From: an uncultured Gammaproteobacteria bacterium
Lineage (GTDB): Bacteria; Patescibacteriota; Microgenomatia; Levybacterales; UBA12049
Direction of reading: 5' to 3'
Length of the DNA stretch: 64,000 nt
Assembly: GCA_964507055.1 (NCBI GenBank)
Contig: CAZDOJ010000001.1
Span: 465,313-529,312, forward strand
Part shown: positions 1-64,000 of the stretch, in pieces
How positions within the stretch are numbered: the first letter of the stretch is position 1
Layout: every line of letters begins with the position of its first letter
Made by a program: the position numbers and the translations under genes
The notes under the pieces: generated by a model
What the model was told of the DNA's origin: nothing
The model's input: the letters and a program-made list of their open reading frames with translations, nothing else
Databases searched by the model: none

Positions 1-1975
1 TATCGTAATCATCGCCATAATTATTTAGATGCATGTACGCTTCCCCTCCAAATATTTGAGAAGTGAACCCAGAGAAGAATAAATATAACAAAATTAAAGA
101 TGCTCCCATCGCATAAAAGGCTAACTTTCTCAAGAAAGTAAAAAAGAACATTGTACCTAAAATAGCAGGTAAAGATAAAATTACTAACGATTGAAGATAA
201 AATCTAGAGAGATTATAGCTTGCTGTCAAACTTGGATTTAGGATCATAATTGCAATAAGCATTGCTGATACAAACGCCAGTATAATAAATTCACGATGAA
301 ATACAGAATTCTTGAATTTCATAAATAACATAAGAAAAACTCCGATAAAAACAAATATTTTAAACGGCTGTTTGAATAGTTGGAAAAATATATTAATTTC
401 ACTAGAAATACTAGTTTTGATTGCTGGATCCGCTGAGCTAGGATATAATGGAGCTAGAGTATATTTATCCACAACTGATCTTGGATATTTAGGACTTAAG
501 TCACTTTGGAACATGAAGACTTGATTTTCAATGTACTCATTTAATTGATCAACTTTATTAATATCTCCATCTGGTAATACTTGTACTGCTTTTCTAGTAT
601 CCTCATTATCATTCTTTGCATGAAACATTTTATCCATATCTTGAATAAAATCCTGTGCTACTTGAGTTGCATGTTTTGCTGTACTATTTACTACTGAATA
701 CCAAACTAATGAATATGAAAAAAGCACAAATAAAATAAGAGGCGAAATAAAATAAGAATGCTTTATTTCATTTTGTGACTTTAGTTTCAGCTTTTGTGCA
801 ACTTTCTTTACAAAATTCCATCTCCTTATAATTCTAATAGTTCCTAAGCCAAGATATGTAATCATTAATAATATTAACGCAATATAAGTTGTTGAATAGT
901 GAGACATAATAAGGGATATACCAAATATTATGACTAAAATACTTCTTACTTTAGAATTTAAATTTTCTTCGAAAATTGTTAGGAGCATTATTCCAAAAAA
1001 GGCAAAAGCTATTTCTTGCCGCATTAATGCAACCATTGGCTGAATATAAAATGGCTGTATCATTATGTAAAAAGAAGCAAAATAGCTTAATGCACTAGTA
1101 GAATATCTTCTTGCAATAAGATAAACACTTACCGGAAGTAATGAGAAGATGACTTGGTAAACAATTTTAAATAAGCCTTCAATAGTAATGCCAGTTAGTA
1201 AATTAAATATCGTAGGTAAAAGAGTAATACTTAAGCATGAATTATAATCATGTTGAATATTGTTTGGACTCCAGTATCCAATATCTTTTGTCAATTGGAA
1301 TAATCTGTTTTCGTCTTGTATATCCCATCCAGATATATACCAACTTCTCAGAGAAAGCATTAATAGAAGAGATAAGCTTATTAAAAAGATTCCATACGGG
1401 AAAATATACCCTGGAATACGTTTATGAGTGAATAAGATTAAACAGCTAAATACTGCAATTCCTGCTAAAGCAGTCATAGTAAAAATATTTCCGCCCCCGT
1501 TATTTAAAATTATTGCTCCAAATATACTTAAGAGTGTAAAGATAACTGGTAAAATAAATAGAATTGTATTAAGAACATTCACTCTTCTAAATTCAAATTT
1601 AAATTTAAATTGTATATCTTGTTTTCTAAAATATCCCACAAGAGTTAATACAAAAATGTATACATTAACCAAGGCAAACATTAGAGGTTTTGTGAGTGGA
1701 GGCGTATGGATGCTGGCAAACCACACCCAATTAAAAATTAGTCCAACTATCATTAGCACTGAGATGCTTAATCCTATTGACGTAACTATGTAATTCCAAA
1801 AAGGAAGATTCTTCACACGTAAAGCCATGAGAGTTAATACTCCAGGTAATGTAATAAGAAAAATAAGACTTAGCGAAGAAAAGATAAAGGATTTATTCAG
1901 TAAAATTGAAACATCCATCAAAAGAGTTAAAAGAAATAGAAATAAATATAATGTTTTTTTAGTTAGATGTATCAT
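1..1975 (-). CDS. Large polytopic membrane protein, partial (continues beyond window start). Many TM helices plus a soluble loop. Probable glycan polymerase or GT-C/Wzy-like partner of the downstream GT operon.
   Basis: By my own translation, the reverse complement of 1..1975 is open with no stop for at least 658 codons, starting MIHLTKKTLYLFLFLL. Its ATG overlaps the TGA stop of the upstream GT4 gene (ATGA overlap at 1972-1975). The protein is very hydrophobic and Phe/Leu/Ile-rich. It is missing from the ORF track, presumably because it runs off the window edge. Confidence 0.55.
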   Translation of the reverse strand, partial: MIHLTKKTLYLFLFLLTLLMDVSILLNKSFIFSSLSLIFLITLPGVLTLMALRVKNLPFWNYIVTSIGLSISVLMIVGLIFNWVWFASIHTPPLTKPLMFALVNVYIFVLTLVGYFRKQDIQFKFKFEFRRVNVLNTILFILPVIFTLLSIFGAIILNNGGGNIFTMTALAGIAVFSCLILFTHKRIPGYIFPYGIFLISLSLLLMLSLRSWYISGWDIQDENRLFQLTKDIGYWSPNNIQHDYNSCLSITLLPTIFNLLTGITIEGLFKIVYQVIFSLLPVSVYLIARRYSTSALSYFASFYIMIQPFYIQPMVALMRQEIAFAFFGIMLLTIFEENLNSKVRSILVIIFGISLIMSHYSTTYIALILLMITYLGLGTIRIIRRWNFVKKVAQKLKLKSQNEIKHSYFISPLILFVLFSYSLVWYSVVNSTAKHATQVAQDFIQDMDKMFHAKNDNEDTRKAVQVLPDGDINKVDQLNEYIENQVFMFQSDLSPKYPRSVVDKYTLAPLYPSSADPAIKTSISSEINIFFQLFKQPFKIFVFIGVFLMLFMKFKNSVFHREFIILAFVSAMLIAIMILNPSLTASYNLSRFYLQSLVILSLPAILGTMFFFTFLRKLAFYAMGASLILLYLFFSGFTSQIFGGEAYMHLNNYGDDYD

Positions 1976-3189
1976 ACATTTACAATGTCACGTATCACTT
2001 TCTCATATTTTTCAGGTCTATATAATTTGTCATAAAGTTTATATGCTTCCGCTGAAAGTTTTACTTTTAAAATACTATCTTTTTCTAATGTAGAGATACT
2101 TTTTATAAACTGATCAAATGTATCATATAAAAGTGCATTCTTTTTATGGGTAAGTACACTTTTAAATTCTCCATAGTTAGGCGCCACAATTGCTTTCTTT
2201 GCAGACATATAGTCAAATAATTTTGTCGGAAGAATAGATTCGGTCAGAGAATCCTGTTTCCATGGCACGATTCCTACATCAATAACTGGGATTACATTGT
2301 GGATATCTTTAACTCTCCCTGTAATAATAATAGCAGAATTACCCTTAGCTGATTTCTTTATTTCATCTAAGCCATCTCCCGCACCAACCAATAACAGCTT
2401 TGTATTAGGTATTCTTTCTTTCATTTTTTCAAAATTCTTAATTAGTTCGACCACTCCAATAAACGTATACTCGTAGGAAAAAGAACTAAAGCATCCAAGA
2501 ACGAAATCCTCTCTTGAAAGTCCAAGTTCTTTTCTTGTCTTTGCCATATTTTTAGAAGTATTTTTATTTTCTTCTACCGTATTGGGGATTACGTGAATCT
2601 TATTTCCCTTAACGCCTGTTCGAGAAACAATCTTATCTGCTTGACCACGACTTGTAACGATAATTTTTGTATATCTATTACATAAAAATTTTTCAAGCCC
2701 AATCTCTATTTTGTAAACAATGCTAGATTGATGTAGGCCTTTTATATGCTCAGCCAATTCAGGCTCTAGATCGTGGAATTCAAGGACATGAAGCTTAGTT
2801 TTGTTAACTTTGCTAAACATCCATGCAAAAAAAGGAACGGTTAAAGGGGATGTAACTACATAAAGCTTTTTCTCTTCTTTAATGTATCTTTGAAGCGTTT
2901 TATATAGAATAAGACATAGATTCATCATTAGTTCAAGATTTCTTTTGATCTCATAGAACCCCGTTAAATACTTTTTGGGACGTTCTACTAATTGGCTATT
3001 TGAATAGTATCTATAAATAGTAATTTCTCGATGAGGAGATTTATAGATCTGAATATCTTTTTTTTCATTTTCACCCCTGCAAACAATGACTACGGGCTCA
3101 TCTTTAGAAATTGCATCGATTTCGCGTTTACATCGAATGCCAAATCCTGAGTTGTCTGGGAAATACCCATTAAAAATATAAATTATCAT
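1972..3189 (-). CDS. Glycosyltransferase, GT-B fold (GT4-like)
   Basis: 405 aa ORF with a C-terminal GT-B donor-binding region (..TKLFDYMSAKKAIVAPNYGEF..). It overlaps its neighbours by 4 nt on each side in an operon of GTs. Confidence 0.75.
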   Translation of the reverse strand: MIIYIFNGYFPDNSGFGIRCKREIDAISKDEPVVIVCRGENEKKDIQIYKSPHREITIYRYYSNSQLVERPKKYLTGFYEIKRNLELMMNLCLILYKTLQRYIKEEKKLYVVTSPLTVPFFAWMFSKVNKTKLHVLEFHDLEPELAEHIKGLHQSSIVYKIEIGLEKFLCNRYTKIIVTSRGQADKIVSRTGVKGNKIHVIPNTVEENKNTSKNMAKTRKELGLSREDFVLGCFSSFSYEYTFIGVVELIKNFEKMKERIPNTKLLLVGAGDGLDEIKKSAKGNSAIIITGRVKDIHNVIPVIDVGIVPWKQDSLTESILPTKLFDYMSAKKAIVAPNYGEFKSVLTHKKNALLYDTFDQFIKSISTLEKDSILKVKLSAEAYKLYDKLYRPEKYEKVIRDIVNV

Positions 3190-4337
3190 AATAAATCTTT
3201 AATAAGCATATTTGTTTTCTTGACCTGTAAATCCCATGTAAACTTCTCTTTCACTTTCATATAGTTCCTCTCTCCCAATTGCCTAGATAAAGACGAATCT
3301 GAAAAAAGTGTCAATATTGCTTTTGAAAGAGATTGAGAATCTTTAGGATCTACAAGTATGCCATTGGTTTTATCTACAACATATGGTATTCCGCCTACTT
3401 TTGTTGCAATAACAGGTTTATGAGCCGCTCCTGCCTCTATAAGTACCATACCAAAACCCTCTGAATCATTTATACTAGGCAAAACCAGTGCTTCACTTAC
3501 TTTATAATACTGAATAAGTTGAGTGTCATTTACATTTGTTAAAAAGGTAACATTATTTGTAAGGCCCTTATCCAGAACAATTTTTTTATAATCGTCGATC
3601 ATATCACCTTTTCCAATAATAATTAGCTTTATTTCTTTTATTTCTTTTTTAATTAAAATAAGTGATTCTAATAGGTATTTTAGACCTTTATGCTTATATG
3701 TATGTTCAAGTTGTCCCACAAATAGAATAACTTTATATGGCGAAAAGCGTTTTTTTAATAATGTAGATACAGGTGTTAAGCGGTATTTTAATAGATCTAC
3801 TCCTGGAGAAATAACTATTGTTTTAGATAAAAATTTGCTAAGAATCTTTGATTTTTCTTTATAGAAATCAGATGTTACTACTACTTTCTGTGCTAGTTTT
3901 AACGTATTAATACCGGCTAATTTATAATATGTGCTTATGATTAGGTTTAGAACAAAAGTATTTTTAACTAAATCATTATGATAGGTCAAAATATAAGGTA
4001 TATTCTTTTTTTTAGCAATACTAGCACTTATATCTGATATAAATGGAACGGGTGTATGACCATTTATGATATCAGGCTTCTCCTTTTCTATAATATTACT
4101 AATACGTGTATGCCAATTAAACCCAATTGGTGTATTGGATAATTTTAGTGATGGTTTTAACTTATATATTTTGATTCCATCAATCTCTTCAGTAGTATCT
4201 TTAGAAAAAGGATTTGAAGCTATTATTACAACATCATGCAGATACATTTTTTTAAGTCCTAATGCAATATTCCAGACGTAATTTTCAACGCCTCCTTTTT
4301 TAGGGTATGTATATGGTGTAATAAACAATATTTTCAT
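3186..4337 (-). CDS. Glycosyltransferase family 4
   Basis: 383 aa with the classic GT4 EX7E motif (SEGFGMVLIEAGAAHKPVIATKVGGIPYVVD). Confidence 0.85.
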   Translation of the reverse strand: MKILFITPYTYPKKGGVENYVWNIALGLKKMYLHDVVIIASNPFSKDTTEEIDGIKIYKLKPSLKLSNTPIGFNWHTRISNIIEKEKPDIINGHTPVPFISDISASIAKKKNIPYILTYHNDLVKNTFVLNLIISTYYKLAGINTLKLAQKVVVTSDFYKEKSKILSKFLSKTIVISPGVDLLKYRLTPVSTLLKKRFSPYKVILFVGQLEHTYKHKGLKYLLESLILIKKEIKEIKLIIIGKGDMIDDYKKIVLDKGLTNNVTFLTNVNDTQLIQYYKVSEALVLPSINDSEGFGMVLIEAGAAHKPVIATKVGGIPYVVDKTNGILVDPKDSQSLSKAILTLFSDSSLSRQLGERNYMKVKEKFTWDLQVKKTNMLIKDLL

Positions 4338-4341
4338 ACTT

Positions 4342-5475
4342 TTAATCTTTTTTTAAATATATTTTTTCTAGTTGTTTAACATTCTCTTCCCAAGAAATAA
4401 AATACTTACTACTAAAAGCATGTGAGAAATTAGACATTCTTTCAAGTTCAATAGGACTTTTTAAATATTTATCAACCTTTTGTGTAATCTTTTCCGATGA
4501 ATAATCTAAAGTTACAATGTTTTTCTCACCTATAGAAGTAATGTAGTCGTTATCTTTACCTACAAATACTGGAAGTCCTGACAGCATGGCTTCTTGGACA
4601 GATAAGGGAAAACCTTCGCTATGAGAAGGAAGTATAAAAATATCACTTAATTGAAAATATTCTGCTAATTCTTCTTTATTTTTTCTTCCTAATATTCGAA
4701 TATTTTTATTAGTTTTATATACTTTGTCTTTTGTATCACCAATAAGAATAAGTAAAGCTTTCTCAAAATTAGTATTTAGTAATAGATTATATCCTTTTTT
4801 GGGGACAAACCTACCTACAAACAATACTATTGGGATATTAATAGATAGACCATATTTTTTTCGCAGTTTAAGCTTTACACTATTTGAAACATTATGAAAT
4901 AGTTTTTTTTCAATACCGTTGGGTAAATATTCTACTTTATTAAGATATGGTTTAAGTATGGGGGCTTTTTTAAATTCACTATTAATTACTAATATGCAAT
5001 TTGCTAGTTTAAGTATTATATTTCCAACTGTAAAACTTACAAACTTTTCTAAGTAATTGATTAATATGTTATTATAAAGTACATGAACAATATGAATGGT
5101 AACAAAAGACTTTTTTTTAAAAAGTCTCGCTAATAATGCTCCGACTAATGATGAGGGATAAAGAAAGTCATGTATGTGAATAACATCAGCATTTTTAATG
5201 GCTTTAATCGATTGTAAGTTAAAAAATATAACTGGTACCGGTACATGAAGTTTCTCTAGAAAGTCGAAGGCTGGTAATTTTATGTATGTTACCCCTTTAT
5301 AAACAAACTTACTTTTATCCTTTGGTAAATTGCTACTAATTAACGTAACATTATGACCTTGTTTTACAAGTTCTTCTGCTTGATTTTTAGCTACATTACC
5401 AATACCACTCCCTTTGTATGGATACGTATATGACACTAAAATCACAATATTAATGCTTTTGAAGCTTTTAATCAT
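4342..5475 (-). CDS. Glycosyltransferase family 4
   Basis: 377 aa with the motif SHSEGFPLSVQEAMLSGLPVFVGK. Confidence 0.85.
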   Translation of the reverse strand: MIKSFKSINIVILVSYTYPYKGSGIGNVAKNQAEELVKQGHNVTLISSNLPKDKSKFVYKGVTYIKLPAFDFLEKLHVPVPVIFFNLQSIKAIKNADVIHIHDFLYPSSLVGALLARLFKKKSFVTIHIVHVLYNNILINYLEKFVSFTVGNIILKLANCILVINSEFKKAPILKPYLNKVEYLPNGIEKKLFHNVSNSVKLKLRKKYGLSINIPIVLFVGRFVPKKGYNLLLNTNFEKALLILIGDTKDKVYKTNKNIRILGRKNKEELAEYFQLSDIFILPSHSEGFPLSVQEAMLSGLPVFVGKDNDYITSIGEKNIVTLDYSSEKITQKVDKYLKSPIELERMSNFSHAFSSKYFISWEENVKQLEKIYLKKD

Positions 5476-5486
5476 AATAACGGGGA

Positions 5487-6239
5487 TTACGCTGAGCTTT
5501 TAGCTCCTAAGCCTGGACTTACGTTCTGCTGTTCAGGCTTCCAGGACAGATTCCTGAAAAATGTGGACAGAATTTTTAAGCCATCTGAGACAGAATCAAT
5601 CTTTGATTCCCCTTCTCGTTGTTCATACGTAATCGGTACAGAATAGATTTCCTGTTTTAATTTTACCATTTTTGTAATCATTTCCATCTCAATAGCAAAA
5701 CCTCTGGATTCAAGGTGCGGAAGTAATTCGCGTAAAGACTTATGTTTCCAAGCAAAAAAACCACTCAATACATCAGTAACATTAGCACGATATATCTGCC
5801 GTACTATAAATGTGAATACCCAATTAGCAAGTCTATTACTAAAGCGAAGGGAACCATGTTTTATTTTTCCTCCAAGGCGACTTCCTACAACAACATCACA
5901 GAAATTACTTGCAAGTGGTTCGACTAGACGTGGTATTTCTTTTCCTTTGTATGTATTGTCCCCATCAAGCATTATTACGTAGTCTGTATCGGGCTTTACT
6001 GCGTTCATACCTGTGCGTATGGCATGGCCTTTTCCAACTTTTTCTTCACATATTACTCTTGCATTCTTTGATTCAGCAATGGCCTTAGTTTTATCAGTAC
6101 AATTATTATCAATAACAATAATATCTGTGTTGTATCCCTGACGACGAAGTTTGACAACCGGTATAGAATCAATAACCTTTCCTATACCTTTTTCTTCATT
6201 ATAACAAGGAATTAACACTGTGATTTTTTTTAATCTCAT
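5487..6239 (-). CDS. GT2 polyprenyl-phosphate glycosyltransferase (DPM1/GtrB-like)
   Basis: 250 aa. N-terminus VLIPCYNEEKGI, VIDNNCTDKT, and the DXD-type MLDGDNTY motif. Confidence 0.85.
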   Translation of the reverse strand: MRLKKITVLIPCYNEEKGIGKVIDSIPVVKLRRQGYNTDIIVIDNNCTDKTKAIAESKNARVICEEKVGKGHAIRTGMNAVKPDTDYVIMLDGDNTYKGKEIPRLVEPLASNFCDVVVGSRLGGKIKHGSLRFSNRLANWVFTFIVRQIYRANVTDVLSGFFAWKHKSLRELLPHLESRGFAIEMEMITKMVKLKQEIYSVPITYEQREGESKIDSVSDGLKILSTFFRNLSWKPEQQNVSPGLGAKSSA

Positions 6240-6682
6240 TTATTTTCCTCTCCTATCCAATAATGGATCTCTTGACCTTTATTATTAAGTTTTACTGTAA
6301 TTTTTGCTCTCGCAACGGGCTGTAATAGTTCAAAGTAAACTGGAATTGTCTTTTTCTCGTTATGTTTTAAAACAACAATATCTTTAACTATTTCTGCTTT
6401 ATTTCCATTAGTATCAGTTATAAAAATTTCATAGGGATAAGTTACAGTTCCATACTCTCTATTATGAATGGTAAAAGAAAACGATTGCGGATTGTTTGGT
6501 TCAATCTGTTTTACAAGTTTTTCATGATTCTCAAAATAGAGTTCAGTGAAGGTTTCTGGTTTTACAGTGGTTGCGAGTGCGACTGTCTGTCTTGCTGAAG
6601 GATTTTGTGATACCAGGAAGAAAGCTGAAGCGATAAAGCTTATGACTATGGCAATTAGGGCATGTTTTGCTATGTATTTCAT
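6236..6682 (-). CDS. Membrane-anchored hypothetical protein, first gene of the GT operon
   Basis: 148 aa with an N-terminal TM helix followed by a beta-rich domain. It overlaps the GT2 start in an ATGA arrangement. Confidence 0.5.
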   Translation of the reverse strand: MKYIAKHALIAIVISFIASAFFLVSQNPSARQTVALATTVKPETFTELYFENHEKLVKQIEPNNPQSFSFTIHNREYGTVTYPYEIFITDTNGNKAEIVKDIVVLKHNEKKTIPVYFELLQPVARAKITVKLNNKGQEIHYWIGEENK

Positions 6683-6706
6683 TTTAAATCACAGACAGGT
6701 TGATAA

Positions 6707-6724
6707 CTGACAAAATGCTGACAA
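6707..6724. promoter_or_regulatory. Direct repeat CTGACAA-N4-CTGACAA (11-bp period) just upstream of the GT operon start codon
   Basis: Seen in sequence 25-42 nt upstream of the 6682 start on the minus strand. It is a candidate binding site for a tandem-repeat-recognising regulator. Confidence 0.25.
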
Positions 6725-6919
6725 TATATACCAGTATATCAAAATGATCTCAACATTTTTATAGACAGATAGTAAGACATAAGTATACTTTGATGAGATT
6801 AACTTTCTTTACCAATCTAATCTACATATATATACTAATAGATAAATATAAAAATTACGTAAGAGACACCCCAGATAGCCCAACAGAAAGCAACCCCTTT
6901 TTTCAAACCTGACAAAAAC

Positions 6920-6950
6920 GAAAAAGCCCCACTCGCGTCCGAGCAGGGCT
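6920..6950 (-). terminator. Rho-independent terminator candidate for the repeat-protein gene
   Basis: On the minus strand a hairpin AGCUCC..GGGGCU-type stem (AGCCC/GGGCT arms) is followed by a U-run. Confidence 0.4.
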
Positions 6951-6973
6951 TAAAAGAATACAGATTCTTAATC

Positions 6974-7570
6974 TTACTGATTAAGTGTATTTGATGAACC
7001 ATTTACGGTTACATTAACAGTTGATCCTGCAGCACCTGTGGTAACTGAAGAAGTTCCACCAGTATTAAAACTGGAAGAATTACCTCCTGAGTTAGCATTT
7101 GAGTTCACTCCATTGAAGACATTACTTACGTTTGTCTGGATAGCAGTAAACCAGTTAGAGTTATTTACTTTCACACTGTTGTGAGAGAAAGCACCATTAT
7201 CTACTACGCCAACTGCTGTTTCAGCTTCACAGTTGCAATCTGAATTAACAGTTGCAGTATTTGTGTTACCTCCTACAGTTACATTTACAGTACTTGTAGC
7301 AGCTCCTGAAGTTACACTCGCGTTACCGCCAGTATTAAATCCTACCTTGTTTCCGCCAGTGTTTGACTTTGAGTTAACAACATTTTTCACATTTTGCTTG
7401 TTGGTTTGTGCAATAGTTGTTACTTTGACGTTCTTAACTTGTACCTTTGACTTGGAGAAAACACCATTATTGCCGACAACAACATCTGTTGCTGCGAAAG
7501 CTGCTGGAGCCATTGCTCCAAGCAAAATTGCTGATGTAGCAATAGCTGTTCCTAATTTAAGTTTGTTCAT
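6974..7570 (-). CDS. Secreted Asn/Gly/Ser/Thr-rich tandem-repeat protein (two ~80-aa repeats). Possible surface fibre or adhesin subunit.
   Basis: 198 aa. Signal peptide MNKLKLGTAIATSAILLGAMAPAAFA-AT. Internal repeats (..FNTGGNASVTSGAATSTVNVTVGGNTNT.. and ..FNTGGTSSVTTGAAGSTVNVTVNGSSNT..). Strong SD GAAAGGAGGTGA lies 5 nt upstream of the ATG. Confidence 0.65.
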   Translation of the reverse strand: MNKLKLGTAIATSAILLGAMAPAAFAATDVVVGNNGVFSKSKVQVKNVKVTTIAQTNKQNVKNVVNSKSNTGGNKVGFNTGGNASVTSGAATSTVNVTVGGNTNTATVNSDCNCEAETAVGVVDNGAFSHNSVKVNNSNWFTAIQTNVSNVFNGVNSNANSGGNSSSFNTGGTSSVTTGAAGSTVNVTVNGSSNTLNQ

Positions 7571-7593
7571 TTAAATCACCTCCTTTCTTCTGC

Positions 7594-7643
7594 GATGAGC
7601 AAATAGTGTATTGCGAGCGATCACAAGACATTATTTGCTCATC
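7594..7643 (-). promoter_or_regulatory. 12-bp perfect inverted repeat (GATGAGCAAATA / TATTTGCTCATC) forming a 5'-UTR stem-loop upstream of the repeat-protein gene
   Basis: Arms at about 7594-7605 and 7632-7643 with a 26-nt loop. It sits immediately upstream of the SD and has no following U-run, so it is not a terminator. Confidence 0.3.
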
Positions 7644-7763
7644 TATATTGAAGTTTAGAAAATATTACGGGTTGTACGTGTTGAAGATATTTTGAAGCAT
7701 TCATCATAGGGCAATTGTTGAACGTCTGTAATTAACGAGTCTAAGACTTACCTGTAAAGCATG

Positions 7764-7804
7764 AAAAAACCTCTTGAATATCCCCAAAAACAATATTCAA
7801 GAGG
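7764..7804 (-). terminator. Rho-independent terminator of the EEP-family gene
   Basis: 12-bp stem CCTCTTGAATAT / ATATTCAAGAGG with an 11-nt loop. The minus strand reads hairpin then UUUUUU. Confidence 0.6.
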
Positions 7805-7930
7805 TTGGATGATTTCTACAGGGCAGTCTCATAAATACTTAATTAGATTAATGGAATTGCTCTGTTAAGTCAATTGATATAAAAAATATTAAACTATATC
7901 AAAACTGGCTTTTTCTTCTTTATCTTATAA

Positions 7931-8755
7931 CTAACTTTTAATGCTGAATTTTGCGAAAAGCCCAATGTGGTCGGAGAGATAATCATTGGTGTTTGGAGCG
8001 ATTTTGACTTTGTCTGTGAAAGCATGATCAAGTGACTTGACGCTGATTCTATCATATTTATCGAGCAAAAAGATATAATCAATTCGGACGGATTGGGAGG
8101 CTTGGAATTTCCAATTATATCGATCATTGTAATATGTCGGGAAATCAAATGAGGCAAAAACATCTTTTGCTTTGGTGTATTTCAAGAGGTCTTTGTAGGC
8201 AGGATCTTCTTTGGTCAAATTGAAGTCTCCTGCAGTAATAATAGTATCTCCAGTTTGTGCAAATCGAGCCATAAGCACACTCGCTTCTTGTGTTTGCTTC
8301 TTCAAATAAATATAGTATGGATTTTTTGAAGAAGCTTTATATTCAAAGTCAGAGATAAGATGTGTATTAAGAACTCGTATAGGAAAATTCTTCAGACGAC
8401 ACGATAAAACACCATTTCGTAAATACCTGGTGTACGTGGTAAGAGAACCCAATTCAGAAAACTTCTCATAGCGGATCGACTCAAGCGGAAGTTTGGAAAA
8501 GATAACAACTCCCCCTTTGGGTCCAAAATAAAATTTCTTATAAGCAATATATGGATAACTCTTCAGTTGCTTTTTCAGCAAATGTAAATGATAGTACGTC
8601 GTAACTTCTTGAAAACAAAGCACATCGATGCCACTTGCTTCTAGAAATTCTGTAGCTTTTTTATACCTATCTGTAATCAATGGTGCAAAAAATGGCGTGC
8701 CGAGCGTATTAAAGCTGAGAAGAGAAAATGATGGATTATGGCTAGTTTGTGACAT
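7931..8755 (-). CDS. Endonuclease/exonuclease/phosphatase (EEP) family protein
   Basis: 274 aa with the VLCFQEV motif and a C-terminal SDHIGLFAKF (SDH motif). Confidence 0.75.
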   Translation of the reverse strand: MSQTSHNPSFSLLSFNTLGTPFFAPLITDRYKKATEFLEASGIDVLCFQEVTTYYHLHLLKKQLKSYPYIAYKKFYFGPKGGVVIFSKLPLESIRYEKFSELGSLTTYTRYLRNGVLSCRLKNFPIRVLNTHLISDFEYKASSKNPYYIYLKKQTQEASVLMARFAQTGDTIITAGDFNLTKEDPAYKDLLKYTKAKDVFASFDFPTYYNDRYNWKFQASQSVRIDYIFLLDKYDRISVKSLDHAFTDKVKIAPNTNDYLSDHIGLFAKFSIKS

Positions 8756-8826
8756 ACCTGAAGCTAAACTCTTGTCTTTTGGACCATAAAATTATACCAT
8801 AGAGAGTACCCTGTTCTCACTGCTAT

Positions 8827-9930
8827 TTGATAATGAAGGATTTGAATAACGCATCACATCAGGAAACGATAACACACGAAGTGTTTCGGGAAGAATCGAC
8901 TGCAAGAAAAGGTAGCCGAAGAACTAGCACAGGAAAGAAATTTACGACACGCAAATTGTTTTCATACCTTCTTATGATTTTGCCACTTTCCATCTTATTT
9001 GCTGGAGCATTTTGGTATTATTTGAGCCCGCAAATTGATAAAGCAGCTGCACCAATTTCTCCTATTCCGGAATTTCTTACTGTTAACCAAAATAGTCAGG
9101 TGACATTGCTTGATCTCTGGTCACCAGTCATTCAACAAATTCATGGAAGTACAGGTAGTGACGCACCAGAACTTACAGCTCAGGGAGTCCTCATGTATGA
9201 TCTGACGAGCGATAAAGTACTGTATGAACGTGAACCACGAGAACGCCGACCAATGGCATCTATAACTAAAATCATGACGGCTATTATTGCGATCGAAAAT
9301 CAAAAAGCAGATAACAGATATGTGGTACGTGAAGAAGATATTGTCGGTGAAAATAGTATGGGTGTTGTCGCAGGAGAAGTAATGACCATGGAAGATCTGC
9401 TGTATGGACTTATGCTCCCATCAGGAAATGATGCAGCGGAAGTGCTTGCGACAAATTATCCTGGCGGACGAGGTGCATTTATTCAGGCCATGAACAATAA
9501 AGCAAAAGCAATGGGACTCACTGATACAAGATTCTCGAATCCATCAGGTCTGCAAGGTGATGGCATCCAATATACAACTCCTTACGATCTTGTCGTTATG
9601 ACCAGATATGCTTTAGAACATCATCCTTTATTTGAACAAGTTGTATCAACGGCAACGCATGAAATTGCAGCAACCGGCGAACATGGAGCGTATAGTCTCG
9701 TCAATGAAACAAATCTTGTCACTACATATCCTGGAGTCCGTGGCGTTAAAACAGGATATACACCAGAAGCGGGCATGTGTTTGGTTACCTATTTAAATTA
9801 TGGTGGACACAAGATTGTGGGAGTTGTTCTAAATAGTGCCGATCGACGAGGTGAAATGAGAATGCTTTTGGATTATTCGCTTAAATCAGTTGGAGTTGAG
9901 CCTCCACCATTTCAAGAACCTATTTATTAA
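8827..9930 (+). CDS. D-alanyl-D-alanine carboxypeptidase (S11, PBP5/DacA-like), membrane anchored
   Basis: 367 aa with SXXK (ASITKIMTA), SXN (LPSGNDAAE) and KTG (GVKTGYT) motifs plus an N-terminal TM. Confidence 0.85.
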   Translation: MIMKDLNNASHQETITHEVFREESTARKGSRRTSTGKKFTTRKLFSYLLMILPLSILFAGAFWYYLSPQIDKAAAPISPIPEFLTVNQNSQVTLLDLWSPVIQQIHGSTGSDAPELTAQGVLMYDLTSDKVLYEREPRERRPMASITKIMTAIIAIENQKADNRYVVREEDIVGENSMGVVAGEVMTMEDLLYGLMLPSGNDAAEVLATNYPGGRGAFIQAMNNKAKAMGLTDTRFSNPSGLQGDGIQYTTPYDLVVMTRYALEHHPLFEQVVSTATHEIAATGEHGAYSLVNETNLVTTYPGVRGVKTGYTPEAGMCLVTYLNYGGHKIVGVVLNSADRRGEMRMLLDYSLKSVGVEPPPFQEPIY

Positions 9931-9939
9931 CAGCCCATC

Positions 9940-10407
9940 CTATATCTTGTGGAATGTGACAGAAGAGTCAATAACTTTTTCTCCATCATAGGTGAATTTT
10001 GCAGAAAAGAATTTCTCTTGATCTATCCATTCTAAGAAATATTTGTCTGCATCCCAGAGATTCAGCTTTACTACATTTTCATCAGCAACCCATTCAAGAT
10101 CCCCCTCAGGAGAATCAATAAGTTCTCCACTGAAATCCTTGATCACAAAAACATAAATATGCCAATCCTCCCCTTCTTTATCAAAATGAGGGAAAAGAAT
10201 CCTTCCAACAAGTTTGGGATTTTTGATAGTTAATCCAGTTTCTTCCTTCACTTCGCGAATTGCACATTCTTCAGGAGTTTCACCTTTTTCAAACTTTCCA
10301 CCAACACCATTCCATTTTCCTTCATGGAGATCATTTATCTTCTTCGTGCGATGCAGCATTAAGGTTTTTCCGTCTTTTTTTATGTAACAAAGTGTGGCAA
10401 GCTTCAT
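9940..10407 (-). CDS. Nudix hydrolase (MutT-like)
   Basis: 155 aa with the Nudix box GKWNGVGGKFEKGETPEECAIREVKEETGL. Confidence 0.85.
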   Translation of the reverse strand: MKLATLCYIKKDGKTLMLHRTKKINDLHEGKWNGVGGKFEKGETPEECAIREVKEETGLTIKNPKLVGRILFPHFDKEGEDWHIYVFVIKDFSGELIDSPEGDLEWVADENVVKLNLWDADKYFLEWIDQEKFFSAKFTYDGEKVIDSSVTFHKI

Positions 10408-10411
10408 ATAA

Positions 10412-10735
10412 TTATTGTACTCTATTGAAAAACTTTGTAGGATATTCTTTTCCTATTTGAGTCGCAATTCCTACCGCATGCAGATCAACTCGCATTAAAT
10501 TCCAACTCACTCTTTTCTGTCCTTTTTCAGGTTCACGGTTTACAGTGACATCAGGAGCTAAATAAAGCTCAGTAACAATTGGTGGAAGAACCGCTAGCAT
10601 CTCATAACCATGTCTACGAAGCTGTTTGGGGCTTCTTGAACTTTGTAACTCTTTAATAACAGAGTCCAATCCTGTCGAAATTGTAGCAAGTGTGCGTTCT
10701 TGTGGGCTTCTTCTATCTCGTTCTCTTCTTTCCAT
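10412..10735 (-). CDS. Hypothetical protein, GC-richer than its neighbours, apparently leaderless
   Basis: 107 aa ORF. TGTATAAT lies 6 nt upstream of the ATG on the minus strand. It is 4 nt upstream of the Nudix gene. Confidence 0.4.
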   Translation of the reverse strand: MERRERDRRSPQERTLATISTGLDSVIKELQSSRSPKQLRRHGYEMLAVLPPIVTELYLAPDVTVNREPEKGQKRVSWNLMRVDLHAVGIATQIGKEYPTKFFNRVQ

Positions 10736-10857
10736 TCAGCCATTATACAATAGCTCAGACATAATTTCCCAACGATATCTCAGCTACGCCTTGAATATTA
10801 TTCGCTTTTTGAGTACAATTACGAGGTGACTATTTTGTCATAGGTTATTTTTAACCT

Positions 10858-10940
10858 GCCGCGGTGGTGGAATGGCAGACACAGGGGCCTTAAGAGCCCC
10901 CGTCCGCAAGGGCGTGCGAGTTCGACTCTCGCTCGCGGCA
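10858..10940 (+). tRNA. tRNA-Leu (anticodon TAA)
   Basis: Hand-folded cloverleaf: acceptor GCCGCGG/TCGCGGC, anticodon loop CTTAAGA, long variable arm, T-loop TTCGACT. Confidence 0.85.
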
Positions 10941-10962
10941 CATCATCGCCAAATGATACATT

Positions 10963-11036
10963 CGGGGACTAGCTCAGTTGGCTAGAGCGCGCGGTTTGGG
11001 ACCGTGAGGTCGGAGGTTCGAGTCCTCTGTCCCCGA
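10963..11036 (+). tRNA. tRNA-Pro (anticodon TGG)
   Basis: Acceptor CGGGGAC/GTCCCCG, D-arm GCTCAGTTGGCTAGAGC, anticodon loop TTTGGGA, T-loop TTCGAGT. Confidence 0.85.
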
Positions 11037-11044
11037 CAAAAAAG

Positions 11045-11070
11045 AAAAGCACCTTATGGGTGCTTTTTTT
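11045..11070. terminator. Bidirectional rho-independent terminator (tRNA operon and the convergent membrane-protein gene)
   Basis: AAAAGCACC-TTATG-GGTGCTTTTTTT hairpin flanked by A-run and T-run. Confidence 0.6.
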
Positions 11071-11074
11071 GTAA

Positions 11075-11566
11075 CTACTTTTGTTCTACGAAGTTGAAGC
11101 CTATATCGGTCATGACTCCAAAGGTTACTCCCCAGAGGATAATGGAAATAGTTTGCCAGAGAATTACTGTTTGTTTATGTACACCTAAAGTAACCATTGC
11201 CATAGAAGTGATTTGACTCGGAAGAATTGTTTGTCCAAGAAGACTCACCCCAGCTACACCATATTTATCAAATATGTCTTTGAACTTTTGTTTTTGGGGT
11301 GAAAGCGGTTCATTTTTATTTTTACGCCACCCATGAAGCTTATGTCCAAACAATACAAGAAGCACCATTGATAACCAATTTCCTATAATCGCTGCTATGA
11401 TCGATACTACGAGAGGAACACCTGCAATGACACCTAATGCAGCACCAAAATATGATTCAACAAACGGTATAGCACTGACTAAAATAACAGCCAGCCATTG
11501 CCAGATAGGATCTGTGGTTTCTACAAATTGACGAATTGAATCAAACATACATTCATAGTAAACCAC
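11075..11566 (-). CDS. Small integral membrane protein (COG2426 / small multidrug-export-like)
   Basis: 163 aa with several TM helices and a central basic loop. Confidence 0.45.
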   Translation of the reverse strand: MVYYECMFDSIRQFVETTDPIWQWLAVILVSAIPFVESYFGAALGVIAGVPLVVSIIAAIIGNWLSMVLLVLFGHKLHGWRKNKNEPLSPQKQKFKDIFDKYGVAGVSLLGQTILPSQITSMAMVTLGVHKQTVILWQTISIILWGVTFGVMTDIGFNFVEQK

Positions 11567-11606
11567 ATATATATAACTTATGTAAATATTTACAGTACGA
11601 TATGTA

Positions 11607-11810
11607 TTATCGAAGTTTCTCGAGAGATGTTGGAGGATAGGACATACCCATCATCATTTGCTGGTAACTATAAATAACTACCATTGCAAAGAGTGCCAAA
11701 ACGATTAGTGTAAGCCAAAGAACGTGATTTGTGTGGTGATGATGAACCTTTTTGCGAGCAGCTTTTTTCATTCCATATATATTGTTACATGGTATCTCAG
11801 AAAAATACAA
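11607..11810 (-). CDS. Small membrane protein, hypothetical (likely shorter, starting at MKKAARKK)
   Basis: His-run followed by a single TM, downstream of the MFS gene. Confidence 0.25.
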   Translation of the reverse strand: MYFSEIPCNNIYGMKKAARKKVHHHHTNHVLWLTLIVLALFAMVVIYSYQQMMMGMSYPPTSLEKLR

Positions 11811-11831
11811 GAGAGTAAATTATATTGAGAA

Positions 11832-13115
11832 TCAACGAAGAGTCACATGCCTATCTGAAACTGCATGTTCGTGTGCAATTTCAACTGCTGGAGTAATAAC
11901 TTGTTCATCATCTCTTCGTATGAGCATCTTCGCGATAAAAGCAGCCGCAACTGCTGCAAGACCAGCAACATATAAACCCCATCTTGGACCAGCTGCCTCA
12001 CCTATCCAACCGATAATAGGAGCACCAATAGGCGTTGTACCGAGAAAGGTGACCGTCCATAAAGACATCACGCGTCCACGCATTTCTGGCAAGCTCTTCA
12101 CTTGAAGATATGCATTTGCTTGTGAGAGAAAATTGGTTGAGACTATGCCTACAAGTACCATTGTTAATGCTGCAAATTGGAGAGTTGGAGAGATAGCAAC
12201 GAGAAATACCGCAATACCAAAGAACAAAGAGATTTGGACGATTGAATTAAGAGACGTTTTCTTTTTACTTGCGGCCATCAATCCCCCAACAACCGCACCT
12301 AGTCCCATCGCCGATGATAAGAGTGCATACCCCGAAACTCCATCGTTAAAAGTAAATTCAGCAAGTAATGGGAGTATCACCTGGAACTCATAAGTAAACG
12401 TACCGATAAGTATCATCATAATAAGAACAGTTCGTAAGGAATGCGTTTGATTTACATACCGCAAGCCATTAATAAATTGCCCACGCAATCGTGCTGCTTT
12501 TTTTGCTGGCATGAGTTCTTTGGCATTCATAATTGCCAGAACTGCCAGAACTGCCACAAATGAAAAGGCATTAATGAAAAAGCATGCAGCCAAACCAACA
12601 GTTGGGACAAGAATACCCGCAATACTTGGACCAATAACACGAGCAAGATTCACCATAACTGCATTGAGTGAAACTGCATTTTTAATATGCTCTTTTCCAA
12701 CCATTTCGAAAATAAAAGTTTGCCTTGTTGGATTATCAAGTGCTGTAACTAGCCCCAAACAAAGAGCCAACGTGTATACCATCCAAAGCTCCACCAAACT
12801 CGTATACAAAAGAACAGCGAGAATCAATGCGAGCAATCCAGCAATAGATTGGGTAACAAAGAGAATTTTTCTTTTCGAGAATCTATCCGCGATTACCCCA
12901 CCAAATGATCCAAAGATTAAAATAGGCAAGAATTGCACTGCAATAAGCAAACCCAATGCAGTACCAGATCCTGTCAGTTGCAATACTAAAAGGCCTTGTG
13001 CAATATTCTGCATCCAAGTACCTGAAAGTGAAATTGCCTGACCGATAAAATACAAGCGAAAATTGTGTATATGCAATGACGAAAATGTCACGCGTCCATA
13101 ACTTCTAATTTTATT
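11832..13115 (-). CDS. MFS transporter
   Basis: 12-TM profile with the MFS motif GVIADRFSKRKIL. Start moved to MNKIRSY because a promoter-like TTGCAA/CATACT lies inside the longer ORF. Confidence 0.8.
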   Translation of the reverse strand, partial: NKIRSYGRVTFSSLHIHNFRLYFIGQAISLSGTWMQNIAQGLLVLQLTGSGTALGLLIAVQFLPILIFGSFGGVIADRFSKRKILFVTQSIAGLLALILAVLLYTSLVELWMVYTLALCLGLVTALDNPTRQTFIFEMVGKEHIKNAVSLNAVMVNLARVIGPSIAGILVPTVGLAACFFINAFSFVAVLAVLAIMNAKELMPAKKAARLRGQFINGLRYVNQTHSLRTVLIMMILIGTFTYEFQVILPLLAEFTFNDGVSGYALLSSAMGLGAVVGGLMAASKKKTSLNSIVQISLFFGIAVFLVAISPTLQFAALTMVLVGIVSTNFLSQANAYLQVKSLPEMRGRVMSLWTVTFLGTTPIGAPIIGWIGEAAGPRWGLYVAGLAAVAAAFIAKMLIRRDDEQVITPAVEIAHEHAVSDRHVTLR

Positions 13116-13277
13116 CATAATCTGTAAGTAAAAGTATGCAAAAGCTGTGGAAAAGCTTTGCAAGAGTGGAGTTGTATGGGAACAGCTCTGGTAGGATTAA
13201 TAAAAACCTCTCTCTATCTATTGTAGCGTAACGAGAAAGACCATTCAACCCACTCACAAACTGATACAATACATCAA

Positions 13278-14135
13278 ATGGAATTTTTAAATACATGGCA
13301 ATTTAATCTCATCGCTTTTATTATCTTTAATGTGCTCTTTTTTCAGTTTTATAAATCAGCGGTGAAAGAGGCAAAAAATGATGGTGCTGCTACAATTCTT
13401 CTCCAATCAATTGCAGGAATAAGTATCTTATTATTTGTGCCATTATTCCCTTTCGTATTCCCAAATGATCCCAAAATCTATCTTTTACTTATTGGAGCAT
13501 GTGCATTTTACGCAATCAGTGATCGTTTGCAGACAACTGCACGAAAACATTTACAAGTTTCCGTTTTCTCAATATTGAACCAGTTCCTCACAATCTTTTT
13601 GATGGTATATGGATTTACACTATTTCGAGAAGCTGTAACACAAGAAAAAATTATTGGAGCATTACTTATCTTATTTGGAAATATATTACTTATTTATAAA
13701 AAAGGTAAATTCGCTATCAACAAATACTCAGTACTATCTGTCGCAGCAAGTTTTGCTTTAGCATCGGCGGTTTCGATAGATATTGGTATTTCTTCAAACT
13801 TTAATTTGCCATTCTATATTATGCTGACACTCATAATTCCAGGAATACTGATTATTGGTGCTGAAAGAATACATCCAAGAAATGTTGTAAAAGAAGCATC
13901 ACGAGTTAATTTCAAACACTATCTAGCAGCAGGATGTGCATGGTCACTTTCTATTCTTTTTTCGCTCCGATCCTTCCAATTTGGAGACGTATCAACAGTG
14001 GTGCCACTGCAAGCAACAGCAGTATTACTTAATGTAGTTATCGCGTCATTCTTACTCAAAGAATCAGACAATCTGTATAAAAAGATTTTGGCGGCTGTGA
14101 TTGTGATCGCCGGCGTGTACGTTACGACATTGTAA
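13278..14135 (+). CDS. DMT/EamA-like permease
   Basis: 285 aa with about 10 TM. TACAAT lies 7 nt before the ATG (leaderless-type). Confidence 0.55.
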   Translation: MEFLNTWQFNLIAFIIFNVLFFQFYKSAVKEAKNDGAATILLQSIAGISILLFVPLFPFVFPNDPKIYLLLIGACAFYAISDRLQTTARKHLQVSVFSILNQFLTIFLMVYGFTLFREAVTQEKIIGALLILFGNILLIYKKGKFAINKYSVLSVAASFALASAVSIDIGISSNFNLPFYIMLTLIIPGILIIGAERIHPRNVVKEASRVNFKHYLAAGCAWSLSILFSLRSFQFGDVSTVVPLQATAVLLNVVIASFLLKESDNLYKKILAAVIVIAGVYVTTL

Positions 14136-15059
14136 CTATTTCATGGCTTCACCAAGTTCATTGAAGCTATCAACACCATTTGCCAAATCTGCTCCCGCCA
14201 TACCCATATGTGCCCCAAGGATATCAACATATGGTTTGATCTTTAACCAGAATGCACCAAGTACCTGAAAAGGAATCATAACTACTCGGACGACCCCGTC
14301 AGCAAATGCACTTACTGCATGAACGATAAACAATAAGACTGTAATAGTTCCATTGAGAAGAACCATAAATAACCAAATAGTTTTTTCAAATATAAAAAGT
14401 GAACTTGTCGCCAAAATTTGACCAGCACGGATTGCATATTCTATAGCTGCTGCACTAATTGTTTGTGATCCTGCTGCAATATTTGTACCAACCAAACTTA
14501 TACTTTGGAGCAGTAAATCACCTACACGGACAAAACCATTAAGCGTCAAATTTCCCATCAATCCCATTGAAATCGACAATGCACTCAAGGCTTGCACGAT
14601 AATAGCCCAGAATGGTCGTGAATCTGGGATAACCAAGAATGCAATAAAAGCTTTTAGGAACATGCTAATAATCAATTGCAAAAAATTTGTAAAACCAGAA
14701 AAATCAGGAGCATTTGGTTTTGGTGTTGAAACTTCAGGAAAGGATATTTCTGGTGTAGTAACCGTAGGAAGAGTAAATGTCGGAAATGTTATGATAGGTG
14801 CTTGAAAAGTTGGTGCTGTGAATGTTGGTAAAACTATTGTTGGGAGCGTCAACGTAGGAATCTCAAGTGTAGGATTGGGAATTGAAGATGTCTGCTCACG
14901 AAGATTGAGATTCATCAAAAGTGTTGTCCCAAATGCGACTGCAAGAATTAATAATGGGAGCAATCCAACAGCCAAAGTCCGCAACGAAAATGTTGATTGC
15001 GGCACAGTATGTCGGGTGTATTTTCTTTTCTGCCTGTTTTTTACCTTAAATTTTTTCAT
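14136..15059 (-). CDS. Membrane protein with a Pro/Thr-rich repetitive linker
   Basis: 307 aa. N-terminal TM, repeats PTL(E/T)IPTLTLPTIVLPTFTAPTFQAPIITFPTFTLP, then a multi-TM C-terminal domain. Confidence 0.5.
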   Translation of the reverse strand: MKKFKVKNRQKRKYTRHTVPQSTFSLRTLAVGLLPLLILAVAFGTTLLMNLNLREQTSSIPNPTLEIPTLTLPTIVLPTFTAPTFQAPIITFPTFTLPTVTTPEISFPEVSTPKPNAPDFSGFTNFLQLIISMFLKAFIAFLVIPDSRPFWAIIVQALSALSISMGLMGNLTLNGFVRVGDLLLQSISLVGTNIAAGSQTISAAAIEYAIRAGQILATSSLFIFEKTIWLFMVLLNGTITVLLFIVHAVSAFADGVVRVVMIPFQVLGAFWLKIKPYVDILGAHMGMAGADLANGVDSFNELGEAMK

Positions 15060-15136
15060 AAGGAATCGGGCAGAACCTATGAATTATACACCTTTTCATC
15101 AAATTATGCATTATTATGGGATATGGATCAGTCTTC

Positions 15137-15165
15137 TTGAGGGAAAACCTGTTTTTTGGTATACT
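15137..15165 (+). promoter_or_regulatory. Sigma70-type promoter of tRNA-Gly (TTGAGG-17-TATACT)
   Basis: The -10 element ends about 10 nt before the mature tRNA 5' end. Confidence 0.5.
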
Positions 15166-15175
15166 TATCAGTATC

Positions 15176-15246
15176 GCGGGTGTAGTTCAATGGTAGAACA
15201 ACAGATTTCCAATCTGTATACGAGGGTCCGATTCCCTTCACCCGCT
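15176..15246 (+). tRNA. tRNA-Gly (anticodon TCC)
   Basis: Acceptor GCGGGTG/CACCCGC, anticodon stem ACAGA/TCTGT, loop TTTCCAA. Confidence 0.85.
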
Positions 15247-15253
15247 CATTTTT

Positions 15254-15841
15254 ATGGCTAACACAACAAATTTTGAAAAGCACACAAATCAAAACCCGAT
15301 CAGTCGATTTTTTCTTGACAACTTCACCAAAGTCCTCATCGAAACAATTAAGCCTTTAAAGCCACAATCAATCCTTGATGTGGGAGCTGGCGAAGGATTT
15401 ACACTTGAGAAATTGCGACAGAATAAAATTGGTAAAAAACTTGAAGGTATCGAATATATGGACGAAGCAATCGAGCTTGGTAAAAAAACAAATCCTCAGG
15501 TAAAAATTAAAAAGGGAGATATTTATAAATTACCATATAAAGACAACGCATTTGAACTTCTCATCTGCACAGAAGTGCTAGAACATCTGGAAGATCCGAA
15601 GTTGGCTGTCGCTGAGATGAAACGAGTAACCAGTAAATATCTTATCCTTTCAGTCCCAAATGAACCACTATTTACTGTCCAAAGATTCTTACGAGGAAAG
15701 AATATCATGAAACTTGGAGATCATCCTGAACATATTCAGCATTGGAACTCAAATTCATTCAAGGAATTTATTGCAGATCAACTTACTGTAAAAGAAGTAA
15801 AAACCCCCCTCCCATGGACCATGGTCACCGCAAAGAAATAG
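15254..15841 (+). CDS. Class I SAM-dependent methyltransferase
   Basis: 195 aa with motif I ILDVGAGEG. Confidence 0.8.
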   Translation: MANTTNFEKHTNQNPISRFFLDNFTKVLIETIKPLKPQSILDVGAGEGFTLEKLRQNKIGKKLEGIEYMDEAIELGKKTNPQVKIKKGDIYKLPYKDNAFELLICTEVLEHLEDPKLAVAEMKRVTSKYLILSVPNEPLFTVQRFLRGKNIMKLGDHPEHIQHWNSNSFKEFIADQLTVKEVKTPLPWTMVTAKK

Positions 15842-15900
15842 ACTCATTGATCTATAAATCCAACTTATTCGGCAATCAGCCCGCAGCATTAAAAAAATAT

Positions 15901-16890
15901 TTATTCCCACTCAGCGATCGCTTTGTAAATAACGATACAGAATGATATAAATGGTATTGCAAGAAGTGCTCCTACAACTCCAAGCAAATTGGCTCCGATA
16001 GAAACACCTACAATAACAATGACAGGATTAAGTCCAACTGCTCGCTCCATGATCTTAGGAACAAGGAGCTGATTTTCAAGCATTTGGATAAGGATGTATG
16101 TCGCGGCAACAACGACCGCCATTGTAGGAGAAATCGTAAGAGCCACAATTACTGCAGGAATCGCCGCAAGGGTTGGCCCAAGCGTTGGAACGACTTCAAG
16201 CATGCCTGCAAGAAGAGCAAGTGGCAAAGCAAATGGAATACCAAGCAGTGTCAGTGCAATCCACGTAATAAGTCCAATAAACAAACTTAGAATCGCCTGG
16301 CCTTGCAACCATGAACCGAGCTTTTCATTAACAAGACTTACTATCCTCATTACCTTATCCTGATGCTGTTTGTGGAATAATCGAGCGATAAACTTTGTAA
16401 AATGATCATTGTAAAGAAGAAGATAAAGACTAACGATAAAGATCGTAACAATAGTGAATACGCCACCAAAGACTCTTGTCGTAACCTCAAATGCACTACT
16501 GGATGCAGCACTTAATTGTCCATTGAGATAGCCTTGTAGTTGTTTTGGATCAATACTGACACCAAATGTTGCCGCTGACCGATCAAGATACTTTGGAAAT
16601 CCTTCGATCAGGGATTCGATCTGTGAGATAACAAAAGGAACGAGTGGGAAAATTAATAAAACTAAGAAAAGCGTGACTGTGAAGTATGGAATAATTACGG
16701 CTAATACCTTTGGCACTTTTCTTTTCCGAAGAAATCCAACAATTGGCAACATCGCAGCCATAATAATGTAGGAAAGAAATAGCGTTACCAAAATATCTCG
16801 TATTTGGAAAACAAACCACAATAAGAGGATGATAAATAGAGCAAATAGAACTTGATTTTTGAGCAGAAAACCGAATAATCGTTGTAACAT
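15901..16890 (-). CDS. AI-2E family transporter (UPF0118/PerM-like)
   Basis: 329 aa with the characteristic 8-TM pattern and a Pro-rich C-terminal half. Confidence 0.75.
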   Translation of the reverse strand: MLQRLFGFLLKNQVLFALFIILLLWFVFQIRDILVTLFLSYIIMAAMLPIVGFLRKRKVPKVLAVIIPYFTVTLFLVLLIFPLVPFVISQIESLIEGFPKYLDRSAATFGVSIDPKQLQGYLNGQLSAASSSAFEVTTRVFGGVFTIVTIFIVSLYLLLYNDHFTKFIARLFHKQHQDKVMRIVSLVNEKLGSWLQGQAILSLFIGLITWIALTLLGIPFALPLALLAGMLEVVPTLGPTLAAIPAVIVALTISPTMAVVVAATYILIQMLENQLLVPKIMERAVGLNPVIVIVGVSIGANLLGVVGALLAIPFISFCIVIYKAIAEWE

Positions 16891-16958
16891 AGCCTGACTT
16901 CACTATATGGAATTGGGAAAGTTTTGTCAATGTAACGAAGAGTTATAGAAGAGCAACT

Positions 16959-18233
16959 TTACTGATCTAACCACTCTGATTTTAATTTATGGAAATTTCC
17001 ATTGCCAATTGCTTCTCGGATCTGCGTCATTAATGATGTAACGAAAAAAAGGTTGTGGTAGGTTGCTAATTGTAATCCCAATAGTTCATTTGCTGCAAAA
17101 AGATGATGGATATATGCTCGTGTAAAGTTCTGACAGACATAACATGTGCATCCAGGATCAATTGGTTGCGGATCAGTTTGGAATCGTTTATTAGTAAAAT
17201 GAAAGACGAAATTGTTCTCTTTGCGTCCACCATTCTTTGGATGAATGAATAAACTCGCATGGCGTGCTCGTCTTGTCGGAGCAACACAATCAAAGAAATC
17301 CATCCCACGAGAAACTGCTTCAAATATATCTTCAATTTCACCTATCCCAAGTAAATGCCGCGGCTTCTCTTCATCAAAGTGAGGGATACAAGCATCGATC
17401 ATTTGTAACAAAACTGCTTTTGAAGTATATGAACCACCGATAGAAAGGGCGTCAAAGTATTTGTTGGTAAACTTTGCAGAAAATTGTCGAAGTTCATCGT
17501 AATGTCCTCCATGAACGATACCATACATTAATTGATCTTTTCTTTTCTGTGCTTGAAGACTTCTAATACCCCATCGACTCGTTCGTTCAAGAGATAATTT
17601 GGTCGTTTCATAATCCCAAAGTGGTGATTCATGATCATCAAATGCCACGATCAAATCTGCTCCTAAAGCTTCCTGAATTGCGATAGACTTTTCCGAATCA
17701 AACCATCTTTTCTCACCATTCAAATGAGAGAAAAACCATACTCCATCATCGTTTACTAGTGCACTTTTTAATTTCTTTTTTTGTCGATCTTCTGTAGTTT
17801 TTGTAACTGCAGGAAGAAGGTTTTGGGTTTCTGCAGGATTGATGAATACTGACTTACTAAATTTATTGAGCTTTTTGCCACCCACCGTTTTTATCTCAAC
17901 CTTTTTCTGGGCAACACCTAATGAAAATACTTGATATCCTCCACTGTCTGTCATCGTTGGTCCTTCCCATCCCATGAACTTTCCGAGCCCTCCCATTTTT
18001 TTGACGACTTCTTCGCCAGGACGAAGATGTAAATGATACGTATTTGACAGTACGATTTGTGCACCAATATCATGAAGTGCTTGTGGCGTTATTCCTTTGA
18101 CGCTTGCCAATGTACCAACTGGAACAAAGGTAGGTGTAAGAATTTCCCCATGAGGAGTTTTAAGCTTTCCCAATCGAGCATTGTTTTTTTTATCCTTTTG
18201 AAGAACGGTAAATTTAAATGATTTTGAACTCAT
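16959..18233 (-). CDS. tgt: Queuine tRNA-ribosyltransferase (tRNA-guanine transglycosylase)
   Basis: LTPTFVPVGT, DCVAPTRRARHASLF, and the zinc site CTCYVCQNFTRAYIHHL. Start moved to MSSKSF. It carries an internal insertion of about 60 aa relative to typical Tgt. Confidence 0.85.
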   Translation of the reverse strand: MSSKSFKFTVLQKDKKNNARLGKLKTPHGEILTPTFVPVGTLASVKGITPQALHDIGAQIVLSNTYHLHLRPGEEVVKKMGGLGKFMGWEGPTMTDSGGYQVFSLGVAQKKVEIKTVGGKKLNKFSKSVFINPAETQNLLPAVTKTTEDRQKKKLKSALVNDDGVWFFSHLNGEKRWFDSEKSIAIQEALGADLIVAFDDHESPLWDYETTKLSLERTSRWGIRSLQAQKRKDQLMYGIVHGGHYDELRQFSAKFTNKYFDALSIGGSYTSKAVLLQMIDACIPHFDEEKPRHLLGIGEIEDIFEAVSRGMDFFDCVAPTRRARHASLFIHPKNGGRKENNFVFHFTNKRFQTDPQPIDPGCTCYVCQNFTRAYIHHLFAANELLGLQLATYHNLFFVTSLMTQIREAIGNGNFHKLKSEWLDQ

Positions 18234-18297
18234 CTGAACCAAACAAGTATACCATATAGTTGGAAAAGGAAGCCAAGCTGGTGTATAATCGTTACTT

Positions 18298-18990
18298 ATG
18301 CCAGTTAAAGCATCACAGAAAAAATTTAGATACCTTGATATCATTACAGCTTTCTTCGTATCGATACTTATTATTTCCAATGTAGCATCAACGAAGATTA
18401 CAAGCATCGGACCAATAACGCTTGATGCAGGAACCATTCTTTTTCCTCTTAGTTATATATTTGGAGATATCCTCACAGAAGTGTATGGCTATAGTAGAGC
18501 AAGAAGAGTCATTTGGATTGGCCTACTTTGTAACATTCTTATGGCAGTGACATTTATGCTCGTGCAACTATTACCTCCATCACCAGATTGGCCAAATCAA
18601 CATGCATATGAGGTAATTCTTGGATTAACACCAAGAATCGTTCTTGCGAGTATCACTGCGTATTTTGTCGGCGAGTTTATTAACTCGTTTATTCTTGCCA
18701 AACTCAAAGTCGCAACGAAAGGGAAAAAGCTCTGGTTACGTACTATTGGCTCAACTGTTATTGGACAATTACTCGATACCTTAGTTTTTGTATTTATTGC
18801 TTTCTGGGGAGTATTACCAACAAATGTACTTATTGCACTCATTGTTTCTAATTATGTTATAAAGCTGGCATTTGAAGTTCTCTTTACACCGGTAACATAC
18901 TGGGTAACAAATAAGCTGAAACAGGCTGAAAATGAAGATTATTACGATAAGAAAACTAACTTTAACCCGTTTGCGATAAAATCAAAATAA
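18298..18990 (+). CDS. yhhQ: Queuosine-precursor transporter YhhQ (VUT family, DUF165)
   Basis: 230 aa with the signature LFPLSYIFGDILTEVYGYSRARRVIWIG. Divergent from tgt. TATAAT lies 8 nt before the ATG. Confidence 0.8.
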   Translation: MPVKASQKKFRYLDIITAFFVSILIISNVASTKITSIGPITLDAGTILFPLSYIFGDILTEVYGYSRARRVIWIGLLCNILMAVTFMLVQLLPPSPDWPNQHAYEVILGLTPRIVLASITAYFVGEFINSFILAKLKVATKGKKLWLRTIGSTVIGQLLDTLVFVFIAFWGVLPTNVLIALIVSNYVIKLAFEVLFTPVTYWVTNKLKQAENEDYYDKKTNFNPFAIKSK

Positions 18991-19005
18991 CTTCATAAAT
19001 GCTTT

Positions 19006-20112
19006 TTACGGTAATATATTATATACATATACTGCATTATTGGTAAGTTCAACAAAGGATTCCGTCGAAGAAAATGGTAATTCTACATCCTCACCATCAA
19101 GTTGCCAATTAAATCCTGAATTTCCAACATACGAAGAATTAGTCGTATAACCTACCAATAAGTGATCTTGTAAATTGTTGTAGTATATTTGTTCAGCTCC
19201 TTCTTTTAACTTATATGGCTTACTTTGCAAGTACACAATCGTTTCCGTATTGGAAGTTGTAACCAAGGCGTATTGCCCCTTATCATTTACAATCGGTTTG
19301 GGTTCTGACAAGATATTTTCTGTAGTTTGATACTCATTGTTTATGAATATATCATTCATAGTTTTGAGTAAAATGACTCGCAAGGTTGTATGTAAATAAT
19401 AACGAAAATTATCACTAAAATATATGGAGATAGCTTCTGGGAGAGGTGCCTTTTTACCATTAATGTAATCTGTTCCCTCTAATCGATAATATACGTTTTT
19501 TCCATTAGCGCTCATACGTATCCCCTCTAGTGACCCAAGGATCGGCTGCCCAATTGCATAGTTCGATTTATTTGTTTGTAGTAATGTCTCTGAATTATAA
19601 ATTTTGGTGAGAGCAAAATTGTCTTCTACATCTTTTTGCGAATAAATGTAATTACCTGAATTAACAATGATATGAAGATTTAGATTCTTTTGCTGAGACA
19701 AAACTTTCTGTCCATCTACATATAAATCACCTATTTCAAAATATGATCCATCCCTTTTAGAATTGTCAGTAATCGCTATAAAAGCATAATGTAATCCGTT
19801 CTCGCTCATAACATATGAGCCAATTTGCCCATTATATACAACATCGCCATCATACATTAGTGTGCCATCCCTGTCATGAATCAGATAATGTCCACTTGTA
19901 ACCTTATAAAAATCAGGCGTACGACTTAAATGAATATCCACTTTCTTTATCTCCAATTTATTATCTGAGAATGGAGGAGCTGGTTCCGCTTTTTTAAGAG
20001 CAATAGTAATGATGACGAGGGGAATGACAACAATGAGTAAAATAAAGATGGTTAGCCTCAGTTTGTTGTTTTTCTTTTTTTGAGATACTGTATTTTTACT
20101 ACTTATTTTCAC
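19006..20112 (-). CDS. Membrane-anchored hypothetical protein (N-terminal TM, beta-rich ectodomain)
   Basis: 368 aa, AT-rich. TTGACA-17/18-TACTAT promoter lies upstream. Confidence 0.5.
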   Translation of the reverse strand: MKISSKNTVSQKKKNNKLRLTIFILLIVVIPLVIITIALKKAEPAPPFSDNKLEIKKVDIHLSRTPDFYKVTSGHYLIHDRDGTLMYDGDVVYNGQIGSYVMSENGLHYAFIAITDNSKRDGSYFEIGDLYVDGQKVLSQQKNLNLHIIVNSGNYIYSQKDVEDNFALTKIYNSETLLQTNKSNYAIGQPILGSLEGIRMSANGKNVYYRLEGTDYINGKKAPLPEAISIYFSDNFRYYLHTTLRVILLKTMNDIFINNEYQTTENILSEPKPIVNDKGQYALVTTSNTETIVYLQSKPYKLKEGAEQIYYNNLQDHLLVGYTTNSSYVGNSGFNWQLDGEDVELPFSSTESFVELTNNAVYVYNILP

Positions 20113-20172
20113 TGGCTATCTATTAATAGTAGCCGAAGAAAAATTAACCTGTCAAGCTATAAGTAGAATATG

Positions 20173-20245
20173 TACTCCCGGAGGGACTCGAACCCCCAAC
20201 CTAATCGTTAGAACCGATGTGCTCTATCCATTGAGCTACGGGAGC
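20173..20245 (-). tRNA. tRNA-Arg (anticodon TCT)
   Basis: Reverse complement: acceptor GCTCCCG/CGGGAGT, anticodon stem CATCG/CGATT, loop GTTCTAA. Minus-strand promoter TTGAAT-17-TAAAAT at 20263-20291. Confidence 0.85.
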
Positions 20246-20300
20246 GGTTAGAACTATATGCAATTTTACCATGTGGGTGAGTTGAATTCAAATAAGAGCT

Positions 20301-20329
20301 TTGACAGCTACGTCCTTCTCTCTTATAAT
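20301..20329 (+). promoter_or_regulatory. Consensus sigma70 promoter TTGACA-17-TATAAT driving the GT2 synthase
   Basis: Perfect hexamers lie inside the annotated TTG-start N-terminal extension of the ORF. Confidence 0.55.
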
Positions 20330-20351
20330 CGGCAATAATGCCTCCCATACC

Positions 20352-21938
20352 ATGGTAAAAATATCTTTAAGAATTTTATTATTTTTTGTTGCTGTCACCA
20401 CTTCTTGTTACTTTATCTTACGAATTCAATTAATCCCATTTTATTCATACTTTGTGGTCTTCAGTGTCCTCCTATTTATCGCCGAAATATATACTGTCCT
20501 CCACTCTCTCAGTGCTGCCTATATGTTATGGCCGCGTAAATATAAAACGTACAAAAAAATCAATCACAATAAAAAGATCCAAATCAATATGCTGATATGT
20601 GTCTGTGGTGAGCCGACGGAGATTATTCGTCAAACGATTTTGGCAGCCAAAAGAACTGCTGATGTGTATACGAAAAAAATAAACCCACAGAGAAAACCAA
20701 GGGTGGTCGTATTAAATGATGGTAAAGTTGCGAGAAAAGAAAATTGGAGAGAGATACTAGAGCTTTGTCGTGAGTTGAACATACAACATATTGCTAGAAA
20801 AATACCTGGAGGATTTAAAGCAGGAAATATCAATAATGCTTTGACAAAACTGCAAACAAAGGATCCACGCAATACAATTGATATTGTTCTAGATGCCGAC
20901 TACGCAGCACTTCCGAAATTTCTTACCGAAATTACTAAGCCATTTGTAAGCGACACAATTGATTTTATCCAAACGCCACAAAGATATAGAAACGAAAAAA
21001 CTTGGATAGCAAAAGCTGCCAATGCACACCAAATTAATTTTTTCCAATATTATTGTGAGTCCAAAGCAGACGACAATGCACTCTTTCTCTGTGGTACAAA
21101 TTTTGCCGTACGACGGGAAGCATTGAATGCAGTTAATGGTATGGATGCCAGATTTATTACTGAAGATTATGCAACAGCGATCAAAATGCATTTAGCAGGA
21201 AAACGTGGAGGGTTTATCAAAGAGCCTTTGGCTAAGGGAATTGCACCAGCAACCCTTAAAGATTACTTCAATCAACAACGCCGCTGGGCAAAAGGAACAT
21301 TTGACACAACATTTGCATTCCTACCGCAGTTCATTTGGGGGCCTATGAATCTTAAACAAAAACTACACTATCTCATCGCATCGACCTATTATCTTATCGG
21401 CATACGAAATTTCATCTTGTTAATCGCTCCTATGCCTTATTTGTTCTTTAATGCATCCATTATTAAAGCAGATAATCTTTTACTTTATCTCTATATACCA
21501 ATACTTATGTTTAATTTTTTTACCAGCATAGTGTTGGTACGACAACCGATCAAGAGTTTGGTCTTAAGTCTTATTACTTTTCCCGTATTTTCTTCGGCTT
21601 TTGTATCAAGTATTTTTCATAGAAAACTTGGTTTCGTAGTAACTACGAAAAAGTATGAACGCGAAAATATTTTCGTTATGTATAAAATCCAACTTATTAT
21701 ATGCATGATCCTCACCATTGGATTAATTTTTCATATCACAAGATATCCTTCGCAGGGATACATAGCAATTATCAATTACTTTTGGACGGCGTATGATATT
21801 CTTTGTCTTACAATAGGATTTGGTCTCATGGTAAAAGAAAATTATATGAGCAAATTTTATAAGTTTGTCTACTCAAAAGTAGGCTCTAAAAAACTTGCTG
21901 ACTATAGATTGTATATACATTCTCTTCTAACAAACTAA
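20352..21938 (+). CDS. Processive family-2 beta-glycosyltransferase (cellulose/chitin/PNAG-synthase-like), multi-TM
   Basis: D, DXD (VLDADYAA) and Q(Q)RRW (QQRRWAKG) motifs with C-terminal TM helices. Start moved to MVKISL, downstream of the promoter. Confidence 0.8.
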   Translation: MVKISLRILLFFVAVTTSCYFILRIQLIPFYSYFVVFSVLLFIAEIYTVLHSLSAAYMLWPRKYKTYKKINHNKKIQINMLICVCGEPTEIIRQTILAAKRTADVYTKKINPQRKPRVVVLNDGKVARKENWREILELCRELNIQHIARKIPGGFKAGNINNALTKLQTKDPRNTIDIVLDADYAALPKFLTEITKPFVSDTIDFIQTPQRYRNEKTWIAKAANAHQINFFQYYCESKADDNALFLCGTNFAVRREALNAVNGMDARFITEDYATAIKMHLAGKRGGFIKEPLAKGIAPATLKDYFNQQRRWAKGTFDTTFAFLPQFIWGPMNLKQKLHYLIASTYYLIGIRNFILLIAPMPYLFFNASIIKADNLLLYLYIPILMFNFFTSIVLVRQPIKSLVLSLITFPVFSSAFVSSIFHRKLGFVVTTKKYERENIFVMYKIQLIICMILTIGLIFHITRYPSQGYIAIINYFWTAYDILCLTIGFGLMVKENYMSKFYKFVYSKVGSKKLADYRLYIHSLLTN

Positions 21939-21945
21939 GGAACTT

Positions 21946-22449
21946 TTAGATAAATGCACTAATGCGTTCTTCGATTTCCTGAGGATTAGGAATTTCAGAT
22001 AGATAAACTTCTTCTTTAAGGCCAGGGGACGTGATAACGACAGTAACTGTTCCGTAGTGAAACATCTTACCAAAAAGATCTTGACTCACCATGACTGTTT
22101 TAACATTCTTTAAATCATATACTCTTAATTTCTTCGTAAACACGCCATCCTTTACGATAAGATGTGAATCTTGAATATAATACCGTTTATTAAGCCAGTG
22201 AAAAAGTACTGTAAGGATAAGAAAAATTTGAAATATATATGAACCAACAAGCAAAAGTAAAAAGCCTATATCAATATTCTGTAAAGAAATAAATCGTTCG
22301 TGAAGATCGAATACAAAGATACGCAGCACTATATAGATAGTGTCAATCCCAACCATTACAGCTAGAAATCTAGACACTAATAGAAATATACTCCCTTGGA
22401 TTGGTTCAGGTAATTTTAATTTAGCTGATGATTGTGTTGTTTCTTCCAT
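21946..22449 (-). CDS. Membrane protein with a bacterial PH domain (bPH_2, YdbS/YdbT-like)
   Basis: 167 aa with two N-terminal TM plus a PH-like beta domain. Confidence 0.5.
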   Translation of the reverse strand: MEETTQSSAKLKLPEPIQGSIFLLVSRFLAVMVGIDTIYIVLRIFVFDLHERFISLQNIDIGFLLLLVGSYIFQIFLILTVLFHWLNKRYYIQDSHLIVKDGVFTKKLRVYDLKNVKTVMVSQDLFGKMFHYGTVTVVITSPGLKEEVYLSEIPNPQEIEERISAFI

Positions 22450-22526
22450 AGAATTTAAAGCAAAACTCTATGCAAATTGTAATTCATCTGTAGTTTTATT
22501 ACAAGAATATCTCGTTATGAGGATAA

Positions 22527-23063
22527 TTATGCTTCTTTGATGACACCGCAAACAATTCTTGGTCCACCACTGATTTTGGAACCAGATTCTCCACCAATAT
22601 ATGGATCTGGATTGCCATGGACCATAAGAGAAGTTCCTTCTCCTGATAAGATACTTAATGGACCGTCAGATAAAGTCACTCGTGTCGTTATAGCTTCAAG
22701 AGTACCTTTCCCAGATTCATCAATTGTAATATTTGGAAGATCTCCTGCATGATGAGGATGATTTACGTCAGGATCTGAATTACCGCTTGGACCTGGATCG
22801 AAATGGCCACCAGCACAAGTAAATGTACCACTGCAATCAGCTTTCTCATGAATATGTACAGCGTGTTTGCCTGGAATTAATTTGGCTGGGTCGCCTTCAA
22901 GATGCAATGTAATCTTTACAACCTTTTGATCATCAAATTGATATTCGACCAATTCGGCATTACCTTTTATGCCTTCCCCAAGCATTTCTGCCGTAGCTTT
23001 CTTATTTTCTTTTCCGTCAAAGGAGAATAGTTGCATGAAGAAATGATAGAAGATTTGCGACAA
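22527..23063 (-). CDS. sodC: Cu/Zn superoxide dismutase
   Basis: HAVHIHEKADCS, GGHFDP, HHAGDLPNI, LMVHGNPD. Confidence 0.85.
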   Translation of the reverse strand: MSQIFYHFFMQLFSFDGKENKKATAEMLGEGIKGNAELVEYQFDDQKVVKITLHLEGDPAKLIPGKHAVHIHEKADCSGTFTCAGGHFDPGPSGNSDPDVNHPHHAGDLPNITIDESGKGTLEAITTRVTLSDGPLSILSGEGTSLMVHGNPDPYIGGESGSKISGGPRIVCGVIKEA

Positions 23064-23120
23064 AAAAGCAATTCACTTTACGGGATTCTTACGCAAGAGG
23101 ATGATTTAATCTAAATCAAA

Positions 23121-23243
23121 TTATTTTCGCTTTGCAGCTTTAGCAGCAAGCATTTCACTTTTTGCAGCGAGACGCTTTGCTGTTTTGTGAGGTCTCTTTA
23201 ATTTTGCTCTTTTACTTCCGACACCGGTATCTCTCTTTGCCAT
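23121..23243 (-). CDS. Unannotated 40-aa Lys/Arg/Ala-rich basic protein (MAKRDTGVGSKRAKLKRPHKTAKRLAAKSEMLAAKAAKRK). Possibly ribosome- or nucleic-acid-associated.
   Basis: By my own translation of the minus strand. TGTATAAT lies 6 nt before the ATG (leaderless). It is too short for the ORF track. Confidence 0.4.
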   Translation of the reverse strand: MAKRDTGVGSKRAKLKRPHKTAKRLAAKSEMLAAKAAKRK

Positions 23244-23280
23244 GAAGCTATTATACACTATTTATTTGAGAAAATACAGA

Positions 23281-23502
23281 TCAGTTTTTTGCTTTGTGCT
23301 TACCCCAATGAATGCGATTCCAAATACGTTCGTGGATAAAATATAAAACAGTATTCACAATACTTGTGACAACGGTAATATGTGTCGTTGCATCAATATC
23401 ACCAGTCATAATATAAACGACAACGAATGTAGCGACAATGATGAGGAGACGATAGGTAATAGTCTTAGCGAGGGAGCGTTTTGCGTGTTCAAAATGCTTC
23501 AT
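23281..23502 (-). CDS. DUF2061 membrane protein
   Basis: 73 aa (..KRSLAKTITYRLL..YIMTGD..FIHERIWNRIHWG). Confidence 0.6.
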   Translation of the reverse strand: MKHFEHAKRSLAKTITYRLLIIVATFVVVYIMTGDIDATTHITVVTSIVNTVLYFIHERIWNRIHWGKHKAKN

Positions 23503-23525
23503 TAATCCAGTATAGCAGAGATGAA

Positions 23526-23840
23526 TTATACTTTCTCAGCGTAGACGTTAATGGCATGAATAATCGGAATCATCGCCATGCCTTTAGAAGTGAGATTGTA
23601 GACGACTGAAACTTTATCAACGGTTTCTTTTTCTTTTATCACAATATGCTCTTGCTCTAGCTTTTTTAATCGATCAGTCAAGGTTGCGGGACAAATATCA
23701 GGAACCGTTCTTTCAAGTTCACTAAACCGCATCTGTTTTTGAGAAAGCATCGCAATTATATTTAGGATATAGGCGTCTCCAATGACTTTGACAACATTTT
23801 GAAATTCATTTGAGATTGTTTTTGGCTGTATGGTTGACAT
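23526..23840 (-). CDS. HxlR-family winged-helix transcriptional regulator
   Basis: 104 aa (..CPATLTDRLKKLEQEHIV..). Divergent from an oxidoreductase gene. Confidence 0.75.
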   Translation of the reverse strand: MSTIQPKTISNEFQNVVKVIGDAYILNIIAMLSQKQMRFSELERTVPDICPATLTDRLKKLEQEHIVIKEKETVDKVSVVYNLTSKGMAMIPIIHAINVYAEKV

Positions 23841-23850
23841 GATTTCCTAA

Positions 23851-23896
23851 CTTTAGTACTATACTTTTCATAGTACTATTATTTTCATAGTAAATG
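23851..23896. promoter_or_regulatory. About 2.7 tandem copies of a 17-bp unit (TTTTCATAGTACTAT), each containing the palindrome AGTACT. Candidate HxlR operator.
   Basis: TAGTACTAT at about 23854 and 23871, and TTTTCATAGTA at about 23865 and 23882. Confidence 0.35.
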
Positions 23897-23984
23897 TATT
23901 TTACTCCTTTATGCCAAATAAATTCAATTACTCCCCTGTAAGCAATCCATGTATCCATCTTTTTTTGAAAGGAGGTGAATTAAT

Positions 23985-24920
23985 TTGAAAGCAGCACAAA
24001 TAAACGAATATAGTGAACAAGGAAATGTCCAGATCACTGATATCCCACAGCCAGAAGTTACAGAAGGAAAAGTGTTGGTAGAAGTTCATGCAGCAGGTGT
24101 TAATCCTATCGACTGGAAGGTCGCAACAGGTTATGCAAAAAGTATGGTCCAACATCCATTCCCTTTTACATTGGGTGGAGATATAGCAGGAGTTGTGAAA
24201 GCAGTCGGAGCTGGAGTTACCAACGTAAAAGAAAGTGACAAAGTGTACGGCCAAGCAAACATCCTTGGTGGACAAACAGGTGCGTTTGCAGAATTTGCAG
24301 TTACATCTGCAACGTCTTTAGGAATCAAACCTGAAAAACTCTCAATGTCCGAAGCAGGTGCAGCACCATTAACTGGAGTTAGTGCAATTCAAGCACTCTA
24401 TGACCACATCCAACTGAACAGTGGACAAAAAATACTTATCCACGGTGGAGCTGGTGGTATTGGAACAATGGCGATCCAAATCGCAAAACATATCGGAGCA
24501 CATGTCGCAACAACAGTTAGTGAATCTGATAGAGAATTTGTAAAAAGTCTCGGTGCAGATGAAGTAATCGATTATAAGAATCAAAAATTTGAAGATACTG
24601 TAAAAGAGTATGATGCAGTCTATGACTTAGTCGGTGGAGAAACATTCACACGTTCTTACGCAGTTCTAAAGCAAGGAGGTAAACTCGTCACAATGGCAGC
24701 TCAGCCAGATGAAGAACTTGCAAAGCAATACAATGTTGAAGCAATCGGACAATATACGGTTGTGAATACTGAGCGGTTAAACAAACTCTCTGAGCTCATA
24801 AATGATGGTGTGATAACAATACACATTGAAAAGACATTCCCACTTGATGAGTCCGCAAATGCATTAGTATATTTGCGAAATACTCCTCCAAAAGGTAAAG
24901 TGGTTATTGAAGTTAAATAA
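23985..24920 (+). CDS. NADPH:quinone oxidoreductase (MDR / zinc-binding alcohol dehydrogenase family)
   Basis: 311 aa with GGAGGIGTMAIQIAK. TTG start with SD AAGGAGGTGA. Confidence 0.8.
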   Translation: MKAAQINEYSEQGNVQITDIPQPEVTEGKVLVEVHAAGVNPIDWKVATGYAKSMVQHPFPFTLGGDIAGVVKAVGAGVTNVKESDKVYGQANILGGQTGAFAEFAVTSATSLGIKPEKLSMSEAGAAPLTGVSAIQALYDHIQLNSGQKILIHGGAGGIGTMAIQIAKHIGAHVATTVSESDREFVKSLGADEVIDYKNQKFEDTVKEYDAVYDLVGGETFTRSYAVLKQGGKLVTMAAQPDEELAKQYNVEAIGQYTVVNTERLNKLSELINDGVITIHIEKTFPLDESANALVYLRNTPPKGKVVIEVK

Positions 24921-24987
24921 CTTCATAAGAAATTCTTAAGACAACCTTAAGAATATACCCCTATTGTAAAGAAGGGAGGTGAATTAT

Positions 24988-25512
24988 ATGGACGAACAAA
25001 ATACAAATACACAATCAACTGAGAAGAAAAGTAGTAACGGTGGGCTTATCGCGATTATCGGAATAATCGTTATTGTCCTCGTTGGTGTTGTTGGATACCA
25101 AACAATGAATAAGCAACAAACAACGACAACAAACCAGACACAATCACCAGCAATGCAACAACAAACAACTGAAAATACACAACCAACAACAGGTTCAGGA
25201 GAAGCAGCAACGGCCGCGTATAAAGATGGTACATACACAGCAGTTGGTAATTACACATCTCCTGGTGGGCAAGAAGAATTAGGCGTTACGTTAACGATTG
25301 CTGATGGAGTTGTCACTGACTCTACAGTCGAAGTTAAAGCGACACGACCTATTTCTAAAGAACGCCAAACAGATTTTGCGGAACATTACAAAACGCAAGT
25401 TGTAGGGAAAAGTATTGACGAAATTAGTTTAACGAAGGTCTCTGGCTCATCATTGAGTCCGAAAGGATTTAATGACGCAGTTTCAAAGATTAAGACAGAA
25501 GCCGGAGCATAA
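24988..25512 (+). CDS. FMN-binding domain protein, membrane anchored
   Basis: TM, a Thr/Gln-rich linker, and an FMN_bind-like C-terminal region (..VGKSIDEISLTKVSGSSLSPKGFNDA..). SD GGGAGGTGA lies 5 nt before the ATG. Confidence 0.6.
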   Translation: MDEQNTNTQSTEKKSSNGGLIAIIGIIVIVLVGVVGYQTMNKQQTTTTNQTQSPAMQQQTTENTQPTTGSGEAATAAYKDGTYTAVGNYTSPGGQEELGVTLTIADGVVTDSTVEVKATRPISKERQTDFAEHYKTQVVGKSIDEISLTKVSGSSLSPKGFNDAVSKIKTEAGA

Positions 25513-25535
25513 TCATAAAACAGAATACTCGTGAC

Positions 25536-25578
25536 AAAAGCAGGGTATGGTAAATTTAATATCATACTCTGCTTTTTT
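25536..25578. terminator. Bidirectional terminator between convergent genes
   Basis: GCAGGGTATG...CATACTCTGC stem flanked by A-run and T-run. Confidence 0.5.
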
Positions 25579-25625
25579 GTTATGATATAACACTAAAAAA
25601 TTTGGTCGGCACAAGTAGTAAAAAT

Positions 25626-26963
25626 TTATAGCGTGTGTTCTTCCCCATTGAGAGGTAAATACACATCTTGCAGCTGTAATTCTTGTTTGACCTTTTGTGA
25701 GAAAACATCCCGTTGTACAGTATCACCATGAACAATAAAAACTTTCTTCACACCTTTAATATGCTTGAGCCATTCAAGAAGTTTTGGCTGATCTGCGTGA
25801 GAACTCATAGTCGTCTCACGGATTGAAGCACGAACATTGATGAATTTATCATAAATCCGAACCTTTCTTGCACCTTCAAGGATTCTTCGTCCCAATGTCT
25901 CTTCTGCTTGATAGCCTACAAAAAGCAATCTTGAGGTTCGAATTGGCAGGTAATTAAGTGCGTGGTGCAGAATACGTCCACCAGAGAGCATACCCGATCC
26001 GGCGACAATTACCTTTGGATCAATTGCCTTAATAATTTCTTTACTATCACGTGCTTCAGATGTTACAGCAAGACCTTCAAAGTGGAAAGGATCGTCATTA
26101 TGGGTTTGTAATTCTTGATTGTAGAATTCACGATATTGGCGGAAAATCTCAGTCGCTCGAATACCCATAGGACTGTCCATAAAGACAGGTGTGTCTTGTT
26201 GGACTTTTCCTTCTTTTTTTAAATGATAAATTCTATGCAAAATTTCCTGTGTACGCTCAAGTGAAAATGCCGGAATCATAAGAACGCCACTGTCACGTTC
26301 TGCCGCATTTATTTCTTCTTGAATAACTTTGGAAGGATCTTCTTTGGGATGAACTTTATCGCCATATGTTGATTCCATAACCACAATATCTGCATTATCG
26401 ATGTAATCCGTTGGTCTGATAATATCTTCTGGTGTATTACCCAAGTCGCCACTAAAGACAATTGTCCGTCCATCCCCTTTATCTGTGATTACAATACTAG
26501 CTGATCCAAGAATATGTCCTGCATTTTTGAAATTAACAGTAAATGGACCAAAAACCACAGGTTTGTCATATTCTACAATCTCAACTAACTTTAACGTCTT
26601 TTCAACTTCTTCAATTCCATAAAGCGGGGGCACGTCAATCTTTTCTGCAGCAATTTTTGCGGAATCCATGAGAATCACTTCCATCAATGCGAATGTCGGT
26701 GCTGTCATGTAAATCTTTCCTGAAAAGCCTCCATATACTAACATAGGTAAACGCCCACAATGATCCAAATGAGCATGCGTAAGAACAACTCCCTTTACTT
26801 GGGATGGTTTAAATTGAAGTGGCTGATAATTAAGATTTGCAATCTCCTTAGGTCCTTGAAACATACCCATATCAACTAAGAGTTGGCTTTCATCGTCAGC
26901 AGTTAGAAGGAATGAGGATCCAGTTACTTCTCCTGAGGCTCCTAAAAAATGTACTTTCTTCAT
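25626..26963 (-). CDS. MBL-fold beta-CASP ribonuclease (RNA-metabolising metallo-beta-lactamase)
   Basis: 445 aa with HAHLDHCG (HxHxDH) and beta-CASP C-terminal length and features. Confidence 0.75.
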   Translation of the reverse strand: MKKVHFLGASGEVTGSSFLLTADDESQLLVDMGMFQGPKEIANLNYQPLQFKPSQVKGVVLTHAHLDHCGRLPMLVYGGFSGKIYMTAPTFALMEVILMDSAKIAAEKIDVPPLYGIEEVEKTLKLVEIVEYDKPVVFGPFTVNFKNAGHILGSASIVITDKGDGRTIVFSGDLGNTPEDIIRPTDYIDNADIVVMESTYGDKVHPKEDPSKVIQEEINAAERDSGVLMIPAFSLERTQEILHRIYHLKKEGKVQQDTPVFMDSPMGIRATEIFRQYREFYNQELQTHNDDPFHFEGLAVTSEARDSKEIIKAIDPKVIVAGSGMLSGGRILHHALNYLPIRTSRLLFVGYQAEETLGRRILEGARKVRIYDKFINVRASIRETTMSSHADQPKLLEWLKHIKGVKKVFIVHGDTVQRDVFSQKVKQELQLQDVYLPLNGEEHTL

Positions 26964-27015
26964 CTGTAATTAGTATAGTGAGTTAGCGAAGAGATTGCTA
27001 GAAGATGTTTGTGGA

Positions 27016-27723
27016 TTATATGCCAGACACACCAAGTGCAGAACCAACAAGTGCTGTGACAATCATAGCAAGTGCACCGCCAATGACGACACGTGTTGTA
27101 GCACGCATTGGATTTGCTCCACTGACCTTTGCACTGATTGTTCCAGTGAGAACAAGTGCAAGTAAAACAGCAATAAATGTCACAGAAACCTTCATGTCAC
27201 TAGGTGGAGTCAAAACTGCAATCAATGGAATCATTGCTCCAGCAGTAAAGGCAGCAGCCGATGCAATTGCTGCATGCCATGGATTTGTGAGATTCTCAGG
27301 GTCAATACCAAATTCTACATCGGCATGCGCTGCAAAAGCATCTTTCTCAGATAATTCTTTTGCAACTGTATGTGCTGTTTGTTTGCTTAATCCTTTTTGT
27401 TCATAAATCTTTGCAAGTTCTTCAAGCTCACGTTCAGGATTTTTCTGTAACGCTCGACGTTCTTCGTCTAAGAGAGCTTTTTCTGTATCTCTGGAACTAC
27501 TGACTGAAACATATTCTCCTGCAGCCATTGAAATTGCTCCAGCAATGATACCAGCCATACCGGCCGTGAATATTATTTCATGTGAAGCAGTAGCACTTGC
27601 AACTCCCACAACTAAACCTGCAATTGAAACAATACCATCATTTGCACCGAGAACAGCTGCACGAAGCCAATTGAGTTTTGCTGAATGATTGGAGATAAGC
27701 TTTTCTTCAGAGGATGGATTCAT
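27016..27723 (-). CDS. VIT1/CCC1-family iron/manganese transporter
   Basis: 235 aa (..LRAAVLGANDGIVSIAGLV.. with a C-terminal TM cluster). Confidence 0.8.
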   Translation of the reverse strand: MNPSSEEKLISNHSAKLNWLRAAVLGANDGIVSIAGLVVGVASATASHEIIFTAGMAGIIAGAISMAAGEYVSVSSSRDTEKALLDEERRALQKNPERELEELAKIYEQKGLSKQTAHTVAKELSEKDAFAAHADVEFGIDPENLTNPWHAAIASAAAFTAGAMIPLIAVLTPPSDMKVSVTFIAVLLALVLTGTISAKVSGANPMRATTRVVIGGALAMIVTALVGSALGVSGI

Positions 27724-27746
27724 ACCATTTAGTATAGCATGGAAAG

Positions 27747-28757
27747 TTATTGTTTAATTTCTACAATATTCTGGCCGGCACCAGTAAGCAGCTTTTGGAT
27801 ATTCTCAATAGTGACATCAAGAATTTGATGAACTGACTCTGTACTATTAAACCCATTGTGGGAAGTATAGAGCACATCATCGCGGCTGATAAGCATATGG
27901 TCCATAAGTTGGGTTTTGATGTCGCAGGATTTGAAGAATTCCTCAGTAAGCAATTCTCTTTCTTCTTTCAATCCACATTCCTCTTCGAGAACATCAAGTC
28001 CAGCACCTCGTAAAATGCCACTTTCCAAACCTAAAAGAATTGCTTGTGTTTCAACCAATGGACCACGTGCGGTATTTATCAAGACACTCCCCTTTTTAAA
28101 TTTTTGAATATTTTCTTGATTAACAATATGATGGGTTTCAGGTGTATGCGGTACGTGAAGTGTCACAATATCAGAATTTGCAAATAATTCATCAAGACTT
28201 ACAGCTTTTATGCCTTCTTTGCCAGCTACTTCCTCCGGATGACGAGTATAAAGAAGTACATTCATTTCAAAAGCTCTTGCCAATCGAACAACTTTATCAC
28301 CAATCTTACCCGCACCGACAACACCAATGGTTTTGCCAGCTAAATCAAACCCCGTAAGGTCATGCAGATCAAAGTCACCTCTTTTGGCTCGATTCACTGT
28401 TCTCACAATCTTACGACTTAGGGCAAGGATTAAAGCAAATGTATGCTCGGCAACGGTATGAGCTCCATATGTTGGAACATTTACCACGGTTATATTCTTT
28501 TCTTTACAATAATTAAGGTCTATATGATCGTAGCCAGTTGATCTTGTAGCTATCACTTTAAGGTTTGGAAATTTTGAGAGAACCTCAGCCGTCATTTGTG
28601 AATAGATGAATGTCGAAATTATCGTGGATTTTAGGATATTCTCTTCTGAGGCTTCATGTCCTTTGCCTGAGGAGAAATATAAAGTGTCTTGAGGAAATGC
28701 TTTGGTGATATATTCTTTTTCCCAATCTTCTGTTTCAAAAAATGTAATTGTTTCCAC
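27747..28757 (-). CDS. D-isomer-specific 2-hydroxyacid dehydrogenase
   Basis: 336 aa with GVVGAGKIGDKV NAD-binding. GTG start 6 nt after TGTACAAT. Confidence 0.85.
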   Translation of the reverse strand: METITFFETEDWEKEYITKAFPQDTLYFSSGKGHEASEENILKSTIISTFIYSQMTAEVLSKFPNLKVIATRSTGYDHIDLNYCKEKNITVVNVPTYGAHTVAEHTFALILALSRKIVRTVNRAKRGDFDLHDLTGFDLAGKTIGVVGAGKIGDKVVRLARAFEMNVLLYTRHPEEVAGKEGIKAVSLDELFANSDIVTLHVPHTPETHHIVNQENIQKFKKGSVLINTARGPLVETQAILLGLESGILRGAGLDVLEEECGLKEERELLTEEFFKSCDIKTQLMDHMLISRDDVLYTSHNGFNSTESVHQILDVTIENIQKLLTGAGQNIVEIKQ

Positions 28758-28889
28758 CTAATTATTGTACACCCATTGTTGAGATGATACAATCAGATTT
28801 TCGTTTTGCCTATGGATATGGGATAAATGTCTTACTAAGTTCTTACTGATTATTTATCGAAAATAATAAGAACATTAAGTATTATATAT

Positions 28890-29052
28890 CTAATCATCCC
28901 AAAACGAAGGAGGGCGTAGTAGTCAGGAGCTCTAGCGAAACAAAATCCAACGTAGCGGGATGATTGTTATATCTATTTCTTCATAATAGATCAATAAACT
29001 ATTTATTTCAGTAAGCTATATTACAACTCTTGCATAGAGTTGTTTTTTGTTT
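28890..29052 (+). ncRNA. Candidate small structured RNA ending in an orphan intrinsic terminator
   Basis: 9-10 bp long-range stem (ATCATCCC / GGGATGAT) enclosing about 56 nt, then hairpin ACAACTCT-TGCAT-AGAGTTGT plus TTTTT at 29023-29048. No plus-strand CDS lies upstream. The next promoter (TTGACA-17-TATTAT at 29071-29099) is downstream of the terminator. Confidence 0.25.
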
Positions 29053-29115
29053 TAATTTTTAGTCCTATAGTTGACATCTGTGCGTAAATTTGTTATTATT
29101 TATGCACGAAAAATT

Positions 29116-30357
29116 ATGGTCATTTCAAATCTGACATACTCAAATACTGCAAAAACAGCTACATTATCAGCTGATATTAATTTTCGCGGTAAAAAAGCAG
29201 AACGAGCATATATCACCACCGATAAAAAGTATGAGCGATTTATCGTAAAAGACTATACTTCCTTCTTGGCTGCTGTACTCCTCCCTTGTATGAAAACAGG
29301 TGAGAATATTTATGTCGACGGTCCAGTTTCAGAACAATTCCTCGCAAACACCAACGAAATCATGAAACTCCTTATCAAATGGCAAGTTGGGCTTTCTCGC
29401 ATTAAAATCCGTGTGAAAGAAACAACAGTCGATACTTTCAAACCACGATACACAGGAAGTTTCTTCACTGCGGGAGTTGATTCATTTTATACATACTTAA
29501 GAAATAAAAATAAGAAAACGACAAAGATATCGCATCTCATTATCGTCCATGGATTTGATGTACCACTTTCGAATAAACCTTTCTTTAATAAAGTAAAAAC
29601 CACAGTTGAAAAAGTAGCTGCAGAAGAAAAAGTGCACGCAGTGGTCCTTGAGACAAACTTAGGCGAGATTATTGAGAAGCGATTAGTTTGGGATTTTGCA
29701 CATGGTGGAGCACTCGCAGCTGTAGCACTTTTCCTAAGAAAGCAGATGAAAAATATGCTTATCCCGGGAGCTGTTAGAAACGATCAACTTTTCCCATATG
29801 GAACCCATCCAGAATTGGATGTACTTTGGTCCACTGAAACGCTAAAGGTTAAAAGTGATGGTGGAGAACATGACAGAATGGGCAAAGTAACAAGTCTTGT
29901 GAGTAAGTCTCCTTTAGCACTTAAGTATTTGCGTGTGTGTACACAAAATCTTGAAGGTAAATATAATTGTTCACGATGTTATAAATGTTTGATGACAATG
30001 ATCTATCTGGCGGGATCAAATGCATTATCTCAATCAAAAACTTTTGAGAGGAAAATCAATATTGAGGCTGTACGAAGGATGTACTATGACTACAAACTGA
30101 AGTATAATATACAAGGCGAGCAAGCACTTGCACTTCTCAAACAAAAGAAGATAAGCCCTGCATTGCAGGAGGCAATTGCTTACAGTCTCGAAAAGAGTAA
30201 AAAGCCGCAACTTGTAAAAAGAGTTTACCAAACCGTTGCTGCTTTTGATCAAAAATATAATAACCGACGTTTGTATCAATTTGTTTTCAAAATGAATGAT
30301 AAAAACGATCGCAATTTTATTTTTAAATTTTTATTTAAGAAAGGAATTTTAAAATGA
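29116..30357 (+). CDS. QueC-like PP-loop ATP pyrophosphatase with N- and C-terminal extensions, function unknown
   Basis: PP-loop-like FTAGVDSF. About 165 aa later, a Cys cluster C-x10-C-x2-C-x2-C (RVCTQNLEGKYNCSRCYKC), matching the spacing of the QueC zinc site. Start moved to MVISNL because a promoter lies inside the longer ORF. Confidence 0.45.
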   Translation: MVISNLTYSNTAKTATLSADINFRGKKAERAYITTDKKYERFIVKDYTSFLAAVLLPCMKTGENIYVDGPVSEQFLANTNEIMKLLIKWQVGLSRIKIRVKETTVDTFKPRYTGSFFTAGVDSFYTYLRNKNKKTTKISHLIIVHGFDVPLSNKPFFNKVKTTVEKVAAEEKVHAVVLETNLGEIIEKRLVWDFAHGGALAAVALFLRKQMKNMLIPGAVRNDQLFPYGTHPELDVLWSTETLKVKSDGGEHDRMGKVTSLVSKSPLALKYLRVCTQNLEGKYNCSRCYKCLMTMIYLAGSNALSQSKTFERKINIEAVRRMYYDYKLKYNIQGEQALALLKQKKISPALQEAIAYSLEKSKKPQLVKRVYQTVAAFDQKYNNRRLYQFVFKMNDKNDRNFIFKFLFKKGILK

Positions 30358-30896
30358 CACCTGAATTAATAGCGATACTTACACTTGGAATTATCATTAT
30401 CAAAGTAATTTGGATTCGTACAGAAATTAAATTCTCCAAAGAGCGAATTAACTTTGACATGATCAAAACAAATTTTGTTGAAGCAGCAATTCTTGCTCTC
30501 CAAATTCTTGCAGCAGTATTCATGCCAATTCCCCAAACACCATTCTCTTTCCTTATCACGTGGGCTGGTGTAGCAATGTATGTTGGCGGTTTCGTCCTTG
30601 CTCTTTGGGCAAGAAAAGTTATGAGCAAATCATGGGGCGTTCCTGGAGAACATCATAAAAAACAGGACAAACTTGTGACGGATGGACCTTTTGGTTTTTC
30701 AAGAAATCCAATTTATCTTGCATTCATGATGCTTTATTTTGGTTTTGCAATTGCCATCCAAAGCTGGCTTATCATTTTGAGAATCCCACTTGCTATTTAT
30801 TTCTACAAATCAGCAATCCGTGAGGAAAAGAACCTTGAAAAGATATTTGGAAAAGAATACACAGACTACAAAAAAAGAGTCCCAAGATTCATCTAA
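30354..30896 (+). CDS. ICMT/PEMT-family membrane carboxyl/phospholipid methyltransferase
   Basis: 180 aa, multi-TM, with the motif TDGPFGFSRNPIYLAF. ATGA overlap with the QueC-like gene. Confidence 0.7.
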   Translation: MTPELIAILTLGIIIIKVIWIRTEIKFSKERINFDMIKTNFVEAAILALQILAAVFMPIPQTPFSFLITWAGVAMYVGGFVLALWARKVMSKSWGVPGEHHKKQDKLVTDGPFGFSRNPIYLAFMMLYFGFAIAIQSWLIILRIPLAIYFYKSAIREEKNLEKIFGKEYTDYKKRVPRFI

Positions 30897-31034
30897 TCTC
30901 TCCTATAAATTTTTCCTACAGTTCGACAATCAGCACACAGCGTTAAGAAAATCTTTGGAATGAAACTGATTTTTAGCGAAGTACTGCCTGTCGAAGAGCT
31001 TTGGTCCTTTGTCGGCACAAAGTACAAGAAAAAC

Positions 31035-32369
31035 TTATTTCTTCCCTAATTTTTGAACAGCAATAAGTGGCAAAGCCAACGCATACAGTGCAGCATCCAA
31101 CCCAATCTTTTTAGACCTCTTTAATTGTCTTTGGTACAATGCATATGCCTCATGATATTCTAAGTCGCCATGTGCAATAAGAACATATAAAGGCGGTTGC
31201 CAGTACTTTGGGAAAAGCATGTGGAGTAATGTATCAGCTTTATCTTTCAAAACAAAAAACGGTGACCGACTCTTATCACGAAGTTCGATGAAATTCTCTT
31301 TCGCCAGATCCGCCATCAGGTCAGTATTTCGCTTGCGATTTTCCTGATACAAAGGAAATACTTTCTTTAAATCACCATCAAACTTGTCATATAATTCCGT
31401 AAACTTTAAACAATCATCAAATGCTGCACACATCCCCTGTCCATAAAAAGGAATAAAAGCATGAGCTGCATCACCAACCAAAAAGACAAAATCTTCATCA
31501 TGCCATGTAGGATTATGCAAAGTAACAAAAGTTCCAGTTTTTCTCTTTAAAAAGGCATCTGTAATTTCAGAAAGTAATGGCAGGAGATCAGGAAAATCAG
31601 ATTTTACAAACTTTTCAATCTTTTCAGGTGTAGTGAGTTGTGCAAAACTCTTTTCGCCTTCAAGTTGGAGATTGAACATCAGTGTGAAAGAATCGTCTGG
31701 ATTTGGGAAAGCAATTAAAAGCGAATCTGGTCTTGGCCATGTGTGAGTCGCACGAAGTCGGAGTTTCATTTCTTCGGTTAACTTTGGAGAAATATGTACT
31801 TCCTTATATCCCCAATCTTCAAATTCTTTTTCTCCATGATCCTTTTTATCTGATGATACATAAGATCTAATGACAGAATTAACCCCATCCGCTCCGATAA
31901 CTAAATCTGTTTTGACAGTAGTCTCTTTTTCGGAAGTTTTCTCCAAACGAATTTCTTTCTTCGTACTATCAACTGCTACACACTTTGTATTAAAGTGAAA
32001 TGTAATTTCAGGATATTTCTCAGCAGCAGATATAAGTGCACCATTTAATCTATTTCTATGAACTGTGTAAAGGATTTCATTTCCTCTTGCATCGAAAGAG
32101 TCATACACATTTTTTGTTTCGTAATGAGCGACATTCCCTTCGGCGATGATTGCAACATTTTTTGCGTCATCCCATATACCAATTTGTTTCATCGCTTCAA
32201 TTCCACGATAGTACAATGTTAAATTGAATGAACGACCAGAATCATAATTCTCTTCTCGAACATCAGGGCGATATTCATACACATCCACCTCATAATTCCT
32301 TTTGGCAAGACAGATCGCCATAAAACATCCCGCCATCCCAGCTCCAATAATTGAAACCTTTTTCTTCAT
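31035..32369 (-). CDS. FAD-dependent aromatic-ring monooxygenase, kynurenine 3-monooxygenase-like
   Basis: VSIIGAGMAGC (GxGxxG), DGVNSVIR, GDAAHAFIPFYGQGMCAAFDD. Confidence 0.75.
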   Translation of the reverse strand: MKKKVSIIGAGMAGCFMAICLAKRNYEVDVYEYRPDVREENYDSGRSFNLTLYYRGIEAMKQIGIWDDAKNVAIIAEGNVAHYETKNVYDSFDARGNEILYTVHRNRLNGALISAAEKYPEITFHFNTKCVAVDSTKKEIRLEKTSEKETTVKTDLVIGADGVNSVIRSYVSSDKKDHGEKEFEDWGYKEVHISPKLTEEMKLRLRATHTWPRPDSLLIAFPNPDDSFTLMFNLQLEGEKSFAQLTTPEKIEKFVKSDFPDLLPLLSEITDAFLKRKTGTFVTLHNPTWHDEDFVFLVGDAAHAFIPFYGQGMCAAFDDCLKFTELYDKFDGDLKKVFPLYQENRKRNTDLMADLAKENFIELRDKSRSPFFVLKDKADTLLHMLFPKYWQPPLYVLIAHGDLEYHEAYALYQRQLKRSKKIGLDAALYALALPLIAVQKLGKK

Positions 32370-32472
32370 GAATCTATTTTATCATAGAACTGTATTCAAA
32401 CTTCTCATAAATGCTCAAATAAAACTCAACAATTCTTATACATTTGTTACAAGAATTTCTTATAATATAAGT

Positions 32473-33147
32473 ATGTTTCCGCTTTCAGATTCTATAAAAG
32501 CCAAAAGTTTTCCCTTTTTAAATTACCTTATTATTGGTATAACAATTTATGTTTTTATTCAACAGCTTATTGCCTCGGATCCTGAAGCATTTATCACTCA
32601 GTATGCATTGATTCCAACAGATGTTAATTTCAATGATTATCGAACACTATTACCTTTTGTAACATCAATTTTTCTCCATGGAGGGATTTTGCATATTCTC
32701 TCAAATATGTGGTTCCTTTTTGTTTTTGGAGATAACGTCAATGATCGATTGTCACCTATTGGATTTTTATTACTTTATTTAACAGCTGGTATTGTTGGTG
32801 GTTTGGCACAGTATGCATTTATGACAACTGAATCAATTCCTATGCTTGGAGCTTCTGGTGCTGTCGCGGGAATACTTGGTTGTTATGCCGTACTCTTTCC
32901 TCATGCAAAGATAAAGACACTCATCTTTATTGTATTTTTTGTAACATTTGTTGATATAAGTGCATTGCTCATGTTAGGTTATTGGTTTATTTTGCAATTG
33001 GCTTCGGGCGTTGGCTCTCTGGGTGATATGGGAAGTGGCGAAGGTGGAGTCGCGTATATTGCTCATATTGCAGGCTTCATCGTCGGTTTGATTTGGGGAT
33101 TTGCAAATAAAAATCGCGGAGAGGAGGCAAGAATTATTCATGAATGA
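32473..33147 (+). CDS. Rhomboid-family intramembrane serine protease
   Basis: GASGAVAGILG (GxSG) and AHIAGF (His). Start moved to MFPLSDS, 6 nt after TATAAT. Confidence 0.8.
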   Translation: MFPLSDSIKAKSFPFLNYLIIGITIYVFIQQLIASDPEAFITQYALIPTDVNFNDYRTLLPFVTSIFLHGGILHILSNMWFLFVFGDNVNDRLSPIGFLLLYLTAGIVGGLAQYAFMTTESIPMLGASGAVAGILGCYAVLFPHAKIKTLIFIVFFVTFVDISALLMLGYWFILQLASGVGSLGDMGSGEGGVAYIAHIAGFIVGLIWGFANKNRGEEARIIHE

Positions 33148-33358
33148 AAGTATGGGTAAGATGCTCATTATCATTGGCATCGTTATTATAATAGTAGGAA
33201 TTCTTTTTGTGGCATTACCCAAGCTTACTTCTTTACCAAAACTTCCTGGCGATATTTATATTAAGAAAGATAATTTCACATTTTATTTCCCTTGGGTTAG
33301 CTCACTCATCATTAGTGGAATTCTTTCCCTCATCTTTTATCTTTTCTTCAGAAAATAA
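33140..33358 (+). CDS. Small two-TM membrane protein (DUF2905-like)
   Basis: Overlaps the rhomboid stop (ATGAATGA). Hydrophobic IIIGIVIIIVGILF. Confidence 0.4.
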   Translation: MNESMGKMLIIIGIVIIIVGILFVALPKLTSLPKLPGDIYIKKDNFTFYFPWVSSLIISGILSLIFYLFFRK

Positions 33359-33415
33359 ACCTAGCAAACCTCAAAACTTGCACTGTATAATTAAATTAGT
33401 ATAATAGGTAAGTTT

Positions 33416-34240
33416 ATGGCACTTAATCCTGAAACACAACATCATGAAAGAAGAGACAAACAAAAAACAAGAGCTCTTGTAGTCTACAATAAATTAGAAG
33501 TAGTTAATTCTCATTCATCTCCAAACGATCAATGGCTCGGTTTAGCAAGGACCGCTGTAGGCGAAGGCTATGTTCCCTATTACCATAAGTATATCCGTAC
33601 AGAACGTGAGAAACGTACAAAAGGAAAGACAGTGAGTGCTGAATTAATTGGTAAATATGCTAGTGAAGCGTCGCATTTAATGTACGATGACTCTTATGGA
33701 CAAGGCGGTAGGTCAGAAACGATATGTGTTTTTGACAAAAGTGAAGTAAATGGAAAACATCTTGCAGGGACTGGTCGGTTAGTCTTTGGAGAAGAATATC
33801 CAACAGAAGTTATGCGTCCACTAGAGCTTATAGAACTTGTAGAACCTCGCATTGGATGGGATGAAGTACTTCAAGGAAAGCCTTTAAGTAAAGTTGCTGA
33901 ACTTGGAAGAATCGTTGTCCCAAAACAATATAGAGGAATCATTGAAAAAGATGGCGAAAAAAAAGACCAGACACAGCTAATAGCACATAGTCTTATTGAT
34001 GGTCAAAACGGAGTTGTTGAAGTAGCTCAGGATCACGACAGAGAAATAGTATTAATGGTCGCACAACGAAAGTTTGCAAGACATGCAGAAGGTACGCAAC
34101 TTGACTTTGGTGAGGGAATACCGATAGAATTACTCCCTGCAGCGAAAAGAGTTGTTAAAAAAATATTCCCTGGATACTGGAAGGATGAGGTTGATCCACC
34201 CAAACTATACGTTGCCCAAGTCCCGCCTAAAGTAGCATAA
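33416..34240 (+). CDS. Hypothetical protein, possibly an acyltransferase of the autoinducer-synthase / N-acyl-amino-acid-synthase GNAT-like fold
   Basis: 274 aa. ELGRIVVPKQYRG resembles the E-L-S-R-F-A-V block. Leaderless-type promoter TTGCAC..TATAAT upstream. 2-nt gap to the E1-like gene. Confidence 0.35.
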   Translation: MALNPETQHHERRDKQKTRALVVYNKLEVVNSHSSPNDQWLGLARTAVGEGYVPYYHKYIRTEREKRTKGKTVSAELIGKYASEASHLMYDDSYGQGGRSETICVFDKSEVNGKHLAGTGRLVFGEEYPTEVMRPLELIELVEPRIGWDEVLQGKPLSKVAELGRIVVPKQYRGIIEKDGEKKDQTQLIAHSLIDGQNGVVEVAQDHDREIVLMVAQRKFARHAEGTQLDFGEGIPIELLPAAKRVVKKIFPGYWKDEVDPPKLYVAQVPPKVA

Positions 34241-34242
34241 TT

Positions 34243-35493
34243 ATGGAAAGACCACGACATTTACATTTAGTAGGACGCCCATCAGAAAGATATATTGCTG
34301 CACGTGAAACTGATAGAGGTCGAGAGACAGAAGTACCCCAAGTTAAAATTTATAATCCAAATGTTGAAGAAGATCGTAGAGGTCTTATGCATTCGATTCT
34401 TACACTCCCTGAGAGAACACAGAGAAGACCATGGAAAGCAGATGTAAATGATCCGGAAGCCGTTTTTAATGAAGCTGTTGAGGAAGGAGTTTTCATTGAT
34501 AGATTTCCTGAATATCTTGAGGATAAAGCGAAGAGAAAGAAAGGAAAAGCACACTTTGATAAATATATTGGTCAGGACCCAGAACATCCTAAAGAATCAT
34601 ATCTTATGAACCGTTATAAAAGTTTTAATGATACTTGGGAAAATTCTCGAGTTGTTGAGTTTACTTGGGAAGAAGGAATAAAGCGTTATGAGAGAATTCC
34701 TGTTGAAGAAGAATATCATTGGCTCGTACATTTAAGTGATTCTATAATTATTCCGGACGAAGCACGAGAAGCACTCCCTAAAAAAAGAATTGCGTTTGCC
34801 GGTGCAGGTGTTGGAAGTTCACTTATCGAGGGTGCCGTACGTGCAGGTGCAAAAAACATTACTGTCGCAGATGGTGGAGCAATACTCTATCATGACTTAA
34901 ATCGCTTACAAGCACCCGATATTACAACTGTGGGAGATAATCATGCAGCGGATGCAATTAAAAAAGCTTATAAAGCAAATCCATATATAGATGCACAATG
35001 TTATACACAAAATATTACCCCTGATGGGAAAAATGGGACTGTTTCAATTGATACATTCCTTAATGGATCAGATATTGTTTTTGAGGAGATCGATAATCTT
35101 CAAATGAAGATATTGATTCGTGAAGCAGCACTTGCCCGTGGCATTCCAGTCATTATGGCAACCGATGTTGGTATGGGAACGATTATTGATTATCAACATC
35201 TTAAACCTGGTGACTCAACTGATTTGATTTTCCCTGGTCTAACTCGTGATGAATACAATAGAATTAAAAGTGGGGAGAGATTAACCTTTGAAGAGTCTAC
35301 AGATTTTGCAGTAAAGATGGTTGGTGAAGAAGTAAGTTATTGGAGAGATGGTGTGGAAAATGGATTACATTTCTGGTCTCAGACGGGAGCATCAGCAGAT
35401 GCTTCCAAATCCAAAGCTGCTCATACTTTGGCAAAATGGTCTATGGGCCAAGAAATCCCTCCAAGACAAGTATACCTTGAACCTGCAGCATAG
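34243..35493 (+). CDS. E1-like (ThiF/MoeB/UBA-type) adenylyltransferase with a novel charged N-terminal domain of about 180 aa
   Basis: RIAFAGAGVGSSLIEGAVRAGAKNITVADGGAILYHDLNRLQ (GxGxxG ... NLNRQ-like), then ..SDIVFEEIDNL..IPVIMATDVGMGTII.. No CxxC zinc motif. Confidence 0.65.
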   Translation: MERPRHLHLVGRPSERYIAARETDRGRETEVPQVKIYNPNVEEDRRGLMHSILTLPERTQRRPWKADVNDPEAVFNEAVEEGVFIDRFPEYLEDKAKRKKGKAHFDKYIGQDPEHPKESYLMNRYKSFNDTWENSRVVEFTWEEGIKRYERIPVEEEYHWLVHLSDSIIIPDEAREALPKKRIAFAGAGVGSSLIEGAVRAGAKNITVADGGAILYHDLNRLQAPDITTVGDNHAADAIKKAYKANPYIDAQCYTQNITPDGKNGTVSIDTFLNGSDIVFEEIDNLQMKILIREAALARGIPVIMATDVGMGTIIDYQHLKPGDSTDLIFPGLTRDEYNRIKSGERLTFEESTDFAVKMVGEEVSYWRDGVENGLHFWSQTGASADASKSKAAHTLAKWSMGQEIPPRQVYLEPAA

Positions 35494-35539
35494 TTAGCCA
35501 CTTGCATTTTCGTTAAAAATTCACTAAGCTCTGCATACA

Positions 35540-37666
35540 ATGACATTGGCAGTCATCTTGCTGACAGCATTTACTAATATACTGCTCGGAATAATTAGCT
35601 ATAAGAAGCAACCGAATAGTGCCACTAATCGATTACTTACTGCGCTAACTGTTATTTTTGCCCTCTGGACAGTCGCTAATTATTTTTCACTAAACTCATC
35701 CTCAGCGGACGCAACGCTATTTTGGATACGTGCTGTTATGTTTATTACGGCACCACTTGGTCCAACGCTTTATTTATTTATTAAAGCGTTCCCTCATCGT
35801 GAATTAGAGATCAATAAACCATTCCTTTATATATTAATTGGCTTAACTTTACTTGTTATGGGAATTGCATTTACCCCGCTAATCTTTTCAGGTGTAACAA
35901 TCACAGACCAAATCACCCCAACTCCAGCTCCTGGTATTGCCCTATTTGCACTTCTTTTTATGGGGCTTCCTATTATTGGAATCTTTGAGATTATTAAAAA
36001 ATATAAAAAAGCAGTTGGAGTCGAGAAGCAGCAACTAAAATTTCTGGTATTTGGAATAAGTCTCACATTTACTTTATTAATACTAACAAATTTTGTTTTT
36101 GTAGTACTTTTTAAACTTTCAAATCTTGTTATTTTCGGACCGATTTTTTCACTTATTTTTGTTGGATTTATTTTCTATGCAATTGTTAAACATCGTCTGT
36201 TAGCAATTCGATCTATTATTGCTCGGACGGTTACATATACTTTCCTTATTGCAGTACTTGCTTCAATTTATACACTTGGTGTTTTCTTTATTAGTAGATA
36301 TGTACTTCAGGAGGAATCAATAACGCAACAACGATTTACATCAGCACTTCTTGCAACATTTATTGTTTTAACATTTGAACCGATAAAAACAGCAGTACAA
36401 AAAGCTACCGATAGAGTCTTCTTCCGAGGGAAATATAATTCAGACGAACTCATCCTAGAACTAACTACAATTATTGCTTCAACATTTAAATTGAAAACAT
36501 TAACAACAAAAACAATGCAGAAGTTATTCTCTACTCTTCATATTGAAAAAGGATCATTTATCATTTATAGAAAACAACATAAGTTCTCAATCATAACTGA
36601 TGGTTATAAAAAAACTCCTACTTATAATAAAGAACTAATTCAACAAATATTTGCGTTACGAAGAATGGTAATCCTTGATGAGGAAAAAGATAAAGTTGTT
36701 AAACACCTTATGCAAAAATTGGGAATTGCTATTGCTGTTCCACTTTCAGAGAGAGAGCAAAATGAAGGATTACTCTTACTTGGGAATAAGAAATCAGGTG
36801 AAATATATACAGCACAAGATATAAAAGTACTTGAGATTTTTGGCCCAATTATTTCTATTGCGATACAGAATGCCAAAGCCTATGAAGAAATAAAAAGTTT
36901 TAATAAAACATTGAGTGACAAAATTACAATTGCAACAAAAGAACTACAAGAGTCTCACGTAAAATTACAAACACTCGATAAGCAAAAAGACAAATTTCTT
37001 GGAATGGCATCACACGAACTCAAAACGCCTATTACATCGATAAAAGCCTTTACTCAAGTTCTTTATAGAAGAGTTAATAAAGATGATCACCAAGAGTATG
37101 CTGCATTGCTAGAAAATATAAATACACAAACAGATAAAGTGACAAAACTGATTAATGATCTCTTAAATGTTAGCAATATCGAGGAAGGCAAACTTGTTTT
37201 AAAGAAAGAGATGTTTGATGCAAATGCATTAGCAGCAAAAACAATCTCAGATATCCAATACACAACAGACACACATCAAATTATTAAGGAAGGAAAGATC
37301 AAATCTCAAGTATTCGGTGATGCGGATCGTATATCACAAGTAATCGCAAACCTGTTAACAAATGCGATCAAGTACTCTCCAAAAGCCGATAAGCTTATTG
37401 TACGATTGGCTGAAGAGGGAAAGAATGCAGTATTTACTGTCCAAGATTTAGGACCTGGAATTGATAAGGAAGATCAAAACAAAATATTTGAACGCTTTTA
37501 TCGCACAAAAGAACACGAAGAAAGAAACATTGCAGGATTTGGACTTGGACTTTATATTGCATCGGAAATCGTCAAACGACACAAAGGAAAGATCTGGGTT
37601 ACCAGCAAAAAAGGCAAAGGTTCTGCTTTTAATTTTACAATCCCATTGTATAATCCCGCAAAATAA
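35540..37666 (+). CDS. Sensor histidine kinase with an N-terminal multi-TM sensor domain (orphan, no adjacent response regulator)
   Basis: 708 aa with an H-box SHELKTPITSIKAF and HATPase G-boxes (GFGLGLYIASEIVKRHKGKIWVTSKKGKGSAF). Confidence 0.85.
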   Translation: MTLAVILLTAFTNILLGIISYKKQPNSATNRLLTALTVIFALWTVANYFSLNSSSADATLFWIRAVMFITAPLGPTLYLFIKAFPHRELEINKPFLYILIGLTLLVMGIAFTPLIFSGVTITDQITPTPAPGIALFALLFMGLPIIGIFEIIKKYKKAVGVEKQQLKFLVFGISLTFTLLILTNFVFVVLFKLSNLVIFGPIFSLIFVGFIFYAIVKHRLLAIRSIIARTVTYTFLIAVLASIYTLGVFFISRYVLQEESITQQRFTSALLATFIVLTFEPIKTAVQKATDRVFFRGKYNSDELILELTTIIASTFKLKTLTTKTMQKLFSTLHIEKGSFIIYRKQHKFSIITDGYKKTPTYNKELIQQIFALRRMVILDEEKDKVVKHLMQKLGIAIAVPLSEREQNEGLLLLGNKKSGEIYTAQDIKVLEIFGPIISIAIQNAKAYEEIKSFNKTLSDKITIATKELQESHVKLQTLDKQKDKFLGMASHELKTPITSIKAFTQVLYRRVNKDDHQEYAALLENINTQTDKVTKLINDLLNVSNIEEGKLVLKKEMFDANALAAKTISDIQYTTDTHQIIKEGKIKSQVFGDADRISQVIANLLTNAIKYSPKADKLIVRLAEEGKNAVFTVQDLGPGIDKEDQNKIFERFYRTKEHEERNIAGFGLGLYIASEIVKRHKGKIWVTSKKGKGSAFNFTIPLYNPAK

Positions 37667-37717
37667 TTCTTACAGAAGACTAACCCACAAACTCAGCCGG
37701 AGTGATACAATAATCCT

Positions 37718-37927
37718 ATGAATATTTTAGAACGTCCAAAGAAAGGAAGAATAGTTGCAGGAGTCGCTGCAGCCATTGCAAACTACTTCCACATACGAGT
37801 TCTTTTTGTGAGAATTATCTGGATCCTTTTGTTTTTACCAGGAGGATTTCCTGGGCTTATTCCCTATCTTATTCTTTGGCTACTTATTCCATCAGAAAAA
37901 GACCACACTGAATCTGCAAAAGCATAA
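37718..37927 (+). CDS. PspC-domain membrane protein
   Basis: 69 aa (RIVAGVAAAIANYFHIRVLFVRIIWILL). Confidence 0.6.
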   Translation: MNILERPKKGRIVAGVAAAIANYFHIRVLFVRIIWILLFLPGGFPGLIPYLILWLLIPSEKDHTESAKA

Positions 37928-37963
37928 TCCCTTTAACTCAGCTTTTTATGCTATGATGCATCT

Positions 37964-38914
37964 ATGAAAAGTGATCCGAGAAAAGCATTCTTTATTATTA
38001 ACCCTGCAAGCGGTCAAGGCGATCCTAAGAAAAGAAAAACTGAAATAGTTCGAATTGCAAAATCGCTTGGATGGAACGGAAAGACATTACAAACCACCCG
38101 TACAAAAGATGCCAGCATATTAGCTGCACAAGCAATCAAAGAAGGTGCAAACCATATCGTTGTATGCGGTGGTGATGGAACAATCATGGAAGCATTACAA
38201 GCGGTCAGTAAAACCAAAGTAGTACTTGGTATCGTTCCATTAGGGACGGGAAACTTATTTGCACAAAATCTCGGATTACTGGGATCAAAAGACGATGCTA
38301 TTCGTCGAGCACTTTTTGGAGTTGTACAGAGAATTGATATCGGAAAAGTTAACGATACATTTTTTGCAATAATTGCAGGCATTGGTTTTGATGCCGAAAT
38401 TATGAAAGAAACAAATCGTAAACTGAAGAATAAATATGGATTCTTTGCATATCTCTTGAGTAGTGTAAAAGCATTTAATAAAAAATCGGGAGTATACGAG
38501 ATATCACTTGATAATAAGCCTTTCAAAAGATATAAAGCAAAAAGTATATTAGTTGCTAATATGGGGAAGATTCAAGCTGGAATTGAAGCTGTTCCACATG
38601 CACATCATCAAAGTGGAGTCCTCCATATAGCAGTCATTCAAGCGTCAACATTTCGTTCTTTCTTAAGTATCCTGGGAAATGCACTTTTGGGTAAAGTACA
38701 ACAGAGTCCACATTTTACACTCATGCAAGCAAAAACGATACAGATACGATCTCTTAAAGGAGCAAAATCTTATCAATGTGATGGAAATCATTTTCCCCCG
38801 ACTTCTTCCCTGTTTGTGGAGATATTTCCAAAATCAGTATCAATACTTGTTGAACCAAAGCTCAAACAAAAAGTGGGATCGACCAATATGTTCGCATCAT
38901 TGTTGCAATTTTAA
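37964..38914 (+). CDS. Diacylglycerol/lipid kinase (DAGK_cat; YegS/BmrU-like)
   Basis: FFIINPASGQG, VVCGGDGTIMEAL, GIVPLGTGNLFA. Confidence 0.8.
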   Translation: MKSDPRKAFFIINPASGQGDPKKRKTEIVRIAKSLGWNGKTLQTTRTKDASILAAQAIKEGANHIVVCGGDGTIMEALQAVSKTKVVLGIVPLGTGNLFAQNLGLLGSKDDAIRRALFGVVQRIDIGKVNDTFFAIIAGIGFDAEIMKETNRKLKNKYGFFAYLLSSVKAFNKKSGVYEISLDNKPFKRYKAKSILVANMGKIQAGIEAVPHAHHQSGVLHIAVIQASTFRSFLSILGNALLGKVQQSPHFTLMQAKTIQIRSLKGAKSYQCDGNHFPPTSSLFVEIFPKSVSILVEPKLKQKVGSTNMFASLLQF

Positions 38915-38941
38915 AATTTGCATGTATACTAGCCTTAGACT

Positions 38942-39175
38942 ATGTATTATTCACACCCTTGTTCATATTGCGGAAAGATATTCTACACATATAACAGTGA
39001 CCGAAGCAAGGCTGCAGAAACCCTCTACTATGGAATAAAAAAACATCTTGTAGATTATGGTGAAGACGCGAAAGAGCATGAGCTTGACGATGGTCCTTCA
39101 ATGGATGTTGCACAGATAGATGCATCGATGACCGAATTAGCTGCTGCTCCAGCTGGCGGATACGAACTCAAATAG
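38942..39175 (+). CDS. Small hypothetical protein with an N-terminal CxxC
   Basis: 77 aa. Its 3' end overlaps the convergent GT1 gene by 8 nt. Confidence 0.3.
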   Translation: MYYSHPCSYCGKIFYTYNSDRSKAAETLYYGIKKHLVDYGEDAKEHELDDGPSMDVAQIDASMTELAAAPAGGYELK

Positions 39176-40379
39176 CAGCATGCTGTTTTCTTTGAGTAGA
39201 TTCATACGCAATTAAAATCTCTGCAGCCTTTTTATAACCTCCACCTTTATATTGAGTCTTGGCGATTGCTGTCGCATTGGATTTATAGGTACTATCTTGT
39301 AAAACCTTTTGGGTAAAGGCATGCAGTTGGTCAGGAGTGACTTTATCTTTCTTAAGAAATATTCCTGCACCAAGTTGTGCAACTCGATGTGCATTGAGTT
39401 GTTGTTCAGCCGTAAAAGGTACCAGAAGCATAGGCACACTGTTATACAGTGCTTCGGTAATACTATTCATTCCCGCATGCGTGATAAAAACATCTGCCTT
39501 CTTTAACACTTCTAATTGGGGAATATGATTTTTGATAATAAAGTTCGAAGGAACTGCCAATAAATCTTTCTTTGTAAACGTATTTCCTAATGACATGATT
39601 ACTTGATACGGTTTATCTGCGAAGGCATGAATACATTTGTGGTAGAAGTTCAAATCTTGGTTGAAGATTGTACCCGTTGATATATAGATAATCTTTTTTT
39701 GTTTATTTAATTTTTCTATAAAATCTGTTTTTTCATTTCTGGTTTGTATCGATGATCCAACAAAATGAAATGACGCGTCAAATGAAGTGACATATGGTTG
39801 GAAATATGAAGATGTAAAAACGATATTACAGGCTTCTTCATTGCATAAAAATTCATTAACCGATCGAGCTTTAAACCCATATATTCGTGCAAGCTTACGG
39901 TATTTATGCATTGTCTTTACGAGAGTACTTCCAGTTAAAAGTGAGCCGAGTAAAGCTTTGGTGTAGACACGAGTATTGCTCATGATAACTCGCTTATTAA
40001 ATGCAAGCGTTGTATAAAAAGTCGCTGCAGGTATAGATAATGCTGTACTTACTACCTTGCCCCACAATGCAACCGCATCATAAATAATACAATCAACCTG
40101 TTGATCTTTTACTTCATCGATAAGCTGATCTACTAATTGTTCTGTAAAATCAACGATTTTCTCCCCAAGCAAAGCCATATTGCGACTTATTCGAGCATCG
40201 ACAAATTCATCGACTGGATAAGAACGATATATTGCTCCTGCTGCTTTCACTTTTGCTTCAAACTCTGGTGTGGAATAATAAATAACTTTATGACCTTTTG
40301 CCACGAGCTCAGCTGCGACACTAAGTGTCGGATTGGTATGACCATGTGCAGGAAGAGAAAATATTATAAATATTTTCAT
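39168..40379 (-). CDS. UDP-glycosyltransferase, GT1 (MGT / OleD-like)
   Basis: N-terminal HGHTNP, and a C-terminal ITHAGMNSITEALYNSVPMLLVPFTAEQQLNA. Confidence 0.8.
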   Translation of the reverse strand: MKIFIIFSLPAHGHTNPTLSVAAELVAKGHKVIYYSTPEFEAKVKAAGAIYRSYPVDEFVDARISRNMALLGEKIVDFTEQLVDQLIDEVKDQQVDCIIYDAVALWGKVVSTALSIPAATFYTTLAFNKRVIMSNTRVYTKALLGSLLTGSTLVKTMHKYRKLARIYGFKARSVNEFLCNEEACNIVFTSSYFQPYVTSFDASFHFVGSSIQTRNEKTDFIEKLNKQKKIIYISTGTIFNQDLNFYHKCIHAFADKPYQVIMSLGNTFTKKDLLAVPSNFIIKNHIPQLEVLKKADVFITHAGMNSITEALYNSVPMLLVPFTAEQQLNAHRVAQLGAGIFLKKDKVTPDQLHAFTQKVLQDSTYKSNATAIAKTQYKGGGYKKAAEILIAYESTQRKQHAAI

Positions 40380-40396
40380 TTCTTTAACATTATAGC

Positions 40397-40681
40397 TTAT
40401 TCTCGCTCAACAGTAATTGTACATTCGACAACTAATGCTGCGATTGCTGCTACTCCTGCCAAAACCGGTGCGATTGCGACTCCAACGACACCAAGAGTTA
40501 ATGGGAAAACGACAAGCACTTTTCCATTTTTATCTTTGATAGTTATTTTACGAATATTGCCTTCTTTAATAAGTTCTTTTACCTTTTTGAGGAGGTTTTC
40601 TCCATTAACTTCAAATGACTCTTCCTTTTTTGATTTATCCTTATTTTCTGTTTTTGCTTTTGCAACTGGCATAGATATCAC
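40397..40681 (-). CDS. DUF4342-domain protein
   Basis: ..LLKKVKELIKEGNIRKITIKDKNGKVLVVFPLTLGVVGVAIAPVLA.. Confidence 0.55.
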   Translation of the reverse strand: MISMPVAKAKTENKDKSKKEESFEVNGENLLKKVKELIKEGNIRKITIKDKNGKVLVVFPLTLGVVGVAIAPVLAGVAAIAALVVECTITVERE

Positions 40682-40766
40682 CCCCTCTCAGACATCTATT
40701 GTATCACTCATTTGTTGAAAAATTGTTATTCTCATCCATGTATCGTATAATAGTTAAGCCCATATT

Positions 40767-41984
40767 GTGAAAATCGGAATATTTACAGATGCTTATTTGC
40801 CATTACCAACAGGTGTAGCAACCGCTGTTGATAGAACTGCTCGTGCTCTAGAGAAAAGAGGACATGAAGTTACTATTATTGCTCCAAGCATGCCAGGTTA
40901 TATAGATACTGATAATCATATCTATAGACTTCCTTCAGTCAGATTTTTATCTACAGGTTCAAGAGCCGGTATACATGTTCCTAATAAAACTTTTTTACAA
41001 ATCCTCAATAAAGATTTCGATATTGTTCATGCCTACAATGGAGGCTCGGTAAGTCTTCTTGCATGGGAAATTGCCAAGGCAAAACGAATTCCATATGTAT
41101 TTACGTATTGTACGCTGCTTGTGCAATATAAACATTATTTAGGACAATGGTTGGGTAATGAAGCCTTTATGCGTATGCTCAGTAGAGTTATCTGTAATTA
41201 CAGTGACTATCTTATTGTTCCAACAGAAGCTGTGAAGCACGAACTCATAGAATATGGCGTTACCAAACCTATGCATGCACATCCAACAGGAATTGAACTG
41301 AATCTTTATAAAGGGAGGAAAAAAGGTTGGATTAGAAAACAGCTAGATTTAGAAAAAGATACAAAAATACTTCTTCATGTTGGAAGACTTGGGAAAGAAA
41401 AAGCAATTGATTTTATCATCGACGCATTTGGAGAAATTCAAAAAAAAGTCTCTAATAGTGTGCTTGTTTTGGTGGGAGAAGGAACTGATAAAGATTTATT
41501 ACAAGATCAAATTGATAACGCAGGGCTTCATGACAAAGTTCACTTCCTTGGAGTCTTTCCTCCAGAAGAATTACCAAATATTTATACCGATGCTGATCTT
41601 TTCTTATTTGCTTCACAAACAGAAACACAAGGCCTAGTAATCCTGGAATCACTTGCGTCTTCACTCCCAATAGTCGCCGTGCAAGACAAAGTATTTAATG
41701 GCATTCTTGTTGATGGAAAAAATAGTTATTTAGTAAAAAAAGATGTGAAGCAATACACAGCAAAAGTAGTAAAGCTCCTTACTGATGAAAAGCTCCGGCA
41801 AGAATTTGCAGACCAGAGCTTGCAATCAGCACAACAATTTTCGATTGAAAAAACGGCAATTGAATTAGAAACGATTTTTGAAGAACTTATTAAACAATTT
41901 GAAACTACCCCACCGAGTTACAGAAGAAGATATCTTAATAAATTTCAAAACCTCATGAAGCCATTTTTATTAGCGAGAAAATAA
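40767..41984 (+). CDS. Glycosyltransferase family 4
   Basis: GTG start 9 nt after TATAAT (TTGTTA-17-TATAAT). EX7E motif ASQTETQGLVILESLASSLPIVA. Confidence 0.8.
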   Translation: MKIGIFTDAYLPLPTGVATAVDRTARALEKRGHEVTIIAPSMPGYIDTDNHIYRLPSVRFLSTGSRAGIHVPNKTFLQILNKDFDIVHAYNGGSVSLLAWEIAKAKRIPYVFTYCTLLVQYKHYLGQWLGNEAFMRMLSRVICNYSDYLIVPTEAVKHELIEYGVTKPMHAHPTGIELNLYKGRKKGWIRKQLDLEKDTKILLHVGRLGKEKAIDFIIDAFGEIQKKVSNSVLVLVGEGTDKDLLQDQIDNAGLHDKVHFLGVFPPEELPNIYTDADLFLFASQTETQGLVILESLASSLPIVAVQDKVFNGILVDGKNSYLVKKDVKQYTAKVVKLLTDEKLRQEFADQSLQSAQQFSIEKTAIELETIFEELIKQFETTPPSYRRRYLNKFQNLMKPFLLARK

Positions 41985-42043
41985 CATAGAGCTTCTAGAA
42001 TCTAGCTTGACATAGATTCTATGCTTATATATTCTAAATAGAG

Positions 42044-42706
42044 ATGACTTTAATATTTTGTATCATTTTCTTTCTATATCTACGTTTCTTAAATAAATAT
42101 CTTTTTAAAGGGAAATTAATAGATCATCCCCAAATAAACAAGCAGGTTCGTCTTTCCGTAATAATTGGCTTTGTTCTCATAATAGTGAGATTTACTCCTC
42201 TTGTAGGCTTTGAACCAGTCAGTATGTTTCTCGATAATACAAATATTCCTTCCATACTCATTTTTGATTTTATAATTGTTCCTATATTTTTCACTTTTGT
42301 TATTTCCAGTATATTCTTCTTGCCTAAAAACAATTACAAACTTTACTACTTTATTATAGTATTAATCCCTTTTATTATATTTTGGCCTAAGAATCAGCAA
42401 AATATATACTGTAAAGTAGAACTGCCGGCAAATAATGCAATTAGAACATGGAAAGGAGAAGAAGCACGATTTGTTCTTGTAGATCGTGATTCAAATACAG
42501 CAACGTATCAAATTTATGATATAAAAACAGACAAGCTTCTTATAGAAAAAATCAGTTTTTCAGAATTTATTGATCAGAATTCATGTAGAGGATTTTCACA
42601 TGATTGGTTATGTTCAGGTGTTGTAATAACAAAATGTGAAACTCCTAAAGATATTGCTAATTTTAACGAAGTTTGGTTTGGCTCTCCAGTACTAGAAGAA
42701 CATTAG
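42044..42706 (+). CDS. Very AT-rich membrane protein, hypothetical
   Basis: 220 aa with an N-terminal TM cluster. An 8-bp inverted repeat flanks the -35 TTGACA upstream (41997-42020). Confidence 0.4.
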   Translation: MTLIFCIIFFLYLRFLNKYLFKGKLIDHPQINKQVRLSVIIGFVLIIVRFTPLVGFEPVSMFLDNTNIPSILIFDFIIVPIFFTFVISSIFFLPKNNYKLYYFIIVLIPFIIFWPKNQQNIYCKVELPANNAIRTWKGEEARFVLVDRDSNTATYQIYDIKTDKLLIEKISFSEFIDQNSCRGFSHDWLCSGVVITKCETPKDIANFNEVWFGSPVLEEH

Positions 42707-43245
42707 ACTTGCTCGAGAAGACGCCAATTATGCGAGACATATGGCTCACTGCAAAGATTACGATTAAAACAACAAGGACGTCTCATTCCTTTGTTGAGTT
42801 TATCGAGTGCAACTTCTATATGCTTTTGACGAGTCTCCGATGTTTTAACAGCACGTATCCAACGAATCCAATCCCACCGAGCCATCGGCGTAATATCCTT
42901 CCATAAATCTTCAGCCTTTTTGGAACTCGCTAAAGCTTTTTTCAAATCTTCGGGGACCTCAGGCTCTATCCATTCTTTGGTCGGTTCAAGCGAAACCTCT
43001 ACTGTATCACCTGCGGAAACTTTTGCTTGTTTAAGCAAATCTTCATCTGGCCTGAACCAATGGCTAGGTGTAAGTCCAGGACCGTATGTGCCATCTGGTT
43101 CGAGCAAAGTTTTAAAAATTATACCATTAAGCTTTCCTGCAACCATTATCATCCCTCTTGATGGAAGCTTCGCAGAAGCATCCTCAGGTAGTCTGAGAAT
43201 TGTCCAAGATTTGATTGTAAGGAGCTTTGTTTCAAAAGTAATCAT
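42703..43245 (-). CDS. DUF1905 plus YdeI/OmpD-associated domain protein
   Basis: N-terminus ..LPSRGMIMVAGKLNG.. and C-terminus ..WDWIRWIRAVKTSETRQKHIEVALDKL.. Confidence 0.65.
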   Translation of the reverse strand: MITFETKLLTIKSWTILRLPEDASAKLPSRGMIMVAGKLNGIIFKTLLEPDGTYGPGLTPSHWFRPDEDLLKQAKVSAGDTVEVSLEPTKEWIEPEVPEDLKKALASSKKAEDLWKDITPMARWDWIRWIRAVKTSETRQKHIEVALDKLNKGMRRPCCFNRNLCSEPYVSHNWRLLEQV

Positions 43246-43316
43246 ATTGTTATTTTACCAAACTTTTTAAATTTCCTCTTTTTCTTATCACTTTTCTTTC
43301 AAAAATAAAAAACTTT

Positions 43317-43733
43317 CTATAAGTTTTTTTTCGCGTGATCGTATGATGCTTGAATAAGTTTTTTAAGAATATGTACATCTACATCTGAGAGTCTATTAAT
43401 ATATATACAAGCTTTACTCGTTTTATGCTTGCCTAATTCATTCAGTAAATCTTGATTATTTTCATTCCCTTCCATTGCATAGATAGTTAAATTCTGTTTT
43501 CTTGGAGAAAAACCTGCCAAAGGCCAATCTGCTTCTTGAGAACTATTTTTGGATTTAAAATGATATTTGCCAAAACCCACAATACTCGTCCCCCACATAA
43601 CTGCTTTTTCACCAGTAATTTCTTGCATCATTTTTAGAATTTCAAAGCTATCTCGTCTCTTTTGCTCAGGCTCGATTGTATTTAGGAATTCCTGAGGATC
43701 TTGATTTGTAGATTTTGTTTTGGGTTCCGCCAT
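43317..43733 (-). CDS. DUF1801 (YdhG-like) protein
   Basis: 138 aa (..AVMWGTSIVGFGKYHFKS..). Confidence 0.55.
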   Translation of the reverse strand: MAEPKTKSTNQDPQEFLNTIEPEQKRRDSFEILKMMQEITGEKAVMWGTSIVGFGKYHFKSKNSSQEADWPLAGFSPRKQNLTIYAMEGNENNQDLLNELGKHKTSKACIYINRLSDVDVHILKKLIQASYDHAKKNL

Positions 43734-43848
43734 AAAGAAATTATAGCAGATTGAGGCTAAAGATTGTTATCAATCCGTGTTGCCAGGAGTTATACGCGAT
43801 AACAATTGCCACGCTCGAGTGAACTCAATCTACACTTTTTAATTGTAT

Positions 43849-43870
43849 AAAAAAAGCCCCTTTCGGAGCT
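43849..43870 (-). terminator. Terminator downstream of tRNA-His (AGCUCC-GAAA-GGGGCU plus U-run on the minus strand)
   Basis: Seen in sequence. GNRA-type tetraloop hairpin followed by a U7 run. Confidence 0.45.
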
Positions 43871-43883
43871 TCTTTTATTAATG

Positions 43884-43956
43884 GGTAGCTGACGGGAATC
43901 GGACCCGCGACATTCAGTACCACAAACTGACGCTCTACCACTGAGCTACAGCCACC
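43884..43956 (-). tRNA. tRNA-His (anticodon GTG) with G-1
   Basis: Reverse complement: extra 5' G pairing with discriminator C, anticodon stem TCAGT/ACTGA, loop TTGTGGT. Confidence 0.85.
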
Positions 43957-44025
43957 ATTTAGTACAGTTAAGTATACCAATTTTTAAAGCAAGTTTAAAG
44001 TACTAACTTATAGTATAATACTCTT

Positions 44026-44583
44026 ATGAAAGAAGGATTTATTGGTGGACCGACAGGCGGCATACCAGAAGCTGTTTTTCAACCAAACTTTGGCAAGCAA
44101 TTATTTAGAGGTGCTTCGGGAGCTCAACTTAGAGGCGAAGTTCAACCGCGTTCGATGGGAATATTTACACTTGATCAGGCTGGACTTGCTCAAAGAAGAT
44201 TTTATGGAAATGTTACTCATGATGGACATATTGGAATGAATATCCAAAATAAAGGATTATATGGTAACGAAGATCGACATCCGGATATCTATGCCGGAAA
44301 GATTGCTGAAAGATTCCTTCAATATATTAAAGCTAATGGAATTGATATTCATGCGATCGATGGCAGTTGGAGACCCTCAGGAGATAATTATAAAATGTTT
44401 ATTGATTATTTAGCCAAAGTCTCACAGAAAAAGCCTTTAACAGCTGATGATCAATTAGATGCAGCCAAACAAACATGGACTGGCAGATTGGCTACAAAAC
44501 TAGGATATTCTGAAGTTGTAATAAACGGAGATTGGAATAGCTCTACTATAATAAAAGCGTCCTTTACAAAACTTCACAGCTAG
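44026..44583 (+). CDS. Hypothetical protein (leaderless-type promoter TATAAT 8 nt upstream)
   Basis: 185 aa, GC-richer, with no recognisable motif. Confidence 0.45.
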   Translation: MKEGFIGGPTGGIPEAVFQPNFGKQLFRGASGAQLRGEVQPRSMGIFTLDQAGLAQRRFYGNVTHDGHIGMNIQNKGLYGNEDRHPDIYAGKIAERFLQYIKANGIDIHAIDGSWRPSGDNYKMFIDYLAKVSQKKPLTADDQLDAAKQTWTGRLATKLGYSEVVINGDWNSSTIIKASFTKLHS

Positions 44584-45381
44584 TTAGAATCGTGTTTCAA
44601 GGATTTTGATTGGTAAATCGGTAAGACCTAACTTTGTTACAATTTTTCGCACAGAACTTGTTTGACCTGTTGTATAAATATCATAGAACCGCTCATTACT
44701 TTTTGAAGCAATTTGATTATTATCAAGAATCTGTTTGGCTCTCCGAGCAATTGCAGCACCCGAATCCAACAAGTGGACACCTTTACCTAAATGTTCTTGT
44801 ATTGCTGTGGCTATCAATGGATAGTGCGTGCATCCTAGAGCTAGAGTATCAATCTTTTCTTTCTTAAATTTTTCTAAAACTTCTTCGAGCTTTTGATCAA
44901 TTGCTTCTCCATAAGTTGTACCATTTTCAATAAGCGGAACTAATCCATCGGTGCCATAATTAAAAACTTTACAACCATTTCCAAATTTTTCAATAACTTT
45001 TTTATGGTAATCGCTTTTTGCGGTCTGTGAAGTCGAAAGAATTCCTATACGTTTGTTAATTGTGATTTCTGCCGCTGTTTTAACAACCGGTATTGCACCA
45101 ACAATTGGAAGATGCGGATAATCTTTTCGCAATTGGTCTATACAATTTACGGTAATCGTATTACATGCAACGACAATCAGTTTTACTTCCTTTTTTATCA
45201 AAAAGTTAATGAGAACCTTTGCTAGAGTATAAATTTCATTAGGTGATTTAGCACCATACGGAGTATTCTTAGAATCTCCAATATAGATAATTGACTCCTT
45301 AGGTAGTAACGCCATGATCTCTTTCGTGACGGTTAATCCTCCAATTCCTGAATCTAAAATGCCAATAGGTTTATCATTCAT
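44584..45381 (-). CDS. murI: Glutamate racemase
   Basis: GIGGLTV, VVACNTIT, GCTHYPL. Confidence 0.9.
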   Translation of the reverse strand: MNDKPIGILDSGIGGLTVTKEIMALLPKESIIYIGDSKNTPYGAKSPNEIYTLAKVLINFLIKKEVKLIVVACNTITVNCIDQLRKDYPHLPIVGAIPVVKTAAEITINKRIGILSTSQTAKSDYHKKVIEKFGNGCKVFNYGTDGLVPLIENGTTYGEAIDQKLEEVLEKFKKEKIDTLALGCTHYPLIATAIQEHLGKGVHLLDSGAAIARRAKQILDNNQIASKSNERFYDIYTTGQTSSVRKIVTKLGLTDLPIKILETRF

Positions 45382-45426
45382 GAGGTGAGTTATTATTGCA
45401 TTTTATTGGAATAGTTGTCAAAATAA

Positions 45427-45762
45427 TTGCAGAGCCGTATGAAACAACAAATACATGCACCAGAAATGTTCAAATGGGTTTTAGGATTTTTTATACTCCT
45501 ATGGCTTGCAGGGTTTATACAAATCCCACTTTTTAATACTCCCCTCTTTCATGTCTTTGGTCGAGCTTTTACTGTCCATCATTTATTGATTCTTTTGATT
45601 CTAGGATACGCTATCAGGTATTTACCTGGTATTTTGCAAACAATTGTTGCAATATTTACAGGTATTTGGCTGCTTTCAACATTTATTTTTCCTGCCATTG
45701 GAGGAATTGTATATATCCTATTAATAATCCTCGTCCTATATTTACTTTTTTCTTTTATCTAG
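45427..45762 (+). CDS. Small multi-TM membrane protein, hypothetical
   Basis: 111 aa, hydrophobic. Confidence 0.4.
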   Translation: MQSRMKQQIHAPEMFKWVLGFFILLWLAGFIQIPLFNTPLFHVFGRAFTVHHLLILLILGYAIRYLPGILQTIVAIFTGIWLLSTFIFPAIGGIVYILLIILVLYLLFSFI

Positions 45763-45765
45763 GTC

Positions 45766-46329
45766 ATGCAACAACTTCATCCGAAGGTATTAATACTTTT
45801 TTTCATTAAGAATTTTCTTGCGACTTTCTATGTCGTACCTATATGGTTTATTGCTGCTGCAATCTTCCAACAGGTATGGGCTGAGAATATAGCGTTTTTG
45901 CCTTTAGATGACGTTGTTTTTATTCTCTATGGTGCAGGTGTTATATTTTTCGCGATGCTTATCTTTGCTTGTTATTATTGGGCTACATTAAGTTTTACGA
46001 ATTATTCATATGAATTGCAAAATGATGGTCTTCATATAAACCGTGGAGTCATTTTTAAAAAGCATATTACAATTGGATATAATCAAATCTCCAACATTCT
46101 CTTATATGTAAATCCCATCGTTGTAAAGACATTAGGGTTATATAATCTTACTATTAAAACGCGACAGCAGGAAAATACTGCAGGAATATTTAATAAATCT
46201 ATCTCCGAAGAAATCTCAGGATTAACAGCAGAAGCAGCCCAACAATTACGAAACGAATTAATCAAACTTTCTCATGTACAGGCAATCCAACATAAATTCT
46301 TCGATCCAATCTCTGGTAAGTATCGATAA
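45766..46329 (+). CDS. Membrane protein with a bacterial PH domain (YdbS-like)
   Basis: Two TM then ..GLHINRGVIFKKHITIGYNQISNI.. Confidence 0.5.
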   Translation: MQQLHPKVLILFFIKNFLATFYVVPIWFIAAAIFQQVWAENIAFLPLDDVVFILYGAGVIFFAMLIFACYYWATLSFTNYSYELQNDGLHINRGVIFKKHITIGYNQISNILLYVNPIVVKTLGLYNLTIKTRQQENTAGIFNKSISEEISGLTAEAAQQLRNELIKLSHVQAIQHKFFDPISGKYR

Positions 46330-46349
46330 TAAAGAACATCAACACTTGA

Positions 46350-47675
<1,326 letters not shown>

Positions 47676-47677
47676 TT

Positions 47678-47983
47678 CTATTTCTTCTTTAAAGCTTTTC
47701 TTTCAGCAGGTGTTTTACCTCCTAAAATACCATAAGTTATATTATTCTTCATTGCATGTCCTAAGCAACCTTCGACAACAGGACACGCAGCACAAATAGA
47801 TTTGGCTTTCCCTACGGCTTCAATCTTTTTTTTACCTTTTAAAGGGTCACCTTTTGCATCCTGTCCAAAGAAAGCCTCATCTACTGCATCTGCCGACATA
47901 GTCGAACAAGTACCACGCTCTCCTAAATCTGGACTGCCTTTCACAATTCTGTAAAGTAAGCCTAATTCTGTAAATTCTTTCAT
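47678..47983 (-). CDS. WhiB-like (Wbl) Fe-S transcription factor
   Basis: 101 aa. Cys pattern C-x37-C-x2-C-x5-C (..GTCSTM.. ..ICAACPVVEGC..) and GILGGKT (GVWGG-like). Confidence 0.6.
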   Translation of the reverse strand: MKEFTELGLLYRIVKGSPDLGERGTCSTMSADAVDEAFFGQDAKGDPLKGKKKIEAVGKAKSICAACPVVEGCLGHAMKNNITYGILGGKTPAERKALKKK

Positions 47984-48051
47984 AGGTCGCTATTTTACCA
48001 TAATTTTCCTCATTGTCATTTTATCTACTTACTATTACAATGTAGAGGAAA

Positions 48052-49053
48052 ATGATTAAGGCGAAACGGCAGGCAAAAACCACCTTAAAACCCCGTAAAC
48101 AAGAACACTATTTAAGAAAATACACATTTAATTTTGTGTCTCAGAGTGCGGTGATTATACTCGTTGTGGCCTTCTTTGGTTTCGAAATATTTTTGGCTCC
48201 AGCAGCAACAGCGGATCAACTTCCTATCACCAAACCGACCAATGTAACAATCGCATCAAATCTTTTAACCACTCCTACTCCTGAACCCACAATTTCTCTT
48301 CCATTAATGGATGAACTATCAGATTCATTGGAACAACAGATAACTTCCGAAGCTGCAAAAATAGGACCAAATCAAGAATCAACAGATTATTGCATGAATG
48401 TCCCAGTAGTTATGTATCATCATGTCCAACCGTTGGATATGTCAGATTTGCTTGGACACAAAGCACTTACTTTGGACAGTACAATCTTTGATGAACAAAT
48501 GCAGTATCTTTCAGAGCATGGATATAAAGCTCTTGCAGCAGAAGATTTAGTTCACGCATTACAGAACAGACAACCTCTCCCTGAAAAAAGTATTATCATC
48601 ACAATCGATGACGGTTATGATGACAATTACACCTATGCATTTATGACTGCAAAAAAATATCATATGATTATGAATTTTATGATCCCAACTGGACTGATAG
48701 GTAAATCAGGCTATATGCAATGGGATCACTTAAAAGAAATGCATGCGAATCCTTATGCACGAATTTATAATCATACAACTTCTCATGCACCACTGGGCTT
48801 AATTACAAAAGAACAAATTATGATGGAAGTCAAAACAGCAAATGAACAATTGGCTGCGGAGCTAGGATTAGATAACAAAATAGTTACCTATCCATATGGC
48901 TCTTATGATGATGAGGCAGTTAAGGATCTAAAGGAACTTGGTATGACAGCGGCATTTACAACTGATATGGGAACAGAACATTGTCTCTCAAATATTATGC
49001 AGCTCCCACGACTTCGTATAGGAAATGCTCCTATGAATACTTATGGATTCTAG
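48052..49053 (+). CDS. Polysaccharide deacetylase (CE4 / NodB domain), membrane anchored
   Basis: VPVVMYHHV, ITIDDGYDDNY, YPYGSYDD. TTGTCA-17-TACAAT promoter 10 nt upstream. Confidence 0.8.
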   Translation: MIKAKRQAKTTLKPRKQEHYLRKYTFNFVSQSAVIILVVAFFGFEIFLAPAATADQLPITKPTNVTIASNLLTTPTPEPTISLPLMDELSDSLEQQITSEAAKIGPNQESTDYCMNVPVVMYHHVQPLDMSDLLGHKALTLDSTIFDEQMQYLSEHGYKALAAEDLVHALQNRQPLPEKSIIITIDDGYDDNYTYAFMTAKKYHMIMNFMIPTGLIGKSGYMQWDHLKEMHANPYARIYNHTTSHAPLGLITKEQIMMEVKTANEQLAAELGLDNKIVTYPYGSYDDEAVKDLKELGMTAAFTTDMGTEHCLSNIMQLPRLRIGNAPMNTYGF

Positions 49054-50294
49054 GTCAAGAATTCCATATCCCGAACTCCTCCAAAAGCAATTCTATCAAT
49101 AATGAGACTATCCATATCAGCCATCGTACCAGGAACAACTGTAAACTCACCATATTTATCATTAAGCACATCGGCCGCATCTGCTACCTTACGGGCTTTT
49201 GAAGAATCTTCCTCAAAAATCATAAGTTGCCGACTATCATAATCTGATAGTGCATAACAAGAAACTCCCAGCTGAGACACTTTCTTGATTTCAGGCTGAG
49301 CCTTAAAGATTTTCATGGCATGACGGTAAAGATCAAGAGTTGTATATAATTCGGTATGCATAAGCTGTCCTCTATGCCATGAAGAATAATCTCGATAATG
49401 AAACCACATATGAATACCATGTGCCACCAATCCTTTTTTCCTCAATCGCCTTCCCATTTTTTCGCAAAGCTTCATGATTAATCGTGATAACTCTCGTCGA
49501 TCATCAATAGCAATCTTGATTGCGTACTGATGTCCAATTGATTTTGTCGGAAAATCTCGTTGATCAGCTTCATAGCCTCGCAACTTTTCAAACCAGCGAC
49601 TCCCCACAATACTTCGGAAAACATCCTTATGCAATTTCTCCCCGGACGCATGAAAAAAATCTAAAGGAGTTACTATGCCATGTGCATTTAACCGTGCTTG
49701 GTATCTGACATTAATGCCACAGAAATCAAGTAATGTTGCTTCTTTATATGTTTGGAGAAGATTTGTGTGATCAATGACTGTTAAGCCATCAGGCTTATGA
49801 AGTGTTGCCCCCAACTTTGCCAAGAACATATTGGTGGAGATGCCGATACTACATCTAATCCACTCACCTATCTCAACTTTCATTCGTGATTTTATTTCAT
49901 GGGCAATGCCAATAAGATCTGGTCGCAAATGGTATGCATCTCGGAAATCCAAAATTGCCTCATCAATAGATTTGGCAGTAACCTCAGGAGTGTATGTTTG
50001 GAAAATACGCATGAATCGTTGATGCACATCTCTATATTTAGGAGGATCTGGTGTACGGACGACAACATCAGCAGATATATCCTGAGCATCTTGCACACGC
50101 ATTCCCATTTTTATACCCATGGCTTTTGCTTCAATCGATGGAGCAAGTATAAAGGCATTTGGAGTACCATATGCGGCAACAACAACTGGTTTGCCTCGAA
50201 GAAGTGGATTTGCTTGCTGCTCAATTGATGCAAAGCAAGAATTAAGATCTATATGCATGAGTAGCGGTTTTTCGCGATTAATTAGGGTTTCCAT
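49050..50294 (-). CDS. dinB: DNA polymerase IV (Y-family)
   Basis: LMHIDLNSCFASIEQ N-terminus. 414 aa. Confidence 0.9.
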   Translation of the reverse strand: METLINREKPLLMHIDLNSCFASIEQQANPLLRGKPVVVAAYGTPNAFILAPSIEAKAMGIKMGMRVQDAQDISADVVVRTPDPPKYRDVHQRFMRIFQTYTPEVTAKSIDEAILDFRDAYHLRPDLIGIAHEIKSRMKVEIGEWIRCSIGISTNMFLAKLGATLHKPDGLTVIDHTNLLQTYKEATLLDFCGINVRYQARLNAHGIVTPLDFFHASGEKLHKDVFRSIVGSRWFEKLRGYEADQRDFPTKSIGHQYAIKIAIDDRRELSRLIMKLCEKMGRRLRKKGLVAHGIHMWFHYRDYSSWHRGQLMHTELYTTLDLYRHAMKIFKAQPEIKKVSQLGVSCYALSDYDSRQLMIFEEDSSKARKVADAADVLNDKYGEFTVVPGTMADMDSLIIDRIAFGGVRDMEFLT

Positions 50295-50577
50295 CAGATA
50301 CCTCCTCTAATATCCAGTGCAAGGTATCAGGATCATGCTTCAAACGAAACGCTAAGGTATCGGAGCAAACATGAAAGACATGAAAGACCGTACGGCCCTC
50401 ACGAACCTTATGGTGATACCCGACCTTCGTAATGAGATAATCCCGACCGTTCCATCTAATCTTATATGGAGCGACTTTCCCCTCGTGCTGTCTGTAGATT
50501 GTAATAACATCAATTTTCTCATGTATTTTTTCTAACATTGTGTTGCATGAATTCTCACTTGTCCGTCTCGCTACCAT
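50278..50577 (-). CDS. Small hypothetical protein between lexA and dinB. Possible Y-polymerase accessory (YolD-like position).
   Basis: 99 aa. Overlaps the dinB start. Same strand as lexA and dinB. Confidence 0.4.
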   Translation of the reverse strand: MVARRTSENSCNTMLEKIHEKIDVITIYRQHEGKVAPYKIRWNGRDYLITKVGYHHKVREGRTVFHVFHVCSDTLAFRLKHDPDTLHWILEEVSDGNPN

Positions 50578-50718
50578 TGTTTTGAAATAATCTATACTTG
50601 GATTCGGATTCTTCAGTTACCGATTTTGTGGTTCCGGCAAAATCGACCACTGATGAAGGTATACCAAAAAATAGAATATATCGTTAGCGAGACGGGCAAC
50701 AAAGAACTGCCCATACTA

Positions 50719-51294
50719 TTACAAGTACTTCCGGATAACACTTACTACTACTCCACCAATTTCAAGACTTTCTCTCGGATGAATAATAGGATAATCTTTA
50801 TTTGCAGGAACTAATTCAACCTTTCCGTTACGTTTGAAATAATATTTAACTGTCCATTCGTTATCAACAATAGCAGCGACAATGTCTCCATTTTTTGGAA
50901 TCTTATTGGGATCAACGATAATCTTATCTCCTTCACCAATAAGTGCTTCGATCATCGAATCACCAGAAACAGTCAGAAAATAGATATCTCCTTGCACATC
51001 ATATAAATACCGGAATAAATCAATGTTATCGTGATGAGCTTCAAATGCAGGCATTGGATAACCTGCTTTAATTGTCCCCAGATGGGGAATTGCGAAGAGA
51101 TTTTTAGGAAGGAGTTTACCCTTTTCTCCTTTCTCCAAAATCCCTGCTTCTATTAATTTGGATATCAATTTAAAACTCGCGTTCTTTGATGAAAAACCAA
51201 AGAGTTCAGTCATTTCTTCATAGGTTGGAAGCCTTTTTTCAAAGCGATAAAATTTTCGGAGTTTCTTGATGGCATCGTCAATTCTCATAAGCAT
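50719..51294 (-). CDS. lexA: LexA repressor (S24 peptidase)
   Basis: SGDSM Ser site and the Lys in VKYYFK. Start moved to MLMRIDD because the SOS box and promoter lie inside the longer ORF. Confidence 0.85.
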   Translation of the reverse strand: MLMRIDDAIKKLRKFYRFEKRLPTYEEMTELFGFSSKNASFKLISKLIEAGILEKGEKGKLLPKNLFAIPHLGTIKAGYPMPAFEAHHDNIDLFRYLYDVQGDIYFLTVSGDSMIEALIGEGDKIIVDPNKIPKNGDIVAAIVDNEWTVKYYFKRNGKVELVPANKDYPIIHPRESLEIGGVVVSVIRKYL

Positions 51295-51327
51295 TTTGGT
51301 GAACAACTGTTTACCAACATTAATATA

Positions 51328-51347
51328 CAGTGAACAGATGTTCACTG
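51328..51347. promoter_or_regulatory. LexA (Cheo-type) SOS box CAGTGAACAGATGTTCACTG within the lexA promoter
   Basis: Perfect GAAC-N4-GTTC core in a 20-bp palindrome. It lies between the minus-strand -35 TTGACA and -10 TATATT. Confidence 0.7.
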
Positions 51348-51811
51348 TCAATACCCTCTTCTTTATTCTTACATTTGTACAAAAAAACTAACCTAGTCCT
51401 CTATTTCAAAGCTAGTTCCGGTCAGCTTTGTTGACAGATTAGAGATTCAGTACTATACTAATAGTGGATTTAATCTTAACTCCAAATATTTTGCCCCTCC
51501 TTTTTAAGGATCGACAAGATTATTTACTTTTGGTTAAGACGTTGTAATTGAGCTCTAACATTTGGATATACATATAATGAAGGTTGAGAATGCTGTGAAT
51601 AGTTTGTAGGTCACATACTCCCGCTAAGCGAGAAAAGCTTCTGATCCTTTGTTGGGCAGTAAATATACTATAATACTCTACTTGAGTGTGGATTTTTTTG
51701 TAATTCTAAACTCTAGCCTCTTCTATAACAGCATTAGTTGTTCATCTGATTAACTATAAGCTAAATTGCCCTGTTGACATTATGATGTATGAGTTGTACA
51801 ATAAAATTGTA

Positions 51812-51830
51812 AGAACTTTGAAAGAGTTCT
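51812..51830. promoter_or_regulatory. Inverted repeat AGAACT-N7-AGTTCT between the promoter and the start codon of the 303-aa gene
   Basis: Downstream of TTGACA-17-TACAAT (51774-51802). Operator-like. Confidence 0.3.
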
Positions 51831-51843
51831 ACAAATTTATATT

Positions 51844-52755
51844 ATGCCAGCAAATTTAGCCGAAAGAGGAATATCCCTAGCTGCTTTACAAGCACGCCAG
51901 AAGCAAAGCGAAGCAAGACTTGACGCACATAGAGACGGAGTCTCGTTAACCAAATCACTTTTAGGTGCATCTTATGATAGATATGGTAATGTTGAAGACC
52001 ATCGAAAAGAACAAGGACTAGTTGTAGCAAATACTTCCCTAACCGAACTTGTTACTCAAGGTAAAAAACTCGAAAGAGCTTTTGATGGAGAAGTCAGACT
52101 TCCACAAGTTCCTGATGTTTTACTTGACCCAGAAGGCGTAAAAACACTTACTGATGCAAAGCTTCGTCCAGTGATGATTCCTGGATTTGAAGGATTGGAT
52201 CCGAAAGAATTAGCAAGAATAAGTGAAGGCAAACCAAGCAGATTTGATAGAGTATTGCCAAGAGATTACTTAGAAGGTGTCGCAAGTGGAGAATTTCCTC
52301 GACCAGGAGCTGAACCATATATACTTTATGTTGACGGAGTAGTAAACCCTAAGCCTGATGGTACAGCACCAACAACTCGACTTTCTACAGAAGCAGGTTT
52401 AGGAAATTTAGCACACACGCCTATAGTTGATGTTAAACGAACAGTACGACGGACAGGTCAGCAAGCCTTAAGTAATTTAGGATTGGATTCTTCTGCCTTG
52501 ACAGTCAAGCCAATAAGTACAAGAGAAGCAGGAATTGTTGCTGCAATCAAAGGTCAACGAAAAGAAGTTGTAACGAATACAAGAATCTTTGGAACAGATA
52601 CACATGTCGTCTTTGAAGGAGATGGTGTAAGAACTACAGACGGAACACAAAATGGAACTCCACCAAGATTAACTGTTGTTGAAAATGACATAATACGTCC
52701 AGAGAGATATTTACCATCCGCTGCGAGAAGAAGAGCAAGAGCCGCAAAGCAATAA
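51844..52755 (+). CDS. Hypothetical protein, GC-richer, Arg-rich C-terminus
   Basis: 303 aa with no recognisable motif. Confidence 0.45.
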   Translation: MPANLAERGISLAALQARQKQSEARLDAHRDGVSLTKSLLGASYDRYGNVEDHRKEQGLVVANTSLTELVTQGKKLERAFDGEVRLPQVPDVLLDPEGVKTLTDAKLRPVMIPGFEGLDPKELARISEGKPSRFDRVLPRDYLEGVASGEFPRPGAEPYILYVDGVVNPKPDGTAPTTRLSTEAGLGNLAHTPIVDVKRTVRRTGQQALSNLGLDSSALTVKPISTREAGIVAAIKGQRKEVVTNTRIFGTDTHVVFEGDGVRTTDGTQNGTPPRLTVVENDIIRPERYLPSAARRRARAAKQ

Positions 52756-52811
52756 AACAAGCTCAACCTTCCGATTAAGCTTGTTTTACAATGATTCCTT
52801 CCAATCAGACA

Positions 52812-53081
52812 TTATACCCTTCTGTGAGTAAACGTTCTGTAAAGCCACAAAAGAACGACTGATCCGAGAAGTGCGACGATAAAACTATATAAGTTAAATC
52901 CACTAACTCCTGTTTGGCCGAATGCATTCATGATGAAACCACCTAAGAACGCACCAACGATACCAACAATGATATTTCCGAGAATACCTTGTTGTGCATC
53001 AGTTCCCATTACCATGGAAGCGATCCAACCAACAATTCCTCCGAAAACTACATAAAGTAACAAATCCATATTATCTCTCAC
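52812..53081 (-). CDS. GlsB/YeaQ/YmgE-family stress membrane protein
   Basis: ..VVFGGIVGWIASMVMG.. Likely start at MDLLLY. Confidence 0.7.
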   Translation of the reverse strand: MRDNMDLLLYVVFGGIVGWIASMVMGTDAQQGILGNIIVGIVGAFLGGFIMNAFGQTGVSGFNLYSFIVALLGSVVLLWLYRTFTHRRV

Positions 53082-53169
53082 CTCCTTTCGTTTTGTTTAT
53101 CATAAAACTATCTTAACTGTAGGCAGTAAGAAACGGATGAGCCACTTGTAAGAAGAATATGAGAATTTA

Positions 53170-53991
53170 CTAATACGAAGCTTCAGAAGAACAAAGTCCG
53201 CGAACTTCAAGCATGATACGGTCCCGATCAATCTTGGAAAGGTACAACATATCCAAAAGATCTGGATGATCGAGGATATCTTTACATAAGACTATATGGT
53301 TTTCAAGAAGTGTTGTTTTTTGGGATTGAGAAAGTGAAGTGACCATCGTAATAGGATGCAATCCAGAACGCTCAATCATCTCACGGAGACTATTCCCTGC
53401 TGGATAATCCCAACTGATAATCTTCATACCTGTACATTGAGCGTATGTGTTAGCATCCACTGTCGTCTTAGTATTGGTGACAATCCATGCTTCATGGATT
53501 GGGTTGCGGAATTTTACATCTTCGAATCGGGCATGTGTATATAAAGCAACTTGAATTTCTGAACGTGTACCAGGACTGTTGTGGAATTTTGCTTCGATTG
53601 CGGCAGTTCTCCCATCTTTATCAGCAAGAATATCTATTTCATGGGTTACACATCGTCCGGCAAGAACCTGACGAACTTGCGTATTGTAGCCCTCTGATTC
53701 AAGTAATTTAGCGACAAAATCCTCAAATGGGTAACCACTCGGTCCAAGCATCATAATAGCCTCTTTAAGACTGTAGCGGGCTTTAATATATGGTGAAGGA
53801 GACTGATTAAGAAACTCCATGATATGTTGATAGATCTCAGCTGTAGAAATACCATCATAGAGTTTGCGTTTAACATGACTAAGCACTTCTCCTTGAAGCG
53901 ATTGCGGAATTCGTGCTCGACGAATAGAGTCCATAACTTTATGCTCACTAAATGGTTCATACCTTCTATCCGCTTTGATAACATGGATCAT
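53170..53991 (-). CDS. ATP-cone domain fused to a restriction-endonuclease-like (Mrr_cat) domain
   Basis: N-terminus MIHVIKADRRYEPFSEHKVMDSIRRA (ATP-cone). Central ..FEDFVAKLLESEGY...HEIDILADKDGRTAAIEAKF (D..E.K nuclease core). Confidence 0.65.
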   Translation of the reverse strand: MIHVIKADRRYEPFSEHKVMDSIRRARIPQSLQGEVLSHVKRKLYDGISTAEIYQHIMEFLNQSPSPYIKARYSLKEAIMMLGPSGYPFEDFVAKLLESEGYNTQVRQVLAGRCVTHEIDILADKDGRTAAIEAKFHNSPGTRSEIQVALYTHARFEDVKFRNPIHEAWIVTNTKTTVDANTYAQCTGMKIISWDYPAGNSLREMIERSGLHPITMVTSLSQSQKTTLLENHIVLCKDILDHPDLLDMLYLSKIDRDRIMLEVRGLCSSEASY

Positions 53992-54039
53992 ACATTAAGT
54001 ATAAAAAAGACGAGGTATTAAAGTCAAAGAGTAGTCGGC

Positions 54040-56421
54040 TTAATTACGATCATAAACCACAAATCCATCACGATTGACGATCCTTTTATAGTTTTTATTC
54101 TTTTCCATTGCTGCAATTGTTGTATCTGCATAACTGTCTTTATCAGAGATTATGACCATATCCGCATGATCAATACCATATGGTAAGACATATATAACCT
54201 CACGTTGTGAAAGGTGTGAACCAATATTGTTAGAAGCAGAAACTGTATAATCCTGTGGAATTTTGCTTAAGAAGTAATCAATGAATGCTCTATCAGGGAA
54301 AGGACGATTGAACATGGCAGTATTTGGTTCCTTTGAGCCAGGCAATGGGCCAAAGGAGTGAGCTGTATATAATGTATTGTAAAGAACGTAGACAATAACT
54401 AGACAAGTAATGGTAACCCCTGAAGCAATATTATATTTCTTCTCAAAGTTCTTTAAGAAGATACTCTTTTGCCCAAGCTTCTGGATAACCCAAATCCCAT
54501 AGATCGCACTCAAGAAAATAAAAGGTGTCATCGTAGCAGTATATTGATAATAAATTTGATATAAATTGCTATTACTACTAAGTAAACTAATCAATAAATC
54601 AGGCCCTGCAAATATCAAGAAGAATGGAAATACATATGACAGATAGCCAAGTGGTGAAAAAATTTGTGTAATAAAGTGGTATCGATCAGGTTCAAGAACT
54701 TTCATAAGGACTTTATCTGGAGACAAGATAATTGCCTTTGCGATATCAGTGGTACTGCTACCAAAACCTGAATAATACTCTAGTGCAAAGTGATTTGATC
54801 CATGGGCTGCAGGGATTGCATGTTCAAGAAGGAAGAAGAACATCGCAGTGCTAATAACAAATATTCCTAAACCAAGAATCCACTTTCGATGATGAATCGT
54901 TACCAGTAAACCAAACAAAGCAATAATCAACCAAATCTGCTCTTTACAAATTGCTGCCAACAAAGCAAAAACGATAAATAAGACATACTTTCGTTTAAGA
55001 TAAAAATAGAATGTCGCAAGAAGAAACGTCGTAGCCAAAACTACCGCATGAAAATCATAGATATTCGCACGCTGTACACTCGGATTGATGAGATAAGCAA
55101 AAGCCATTACGACTGCAATATTTTTATTCTTCAAGACATCCTTTGCGATAAGAAAAACGAAATATGCTCCAATCGCAATAACTACGGCTTGAATAAATAA
55201 TAGTGTCCTCGGATCCTGCCACAAAGCATATAGTGGAGCGAGTAGAACAAGGATAAAGTCTGCATGAAATGCCAAACGCGAAACCTGCCCGACACTATCA
55301 GGATTGGTCATGATAAAGAAATTGCCATGAAGTGTATTCCAGACTGTTTGGACCATATTCCCCAAATCAAATCTGCCTGTATAGTAATTGTTGTATCGCA
55401 TGATAGAAACAGCCGATATGTACACTGCATAGATAACACTCAAAAACATAACGATAAGTTCATGTGGATGACTATAAACCCATTTTTCAACCCTGAGAAC
55501 GAAGCTATTTTTTGTTTTATGCCAGAGGTAGACAAATAAGATAAATACCAATTCCGCCACGATGAGCATAATTCGAGTGAAGATTGCAGCAAATGCAGCG
55601 AGTCCCGAAGTAACGATCTGTGAGAGAGCATAAATCGTTATCCCCTCTCGCACACCAAAACCTGCAGGAGTAATAATCGAAAGATATCCTGCGACAAAGG
55701 CAAAAGCAAAAACACCAATCAATTCCCAAACAAGCAAAGGATCAGTGCCAAAGGTTGCACTCATTACAAGATAATTACCCAAACCGAAAAAGAAGAGACT
55801 GCATGCACTTATAAAGATCATTAGAAGACTTTCTGAAGCTGGAAACGATGGGAGAACAAATTCTAAAATCGATTTAACTTTTCCCGAAAAATAGTTCGTT
55901 ACCGTACGGTTGAAACTGTACACAAGAATACCAAGACTCATTACTCCCCATGCAATCCAGATTGTTTCATCTGCAATATCTTTCACAAAATACGGAAGTG
56001 AAAGAAGTGAGACGATAAGACTTCCCAAAACAAATAGCTCTGCTTCAATAATTAACCCTTTCCCCACATCTTTTTTCTTTACACCTTTCTTTTCAAATAA
56101 AATAGTTCTCCCCAAGAAGGACCAGACATTACCAGGTATATAGCGTTTAAGTTCTGATATAGACCACATATAACCAGATTCTTTAAGAGGGATCTTATAT
56201 CCATAATTTTTGATAATACGATGCCAGATCAGACTCCGAAGTAAATAGAAAATCACTAGACAAAGTATCCCGGTCGCAAGAAGAAATGGTTGGATTGTTT
56301 GCACGTTTGGAAGGATGGAAGGAGCTTGATCAAAAAGGATTTTGCCAATAAAGAAAAATGCGATTACTGAAAGTGGCCACCCAATGACGAATTTCAGGAT
56401 TGAATAGAGCTGAGACTTCAT
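54040..56421 (-). CDS. Fusion membrane protein: N-terminal UPF0104 flippase-like (LPG-synthase TM) domain plus C-terminal DUF2079
   Basis: 793 aa with about 20 TM. N-terminus ..GWPLSVIAFFFIGKIL.., C-terminal half resembling DUF2079 with a soluble tail. Confidence 0.6.
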   Translation of the reverse strand: MKSQLYSILKFVIGWPLSVIAFFFIGKILFDQAPSILPNVQTIQPFLLATGILCLVIFYLLRSLIWHRIIKNYGYKIPLKESGYMWSISELKRYIPGNVWSFLGRTILFEKKGVKKKDVGKGLIIEAELFVLGSLIVSLLSLPYFVKDIADETIWIAWGVMSLGILVYSFNRTVTNYFSGKVKSILEFVLPSFPASESLLMIFISACSLFFFGLGNYLVMSATFGTDPLLVWELIGVFAFAFVAGYLSIITPAGFGVREGITIYALSQIVTSGLAAFAAIFTRIMLIVAELVFILFVYLWHKTKNSFVLRVEKWVYSHPHELIVMFLSVIYAVYISAVSIMRYNNYYTGRFDLGNMVQTVWNTLHGNFFIMTNPDSVGQVSRLAFHADFILVLLAPLYALWQDPRTLLFIQAVVIAIGAYFVFLIAKDVLKNKNIAVVMAFAYLINPSVQRANIYDFHAVVLATTFLLATFYFYLKRKYVLFIVFALLAAICKEQIWLIIALFGLLVTIHHRKWILGLGIFVISTAMFFFLLEHAIPAAHGSNHFALEYYSGFGSSTTDIAKAIILSPDKVLMKVLEPDRYHFITQIFSPLGYLSYVFPFFLIFAGPDLLISLLSSNSNLYQIYYQYTATMTPFIFLSAIYGIWVIQKLGQKSIFLKNFEKKYNIASGVTITCLVIVYVLYNTLYTAHSFGPLPGSKEPNTAMFNRPFPDRAFIDYFLSKIPQDYTVSASNNIGSHLSQREVIYVLPYGIDHADMVIISDKDSYADTTIAAMEKNKNYKRIVNRDGFVVYDRN

Positions 56422-56466
56422 GGGTGTATTGTACTTGTTTGGCTGAGATTTGTAAATTTACACAAC

Positions 56467-57117
56467 CTATCGAGCAGAACCTGATCCACTCTGACTTGTA
56501 GGAATAAGTATTGTCCCACGGCCGTTGTACGTAAAGTTCCTTGTCACTGTCTGGGTATCGTCACCGGCAATACTTTTTACTCGTAATTCAAACTTAATTG
56601 GTCCTTGTGGCAAATTGTATAGTGCAACAGAACGATCATCATATCCTGACCAGCTTCCTCCATTAATACGATATGACCAAGCTGCTTCGCAATATCGGCT
56701 ATCATCGTAATCGATATCAACCATGACTGGATTATCGTTTACCGCATCGCCTTCATCGGGTGTAGAAATAGAGATTGGCCCCAAACCCTTCAAGCAGGGA
56801 GCTTCTGTTGCTCCAAGTGGCGTCGGCGTTGCAACGCTATCTTCACCTACAGGTTGTGCAAAGAATCCTTGATTAGTTGTCGCCCCAGGCATAGGGGTTG
56901 GAGTTGGTTTGGCATTGAGATTCTTAAGAGAATTGAAGTTAAGAAGCATGACCGTAATCAGAACTGGAATACTAAGAAATGCAGTAACAAACTCTATATA
57001 TGGCTTATTTTTAATAAACCGATTCTCTGCTTTCTTCTTTGTTTTTGGAGCAGTTTTTTTTGTGGCTTTAGCAGGTTTTACTGCTTTGGATTTAGTAGTT
57101 TTGGCACCTTTGGGCAT
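56467..57117 (-). CDS. Membrane-anchored hypothetical protein with a Lys-rich N-terminus
   Basis: Start moved to MPKGAK because promoter-like TTTACA..TACAAT lies inside the longer ORF. One TM followed by a Pro/Thr linker. Confidence 0.4.
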   Translation of the reverse strand: MPKGAKTTKSKAVKPAKATKKTAPKTKKKAENRFIKNKPYIEFVTAFLSIPVLITVMLLNFNSLKNLNAKPTPTPMPGATTNQGFFAQPVGEDSVATPTPLGATEAPCLKGLGPISISTPDEGDAVNDNPVMVDIDYDDSRYCEAAWSYRINGGSWSGYDDRSVALYNLPQGPIKFELRVKSIAGDDTQTVTRNFTYNGRGTILIPTSQSGSGSAR

Positions 57118-57209
57118 AACGAATACAGTTTCTGTATTATTATTGTAGATGAAAATTATCAGGTTTGTAAATAGATCTTTTAGTAAAAATTTCGAGTGAC
57201 GATTGTTTT

Positions 57210-57238
57210 TTGAATTTAATCTCAAAAACTGTTAAAAT
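57210..57238 (+). promoter_or_regulatory. tRNA promoter TTGAAT-17-TAAAAT
   Basis: Same hexamers and spacing as the tRNA-Arg(TCT) promoter. Ends 9 nt before the tRNA. Confidence 0.45.
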
Positions 57239-57247
57239 GCATCTAAT

Positions 57248-57321
57248 GCACCCGTAGCTCAGCTGGATAGAGCACTTGACTTCGGATCAGGGGGTCGGGG
57301 GTTCGAATCCCTCCGGGTGTA
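57248..57321 (+). tRNA. tRNA-Arg (anticodon TCG)
   Basis: Acceptor GCACCCG/CGGGTGT (G-U closing pair), anticodon stem CTTGA/TCAGG, loop CTTCGGA, T-loop TTCGAAT. Confidence 0.8.
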
Positions 57322-57423
57322 CATATTATCAGTCCTGTGTATCGCTTCGCACATGAGAATTGACTAAACTCCAAACATCTTCTTTGACAAATGCTATAGG
57401 ATTTGTTAAAATTGAAGGGTATT

Positions 57424-57687
57424 ATGGAATTTAGAAATAAAAATCACATAAAAGAAACACGTCAAGCTTCTAGAGAGACAATCATATTTGACGTAAGCGA
57501 TTCTTCGCGAAAAGGTAACGAAACTTCCGCTAAAGCTTCTGCACCTCAAGTGAGTGATTCAACTCGTACATTGGCAGAACGAGCCTTGGCAAAATATGAA
57601 AGAACAGCACAAATAAAAAGCAGTCTCTGGCATCTTAATCTTCTTTCCAAGAATTTCGATGTTGAGGGTAACCCAATAGGTAAGTAA
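57424..57687 (+). CDS. Small hypothetical protein (leaderless, TTGACA-17-TAAAAT upstream)
   Basis: 87 aa from MEFRNKNH. Confidence 0.35.
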   Translation: MEFRNKNHIKETRQASRETIIFDVSDSSRKGNETSAKASAPQVSDSTRTLAERALAKYERTAQIKSSLWHLNLLSKNFDVEGNPIGK

Positions 57688-57797
57688 CCTTCAATAGCCC
57701 CTGTTGTAAATATATCTCCTTGAGCTGTACTTAATTTTAGTGGAGATTTTTGCATAAATTGATATTCAATGTGTAGTAAAAATGAATAATTTTTTTT

Positions 57798-58496
57798 CTA
57801 TTGCAGCTCTACAGAATACACTTTATATCCATCATCAAGAAGAACACTAATGCAACTCCCAATTGTAAAGGATGAAGCATTTGATACGGTTTGGAAAAGA
57901 TATGCCGGGATGAGCAGTCCTTGTCCACTTTTGTCACTGGTGAAGCTTATATGCCATGATGAATCATTCTTCTCAACAAGTTTGCCATTAATGAGTCTAA
58001 TATTGCCTGATGACTTCGTAATATTTGATGGAGGTAAGTAGATAGTTGAACCAACAACAAGCGGACCAACTCCATTGAGTTGCAAGAGTTCATTTACACG
58101 AGAACTATCTTTTAATTGATCTGTCGCGATAGATTGCAAAGACTCAGATTGTTTAACGGTATATGGAGTGAGGTATTCCCATTTTTGTGCAAGTCCTGTT
58201 TTGCCACATACTTTTGAATCTATTGCTACTGGCTGTTCAGAAGAAGTTGTTTGTGATTCTGGAGCTACAGAGACTATGGTACTTTCAGTATTGGCAACAG
58301 GAGCTTTTAATGTAGATTCCTGATTTGCCTCAGCACCGAGCACTTTTTCTGCAGTTTTTGGTTGAGTATCCACTGCTCCCTTTCCATAGTTATAACTCAA
58401 AATGCCTACAAGAAAGAGAGAAATAATCCAAAATGAAGCGATCCAATAATTAGCACTCCCAGAAGATTGTGCAGATTCTTTTGTGTTTTCTTCCAT
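57798..58496 (-). CDS. LysM-domain membrane-anchored protein
   Basis: TM, then ..YTVKQSESLQSIATDQLKDSSRVNELLQLNGVGPLVVGSTIYLP (LysM-like). Confidence 0.5.
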   Translation of the reverse strand: MEENTKESAQSSGSANYWIASFWIISLFLVGILSYNYGKGAVDTQPKTAEKVLGAEANQESTLKAPVANTESTIVSVAPESQTTSSEQPVAIDSKVCGKTGLAQKWEYLTPYTVKQSESLQSIATDQLKDSSRVNELLQLNGVGPLVVGSTIYLPPSNITKSSGNIRLINGKLVEKNDSSWHISFTSDKSGQGLLIPAYLFQTVSNASSFTIGSCISVLLDDGYKVYSVELQ

Positions 58497-58575
58497 ATCT
58501 TTAATATTACTTTATAAGAGGTAAAAGTCAAACAAAGTCTTGACATCAATATACTTATATGTATAATATACGTAT

Positions 58576-59085
58576 ATGCCAAATAAAACTATTTACGTCA
58601 GCGACAATGACCTACCACTCTTTGATGAAGCGAAAGACATCGCTGGAGAAGCTGTTTCTTCTGTTATCTCACGGGCACTCCGAGAATATGTCAGCAGACA
58701 TCGAAAGAAAGCCCAAGGGATGAAAGAAGTATCTGTCTTGGTCGGTAAAGCAAATGCTGAACTTGAAAAACGATTTGTCGGAGCTAAGATTGGGAACTGG
58801 AACGGATTTAGTGATGATAGAGAATGGTGGATGGAAGCTACAATGTACCGTACACAGAAAAACAATTGGGCGGTTAACCTTATCACCGTTTGTAAGGCAA
58901 GTCTCCTGACAAATAAAAGTGCTTGGAGAGCAAGTGGAGATTATCTGACGAATCCCCGACATGCCGAACTTATCGTCGGAGCAAAAGAAAAAGATTTTGA
59001 GAAAAAACTCCCACAAGATTTATTTACAACACTCACGAACCTTATGGAAAAAGATGAAACACCAGTTGAATTCTTGGATATTTAA
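58576..59085 (+). CDS. EXLDI-family protein (RHH-like N-terminus, C-terminal E-F-L-D-I)
   Basis: 169 aa. KTIYVSDNDLPLFDEAKDIAGEAVSSVISRALREYV. Ends ..PVEFLDI. TATAAT 8 nt before the ATG. Confidence 0.5.
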   Translation: MPNKTIYVSDNDLPLFDEAKDIAGEAVSSVISRALREYVSRHRKKAQGMKEVSVLVGKANAELEKRFVGAKIGNWNGFSDDREWWMEATMYRTQKNNWAVNLITVCKASLLTNKSAWRASGDYLTNPRHAELIVGAKEKDFEKKLPQDLFTTLTNLMEKDETPVEFLDI

Positions 59086-59100
59086 AGGAGGTGATATGAT

Positions 59101-59253
59101 ATGAATCACAATCAATTAAACGAATTACAGCAGTTACATGACTCTGAATATGCAATGAGATGGTATGGTTGGGGCTCACCTATTGGTTTGAGTATTTTCT
59201 TTCTTACCCTCGTTGGTATCGCAGCAATTATTAAAATGGTATTTTTTGCTTAA
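59101..59253 (+). CDS. Unannotated 50-aa single-TM protein translationally coupled to the EXLDI gene
   Basis: SD AAAGGAGGTGA overlaps the EXLDI stop. MNHNQLNELQQLHDSEYAMRWYGWGSPIGLSIFFLTLVGIAAIIKMVFFA. Confidence 0.4.
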   Translation: MNHNQLNELQQLHDSEYAMRWYGWGSPIGLSIFFLTLVGIAAIIKMVFFA

Positions 59254-59256
59254 AAT

Positions 59257-59284
59257 AAAAGCCGTTCCGGAGCGGCTCTTATTT
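59257..59284. terminator. Bidirectional terminator between convergent genes
   Basis: AGCCG-TTCCGGAG-CGGCT hairpin flanked by A/T runs. Confidence 0.5.
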
Positions 59285-59286
59285 AA

Positions 59287-60492
59287 CTAAGCAACTTGAA
59301 GCTTATCATCCATGTATTCAGCAATGTCACCCTGTAGCGATGAAGCTTTATTCAAAACTTCTGGAGCAACAAAAACATTCGCATGCCACCGTTGATTACC
59401 TCGTGGAATATCCCATGAGACTTCCCCTGAATCAGAAAGAAGTGGCAAAAGTATTTCTCTTCGACCATTATTTTTTGTAAGATCTACTGCAATATTTTCA
59501 GGCTCAATTCCAAATGTCTTACTAATATCATCAGCTATTTCACCATTACGCATAGAATTGCCCATCGTTGCAATGAAAACGTCTGATGGTGCTTCCGTTT
59601 CAAGTGTATACGCACGATTATAATAATCCCATTTTTCGGCACGATTAAGAATTCCATTTGTCCGTGTATCGGCATTATCTTTGAGATATTGTTGAGCACC
59701 TGCATCTGTAAGAAAAAAGAATTCTGGTTGTAATACATCTTCTTGATAAGCAAGATGTAAAGCTCGTTGCAACATTGCAGCAGGAGCAAGATGTGCAGGT
59801 TCTAGCAAGTAATCATATGCTCTTGATCTGGAAATCTTCCATTCATTGAGATTCCTCGAAATATCTCCTTGGAGCATAACTTGGCCATCATGGAGAACCA
59901 TAGCTTCTGCAAGTCTTTCAGGAGAATAGTTCTTTCCCCTTGCGATACCAGATGCCAGTTGCCAACGTACAAGATTATCCAAATTATCTACATCAAGTGA
60001 TCCGCTCACAATATTGCTGAAGGGTTCATCTTTGCCTTTGATATACAGAGCTACTTGATGAACATCAGCTTGTTCTCCAATAGTTCTACGTAAATGATCA
60101 TTTTCGAATACTACATTGATGAAATCTTCATGTGCCACACCAAACACTGCTTTCTGAAAAGGTTCTGATGTATGGGTAAATGGTGGGTGTCCAGCATCAT
60201 GGAATAATGCAGCGATTTCAATTTCACGTGCTTGATCAGCAAACTCAGGCTTCTTCGTGACTATCTTTGCCAAATGTTGCACACCGACAGAATGTTCAAA
60301 TCTCGATGCATTGACACCATTTGGAAGAAACGATGCTGGCATTGCATCAAGCGTTACACCTTTTAGCCTGGTCATTGCTGAAGTTTGAAATAAACGCAAA
60401 TCATCTTCTGTGTAGGATACTTCACCATACACTCTATCTTTAATTTTTCTGGGTTTTGGTTCTGAATCAAACCCTGGAATTCGCTCTCTCAT
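59287..60492 (-). CDS. HD-domain phosphohydrolase, dGTP triphosphohydrolase-like
   Basis: ..FEHSVGVQHLA.. ..HDAGHPPFTHTSE.. Confidence 0.75.
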   Translation of the reverse strand: MRERIPGFDSEPKPRKIKDRVYGEVSYTEDDLRLFQTSAMTRLKGVTLDAMPASFLPNGVNASRFEHSVGVQHLAKIVTKKPEFADQAREIEIAALFHDAGHPPFTHTSEPFQKAVFGVAHEDFINVVFENDHLRRTIGEQADVHQVALYIKGKDEPFSNIVSGSLDVDNLDNLVRWQLASGIARGKNYSPERLAEAMVLHDGQVMLQGDISRNLNEWKISRSRAYDYLLEPAHLAPAAMLQRALHLAYQEDVLQPEFFFLTDAGAQQYLKDNADTRTNGILNRAEKWDYYNRAYTLETEAPSDVFIATMGNSMRNGEIADDISKTFGIEPENIAVDLTKNNGRREILLPLLSDSGEVSWDIPRGNQRWHANVFVAPEVLNKASSLQGDIAEYMDDKLQVA

Positions 60493-60529
60493 GTCGAGAG
60501 ATTATAGCAGAATATTATTTGCCTGAAAA

Positions 60530-61780
60530 TTATTTGAGGATAAGCTGAGCCAAACCTAAGAAGACAAAGAACCCGATAACATCGGTAGCGGTAGTGATAA
60601 AGATAGTTGCGGAGGATGCTGGGTCTTTTCCAAGTGATTTCATGATCATTGGAACAAGGGCTCCAAAGAAGCCAGCGTTAATTAAATTAATCACCATAGC
60701 AATACCCAGAACCAAACCTAACGCTGGACTCTGGTTAAAGACTGTCGCAATGACGGCAACAATCACACCATTGATAAGACCATTGATTCCTCCTGCAATC
60801 ATTTCATTACGGATAAGAGCCCTACTTGTTTTGAGCTCAACCTCTTTAAGGACAAGTCCACGCACAGCAACTGCAAGGGCTTGTGTCCCGGCATTGCCAC
60901 CCATTCCAGCAACGATCGGCATATAAACAGCAAGTAATGTGAACTTGGAAATTGTATCGGAAAAAAGCCCGACGACAGACGCTGCCATAAAAGCGGTACC
61001 TAAATTGATAATCAACCATTTATAACGGTATTTAACCTTCATCAACGGACCATCAAGTGAACTTTCTTCTTTGGCTACACCGGCAAAACCATACAAATCA
61101 TGCATGGCATGTTTATCAATAAGGCGAAGAATTTCATTTGAATGGATAATACCAAGAATATTTTCTTCTCCATCCAAAACGACCACCTTATTGTGAGGAT
61201 TCTTTACAAACGAATTGATAACTTTTGGTACTTCACTGTCGTAACGAATTGATGGAATCTTACGAATTAATTTTTCATTAACCTCATTAGACTTATGCAA
61301 AGCCAAAGAATATCCAGGAAGTTCGCCAATAAGCTTATTATCCTCGACAACGAGTATCGATGGAAATTTCGCATTCTTCTTCTCATAATCTGCGATTTCT
61401 TCAAGAACAGCAGACAACTTGGTATTCTTTGAAACAATAATATAGTTGAGGTGCATCAAACCAGCAGCAGCTTTAGGGTTAAACTTGAGAAGGAACTCAA
61501 CCTTTTCGCGAACATAATCATTGAGTCGCTCAGTAATCTTTTTAGAACGGCTCCCTTGAATCTCTTGAAGAATATCTGTTGCTTTGTCAGGATCAAGTGG
61601 ATTAAGAAAGTTTAATATCTCATCATCCGAAAGCTTTTGTAACAAATCTCTTTGGATTCTCGTTGAAAGCTTAAGGAGTATATATCCCTGACGCGTGGGT
61701 TCAATTCCCCGAAAGAGAACCAATCTTGTGCTTGGAGAATTAACGAGTTGATTGACAAGACTTCGATCGCTTAATGCCAT
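60530..61780 (-). CDS. mgtE: Magnesium transporter MgtE
   Basis: MgtE N-domain, CBS pair, and a C-terminal TM domain (..GFFVFLGLAQLIL). Confidence 0.9.
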   Translation of the reverse strand: MALSDRSLVNQLVNSPSTRLVLFRGIEPTRQGYILLKLSTRIQRDLLQKLSDDEILNFLNPLDPDKATDILQEIQGSRSKKITERLNDYVREKVEFLLKFNPKAAAGLMHLNYIIVSKNTKLSAVLEEIADYEKKNAKFPSILVVEDNKLIGELPGYSLALHKSNEVNEKLIRKIPSIRYDSEVPKVINSFVKNPHNKVVVLDGEENILGIIHSNEILRLIDKHAMHDLYGFAGVAKEESSLDGPLMKVKYRYKWLIINLGTAFMAASVVGLFSDTISKFTLLAVYMPIVAGMGGNAGTQALAVAVRGLVLKEVELKTSRALIRNEMIAGGINGLINGVIVAVIATVFNQSPALGLVLGIAMVINLINAGFFGALVPMIMKSLGKDPASSATIFITTATDVIGFFVFLGLAQLILK

Positions 61781-61935
61781 AGTTAGTACTATTGTAATAT
61801 GTATACTTCACTATTAGCAATACATTTTATTAAAAAATCTCTTTAAGGGTTTATTTGTAACAAATTTAAAGCTGATTATGCACCATTTTGGTTTAATATT
61901 GACCTTACAAATAATACGTGTACAATATACACCAC

Positions 61936-63729
61936 ATGCGCAAAGTATCTCTACCTATAAGCCGTACCATGAAATTCCCTATCCGGCGTCCATGGATACC
62001 ATATATTGTGCTTGTAATCTCTCTTTTCATAACTATCTTAGCAACTCTTTTTGTGATGCGGAGTGCGGAAGAGCGAGATCGATTGCGTTTTCAAAGTGCG
62101 GTTGAACAAACCCAAAATACTATTAACAATAGAGTCGAGACCTACATCGCATTACTCCGAGGCGGAAGCGGACTCCTAGCAGCTCGATCAGATATCACAG
62201 ATGAGGAATTCCGTCTATTTGTAGAACGACTGCAACTCACACAACGCTATCCTGGAATTCAGGGAATAGGTTATGCTCAACGAGTTTTCGCAACTGACAA
62301 GGAAAGCTTTGAAGCATATGCCAAAAGTGCATTAACTGAAGCATTTAGTATAAATCCCGAAGGTGAACGTGATGAATACTACCCTGTTCTCTATCTCGAA
62401 CCACGAGATTACTTAACAAATAGTAAAGCACCTGGATTCGATGGGTTCTCTGATCCAATTAGAAGAAATGCTATGGAACGAGCACGTGATACAGGTCTGA
62501 GTGCTGCTTCTGGAAAAGTATTACTTTCGCAAATTGATAATGAGAAAAACCGTGCAGGCTTCCTCATTTATTTGCCAGTGTATCAAAGTGGAGAAGTACC
62601 AGAAACTATTGCCGAAAAACGCGAACAGATTCAAGGATTTATTTATAGTCCATTCAGAGCAGACACTCTTTTTAAAGGAATCTTTGGGGATCAATCACAA
62701 CTACTTATAAATTTTCAGATCTATGACGGAATCTATGTAAATGAGGCACAGTTACTTCATGATTCACGAACAGGGAGCAGTAATGCCGGAAATGAAGCAA
62801 ATCCCAGATATACCTCAAAACGAACAATAGACATTGCTGGTGAGAAATGGACAATCATGTATGAGAATGATTCGCAATTTGAAAGCCAATCACAACGCGG
62901 ACTTGCTCCATTTATTTTGGGTTTTGGCTTGGTTATAAGTGGTGTCCTTTTCATACTTAGTCGATCGCAGTTTTTGGCTAGAACTGCAGCAGAACAAACT
63001 GCTGTCCAATTACTAAGCTCACAAAAAGATTTGCAAAAAGCGATCGGTATGAGAGATACCTTTATTTCAGTAGCGTCGCATGAATTGAAAACACCTGTAA
63101 CGAGTCTGAATGTTTACCTTGAAGTCATGTTGCGACAATTCCAAAAGGAAAAGAATGAAAATGCAGTGCAGAGTCTCACTAAGATGAAAAAGCAAATAGA
63201 TAAACTAACAATACTCATTCATGACTTACTTGATGTTACGAGAATTCAAACCGGTAAACTTGCATTTGATGAAGAACTCTTTGATCTTTCAGAGGTTGTC
63301 CATGATATCGTAGAAAACACAAAACCACTCGCAAACAAGCATGAAATCATCATTGAAAAGAATGAATCTATTGAATTATGGGGAGATAAAGATAGGCTTG
63401 GACAAGTTATCAGTAACTTCCTCACCAATGCTATCAAGTACTCTCCTGATGCAAATAAGATTATCGTCAGAAGTGAACGTACAAAAAATGAAGCACAGGT
63501 TTTTGTTAAAGATTATGGTATTGGTATAGAGCAATCACACCTGAAGAAAATATTTAATAGATTCTATCGTGTGACAGATAGGAATGTACAAACATTCCCA
63601 GGATTAGGTATTGGATTATATATCTGTCATGAAATAATTAAACGTCATGGAGGAGAAATCAAAGTAGAAAGTAAAAAAGGCAAAGGTTCAGTCTTTAGTT
63701 TCGCTATCCCGATAAAGAAAAAAAGATAA
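61936..63729 (+). CDS. Sensor histidine kinase with a periplasmic CHASE-like domain (orphan)
   Basis: TM, a periplasmic domain of about 300 aa, TM, then H-box SHELKTPVTSL and HATPase GLGIGLYICHEII..GKGSVFSF. Start moved downstream of TTGACC-16-TACAAT. Confidence 0.8.
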   Translation: MRKVSLPISRTMKFPIRRPWIPYIVLVISLFITILATLFVMRSAEERDRLRFQSAVEQTQNTINNRVETYIALLRGGSGLLAARSDITDEEFRLFVERLQLTQRYPGIQGIGYAQRVFATDKESFEAYAKSALTEAFSINPEGERDEYYPVLYLEPRDYLTNSKAPGFDGFSDPIRRNAMERARDTGLSAASGKVLLSQIDNEKNRAGFLIYLPVYQSGEVPETIAEKREQIQGFIYSPFRADTLFKGIFGDQSQLLINFQIYDGIYVNEAQLLHDSRTGSSNAGNEANPRYTSKRTIDIAGEKWTIMYENDSQFESQSQRGLAPFILGFGLVISGVLFILSRSQFLARTAAEQTAVQLLSSQKDLQKAIGMRDTFISVASHELKTPVTSLNVYLEVMLRQFQKEKNENAVQSLTKMKKQIDKLTILIHDLLDVTRIQTGKLAFDEELFDLSEVVHDIVENTKPLANKHEIIIEKNESIELWGDKDRLGQVISNFLTNAIKYSPDANKIIVRSERTKNEAQVFVKDYGIGIEQSHLKKIFNRFYRVTDRNVQTFPGLGIGLYICHEIIKRHGGEIKVESKKGKGSVFSFAIPIKKKR

Positions 63730-63762
63730 TACTTCGATTATTTGTTATAATAAATCCACTCT

Positions 63763-64000
63763 ATGGAGATTCTTATCGTTATTTTTCTTATAGTACTCAA
63801 TGGAATCTTCGCTATGGCAGAGATTGCAATTGTATCCTCCCGCAAAACCAAACTACAACATCTGGCAAACGAAGGTAGTAAAAGAGCACAAGCAGCTTTA
63901 GAATTAGCAAAAAATCCCAACCGCTTTCTTTCAACTGTACAAATAGGAATCACACTTATTGGTATTTTCGCGGGTGCATTTGGAGGAGCAACAATTGCTG
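63763..64000 (+). CDS. CNNM/DUF21 (TlyC/CorC-family) membrane protein, partial
   Basis: MEILIVIFLIVLNGIFAMAEIAIVSSRKTKL.. Confidence 0.7.
   Translation, partial: MEILIVIFLIVLNGIFAMAEIAIVSSRKTKLQHLANEGSKRAQAALELAKNPNRFLSTVQIGITLIGIFAGAFGGATIA

What the first reader, a model, noticed from the sequence alone, without database searches (positions are those of the whole stretch)
6974..7570. Secreted Asn/Gly/Ser/Thr-rich tandem-repeat protein with a strong RBS, a 5'-UTR hairpin and its own terminator
After a Sec signal peptide (AFA-AT), two repeats of about 80 aa align closely (VVGNNGVFSKSKVQVKN...FNTGGNASVTSGAATSTVNVTVGG versus VVDNGAFSHNSVKVNNS...FNTGGTSSVTTGAAGSTVNVTVNG). They are joined by a CNCEAE linker. 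The composition and repeat structure are reminiscent of amyloid/curlin- or chaplin-like fibre subunits or cell-surface adhesins. The gene sits directly upstream of the glycan operon. It has a perfect GAAAGGAGGTGA SD and a 12-bp perfect inverted repeat in its 5' UTR, suggesting high and regulated expression.
Basis: seen in the sequence. Interest (0 to 1): 0.55.

Follow-up and report, generated by a model that had tools for sequence, protein, structure and literature searches.

The report
Unanchored surface-repeat protein of Microgenomates bacteria
This is a real gene for a small secreted protein, probably made in large amounts, built from two copies of a previously undescribed 81-residue beta-strand domain. 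That domain fills thousands of unnamed proteins in the ultra-small CPR bacteria, including wall-anchored relatives encoded next to a sortase, so the protein is most likely a building block of the cell surface.

Summary
The gene is on the minus strand (7570..6974) and encodes 198 aa: a Sec-type signal peptide, then two 81-aa repeats joined by a CNC-containing linker. The repeats are 56% identical (z = 19.6 against shuffles). The gene has the strongest Shine-Dalgarno site of 51 window genes, a stable 5'-UTR hairpin and its own terminator.

It matches no Pfam, NCBIfam or PDB entry. The repeat nevertheless defines a large family: 2,517 clusters at 50% identity, with 1-9 copies per protein. The named members come from CPR bacteria, mainly Microgenomates (Levybacteria, Gottesmanbacteria).

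In relatives, the two-repeat gene lies beside a sortase operon. Three proteins of that operon are paralogues of the same repeat family, and one carries a canonical LPXTG sorting signal. The free paralogues keep a near-perfect SD; the anchored ones and the sortase have almost none.

Best reading (about 0.5): an abundant, unanchored subunit that assembles on wall-anchored paralogues. This resembles the short/long division of chaplins in logic, but there is no homology. Membership of the curlin or chaplin families is not supported, and an amyloid state is neither shown nor excluded.

The 5'-UTR hairpin and the link to the glycan operon are not conserved. A conserved ~85-nt terminated transcription unit lies upstream and has no Rfam match.

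The parts
6974..7570 (-). Coding sequence of the 198-aa secreted two-repeat protein. The mature form is 172 aa, 17.1 kDa, pI 9.35.
7493..7570 (-). Sec / signal peptidase I type signal peptide (residues 1-26, cleavage AFA|AT). There is no lipobox.
   Evidence: Ala26 at least 90% conserved. Judged by inspection; SignalP was not run.
7247..7489 (-). Repeat 1 of the 81-aa domain (residues 28-108)
   Evidence: HMM score 79.3 bits
7220..7246 (-). Inter-repeat linker NSDCNCEAE containing the CxC motif (Cys112, Cys114; 7229-7237). The first Cys column is at least 90% conserved in an alignment whose rows were selected to have a Cys in the linker (A3). Both Cys are absent from 8 of the first 60 family members listed.
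6977..7219 (-). Repeat 2 of the 81-aa domain (residues 118-198)
   Evidence: HMM score 90.3 bits
7576..7587 (-). Extended Shine-Dalgarno GAAAGGAGGTGA, 5 nt before the ATG. It is the strongest of 51 window genes and is conserved upstream of orthologues in seven lineages.
7594..7643 (-). 5'-UTR hairpin with 12-bp perfect outer arms plus inner stems. It is lineage-specific. It might stabilise the mRNA, but its function is unproven.
6914..6951 (-). Intrinsic terminator directly after the stop codon. A strong G+C-rich hairpin directly after the stop, mostly followed by a T-run, is seen in all five lineages examined.
7764..7900 (-). Conserved upstream transcription unit. It comprises a GATATAGTT box (7900-7892), a promoter TTGACT-17-TAATCT (7873-7845), a ~85-nt transcript carrying a CUGCCC box, and a terminator (7804-7764) with a conserved loop. 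It is 95-100% identical to L001 and recognisable in 12 further loci. It is a candidate sRNA or leader.

Best explanation
The gene encodes the short, unanchored and probably very abundant member of a cell-surface protein family found in Microgenomates (CPR) bacteria. The family is built from a previously undescribed 81-aa all-beta repeat.

Proposed mechanism:
1. The protein is exported by Sec and its signal peptide is cleaved (inferred from the sequence).
2. The mature 17-kDa two-domain protein joins the outermost protein layer or fibres of the monoderm envelope. It would bind non-covalently to longer, acidic paralogues that are fixed to the wall by sortase (LPXTG) or to the membrane by a C-terminal helix (inferred).
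3. Anchors would be made in small amounts and free subunits in bulk, which would explain the conserved contrast in ribosome-binding-site strength.
4. Contacts could be helped by charge complementarity (target pI 9.3; long paralogues pI about 4) and by the CxC linker, through a disulphide or a metal ion (speculative).

Shown here: the domain family, its size, its paralogues in the sortase operon, and the expression signals. Inferred only: surface location of this particular protein, its abundance, and co-assembly.
For: Family:
- The 81-aa module occurs 1-9 times per protein, mostly 2 or 4.
- A profile search finds 2,517 representatives at E <= 1e-3 and 889 at E <= 1e-30.
- Named members are Ca. 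Levybacteria, Ca. Gottesmanbacteria, an ACD_48 aquifer genome and one labelled Ca. Parcubacteria.

Surface role:
- In L004-L007, L010, L011 and L013, the two-repeat gene is convergent with an operon encoding a ~420-aa four-repeat protein, a ~740-aa four-repeat protein, a ~380-aa three-repeat protein and a sortase.
- The three-repeat protein ends in LP[AST/I]TG followed by a hydrophobic helix and a basic tail.
- The one ~740-aa protein whose sequence was read (L011) ends in a hydrophobic segment followed by a basic tail.
- Upstream neighbours are cell-wall genes: Peptidase_S11 and BacA.
- Published work reports sortase as near-ubiquitous in Microgenomates, and a Gram-positive-like envelope in CPR (PMC6744442).

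Abundance signals:
- SD duplex energy is -20.6 kcal/mol, rank 1 of 51 genes in the window.
- The same SD scores about -20 in six of the seven lineages (-13 in L004). The neighbouring sortase, LPXTG, ~740-aa, S11 and Exo_endo_phos genes score between +2 and -7.
- Codon use is shifted: AAC 0.44 against 0.20 in the window overall, and ACG, TCG, GGG and GCC are not used.
- A terminator-like hairpin follows the stop codon in five lineages.

Fold:
- AF2 with 69 diverse two-repeat units gives pLDDT 72.8, all beta.
- Covariation over 819 repeats gives strong antiparallel ladders: 26-42 with 64-79, 47-53 with 57-61, 8-12 with 47-53, and 3 with 16/18. The top couplings reach z = 12.

Charge:
- The two-repeat class has median pI 6.8 (target 9.35). 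Classes with three to nine repeats have pI about 4.
Against: - There are no expression, proteomic or imaging data for any family member. Literature searches found nothing on the family.
- The target has no anchoring or wall-binding domain, so it might simply be released into the medium.
- No sortase or paralogue lies within the 64-kb window.
- The AF2 model is only moderately confident (pTM 0.41) and has no significant structural neighbour.
- SD strength and codon use are indirect proxies for abundance.
- The charge dichotomy is a correlation, not evidence of binding.
Confidence: 0.5

Rival explanations
1. Functional-amyloid subunit of the curli, Fap, HET-s or chaplin type. Each repeat would form one flat layer of beta-arches. 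The two layers of a molecule would stack, and molecules would polymerise in register into cross-beta fibres held by Asn/Gln ladders. The long anchored paralogues would nucleate the fibres and tether them.
For: - The composition is rich in N, G, S, T and V, with invariant Asn, Gln and Gly at the same positions of both repeats: Q55, N57, N74, N79 and Q145, N164, N169.
- The inward-facing positions are small residues (A, V, S, N), and covariation is concentrated on one face of strands 26-42 and 64-79.
- The full-length monomer model built from close homologues was poor, pLDDT 49.
- The best fold hits, though not significant, are the FapC amyloid and other beta-solenoids.
- The split into short free and long sortase-anchored paralogues mirrors that of chaplins (the chaplin comparison rests on established knowledge).
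Against: - There is no match to the Curlin_rpt or Chaplin models, or to any other Pfam model, at E <= 10.
- The FapC hit has TM-score 0.08 and E = 0.09.
- Strand 47-53 couples to two different partners through residues of the same parity. This fits edge-to-edge hydrogen bonding in a sheet better than a planar serpentine.
- An 81-residue rung would be far larger than known solenoid rungs.
- Proteins with up to nine tandem repeats and LPXTG anchors resemble folded beads on a string.
- Same-position couplings between repeats 1 and 2 occur on both faces, so they are best explained by concerted evolution.
Confidence: 0.2
2. A released adhesin or effector used in the epibiotic lifestyle. It would bind a host-cell or mineral surface rather than forming part of the producer's own envelope.
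For: - The protein has a signal peptide but no anchor.
- It is basic (pI 9.35), which would favour binding to anionic surfaces.
- CPR bacteria are widely thought to depend on hosts (PMC6744442).
Against: - The fixed syntenic position beside wall-biogenesis genes and the sortase operon points to the producer's own envelope, as does homology to wall-anchored proteins.
- The architecture is very uniform across hundreds of lineages (196-202 aa, two repeats). That is unusual for host-specific effectors, which tend to diversify.
Confidence: 0.15
3. A surface-layer glycoprotein that is the dedicated substrate of the adjacent glycosyltransferase operon.
For: - The gene lies ~290 nt upstream of an operon with a weak DUF1616 match, GT2 and three GT4 genes on the same strand. 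In L001 that operon continues with a further GT2 and a DUF2206 gene.
- The protein is 26% Ser plus Thr.
Against: - The adjacency exists only in the window and its 82%-identical relative. Other lineages have the sortase operon in that place.
- A strong terminator separates the two.
- N-x-S/T sequons are not enriched: 7 observed against 8.7 +/- 2.2 in shuffles.
Confidence: 0.1

Closest known systems
Chaplins of Streptomyces (short ChpD-H and long, sortase-anchored ChpA-C)
   Same: - One small secreted domain is used both in short, free, strongly expressed proteins and in longer paralogues that carry a sortase sorting signal.
- Conserved cysteines are present.
- Both are surface-assembly systems of a monoderm envelope.
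   Different: - There is no sequence relationship; the Chaplin Pfam model does not match.
- The domain here is 81 aa and polar (45% N/T/S), not about 40-50 aa and strongly hydrophobic.
- Amyloid formation is unproven.
- The cysteines sit in the inter-repeat linker, not inside the domain.
Curli CsgA and Pseudomonas FapC functional amyloids
   Same: - Secreted, with imperfect tandem repeats rich in N, Q, G, S and A.
- Asn, Gln and Gly are conserved at equivalent repeat positions.
- FapC is the top, though non-significant, fold hit.
   Different: - No Curlin_rpt match.
- The repeat is 81 aa, against about 20-35 aa.
- No CsgB, CsgE, CsgF, CsgG or FapB-F type partners are encoded nearby.
- The organism is a monoderm.
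- Covariation favours an antiparallel sheet.
Beads-on-a-string surface proteins of Gram-positive bacteria (SasG/Aap G5-E repeats, Big/Ig-like repeat adhesins, multi-domain S-layer proteins such as SbsC)
   Same: - Tandem all-beta domains of about 80 aa in variable copy number (1-9).
- Signal peptide, with LPXTG anchoring in some members.
- Strong translation signals, a stable 5'-UTR hairpin in the window gene and a terminator-like hairpin after the stop, as in many S-layer genes.
   Different: - The target has no SLH, CWB2, G5 or Big domain and no anchor.
- At 17 kDa it is far smaller than typical S-layer proteins.
- The fold has no significant match in the PDB.
Sortase-dependent pilus gene clusters of Gram-positive bacteria
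   Same: In relatives, a sortase is encoded together with three paralogous secreted proteins.
   Different: - Only one of the three carries LPXTG.
- The target lacks LPXTG, so it cannot be polymerised by sortase.
- No pilin motif or known pilin domain is detected.

Membership tests
Curlin repeat family (CsgA/CsgB, PF07012) | Match to the Curlin_rpt profile | tested here: not met
   No Pfam hit at E <= 10 for the protein. No Curlin hit among 62 repeat units at E <= 1.
Curlin repeat family (CsgA/CsgB, PF07012) | Dedicated partners (CsgB nucleator, CsgEFG secretion) encoded nearby | tested here: not met
   Neighbours are glycosyltransferases, Exo_endo_phos, Peptidase_S11, BacA and sortase.
Chaplin family (PF03777) | Match to the chaplin domain profile | tested here: not met
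   No Pfam hit at E <= 10.
Chaplin family (PF03777) | Short free and long sortase-anchored paralogues sharing one domain | tested here: met
   A two-repeat free protein lies beside a three-repeat LPXTG protein plus sortase in L004, L006, L010, L011 and L013. This is an analogy of design, not evidence of homology.
Functional amyloid in general | Cross-beta, in-register stacked structure; binding of amyloid dyes | not testable with these tools
   AF2 and covariation are ambiguous. Biophysical experiments are needed.
Parallel beta-solenoid fold | Successive rungs stacked in parallel, giving contacts at a constant sequence offset | tested here: inconclusive
   Within a repeat only constant-sum (antiparallel) couplings are seen. 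Same-position couplings between repeats exist but occur on both faces, as expected from concerted evolution. Foldseek hits to solenoids are not significant.
Sec-secreted protein (signal peptidase I substrate) | Basic n-region, hydrophobic h-region, A-x-A cleavage site | tested here: met
   MNKLK / LGTAIATSAILLGAM / APAAFA|A. The site is conserved in the family. This was judged by inspection; SignalP was not available.
LPXTG sortase substrate | C-terminal LPXTG, hydrophobic helix and basic tail | tested here: not met
   The target ends ...GSSNTLNQ, directly after repeat 2. Paralogues in relatives do carry the signal.
Bacterial lipoprotein | Lipobox with Cys at +1 | tested here: not met
   There is no Cys before residue 112.
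S-layer protein | Known wall-anchoring module (SLH, CWB2 or similar) | tested here: not met
   No Pfam or NCBIfam domain.
S-layer protein | Self-assembly into a two-dimensional lattice; among the most abundant cell proteins | not testable with these tools
   Only proxies are available: the strongest SD in the window, its own terminator, and biased codon use.
New 81-aa repeat family of Microgenomates (defined here) | Two matches to the repeat profile, with the GNGAxS, Q-x-N, NTGGN, NTGG and TGxA motifs | tested here: met
   Two domains score 79.3 and 90.3 bits. The full-length protein is 37-82% identical to the 64 homologues aligned from the 70 found.

The most novel reading that the evidence does not exclude
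The 81-aa repeat family is the main building material of the outer protein layer seen on ultra-small Microgenomates cells, whose component proteins do not appear to have been identified. It would assemble by a chaplin-like division of labour. Bulk short subunits such as this one would polymerise, possibly by Asn/Gln-ladder stacking, on rare sortase-anchored and membrane-anchored paralogues. Production would be governed by the conserved ~85-nt RNA unit upstream, a new cis- or trans-acting regulator.
Probability: 0.15. Interest if true: 0.75.

Novelty: new variant of a known kind. Interest (0 to 1): 0.5.

Why it matters
CPR bacteria (Patescibacteria) make up a large share of bacterial diversity. 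Most of their secreted proteins are unannotated, and the literature searches run here found no description of their surface proteins.

This analysis turns one 'hypothetical protein' into a defined domain family with more than 2,500 clusters, clear genomic ties to sortase and wall synthesis, and a testable assembly model of free and anchored paralogues. That gives concrete targets for antibodies, cryo-ET labelling, heterologous expression and metaproteomic searches. The family also merits a Pfam entry.

The conserved small transcription unit upstream is a candidate new RNA element in the same locus.

Tried and rejected
- Pfam, NCBIfam and PDB searches, by single sequence and by profile, gave nothing. 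A Coat_X hit for 2 of 62 repeats at E = 0.1 is chance level.
- AF2 with 65 close homologues gave pLDDT 49 and was discarded. A second run with diverse two-repeat units gave 72.8.
- The search for related loci with the alignment failed for lack of a conserved stretch. The single-protein scan of genomes gave only two loci, with uninformative record titles.
- Covariation across the two-repeat unit was dominated by same-position couplings between repeats and could not separate stacking from concerted evolution.
- The 5'-UTR hairpin is not a conserved regulator. Its arms do not recur elsewhere in the window, so it is not a repeated element.
- Rfam gave no family for the UTR or for the upstream element.
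- N-glycosylation sequons are not enriched.
- No paralogue, sortase or RTX-repeat neighbour lies in the window.
- Five literature searches found no description of the family.
- A leader-peptide reading of the upstream element was considered. A short ORF runs from a conserved AUG to a stop inside the terminator arm in most copies. The frame and the peptide are not conserved in L015-L017, so this reading is left open.

Full report
**1. Observation**

The ORF at 6974-7570 is real but is read on the minus strand: ATG at 7570, 198 codons.

- **Signal peptide.** The N-terminus (MNKLK / LGTAIATSAILLGAM / APAAFA|ATD) has the three regions of a Sec signal peptide, with Ala at -3 and -1. There is no lipobox. 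Ala26 is at least 90% conserved in 65 aligned homologues.
- **Repeats.** Residues 28-107 and 118-197 align without gaps at 45/80 identities, with 58% DNA identity. The alignment score is 19.6 standard deviations above shuffles. This is an old duplication, not a recent one.
- **Linker.** NSDCNCEAE carries the only two cysteines.
- **Composition.** The mature protein (172 aa, 17.1 kDa, pI 9.35) is 81% N/V/T/S/G/A and has no Pro, Met, Arg or Tyr.
- **Shine-Dalgarno.** GAAAGGAGGTGA (7587-7576) sits 5 nt before the ATG. Its predicted duplex with the anti-SD is -20.6 kcal/mol, the best of 51 genes in the window, most of which have little or no SD. The 11-mer AAAGGAGGTGA occurs four times in 64 kb against 0.02 expected.
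- **5'-UTR hairpin.** The 12-bp inverted repeat (7643-7632 / 7605-7594) is perfect and unique in the window. It folds into a -27.6 kcal/mol hairpin, z = -5.6.
- **Terminator.** A 12-bp G+C-rich hairpin with a T-run (6951-6914) follows the stop codon.
- **Downstream operon.** After a ~290-nt gap come a gene with a weak, below-threshold DUF1616 match, a GT2 gene and three GT4 genes on the same strand.

**2. A large unannotated family**

No Pfam or NCBIfam model matches even at E <= 10, and the only PDB sequence hit is chance level (E = 0.53). A word-indexed search found 70 homologues, nearly all 196-202 aa. The named ones are from Candidatus Levybacteria, and the closest is 82% identical.

A profile of 65 sequences was scored against 1.84 billion cluster representatives. 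It found 2,517 proteins at E <= 1e-3 and 889 at E <= 1e-30, many of about 400-520 aa and one of 926 aa.

An HMM of the single repeat shows that the unit is an 81-aa module. It occurs 1-9 times per protein, mostly twice or four times. The consensus is roughly xVxIsGNGAxSxNxVxVxNxxxTxVxQxNxAxVxNxVxxxAnTGGNxAxfNTGGxVxVxTGxAxsxVxVxNxxNxNxA.

Named longer members are from Ca. Gottesmanbacteria and from an ACD_48 aquifer genome. One two-repeat member is labelled Ca. Parcubacteria. The window (36.7% G+C) is therefore most likely from a Levybacteria-like member of the Microgenomates. This is an inference from homologue names.

The window holds no second copy.

A Cys pair (CC, CxC or CxxC) usually follows odd-numbered repeats. 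The first Cys column is at least 90% conserved in alignment A3, but that alignment was built from pairs selected for a Cys in the linker. Eight of the first 60 family members listed lack both cysteines.

Proteins with four or five repeats carry a conserved C-terminal tail of about 28 aa. Two-repeat proteins end with the repeat itself.

**3. Structure**

AF2 on the full-length protein with close homologues was poor (pLDDT 49). A second run used the mature protein and 68 diverse two-repeat units cut from family members. It gave pLDDT 72.8 and pTM 0.41, entirely beta-strands, with the same strand pattern in both repeats.

Foldseek against the PDB found nothing significant. The best hits were the FapC amyloid and various beta-solenoids, at E >= 0.09 and TM-score about 0.1. 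Other fold libraries were unavailable.

I ran my own mean-field covariation analysis on 819 repeat units. It gave strong signals with a constant sum of positions:

- positions 26-42 with 64-79;
- positions 47-53 with 57-61, on the same register, so one long hairpin centred on NTGG;
- positions 8-12 with 47-53;
- position 3 with 16 and 18.

This agrees with the AF2 strands and shows a specific, conserved antiparallel architecture.

The analysis does not fully separate a hydrogen-bonded sheet from the facing strands of beta-arches. However, strand 47-53 couples to two partners through residues of the same parity, which fits a sheet better. Covariation across the two-repeat unit was dominated by same-position couplings on both faces. 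That is the signature of concerted evolution, so it was uninformative.

**4. Genomic context gives the strongest clue**

The 82% orthologue (L001-L003) shares the window's layout. In more distant lineages the upstream side is kept: Peptidase_S11 divergent, then Exo_endo_phos, and sometimes BacA or an RTX-repeat protein. The downstream side is a convergent sortase operon.

The repeat HMM was scanned over these loci. In L004/L005, L006/L007, L010, L011 and L013 the three genes preceding the sortase are themselves members of the family:

- a ~420-aa four-repeat protein with the C-terminal tail;
- a ~740-aa four-repeat protein; the one read in full (L011) has a hydrophobic C-terminal segment followed by a basic tail;
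- a ~380-aa three-repeat protein ending in LPATG, LPSTG or LPITG, followed by a hydrophobic helix and a basic tail, which is a canonical sortase substrate.

The domain is therefore displayed on the cell wall in at least some paralogues. Published work reports that sortase is near-ubiquitous in Microgenomates and that the CPR envelope is Gram-positive-like. It also reports MdbA- and VKOR-type disulphide machinery in CPR (PMC6744442), which makes an oxidised CxC linker conceivable.

**5. Expression signals are conserved and selective**

The two-repeat gene keeps GAAAGGAGGTGA or a near variant upstream in all seven lineages examined. The score is about -20 kcal/mol in six of them and -13 in L004. 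The four-repeat-with-tail gene, an extra three-repeat gene and the RTX-repeat neighbour also score between -13 and -21. The sortase, LPXTG, ~740-aa, S11, Exo_endo_phos and BacA genes score between +2 and -7.

A strong hairpin directly follows the two-repeat gene's stop codon in all five lineages examined, with a clear T-run in most. Codon use departs from the window average: AAC is favoured, and ACG, TCG, GGG and GCC are absent.

Together these point to bulk production of the free paralogues and low production of the anchors.

The two-repeat class is neutral to basic (median pI 6.8), whereas the longer classes are strongly acidic (pI about 4).

**6. What is not conserved**

The 5'-UTR hairpin is absent from the 82% orthologue. 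The equivalent regions of seven other loci fold no better than shuffles or only slightly better (z from +0.9 to -2.1). No Rfam family matches it. It may stabilise this lineage's mRNA, but it is not a family feature.

The adjacency to the glycan operon is likewise confined to this lineage. A terminator intervenes, and sequons are not enriched.

**7. Mechanism proposed**

Export by Sec and cleavage after Ala26 would be followed by incorporation of the 17-kDa two-domain protein into the outer protein layer or fibres. It would associate with the wall-anchored and membrane-anchored paralogues. Charge complementarity and the CxC linker may contribute.

This follows the logic of chaplins (short free subunits, long sortase-anchored ones) or of an S-layer with separate anchor proteins. 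It is not homologous to either.

Confidence is about 0.5 for 'abundant unanchored envelope subunit'. The rivals are:

- a true amyloid subunit (0.2);
- a released adhesin or effector (0.15);
- a dedicated glycoprotein substrate of the neighbouring operon (0.1).

**8. Side finding**

Between Exo_endo_phos and the target, positions 7931-7760 are 95-100% identical to L001. The proteins are only 82% identical, and the rest of the intergenic region has diverged.

The conserved part has these components:

- a GATATAGTT box;
- a canonical promoter (TTGACA-17-TATTCT type);
- a transcript of about 85 nt with a CUG(C/U)CC box;
- a 12-bp terminator whose 11-nt loop (UGUUUUUGGGG) is itself conserved.

A pattern scan of metagenomes found 12 further copies. 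Every copy whose upstream flank could be read lies just after Exo_endo_phos or next to Peptidase_S11.

The unit is followed by zero to two secreted-protein genes with strong SDs; those checked carry GAAAGGAGGTGA or a near variant. These are the target family in L020, L021, L025, the window and L001. In L008 and L013 an RTX-repeat protein precedes the target, and L016 and L023 have another secreted protein. The convergent sortase comes next. In L014, L019 and L024 the unit is followed directly by the sortase gene. It therefore behaves as an independent unit (a small RNA?) and not only as a leader.

In L006 a similar terminator sits about 10 nt before the target's SD, so read-through must contribute to expression there.

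The C/U in the box varies together with a G/A in the loop: five of five C with G, and four of six U with A. This hints at a pseudoknot or an alternative pairing, but there are only 11 sequences and no correction for relatedness.

No Rfam family matches.

**9. Verdict**

The protein is a new variant of a known kind: a monoderm surface-repeat protein built from a previously undescribed domain. It is of moderate interest because it gives a concrete candidate for a component of the Microgenomates cell surface.

Noticed in passing
window 7764-7900 (minus strand); also L001, L008, L014-L025: A conserved ~85-nt transcription unit lies upstream of the target. It has a GATATAGTT box, a TTGACA-17-TATTCT type promoter, a CUG(C/U)CC box, and a terminator with a conserved UGUUUUUGGGG loop. 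It is 95-100% identical between the window and L001 and was found in 12 more metagenome loci at the same syntenic spot. In three loci no gene follows it in the same direction. It has no Rfam match. It is a candidate small RNA or attenuator. There is weak co-variation between the box and the loop, and a short ORF of non-conserved frame ends inside the terminator arm.
   Followed up: partly
L004 7540-12381, L006 7436-12181, L010 7995-12579, L011 9045-12441, L013 8215-12606: The sortase operons next to the target's orthologues encode three paralogues of the same 81-aa repeat family. They differ in their C-terminal ends: LPXTG in one, a conserved ~28-aa tail in another, and in the third a hydrophobic C-terminal segment (read only for L011).
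   Followed up: yes
Family members P0071-P0219 (for example P0187, P0199, P0150): Proteins with four or five repeats end in a conserved ~28-aa tail of the form ..LPxG..(L/F)xFDLxxLLxxLG... It matches no NCBIfam sorting-signal model. It may be a new C-terminal anchoring or sorting motif.
   Followed up: partly
L008 4786-5937, L011 4760-5935, L013 4759-5943, L010 upstream of 6001: A secreted ~390-aa protein with RTX Ca-binding repeats (HemolysinCabind) lies about 60 nt upstream of the target orthologue. In the three loci where it was scored (L008, L011, L013) it carries a strong SD. It may be a second abundant surface component.
   Followed up: no
window 23968-23978 (+), 53078-53088 (-), 59084-59094 (+): Only three other sites in the window carry the same perfect SD core AAAGGAGGTGA. 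One precedes a zinc-type alcohol dehydrogenase or quinone oxidoreductase gene (23985-24920). One precedes a small, Gly-rich, hydrophobic ORF of up to 89 aa (52812-53081; its likely start is the ATG just downstream of the SD). One precedes an unexamined ORF. Most genes in the window have little or no SD.
   Followed up: partly
L001 8660-9019 (minus strand of the locus): The 82%-identical relative has a 119-aa gene between the target and the glycan operon. It is missing from the window: tblastn finds no hit, and the ~290-nt gap at 6683-6973 holds only promoter-like matches.
   Followed up: no
window 22527-23063 (-): A Cu/Zn superoxide dismutase gene (Sod_Cu, E = 3e-29) is present in this CPR-like genome. 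This may say something about oxygen exposure.
   Followed up: no
window 7229-7237 (Cys112-x-Cys114) and the family-wide linker: A Cys pair (CC, CxC or CxxC) usually follows odd-numbered repeats, and these are normally the only cysteines in the protein. They may form an intermolecular disulphide or bind a metal. CPR genomes are reported to encode MdbA- and VKOR-like oxidoreductases (PMC6744442).
   Followed up: partly

Follow-up and report, generated by a model that had tools for sequence, protein, structure and literature searches.

QueC is an enzyme of about 220 aa whose zinc motif, C-x8-C-x2-C-x2-C, lies C-terminal to its PP-loop, and recent work has shown that phage-defence systems reuse its scaffold for protein deazaguanylation. 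The substrate motifs of QueC and Cap9 are YxQxHxxE, VPxRN and YPDC (PMC13329287), and QatC carries N- and C-terminal extensions (PMC13279940). The N-acetyl sugar amidotransferases (NASAT) combine a PP-loop and a Zn-Cys4 site in about 380 aa; they are found in polysaccharide loci, their PP-loop stands at about residue 122 and is followed by x-Y (SGGxDSxY), and they presumably use ATP to amidate a sugar carbonyl (PMC13329287, PMC10607449). The locus analyzed here reveals another branch of QueC-fold PP-loop proteins, far larger and entirely unannotated, with its own N-terminal domain and with polysaccharide pyruvyl transferases as conserved partners. Its representative in this locus is neither QueC nor Qat and most likely modifies cell-surface sugars, rather than acting in queuosine metabolism or phage defence.

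The window, i.e. the whole 64-kb stretch that was analyzed, belongs to a Levybacteria (CPR) genome, and both open reading frames described in the sequence-only reading are present in it. Gene A (29116-30357, + strand) encodes a soluble, QueC-fold PP-loop ATP pyrophosphatase-like protein of 413 aa with a Cys4 cluster, and gene B (30354-30896, + strand) an integral-membrane SAM methyltransferase of the PEMT/ICMT superfamily (180 aa). A 428-aa product initiated at the TTG at 29071 had been put forward for gene A. This TTG is the -35 hexamer of a predicted promoter, TTGACA-17 nt-(TG)TATTAT, lying directly 5' of the gene (29071-29099, + strand), and the homologs of A are all about 412 aa long, so that 29116 is the true start. 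The promoter-like site is near-consensus (11 of 12 positions match, with an extended -10 TG) and the TTGACA hexamer is also kept in another locus, L010. The ATGA overlap of the A stop with the B start is real (30354-30357) and AAGGA stands ahead of it at 30341-30345, giving a putative translational-coupling junction (30341-30357, + strand) whose SD-like site is within the end of A. Among the 11 species-level loci of the Levybacteria clade that carries the pair, the same -3 overlap is conserved in 8 with the window counted, and in 7 of 10 without it. The neighbours of A in the window are the PEMT gene, a flavin monooxygenase, a rhomboid and a 2-hydroxyacid dehydrogenase. The monooxygenase is of the kynurenine-3-monooxygenase (KMO)/VioC type, class A (31035-32369, - strand), and is convergent with the A-PEMT pair. 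As previously read, tgt (16962-18437, - strand) and yhhQ (18298-18987, + strand) are in the window, and these two salvage genes are its sole que-related genes. A conserved upstream element was considered as a tRNA or riboswitch and rejected (no Rfam match at E≤1, none with ARAGORN, weak RNAalifold result); it is not tied to gene A.

The A protein can be divided into an N-terminal domain, a PP-loop core with the Cys4 cluster and a C-terminal extension. The N-terminal domain (residues 1-111; 29116-29448, + strand) consists of a three-stranded meander, helices and two further strands, is conserved across the A family and, modelled alone, reaches a pLDDT of 93.6. The PP-loop block FFTAGVDSFYTY (residues 116-127; 29461-29496, + strand) is read from the sequence as an SGGxDS-type pyrophosphate-binding loop, T118-A-G-V-D-S123 in the window and canonical SGGVDS in many homologs. 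The cluster C275-x9-C285-x2-C288-x2-C291 (29938-29988, + strand) occupies a QueC-like position as a putative structural Zn site, 152-157 residues after the PP-loop; these values replace the C-x10-C spacing and the distance of about 165 residues given earlier. By analogy with QueC and QatC it probably binds metal (PMC13329287, PMC13279940). The C-terminal helical extension (about residues 300-413; 30013-30354, + strand) is delimited by secondary structure and has a weak similarity to DUF6395 (E 0.005, below the Pfam cut-off), which is likewise matched weakly in 10 of 48 family members. In 196 diverse members of the family G120, D122, S123, C275, N284 and C285 are invariant (100%) and C288 and C291 are 99% conserved; the PP-loop and Cys cluster motifs are far beyond chance. 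The family also conserves the blocks HGFD, ETN and YGxHP...D..WS, and among its conserved residues are HGFD148, N181, W192, Y228-G-x-H-P, D235, R254 and K257. Position 247 of the window protein is Ser, where His stands in 86% of the family. All PP-loop/Cys catalytic-apparatus residues of the family are kept in the PEMT-linked clade, the sole core changes being G to A at loop position 119 and G to S at position 286. No TM segments are predicted in A, which is soluble whereas the PEMT is polytopic.

The AF2 model of A (pLDDT 92) has the QueC three-dimensional fold: a Rossmann-like alpha/beta/alpha core in which the first strand and helix flank the PP-loop, as in the PP-loop ATP pyrophosphatase superfamily. 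Its top structural matches are QueC, Cap9 and QatC, the best Foldseek match of the full-length model being QatC 9y01_B (PDB 9Y01 chain B; E 5e-6, TM-score 0.42), and these results bear out the earlier proposal of a QueC-like PP-loop and zinc-cluster fold with extensions at both ends. Profile and alignment searches show no relationship to QueC beyond the PP-loop. A search with the QueC profile PF06508, suggested earlier as a check, gave no match to the window protein even at E≤1, nor to any of 48 homologs at E≤0.1; hhalign against E. coli QueC returned a probability of 1.5% and aligned only the PP-loop block (SGGQDS in QueC); phmmer and profile searches against PDB sequences gave only spurious RING and VHS matches; and no route to QueC emerged from Pfam, NCBIfam and PADLOC scans. 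All three QueC signatures, YxQxHxxE, VPxRN and YPDC, are absent from A, and no queD, queE or other que gene was seen among the neighbours in any A locus examined. These data agree with the earlier view that A is not a queuosine QueC. The N-terminal extension was also considered as the parallel-sheet extension of QatC, and this was rejected: the model of residues 1-111 has no PDB match at E≤0.001 by Foldseek and QatC is not among the 50 matches listed.

The partner is confirmed as a PEMT/ICMT-superfamily membrane methyltransferase by its match to PF04191 (E 1e-15, 58.5 bits for a gathering threshold of 25); the overlap with A is kept in relatives. Gene B encodes about 4-5 hydrophobic segments, GPFGFSRNPIY at residues 111-121 and REEKNLEKIFGKEYTDYKKRVPRF at residues 156-179; its C-terminal R-x-P-x-Y and EE-x-x-L-x-x-x-FG-x-x-Y read as the SAM-binding region typical of the superfamily. 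It falls below both cut-offs for ICMT proper (PF04140, 20.5 bits vs 24; NF040696, 50.4 bits vs 160). Its homologs form a tight, 180-aa subfamily, a Levybacteria group of its own, with a wide gap in score between it and generic 145-aa PEMTs. Across the PEMT family, the methyl group goes to O, N, S and phosphate targets.

The A family comprises 8,621 representatives at 50% identity (E≤1e-3), unannotated, and no Pfam or NCBIfam model covers it. It was found in 552 species-level loci, including CPR, Actinomycetota, Planctomycetota, Cyanobacteriota, Pseudomonadota and others, and a plasmid search also matched a Halobacterium plasmid. In glycan-biosynthesis loci, a polysaccharide pyruvyl transferase is the partner ancestral to the family and the predominant one. 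Outside the Levybacteria PEMT clade, where 101 immediately flanking genes were counted in 72 loci, 30 of these genes are PF04230 polysaccharide pyruvyl transferases, followed by Wzx-type flippases, GT2, DegT and Asn synthase; the gap between A and the pyruvyl transferase is often 0 or negative, and about two thirds of the A-family loci have no adjacent pyruvyl transferase by HMM scan. Fusions of A were observed with PS_pyruv_trans (P0174, P0171), with GT2 (P0189) and with a class I SAM methyltransferase (P0220). In Azospirillum brasilense and Gemmobacter aquarius, RefSeq annotates such pairs as pyruvyl transferase and 'hypothetical protein'; the A. brasilense homolog of A is WP_247896056.1 and its neighbour, the pyruvyl transferase, WP_137142849.1. 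One homolog sharing 49% identity with the window protein is placed in a GT4/pyruvyl-transferase/A/GT2 operon, and relatives of 45%, 44% and 39% identity are in further glycan operons. This context points to glycan modification instead of the protein C-terminus once suggested as a target. Neither a pyruvyl transferase nor a second copy of A was found within the 64-kb window, and the absence of the former means that the substrate of A in Levybacteria may differ. Nothing relevant was found in literature searches for the family, DUF6395 or a PP-loop protein with a pyruvyl transferase, and the searched literature held no amidated or otherwise derivatised pyruvate ketals (amidated carboxyethylidene).

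The pairing of A with PEMT is limited to one monophyletic Levybacteria clade of 11 species-level loci, and in the tree the PEMT-linked proteins form a single clade nested inside the glycan-linked A family. A broad HMM found no PEMT-family gene near A in the 72 other loci. Within the clade, overlap and gene order survive a fall in A identity from 88% to 47% while flanking synteny decays, and the upstream genes and the distance to the rhomboid vary. A and the ICMT-like enzyme are not a general two-component system, and each partner is also found alone: A has no PEMT in locus L096 (48% identity), and members of the PEMT subfamily occur without A. Coupling through a shared substrate is thus not obligatory. 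The monooxygenase is immediately downstream in 11 of 11 clade loci and stays beside A in L096. In a related genome where A is in a glycosyltransferase (GT)/pyruvyl-transferase operon, it is about 10 kb off, in an ancestral methyltransferase/AI-2E block. Its functional link to A or to the pair is uncertain; as an operon member it was down-weighted, being convergent and placed elsewhere in that genome.

The reading that we tentatively prefer, with slightly less than even confidence, is that A is an adenylating, amidotransferase-like modifier of a carboxyl or carbonyl group on a glycan or envelope component, which in this locus has been recruited next to a membrane methyltransferase. Going by the chemistry that all PP-loop enzymes share, A would most likely bind ATP and adenylate its substrate on a carboxyl or carbonyl oxygen, releasing PPi; a nitrogen nucleophile, e.g. 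ammonia or an amine, would then displace AMP, resulting in amidation or possibly in a QueC-like conversion to a nitrile. The glycan context of the family suggests a sugar-borne acid group as substrate, which could be the free carboxylate of a pyruvate ketal, and the acceptor may be part of a glycan precursor anchored in the membrane (polyprenol- or lipid-linked). A has left the pyruvyl-transferase operon in one Levybacteria clade and would there be translationally coupled to the PEMT/ICMT-type methyltransferase, which may act on the group just introduced, or on a different position, of the same membrane-bound envelope glycoconjugate. The fold, the motifs, their conservation, the gene contexts and the fusions are observed, whereas ATP use, zinc binding, substrate, nucleophile and a substrate common to both proteins are inferred.

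Another explanation, which we consider unlikely, is adjacency without coupling: A would keep its ancestral glycan role and the PEMT would be an unrelated housekeeping methyltransferase in a compact CPR genome. The separate occurrence of both partners, the frequency of gene overlaps in small genomes and the restriction of the pair to one clade are in agreement with this. However, the persistence of overlap and order over the whole identity range, with synteny decaying around them, and the independent fusion of A to another methyltransferase (P0220) argue against it. A more improbable alternative extends the locus to a three-gene module, in which the monooxygenase would hydroxylate, the methyltransferase methylate and A amidate an aromatic or lipidic metabolite. 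It draws on the constant downstream monooxygenase next to varying upstream genes, and on the A-monooxygenase adjacency that survives the lack of PEMT in L096. The convergent orientation nevertheless speaks against co-transcription, the displacement by about 10 kb in a related genome is consistent with plain synteny, and the rest of the A family has no monooxygenase linkage.

Two further rivals are very unlikely, the second slightly more so. In the model of the sequence-only reading, the target is a carboxylate of a protein C-terminus, lipid or small molecule, which A adenylates and the ICMT-like enzyme then methyl-esterifies, the two forming a dedicated two-step system. The QueC-like fold of A, the PEMT/ICMT superfamily of its partner, the conserved 4-nt overlap and the different SAM methyltransferase fused to a homolog (P0220) are compatible with it, but SAM-dependent O-methylation needs no ATP activation and, to our knowledge, all characterised PP-loop enzymes use N or S nucleophiles to consume the acyl-adenylate. 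Adenylating and then methylating the same carboxylate is hence chemically redundant; moreover, gene B is below the ICMT cut-offs of Pfam and of the NCBIfam equivalog (50 bits vs 160), and the pair is clade-restricted and separable. In the other model A is a deazapurine enzyme like QueC, Cap9 or QatC, activating 7-carboxy-7-deazaguanine or salvaged preQ0-derived material and conjugating the product to an acceptor such as a protein, possibly in an accessory role in defence or salvage. Its nearest structures are indeed QatC, QueC and Cap9, tgt and yhhQ lie 11 kb upstream, one PEMT-subfamily member adjoins a Vut_1/YhhQ-family gene, and A shares with QatC the extensions at both termini (PMC13279940). 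Against this stand the negative PF06508 and hhalign results, the lack of QueC/Cap9 motifs (PMC13329287) and of QatC motifs, an N-domain unlike that of QatC and a family-wide linkage to glycan genes. No CD-NTase or Gly-N-terminal partner was seen, the PEMT beginning with MTPE and the monooxygenase with MKKK, and the Pfam lists of those neighbouring genes that were examined contain no QatA (KAP NTPase), no QatB (Gly N-terminus) and no QatD (TatD). PADLOC had no match for A; on this and on gene context the Qat/CBASS-type defence link raised earlier was rejected.

A wider claim is considered unlikely: that the A family forms a new enzyme class, tailoring glycans with ATP and working with polysaccharide pyruvyl transferases to convert pyruvate-ketal or other sugar carboxylates into amides or nitriles, as an undescribed surface-charge-switching modification, and that Levybacteria rewired A to a dedicated membrane methyltransferase, the pair decorating the envelope of ultra-small CPR cells. 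If the glycan proposal is right, it would predict an undescribed chemical modification of pyruvylated surface glycans, altering charge, phage receptors and immune recognition, and thousands of 'hypothetical proteins' would gain a name and a function that can be tested, some of them in tractable bacteria (Azospirillum brasilense, Gemmobacter, Priestia). For CPR biology, the Levybacteria pair is a candidate envelope-remodelling module.

Compared with the ICMT/PEMT superfamily (Ste14/ICMT, PmtA-type PEMT, LmtA, MddA), gene B shares PF04191 and the polytopic build and is below every cut-off of the isoprenylcysteine methyltransferase, LmtA and MddA equivalogs. QueC is only 11% identical to A, which has 413 aa vs about 220; A carries the variant C-x9-C-x2-C-x2-C at the equivalent place (99-100% conserved) and differs by the absence of a queD/queE context and by the linkage of its family to glycan genes. 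QatC, from the QatABCD defence system, is like A a QueC core with N- and C-terminal extensions, of about 410-430 aa, and the deazaguanine-binding residues of QueC are lost in both; the QatC motifs D-x4-R-x7-WxR and C-x19-CGxCxxRR (Zn) are absent from A. A matches no NCBIfam/Pfam profile for NASAT (TIGR03573 type) and lacks an N-terminal CxxC...CxxC before the PP-loop, and the closest functional analogue of A is NASAT (WbpG/WbuX/LpNASAT, PDB 8WEX).

Both open reading frames of the pair are present on the plus strand of the window, gene A (29116-30357) encoding a PP-loop protein and gene B (30354-30896) a membrane methyltransferase, hereafter PEMT. The start of A should be the ATG at 29116, giving 413 residues, since its homologs measure about 408-435 residues, mostly 412 (all 120 matches listed), and a near-consensus promoter, TTGACA-17-(TG)TATTAT, spans 29071-29099, with its -35 hexamer at the alternative start, TTG 29071. 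The PP-loop block FFTAGVDSFYTY occupies residues 116-127 and is of the SGGxDS type, with SGGVDS in many homologs. The cysteine cluster is C275-x9-C285-x2-C288-x2-C291; its first spacing had been read as x10, one residue too many. As had been claimed, the stop of A overlaps the start of the 180-residue B in the ATGA at 30354-30357, which is preceded by AAGGA. B possesses four to five hydrophobic segments and matched the Pfam PEMT profile PF04191 above threshold (E 1e-15), whereas the ICMT profile was matched below threshold only. Judged from its sequence, B is a PEMT/ICMT superfamily member outside every characterised equivalog.

Scans of A against PF06508/QueC, NCBIfam and PADLOC gave no match, no sequence relatives were found in the PDB, and the hhalign alignment with E. 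coli QueC was limited to the 11-residue PP-loop. A sub-threshold match to DUF6395 spanned the cysteine cluster and the C-terminal helices. An AlphaFold2 model of A (48-sequence alignment, mean pLDDT 92) was submitted to Foldseek and QatC was the sole significant match, which covered its entire length (E 5e-6, TM 0.42). The QueC-like PP-loop/zinc fold, which the sequence-only reading had deduced from two motifs, is therefore correct. It was also right that A is not a de novo QueC: besides PF06508, the canonical QueC substrate motifs YxQxHxxE, VPxRN and YPDC were not found in A. The QatC motifs (described in PMC13329287) were searched in A and are absent, and no Qat partners were seen among the A neighbours examined; together with the negative PADLOC scan, this leaves the hinted defence analogy unsupported. 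The N-terminal domain, modelled by itself with a pLDDT of 93.6, retrieved no counterpart from the PDB, QatC included. A is neither QueC nor QatC. The divergent tgt (TIGR00430, 414 bits) and queuosine-precursor transporter yhhQ (TIGR00697) genes, whose maximal ORFs overlap, were both found in the window (16962-18987) as had been stated, indicating that queuosine is salvaged; none of queC, queD, queE and queF was recognised among the window ORFs examined.

A profile search of 1.84 billion representatives with A recovered 8,621 proteins at E<=1e-3, of which 3,098 pass E<=1e-30, and a scan of one genome per species gave 552 loci. The hosts belong to CPR phyla, Actinomycetota, Planctomycetota, Acidobacteriota, Cyanobacteriota, Campylobacterota and Alphaproteobacteria, and a Halobacterium plasmid was matched in a separate plasmid search. 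These proteins are "hypothetical" in every source and no literature on them was found. Positions conserved among 196 diverse members, numbered as in the window protein, are F116, F117, G120, V121, D122, S123, F124, Y125, G146, D148, T180, N181, W192, G197, G229, D235, W238, G249, R254, K257, L272, R273, V274, C275, Y283, N284, C285, C288, K290, C291 and T294, a pattern that reads as an enzyme active site together with a structural Cys4 site. The PEMT-linked clade keeps all catalytic-looking residues, and differs consistently in the core at two positions only, by G119A (PP-loop) and G286S (cysteine cluster). At residue 247 (29854-29856), where 86% of the 196 members have His, Ser is found in the window protein and those nearest to it; deeper members of the PEMT-linked clade retain His. 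Two adjacent paralogs occur in a Saccharibacteria locus (L029, 8001-10667). Six proteins of 550-830 residues (P0122, P0133, P0180, P0217, P0228, P0253) each align to the profile as two separated segments and also contain additional regions without Pfam match, possibly reflecting internal duplication or more uncharacterised fusion partners.

ORFs were called and neighbours classified at 83 non-redundant A loci. Among the 101 genes immediately flanking A in the 72 loci outside the PEMT clade, the Pfam census counted 30 polysaccharide pyruvyl transferases (PF04230), Wzx-type flippases of the Polysacc_synt (7) and Polysacc_synt_3 (5) families, GT2 glycosyltransferases (6), DegT aminotransferases (3) and Asn synthases (3), together with sugar epimerases/dehydratases. 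The gap between A and the pyruvyl transferase is often 0 nt or an overlap, and A also occurs in Rosetta-stone fusions with PS_pyruv_trans (P0174, P0171), GT2 (P0189) and a class I SAM methyltransferase (P0220). Close relatives of the window protein lie in glycan operons of the order GT4/PS_pyruv_trans/A/GT2 (P0075, 49% identity), GT/pyruvyl transferase (P0097, 45%) and GT4/DegT/A (P0092, 44%); for P0119 (39%), the genes directly flanking A have no glycan-family Pfam match, and a fusion gene of GT and pyruvyl transferase is found about 4.5 kb upstream of A. The same two-gene arrangement, annotated in RefSeq as a "polysaccharide pyruvyl transferase family protein" with a "hypothetical protein", is carried by cultured bacteria: by a megaplasmid in Azospirillum brasilense and by a plasmid in Gemmobacter aquarius. 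On the latter (NZ_CP028919.1; locus L098, 8214-10414), the A homolog is divergent from the pyruvyl transferase; after it come genes for an ATP-grasp protein and for a GNAT acetyltransferase, and then those of the GDP-mannose pathway. This alphaproteobacterial locus could serve as a tractable model.

Over the 83 loci, PEMT was found beside A in 11 only, all Levybacteria (the window and ten species-level relatives, whose A proteins are 47-88% identical to that of the window). It is immediately downstream on the same strand in 11/11, with the same 4-nt overlap in 8/11; when a broader PEMT HMM was run on the other 72, no member of the family turned up within 8 kb of A. In a neighbour-joining tree, the 11 PEMT-linked A proteins form a single clade nested among glycan-linked relatives, so the pairing is a derived trait of this lineage, in which a glycan-associated enzyme was rewired. 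In favour of coupling, overlap and gene order are kept while upstream genes differ, the distance to a rhomboid gene shifting from 1.9 to 5.8 kb with the A-PEMT order unchanged, and PEMT forms a separate 180-residue subfamily with a large score gap to generic PEMTs. Speaking against an obligate link are subfamily members (54% and 41% identity) that lack A and a 48%-identity A homolog that abuts the flavin monooxygenase gene with no PEMT in between. The 54%-identity PEMT (L092, contig Ga0209726_10000237, 2697-6248) adjoins a Vut_1/YhhQ-family transporter gene and is divergent from an ATPgrasp_ST and 7TM_transglut pair.

Every clade locus has, along with A, the convergent KMO/VioC-type flavin monooxygenase gene (31035..32369, minus strand; 32% identity to insect KMO). 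A related genome has this gene apart from A, near a methyltransferase/AI-2E block found next to A in other Levybacteria, so its adjacency to A may be plain synteny. An intergenic element (28826-28984, core about 28893-28965, plus strand) shows strong conservation and recurs in five other Levybacteria loci; it is about 4 kb from A in two of these and is hence independent of A. In its core, ATCATCCC...GGGATGAT, a closing stem of 7 bp precedes a T-rich run, and the internal blocks GAGCTCTAGCGAAAC and AATCCAA are invariant. It gave no Rfam match at E<=1, no ARAGORN match and a weak consensus fold, and may be an unannotated small RNA. The terminator-like hairpin and T-run at 29023-29053 (plus strand), just upstream of the A promoter, has no protein gene before it on that strand, is kept in L010 and not in L012 (the closest relatives), and could terminate this putative RNA. 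At 33416-35493 (plus strand), a 274-residue protein without family match is followed after 2 nt by a 416-residue ThiF/E1-like adenylyltransferase (PF00899, E 1.5e-18; weak PADLOC "E1-E2" and weak NCBIfam Rv1355c-family and 6A-MBL cap2_3 matches); the pair, kept in L010 and L012, could form a module of ubiquitin-like conjugation or of defence type. Among the several glycosyltransferase genes at 39168-41984 and 1972-6239 are one of the macrolide family (TIGR01426, 369 bits), a GT4 similar to monoglucosyl-diacylglycerol synthase (below cut-off, E 1e-59) and, at 2-6 kb, consecutive GT-like ORFs assigned by eye; these genes might supply an envelope glycoconjugate for possible modification by A and PEMT. 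L010 (OZ246394.1) shares the synteny and encodes an A protein 88% identical to that of the window. L010, L013, L023 and L031 are MAG records titled "uncultured Gammaproteobacteria" or "Pseudomonadales" with near-identical Levybacteria/CPR gene content, and these titles look like taxonomic mislabels.

PP-loop enzymes (QueC, NAD synthetase, Asn synthetase, GMP synthetase, LarE, TilS, NASAT) use ATP to adenylate a carboxyl or carbonyl oxygen, AMP being then displaced by a nitrogen or sulfur nucleophile. The sequence-only reading had proposed that A adenylates a carboxylate which the methyltransferase then methyl-esterifies. The pair itself is real, but this two-step system is unsupported: prior adenylation is chemically unnecessary for methyl-esterification of the same carboxylate, and we know of no precedent for it in the PP-loop superfamily. 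The observation is confirmed and its interpretation partly supported. When PP-loop chemistry is combined with the gene context of the family, the best-supported model is that A would adenylate and then amidate a sugar acid or carbonyl group on a membrane-anchored glycan precursor. The obvious candidate would be the carboxylate of the pyruvate ketal, a group made by the pyruvyl transferase with which A is usually partnered; alternatively, the reaction could proceed to a nitrile by QueC-like dehydration. In Levybacteria, the membrane SAM methyltransferase would act on the same envelope glycoconjugate as A. In this model we infer the substrate and nucleophile of A, its zinc binding and the methyl acceptor of PEMT.

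The more interesting result is an unannotated QueC-fold family tied to pyruvyl transferases, for which the experimental route is clear in cultured bacteria. In membership tests, A fell outside QueC, QatC and NASAT and within the PP-loop superfamily. In fold, QueC and Cap9 are closest to A for the core, whereas QatC is closest across the full length.

Follow-up and report, generated by a model that had tools for sequence, protein, structure and literature searches.

A predicted acyl-amino-acid synthase and a ThiF-like enzyme encoded beside a seven-helix sensor kinase in Patescibacteria

Gene layout of the locus

The window (the whole 64,000-nucleotide stretch of DNA analysed here) contains two closely spaced genes that we refer to as X and E1. 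The X ORF (33416-34240, + strand) encodes a protein of 274 aa and is followed after a gap of 2 nt (TAA tt ATG) by the ORF for E1 (34243-35493, + strand), a ThiF/E1-like protein of 416 aa; both frames and the gap between them agree with an earlier, sequence-only reading of this DNA. E1 comprises a charged N-terminal domain of helical and small beta elements (aa 1-179; 34243-34779, + strand), and a Rossmann/adenylation core with a C-terminal helical part (34780-35493, + strand), the latter predicted to serve as an ATP-dependent carboxylate activator (cyclase) for the product of X. A kinase gene with the Pfam architecture HisKA_7TM - GAF-like - HisKA - HATPase_c begins 46 nt 3' of E1 (35540-37666, + strand). 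X, E1 and the kinase gene are co-oriented, and a scan of the window found no terminator-like site in the E1-kinase interval. Pfam annotation also bears out the remaining neighbours reported after this multi-TM sensor kinase, namely the PspC-domain gene at 37718-37927 and, at 37964-38914, the gene for a DAGK/YegS-type lipid kinase. These two genes, together with those for an FAD monooxygenase and a rhomboid protein, were considered as members of the same module and rejected because they are not conserved alongside the X-E1 pair. The GC3 of X and E1 resembles that of the neighbouring genes, so base composition does not support a foreign origin for the pair.

A promoter-like element upstream of X (33377-33404, + strand) consists of TTGCAC, a 16-nt spacer and TATAAT, and ends 11 nt before the X ATG. 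It had been described as a promoter of the leaderless type; both hexamers are indeed found at this distance from the start codon, but the -35 hexamer agrees in only 3/6 bases and falls under the threshold of our scan. The arrangement is near-leaderless, or provides a short leader containing AGGT. The string TTGC(A/T)..TAGTATAAT..GTAAGTTTATG is invariant in the window and in two related loci (L003 and L006), and in L006 the promoter element and the following GTAAGTTTATG are kept despite a completely different X allele. A DUF2905 gene upstream of the pair was seen only in these same three loci; at L001 the corresponding gap of 80 nt is too small to hold it.

The two predicted enzymes

X contains the ELGRIVVPKQYRG block that had invited comparison with autoinducer and N-acyl-amino-acid synthases, and structure prediction upholds the proposed GNAT-like fold. 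Compared with the PDB, the predicted structure gives its best matches with AHL synthases and with FeeM, an N-acyl amino acid synthase, and an equivalent result has been reported for the characterised enzyme TyzA. X itself has no Pfam match at E <= 0.1, including to PF21926, PF13444 and PF00765, and the suggested search with the last two profiles therefore did not identify it. NCBIfam profiles returned nothing useful, and comparison with PDB sequences gave a marginal GNAT match only (E 0.34). Among 72 remote relatives of X, seven match PF21926 (FeeM; best 1.9e-06), nine match PF13444 (Acetyltransf_5) and one matches PF00765 (LuxI; E 0.04). Weak matches to the TIGR03694 acyltransferase model also occur in relatives. 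X is tied to the Pfam FeeM and Acetyltransf_5 families transitively, through its relatives. On the basis of the modelled fold, X is predicted to be a FeeM/LuxI-type GNAT that functions as an N-acyl amino acid synthase. That its partner is predicted to activate carboxylates speaks in favour of a free amino-acid product.

The ThiF/E1 Rossmann core recognised earlier in E1 is confirmed by a PF00899 match above the curated cut-off (E 1.5e-18), restricted to residues 170-311, and by a predicted Rossmann adenylation fold. The motifs GAGVGS (187-192) and ADGG..HDLNRLQ (209-223) are present, as is IPVIMATDVG. The CxxC zinc motif is absent, as had been noted, and the single cysteine of the protein, C253, is not conserved in fused relatives (see below), being Gly in one. 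The best curated model for E1 is that of the Rv1355c/TrzS family (NF005901), at 61.6 bits against a cut-off of 476 and over model positions 79-229, and the MoeB and ThiF models score below this, at 15-43 bits against cut-offs of 152-376. Fused relatives of E1 score 98-116 bits on the Rv1355c model, and locus L017 scores 209 and 169 bits on the two halves. EE(I/V)DN and M-x-(T/S/G)-D motifs are common to the E1 family and to bona fide Rv1355c-type ThiF proteins (L017, L018, L019). The Rv1355c/TrzS cut-off, which E1 does not reach, is that of a family requiring a ThiF domain with a fused or adjacent Acg/nitroreductase-type FMN oxidase; no homologue of a nitroreductase-type oxidase is encoded in the 64 kb window, and the Pfam-annotated loci have no PF00881 domain within 8 kb. 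Using the curated Rv1355c model as a proxy for likeness to TyzB, OxzB and TrzS, we read the X-E1 pair as distantly related to the recently discovered oxazolone synthetase genes, but without their oxidase.

Proteins of the Rv1355c/TrzS family are ATP-dependent cyclases that convert N-acyl amino acids to oxazolones in the OxzAB, TyzABC and TrzAS systems, and ring closure has been shown biochemically for OxzB, TyzB and TrzS (PMC10404671, PMC12856293, 10.1101/2020.06.11.147165, PMC12596934). The oxazolone synthetases include OxzA/OxzB of Pseudoalteromonas rubra, TyzA/TyzB/TyzC, TrzA/TrzS (Rv1356c/Rv1355c) of Mycobacterium and the NasY clusters (stieleriacines). As in these systems, the window has a FeeM/AHL-synthase-like GNAT gene directly upstream of a ThiF-like gene on the same strand, which is the gene order of oxzA-oxzB and gives E1 a predicted N-acyl synthase as its neighbour. 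Their ThiF-like enzyme has a small molecule for its substrate in place of a protein, as is predicted for E1, and both fused and split architectures are known. Unlike the oxazolone synthetases, the window module lacks a flavin oxidase of the nitroreductase superfamily, be it as a fused domain or as a neighbouring gene. E1 has an extra N-terminal region of ~130 aa that the Rv1355c-type proteins compared do not have, it carries His in place of a canonical Lys and has lost an Arg finger, and its score lies far under the family cut-off. Whereas the oxazolone synthetases occur in Proteobacteria, Actinomycetota and Planctomycetota, modules of the type found in the window were seen in Patescibacteria only, always accompanied by a 7TM histidine kinase. 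If the kinship of E1 holds, a ThiF cyclase could exist without an oxidase and with altered ATP-site residues, which would be relevant to ThiF-like enzymology.

The N-terminal domain of E1 had been singled out as a novel charged domain of about 180 aa. It is present, with 37% charged residues and no Pfam family over residues 1-179, but it is not unique to this protein, being common to the whole family. Structure prediction, a check proposed at the time, yields a folded domain (pLDDT 86-94 over about residues 31-160) that none of the PDB matches covers (at most 233 of the 416 residues of E1 aligned, TMq <=0.47). Rv1355c-type ThiF proteins have an N-terminal extension to which residues ~130-179 align, and no other part of E1 varies as much as this domain (25-53% identity). 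Other Levyibacteria encode X-like/E1-like fusions that include the N-terminal domain; P0037 and P0082 each combine an X-like domain and a full-length E1 homologue in one polypeptide (27-30% identity, E 4e-33 and 3e-55), and the N-terminal domain of E1 is homologous over its full length to their inter-domain region. It is specific to X-associated ThiF proteins, and connects the GNAT and Rossmann domains when these are fused. Since it physically joins the two enzymes there, its role is probably to dock X or to pass the substrate between them. The C-terminus of X (PPKVA/PKAA) was also considered as a substrate for E1 and rejected, since it is internal in the GNAT-ThiF fusions and the Ala-Ala tails are missing in part of the family.

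A conserved kinase beside divergent enzymes

Relatives were collected with a word-indexed protein search (9 and 7 clusters), which misses divergent alleles such as the L003 E1, and with degenerate-pattern scans that located three loci in GTDB genomes and three in JGI metagenomes. Across the loci and databases searched, the family was found only in Patescibacteria. An orthologue of the HisKA_7TM kinase lies directly downstream of E1 or of the fusion in all ten loci with downstream DNA, although the outer flanks vary (rhomboid, BacA or receiver gene upstream), and this link persists at 27-30% E1 identity. The kinase also adjoins more canonical ThiF clusters, at L017 (with an Acg-type oxidase) and at L019. 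The HisKA_7TM sensor kinase is genetically locked to the synthase across deep divergence, in oxidase-less clusters of the Levyibacteria type and in one canonical cluster of ThiF and oxidase genes in Saccharibacteria. Related stand-alone receivers, which have no DNA-binding output, adjoin L011, L012 and L019. At L019 a gene of 292 aa is located between the ThiF and kinase genes; it has no homology to X and was rejected as an X homologue.

The kinase orthologues are 39-89% identical over their full length, with the 7TM region the best-conserved part, and pherotype-style co-diversification of the sensor domain was not found. X and E1 are hypervariable, with 25-37% identity between close relatives as against 87-91% for the flanking genes, and are replaced from one genome to the next where the remaining DNA is 73-80% identical. 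Judged by these identities, close relatives exchange the two genes in the manner of cassettes, and the locus has diversified in a striking way.

The occurrence of the same seven-helix sensor kinase beside the pair in every relative with downstream DNA suggests a signal maker encoded next to its receptor, and the adjacency of X-E1 to a membrane histidine kinase suggests the arrangement of synthase/receptor-kinase pairs. In LuxM-LuxN, AinS-AinR and CqsA-CqsS, an autoinducer synthase gene is paired with a membrane receptor kinase. As in those pairs, a gene for a small-molecule synthase stands beside one for a polytopic kinase without an extracellular domain, and the fold of X is nearest to AHL synthases. 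In contrast, LuxM and CqsA have no sequence relationship to X, and the window module differs from LuxM-LuxN and CqsA-CqsS in adding an ATP-dependent ThiF step and in having a kinase that is not hybrid and whose ligand sensing is hypothetical. In the literature found to name the HisKA_7TM domain, the passages considered mention no ligand for it.

A proposed pathway and its alternatives

Fold and family suggest a first step in which X would N-acylate an amino acid, using acyl-CoA or acyl-ACP as donor. By homology, gene order and fusion, E1 would then adenylate the carboxylate of the N-acyl amino acid with ATP, and attack by the amide oxygen would form the ring of a 5(4H)-oxazolone (azlactone). 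Because the pair comes with no flavin oxidase of the nitroreductase type, this compound would remain saturated and reactive, or the adenylate would be captured by another nucleophile. Oxazolones hydrolyse or alcoholyse, and acid-free, alcohol-free quenching for their LC-MS has been described (PMC12856293). Conserved synteny suggests that the 7TM input domain of the kinase may read the product, or a membrane derivative of it, and the kinase would signal via a stand-alone receiver, adjacent in the fused loci and encoded elsewhere in the genome of the window. We rate as about even the chance that the genes for X, E1 and the kinase belong to a single module, in which a small molecule derived from an acyl amino acid is made and coupled to two-component signalling. 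More speculatively, Patescibacteria (CPR) may possess a chemical signal of their own, a labile and non-oxidised acyl-amino-acid azlactone or related activated species sensed by the kinase 7TM domain, with cassettes giving acyl and amino-acid variants of a common head group; we hold this stronger claim only tentatively.

Such a signal would bring the first receptor for oxazolone-type metabolites, the first ligand class for the HisKA_7TM domain and a quorum- or partner-sensing mechanism for ultra-small episymbiotic bacteria. The discoverers of the oxazolones called their physiological role "a major unresolved question" and speculated about signalling, and the module offers a concrete lead on that role. 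Our literature search found nothing on N-acyl-amino-acid or oxazolone biosynthesis in Patescibacteria. Relative to the literature searched, the lack of an oxidase, the change of two ATP-site residues, the restriction to Patescibacteria, the kinase linkage and the swapping of X and E1 all appear to be new.

The same enzymology could instead yield a product that is not a signal, for example a lipoamino acid with a structural role, a modification of the envelope, or a metabolite aimed at a host or competitor, with the kinase regulating the pathway or sensing the envelope. We consider this unlikely, though worth weighing. Genes related to the envelope, for rhomboid, BacA/UppP, PspC and DAGK-type lipid kinase proteins, do recur in the vicinity, but unlike the sensor kinase they do not stay with the pair from locus to locus (L002 and L007 compared with L003 and L012). 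PF13444, matched by some X relatives, also holds lipid N-acyltransferases, and N-acyl tyrosine derivatives are antimicrobial according to the literature. The hypervariability of X and E1 beside a conserved 7TM domain is more in keeping with an arms-race effector than with a signal matched to its receptor. However, adjacent stand-alone receivers without DNA-binding output would be an unusual form of simple transcriptional control over a biosynthetic operon, and the linkage to the kinase outlasts that of all other neighbours as the loci diverge.

A further possibility, which we judge improbable, is that adenylation by E1 has been lost or changed, so that E1 would serve X as a pseudo-enzyme scaffold, or would work with a different nucleotide or nucleophile, and no oxazolone would form. 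Comparison of the ATP site (with AclA and L017-L019 sequences taken from databases and an approximate MoeB reference) shows Ser at the Arg-finger positions of the window E1 (S165, S167); L007 and P0004 have lost the finger too. In place of the canonical Lys the window E1 has H234, the split family has His throughout and the fusions have Gln, the NR motif is altered too in the L003 allele, and pLDDT falls below 50 at residues 165-167 of the predicted structure. In a structural comparison only, AclA of Tenacibaculum discolor (PDB 9EGB/9EGC, 2025), which has 265 aa and no N-terminal domain, differs from E1 in keeping canonical SRNR and NK motifs. Against loss of function, 11 highly divergent sequences show little or no variation in the GxGxG loop and at D210, R221, E281, D284, K289 and R293, which indicates selection on the nucleotide site. 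D284 corresponds to D217 of TrzS. Most family members also retain the first Arg of the SRN motif, and the invariance of the replacement His within the split family suggests a functional substitution and not decay.

The sequence-only reading, whose interpretation is partly supported overall, had likened the architecture to peptide/metabolite adenylation of the MccB type or to a non-canonical conjugation system. Activation of a ribosomal peptide in the manner of MccB or PaaA, or Ubl-like conjugation, bacterial Bil/Bub/Cap2 systems included, now seems very unlikely: the fusion of E1, N-terminal domain included, to a FeeM-like acyltransferase and its best score with the Rv1355c/TrzS model point to a small-molecule pathway. 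MoeB/ThiF, MccB, PaaA, GrcB and IndF do share with E1 a Rossmann adenylation core that activates a carboxylate with ATP. MoeB/ThiF and the ThiF-like enzymes of RiPP pathways, however, target the C-termini or side chains of proteins or peptides, and have a Zn-CxxC site or an RRE or peptide-clamp domain along with a gene for a carrier or precursor, all of which are absent from the window module. MccB and PaaA align with E1 over 204-221 residues, in the core only, leaving the N-terminal domain unmatched. The reported lack of Ubl, E2 and JAB partners stands, with no Pfam match to these among the window genes at 29-40 kb or within 8 kb in nine annotated loci (L001, L002, L003/4, L006, L007/8, L009, L011, L012/13 and the contig-end L014). 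Nor did the search called for near relatives reveal a conserved short precursor-peptide or Ubl ORF, the intergenic gaps (2-59 nt and 46-85 nt) being too short. E1 has no catalytic Cys, given the replacement of C253 by Gly in a fusion, and the fusions exclude the X C-terminus as its substrate. PADLOC matches to E1 are weak and limited to the Rossmann loop, and a known defence system was rejected on the same grounds.

Barely credible, finally, is an ordinary MoeB/ThiF sulfur-carrier adenylyltransferase of molybdopterin or thiamin synthesis: generic PF00899 membership, ThiF and MoeB among the structural matches of E1 and its public annotation as a 'molybdopterin/thiamine biosynthesis adenylyltransferase' (other family members being named 'ThiF family adenylyltransferase' or 'hypothetical protein') are set against the lack of a CxxC zinc site, conserved Cys, rhodanese domain or MoaD/ThiS neighbour, against MoeB and ThiF model scores that lie under that of the Rv1355c model, all being far below their cut-offs, and against the extra 180-aa domain and an obligate link or fusion to a GNAT, followed by the kinase.

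The gene pair and its acyltransferase

The gene for the 274-aa acyltransferase-like protein (X; 33416–34240, forward strand) is separated by 2 nt from that for the 416-aa ThiF/E1-like protein (E1; 34243–35493, forward strand; PF00899), and both ORFs lie as the sequence-only reading had placed them. A Pfam scan likewise recovered the genes that it had listed after E1: a HisKA_7TM/GAF-like/HisKA/HATPase kinase (35540–37666, forward strand), a PspC protein and a DAGK-type lipid kinase. The promoter proposed for the pair, TTGCAC-16-TATAAT, is present 11 nt before the X start codon but is below consensus-scan strength; together with a short leader it is invariant in three loci, one of which carries an unrelated X allele. 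The window, a chromosome segment of low GC content (37%), carries ordinary tRNAs, and its named relatives are Candidatus Levyibacteriota/Patescibacteria. Between the rhomboid gene and X lies a gene for a 72-aa DUF2905 small membrane protein (33140–33358, forward strand; E 3e-22), the end of which is conserved in the related loci L003 and L006; the corresponding gap in L001 (80 nt) is too small for it. Downstream of the lipid kinase, a 77-aa ORF (38942–39175, forward strand) with an N-terminal HPCSYCGK motif matched no family; L003 and L006 have gene calls of comparable length (83 and 77 aa) at this position.

X gave no direct match in profile searches. Its structure, predicted from 8 sequences, has the GNAT fold that had been suspected (pLDDT 77.8), and its best PDB matches are AHL synthases and FeeM. 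Generic acetyltransferases score ≤10.9, over shorter alignments than the best four matches; the authors of TyzA, a characterised enzyme, obtained the same fold-match outcome. An exhaustive HMMER search with an X profile found 73 cluster representatives. Among the 72 relatives scanned, seven match Pfam FeeM (best 1.9e-06) and nine Acetyltransf_5, and some give weak matches to an exosortase-associated acyltransferase model. The set conserves an ELGR(I/F)xV...(Y/F)R block, D92, R121, E162, R165 and a C-terminal YW..P motif. On the basis of the fold matches, the FeeM and Acetyltransf_5 matches of its relatives and these residues, the best reading of X is that of a very divergent N-acyltransferase of the FeeM/LuxI type.

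Relation to oxazolone biosynthesis

Rv1355c is TrzS. The ThiF half of this protein cyclises N-acyl-tryptophan to an oxazolone in an ATP-dependent reaction, as TyzB and the ThiF half of OxzB do with N-acyl-tyrosine (PMC10404671, PMC12856293, 10.1101/2020.06.11.147165, PMC12596934). In the Oxz, Tyz and Trz systems the gene immediately upstream, on the same strand, encodes an N-acyl amino acid synthase, and the order of X and E1 is that of oxzAB. Two proteins, P0037 (641 aa, Levyibacteria) and P0082 (692 aa), combine an X-like domain and then a homologue of the whole of E1 (27–30% identity; E 4e-33 and 3e-55) in a single polypeptide, in which the E1 N-terminal domain is the inter-domain connector. 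Given this fusion, the 2-nt gap and the gene order shared with oxzAB, a two-step pathway acting on a small molecule is the most economical reading, and we liken it to the first two steps of oxazolone biosynthesis.

TrzS cyclises before it oxidises, and under limiting oxygen or oxidase its saturated cyclised intermediate builds up (PMC12856293). No Acg/nitroreductase-type oxidase was found by tblastn in the 64-kb window, nor, in the Pfam-annotated loci, within ~8 kb of the pair. Because the oxidase is missing and cyclisation comes first in TrzS, a saturated 5(4H)-oxazolone, a reactive acyl donor, would be the expected end product of an X/E1 system; alternatively, the adenylate could go to another nucleophile. 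In the reading we prefer, to which we give roughly even chances, X would make an N-acyl amino acid, E1 would adenylate and cyclise it with its N-terminal domain docking X, and the 7TM kinase would sense the labile product or a derivative; whatever here goes beyond sequence, fold and synteny we infer. LuxM/LuxN and CqsA/CqsS are analogues of such a synthase/sensor-kinase arrangement.

The enzymatic kind, an N-acyl amino acid synthase with a ThiF-like cyclase, is already known (described 2020–2025), so the finding is not categorically new. E1 falls outside the Rv1355c family, both on score and in missing the oxidase, and X falls outside the FeeM profile; for this reason we set the pair apart as a variant of the oxazolone synthetases, from which it differs in its new domain, missing oxidase, altered ATP site, CPR-only distribution, hard-wired 7TM kinase and cassette-like diversification. 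In public databases the family is annotated only as 'ThiF family adenylyltransferase' or 'hypothetical protein', and a literature search returned no paper on N-acyl amino acid synthase plus ThiF systems in Patescibacteria. A known defence-system reading found no support.

A Candidatus Saccharibacteria MAG (L017; CAYXDY010000001.1, 2919–9972), a CPR genome, has what seems to be a canonical split TrzS cluster: an Rv1355c-type ThiF part and an Acg-type FMN oxidase score 209 and 169 bits on the respective halves of the Rv1355c model. The cluster further holds a Glu/Leu/Phe/Val dehydrogenase, an unknown protein of 499 aa, a 266-aa protein outside Pfam families and a HisKA_7TM kinase. It has no FeeM-like gene, so its acyl-amino acid may be made another way. 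Two JGI metagenome proteins (P0042 and P0090; 692–744 aa) join an X-like acyltransferase domain to a flavoprotein (PF01565 FAD_binding_4) that is labelled '4-cresol dehydrogenase', an oxidase partner other than the nitroreductase type, which hints at p-hydroxybenzyl (tyrosine-like) substrates in this branch. In the window, 1 kb upstream, is a gene for a protein resembling FAD-dependent aromatic-ring monooxygenases (PF01494; 31035–32369, reverse strand), with an 89% identical counterpart in L003 and none in the other loci; conceivably, its product tailors an aromatic acyl-amino acid in this lineage only.

A constant sensor beside variable enzymes

The HisKA_7TM kinase (701–728 aa) starts 46–85 nt after E1 or the fusion gene in every locus with downstream DNA (window, L001, L002, L003/4, L006, L007/8, L009, L011, L012/13/16 and L015; overall, about 10 independent loci and 3 distant relatives were sampled). 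The kinases are orthologous over their full length (39–89% identity), and the upstream neighbour varies by locus between a rhomboid, a BacA and a receiver gene. We count the kinase as a member of the module. A HisKA_7TM-type or related kinase also occurs in two ThiF clusters that are more distant: in L017, and in L019, where it accompanies a receiver, a ThiF protein and a 292-aa protein that is unknown. Mutually related stand-alone receivers flank L011, L012 and L019, and no receiver-domain gene is detectable across the 64-kb window despite its two histidine kinases. The second of these (~63007–63714) shares 43% identity with the kinase core of the first. Beside the trio in L006 (8606–11153) and L009 (4414–6892), on its downstream side in one locus and its upstream side in the other, are genes for a cytoplasmic GAF-HisKA kinase and a 429–454-aa protein with a weak nSTAND3 NTPase match; the window's locus lacks these two genes.

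L003 is collinear with the window at 73–80% DNA identity (flanking proteins 87–91%, kinases 89%), but DNA similarity vanishes exactly over the E1 gene (34251–35500), and the two E1 proteins share 37% identity (35% in a BLASTP local alignment). When the window is compared with L006, identity is 75% for the kinases, 70% for the E1 cores and only 30% for X; between L001 and L009 the values are 75% (kinase), 70% (E1) and 29% (X), and in both pairs DNA similarity is lost over X and the start of E1. In L007, E1 groups with the window and L006, and the kinase with L002. Conservation thus rises from X (25–33% in almost all pairs) through the E1 N-terminal domain (25–53%) and core (40–74%) to the kinase, of which the 7TM region is the most conserved part (54% between the window and a fusion locus, against 32–35% for the catalytic domains). 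GC3 of X and E1 is like that of their neighbours, which places the exchanges within the lineage. By these comparisons, X and E1 behave as exchangeable cassettes beside a constant sensor.

In classical pherotype loci, by contrast, the receptor input domain co-varies with the signal, and a constant 7TM domain beside variable enzymes truly argues against a simple model of matched signal and receptor. Passages on HisKA_7TM in the papers found that name this domain mention no ligand for it. The same chemistry could instead yield an envelope lipid or effector, with the kinase only a regulator; we consider this somewhat unlikely.

The L003 E1 allele (L003 8825–10036) is 33–38% identical to all other E1 proteins, has HDFRSQP for the conserved HDLNRLQ and a 4-residue insertion in the N-domain hairpin, and was not retrieved by a word-indexed protein search.

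The nucleotide site and N-terminal domain of E1, and the tails of X and E1

As anticipated, E1 has a ThiF/E1 core (PF00899, 67 bits, residues 170–311 only) and, with a single Cys, no CxxC. Residues G187, G189, G191, D210, R221, E281, D284, K289 and R293 of the nucleotide site are conserved across 11 very divergent sequences, and D284 aligns with the Mg-binding Asp of a MoeB reference sequence. The TrzS mutation D217A affects a residue of this type (PMC12856293). The Arg-finger motif SRN(R), which most relatives keep, is LSDS in the window copy; in place of the Lys of the G-x-N-K motif there is an invariant His where X and E1 are separate genes, and Gln in the fusions. An M-x-(T/S/G)-D motif after the β-strand IPVIM is common to E1 and bona fide Rv1355c-type proteins. 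That E1 has altered or lost its catalysis we consider improbable.

The N-terminal domain (residues 1–179) is charged (37%) and outside Pfam families as the sequence-only reading held, but its novelty is qualified by the homologous region in the fusions. AlphaFold predicts it to be confidently folded (pLDDT 86–94; X and E1 models were built from 8–9 sequences), and a structure search found no PDB counterpart. Its last ~50 residues (VEFxW...GRY, β-hairpin and helix) align with an extension at the N-terminus of ThiF proteins of the Rv1355c type. That E1 activates a peptide or Ubl-like protein is very improbable; the C-terminus of X is excluded as its substrate by the fusions. The best curated model for E1 is NF005901 'Rv1355c family' (61.6 bits; TyzB, OxzB and TrzS are represented here by this model and Rv1355c-type sequences), with ThiF and MoeB models next at ~43 bits or less, and an ordinary MoeB/ThiF enzyme is scarcely credible.

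E1 ends in Ala-Ala (PAA, MAA, KAA, EAA or DAA) in five of nine clusters (window 35485–35493, P0002–P0004 and P0008), and X in PKVA, PKAA, AKAA or RKAA in five loci (window 34232–34240, L002, L003, L006 and L007), among proteins only 25–33% identical to each other. These tails, absent from the L001/L009 group and the fusions, may be ssrA-like C-terminal degrons that give both enzymes a short half-life.
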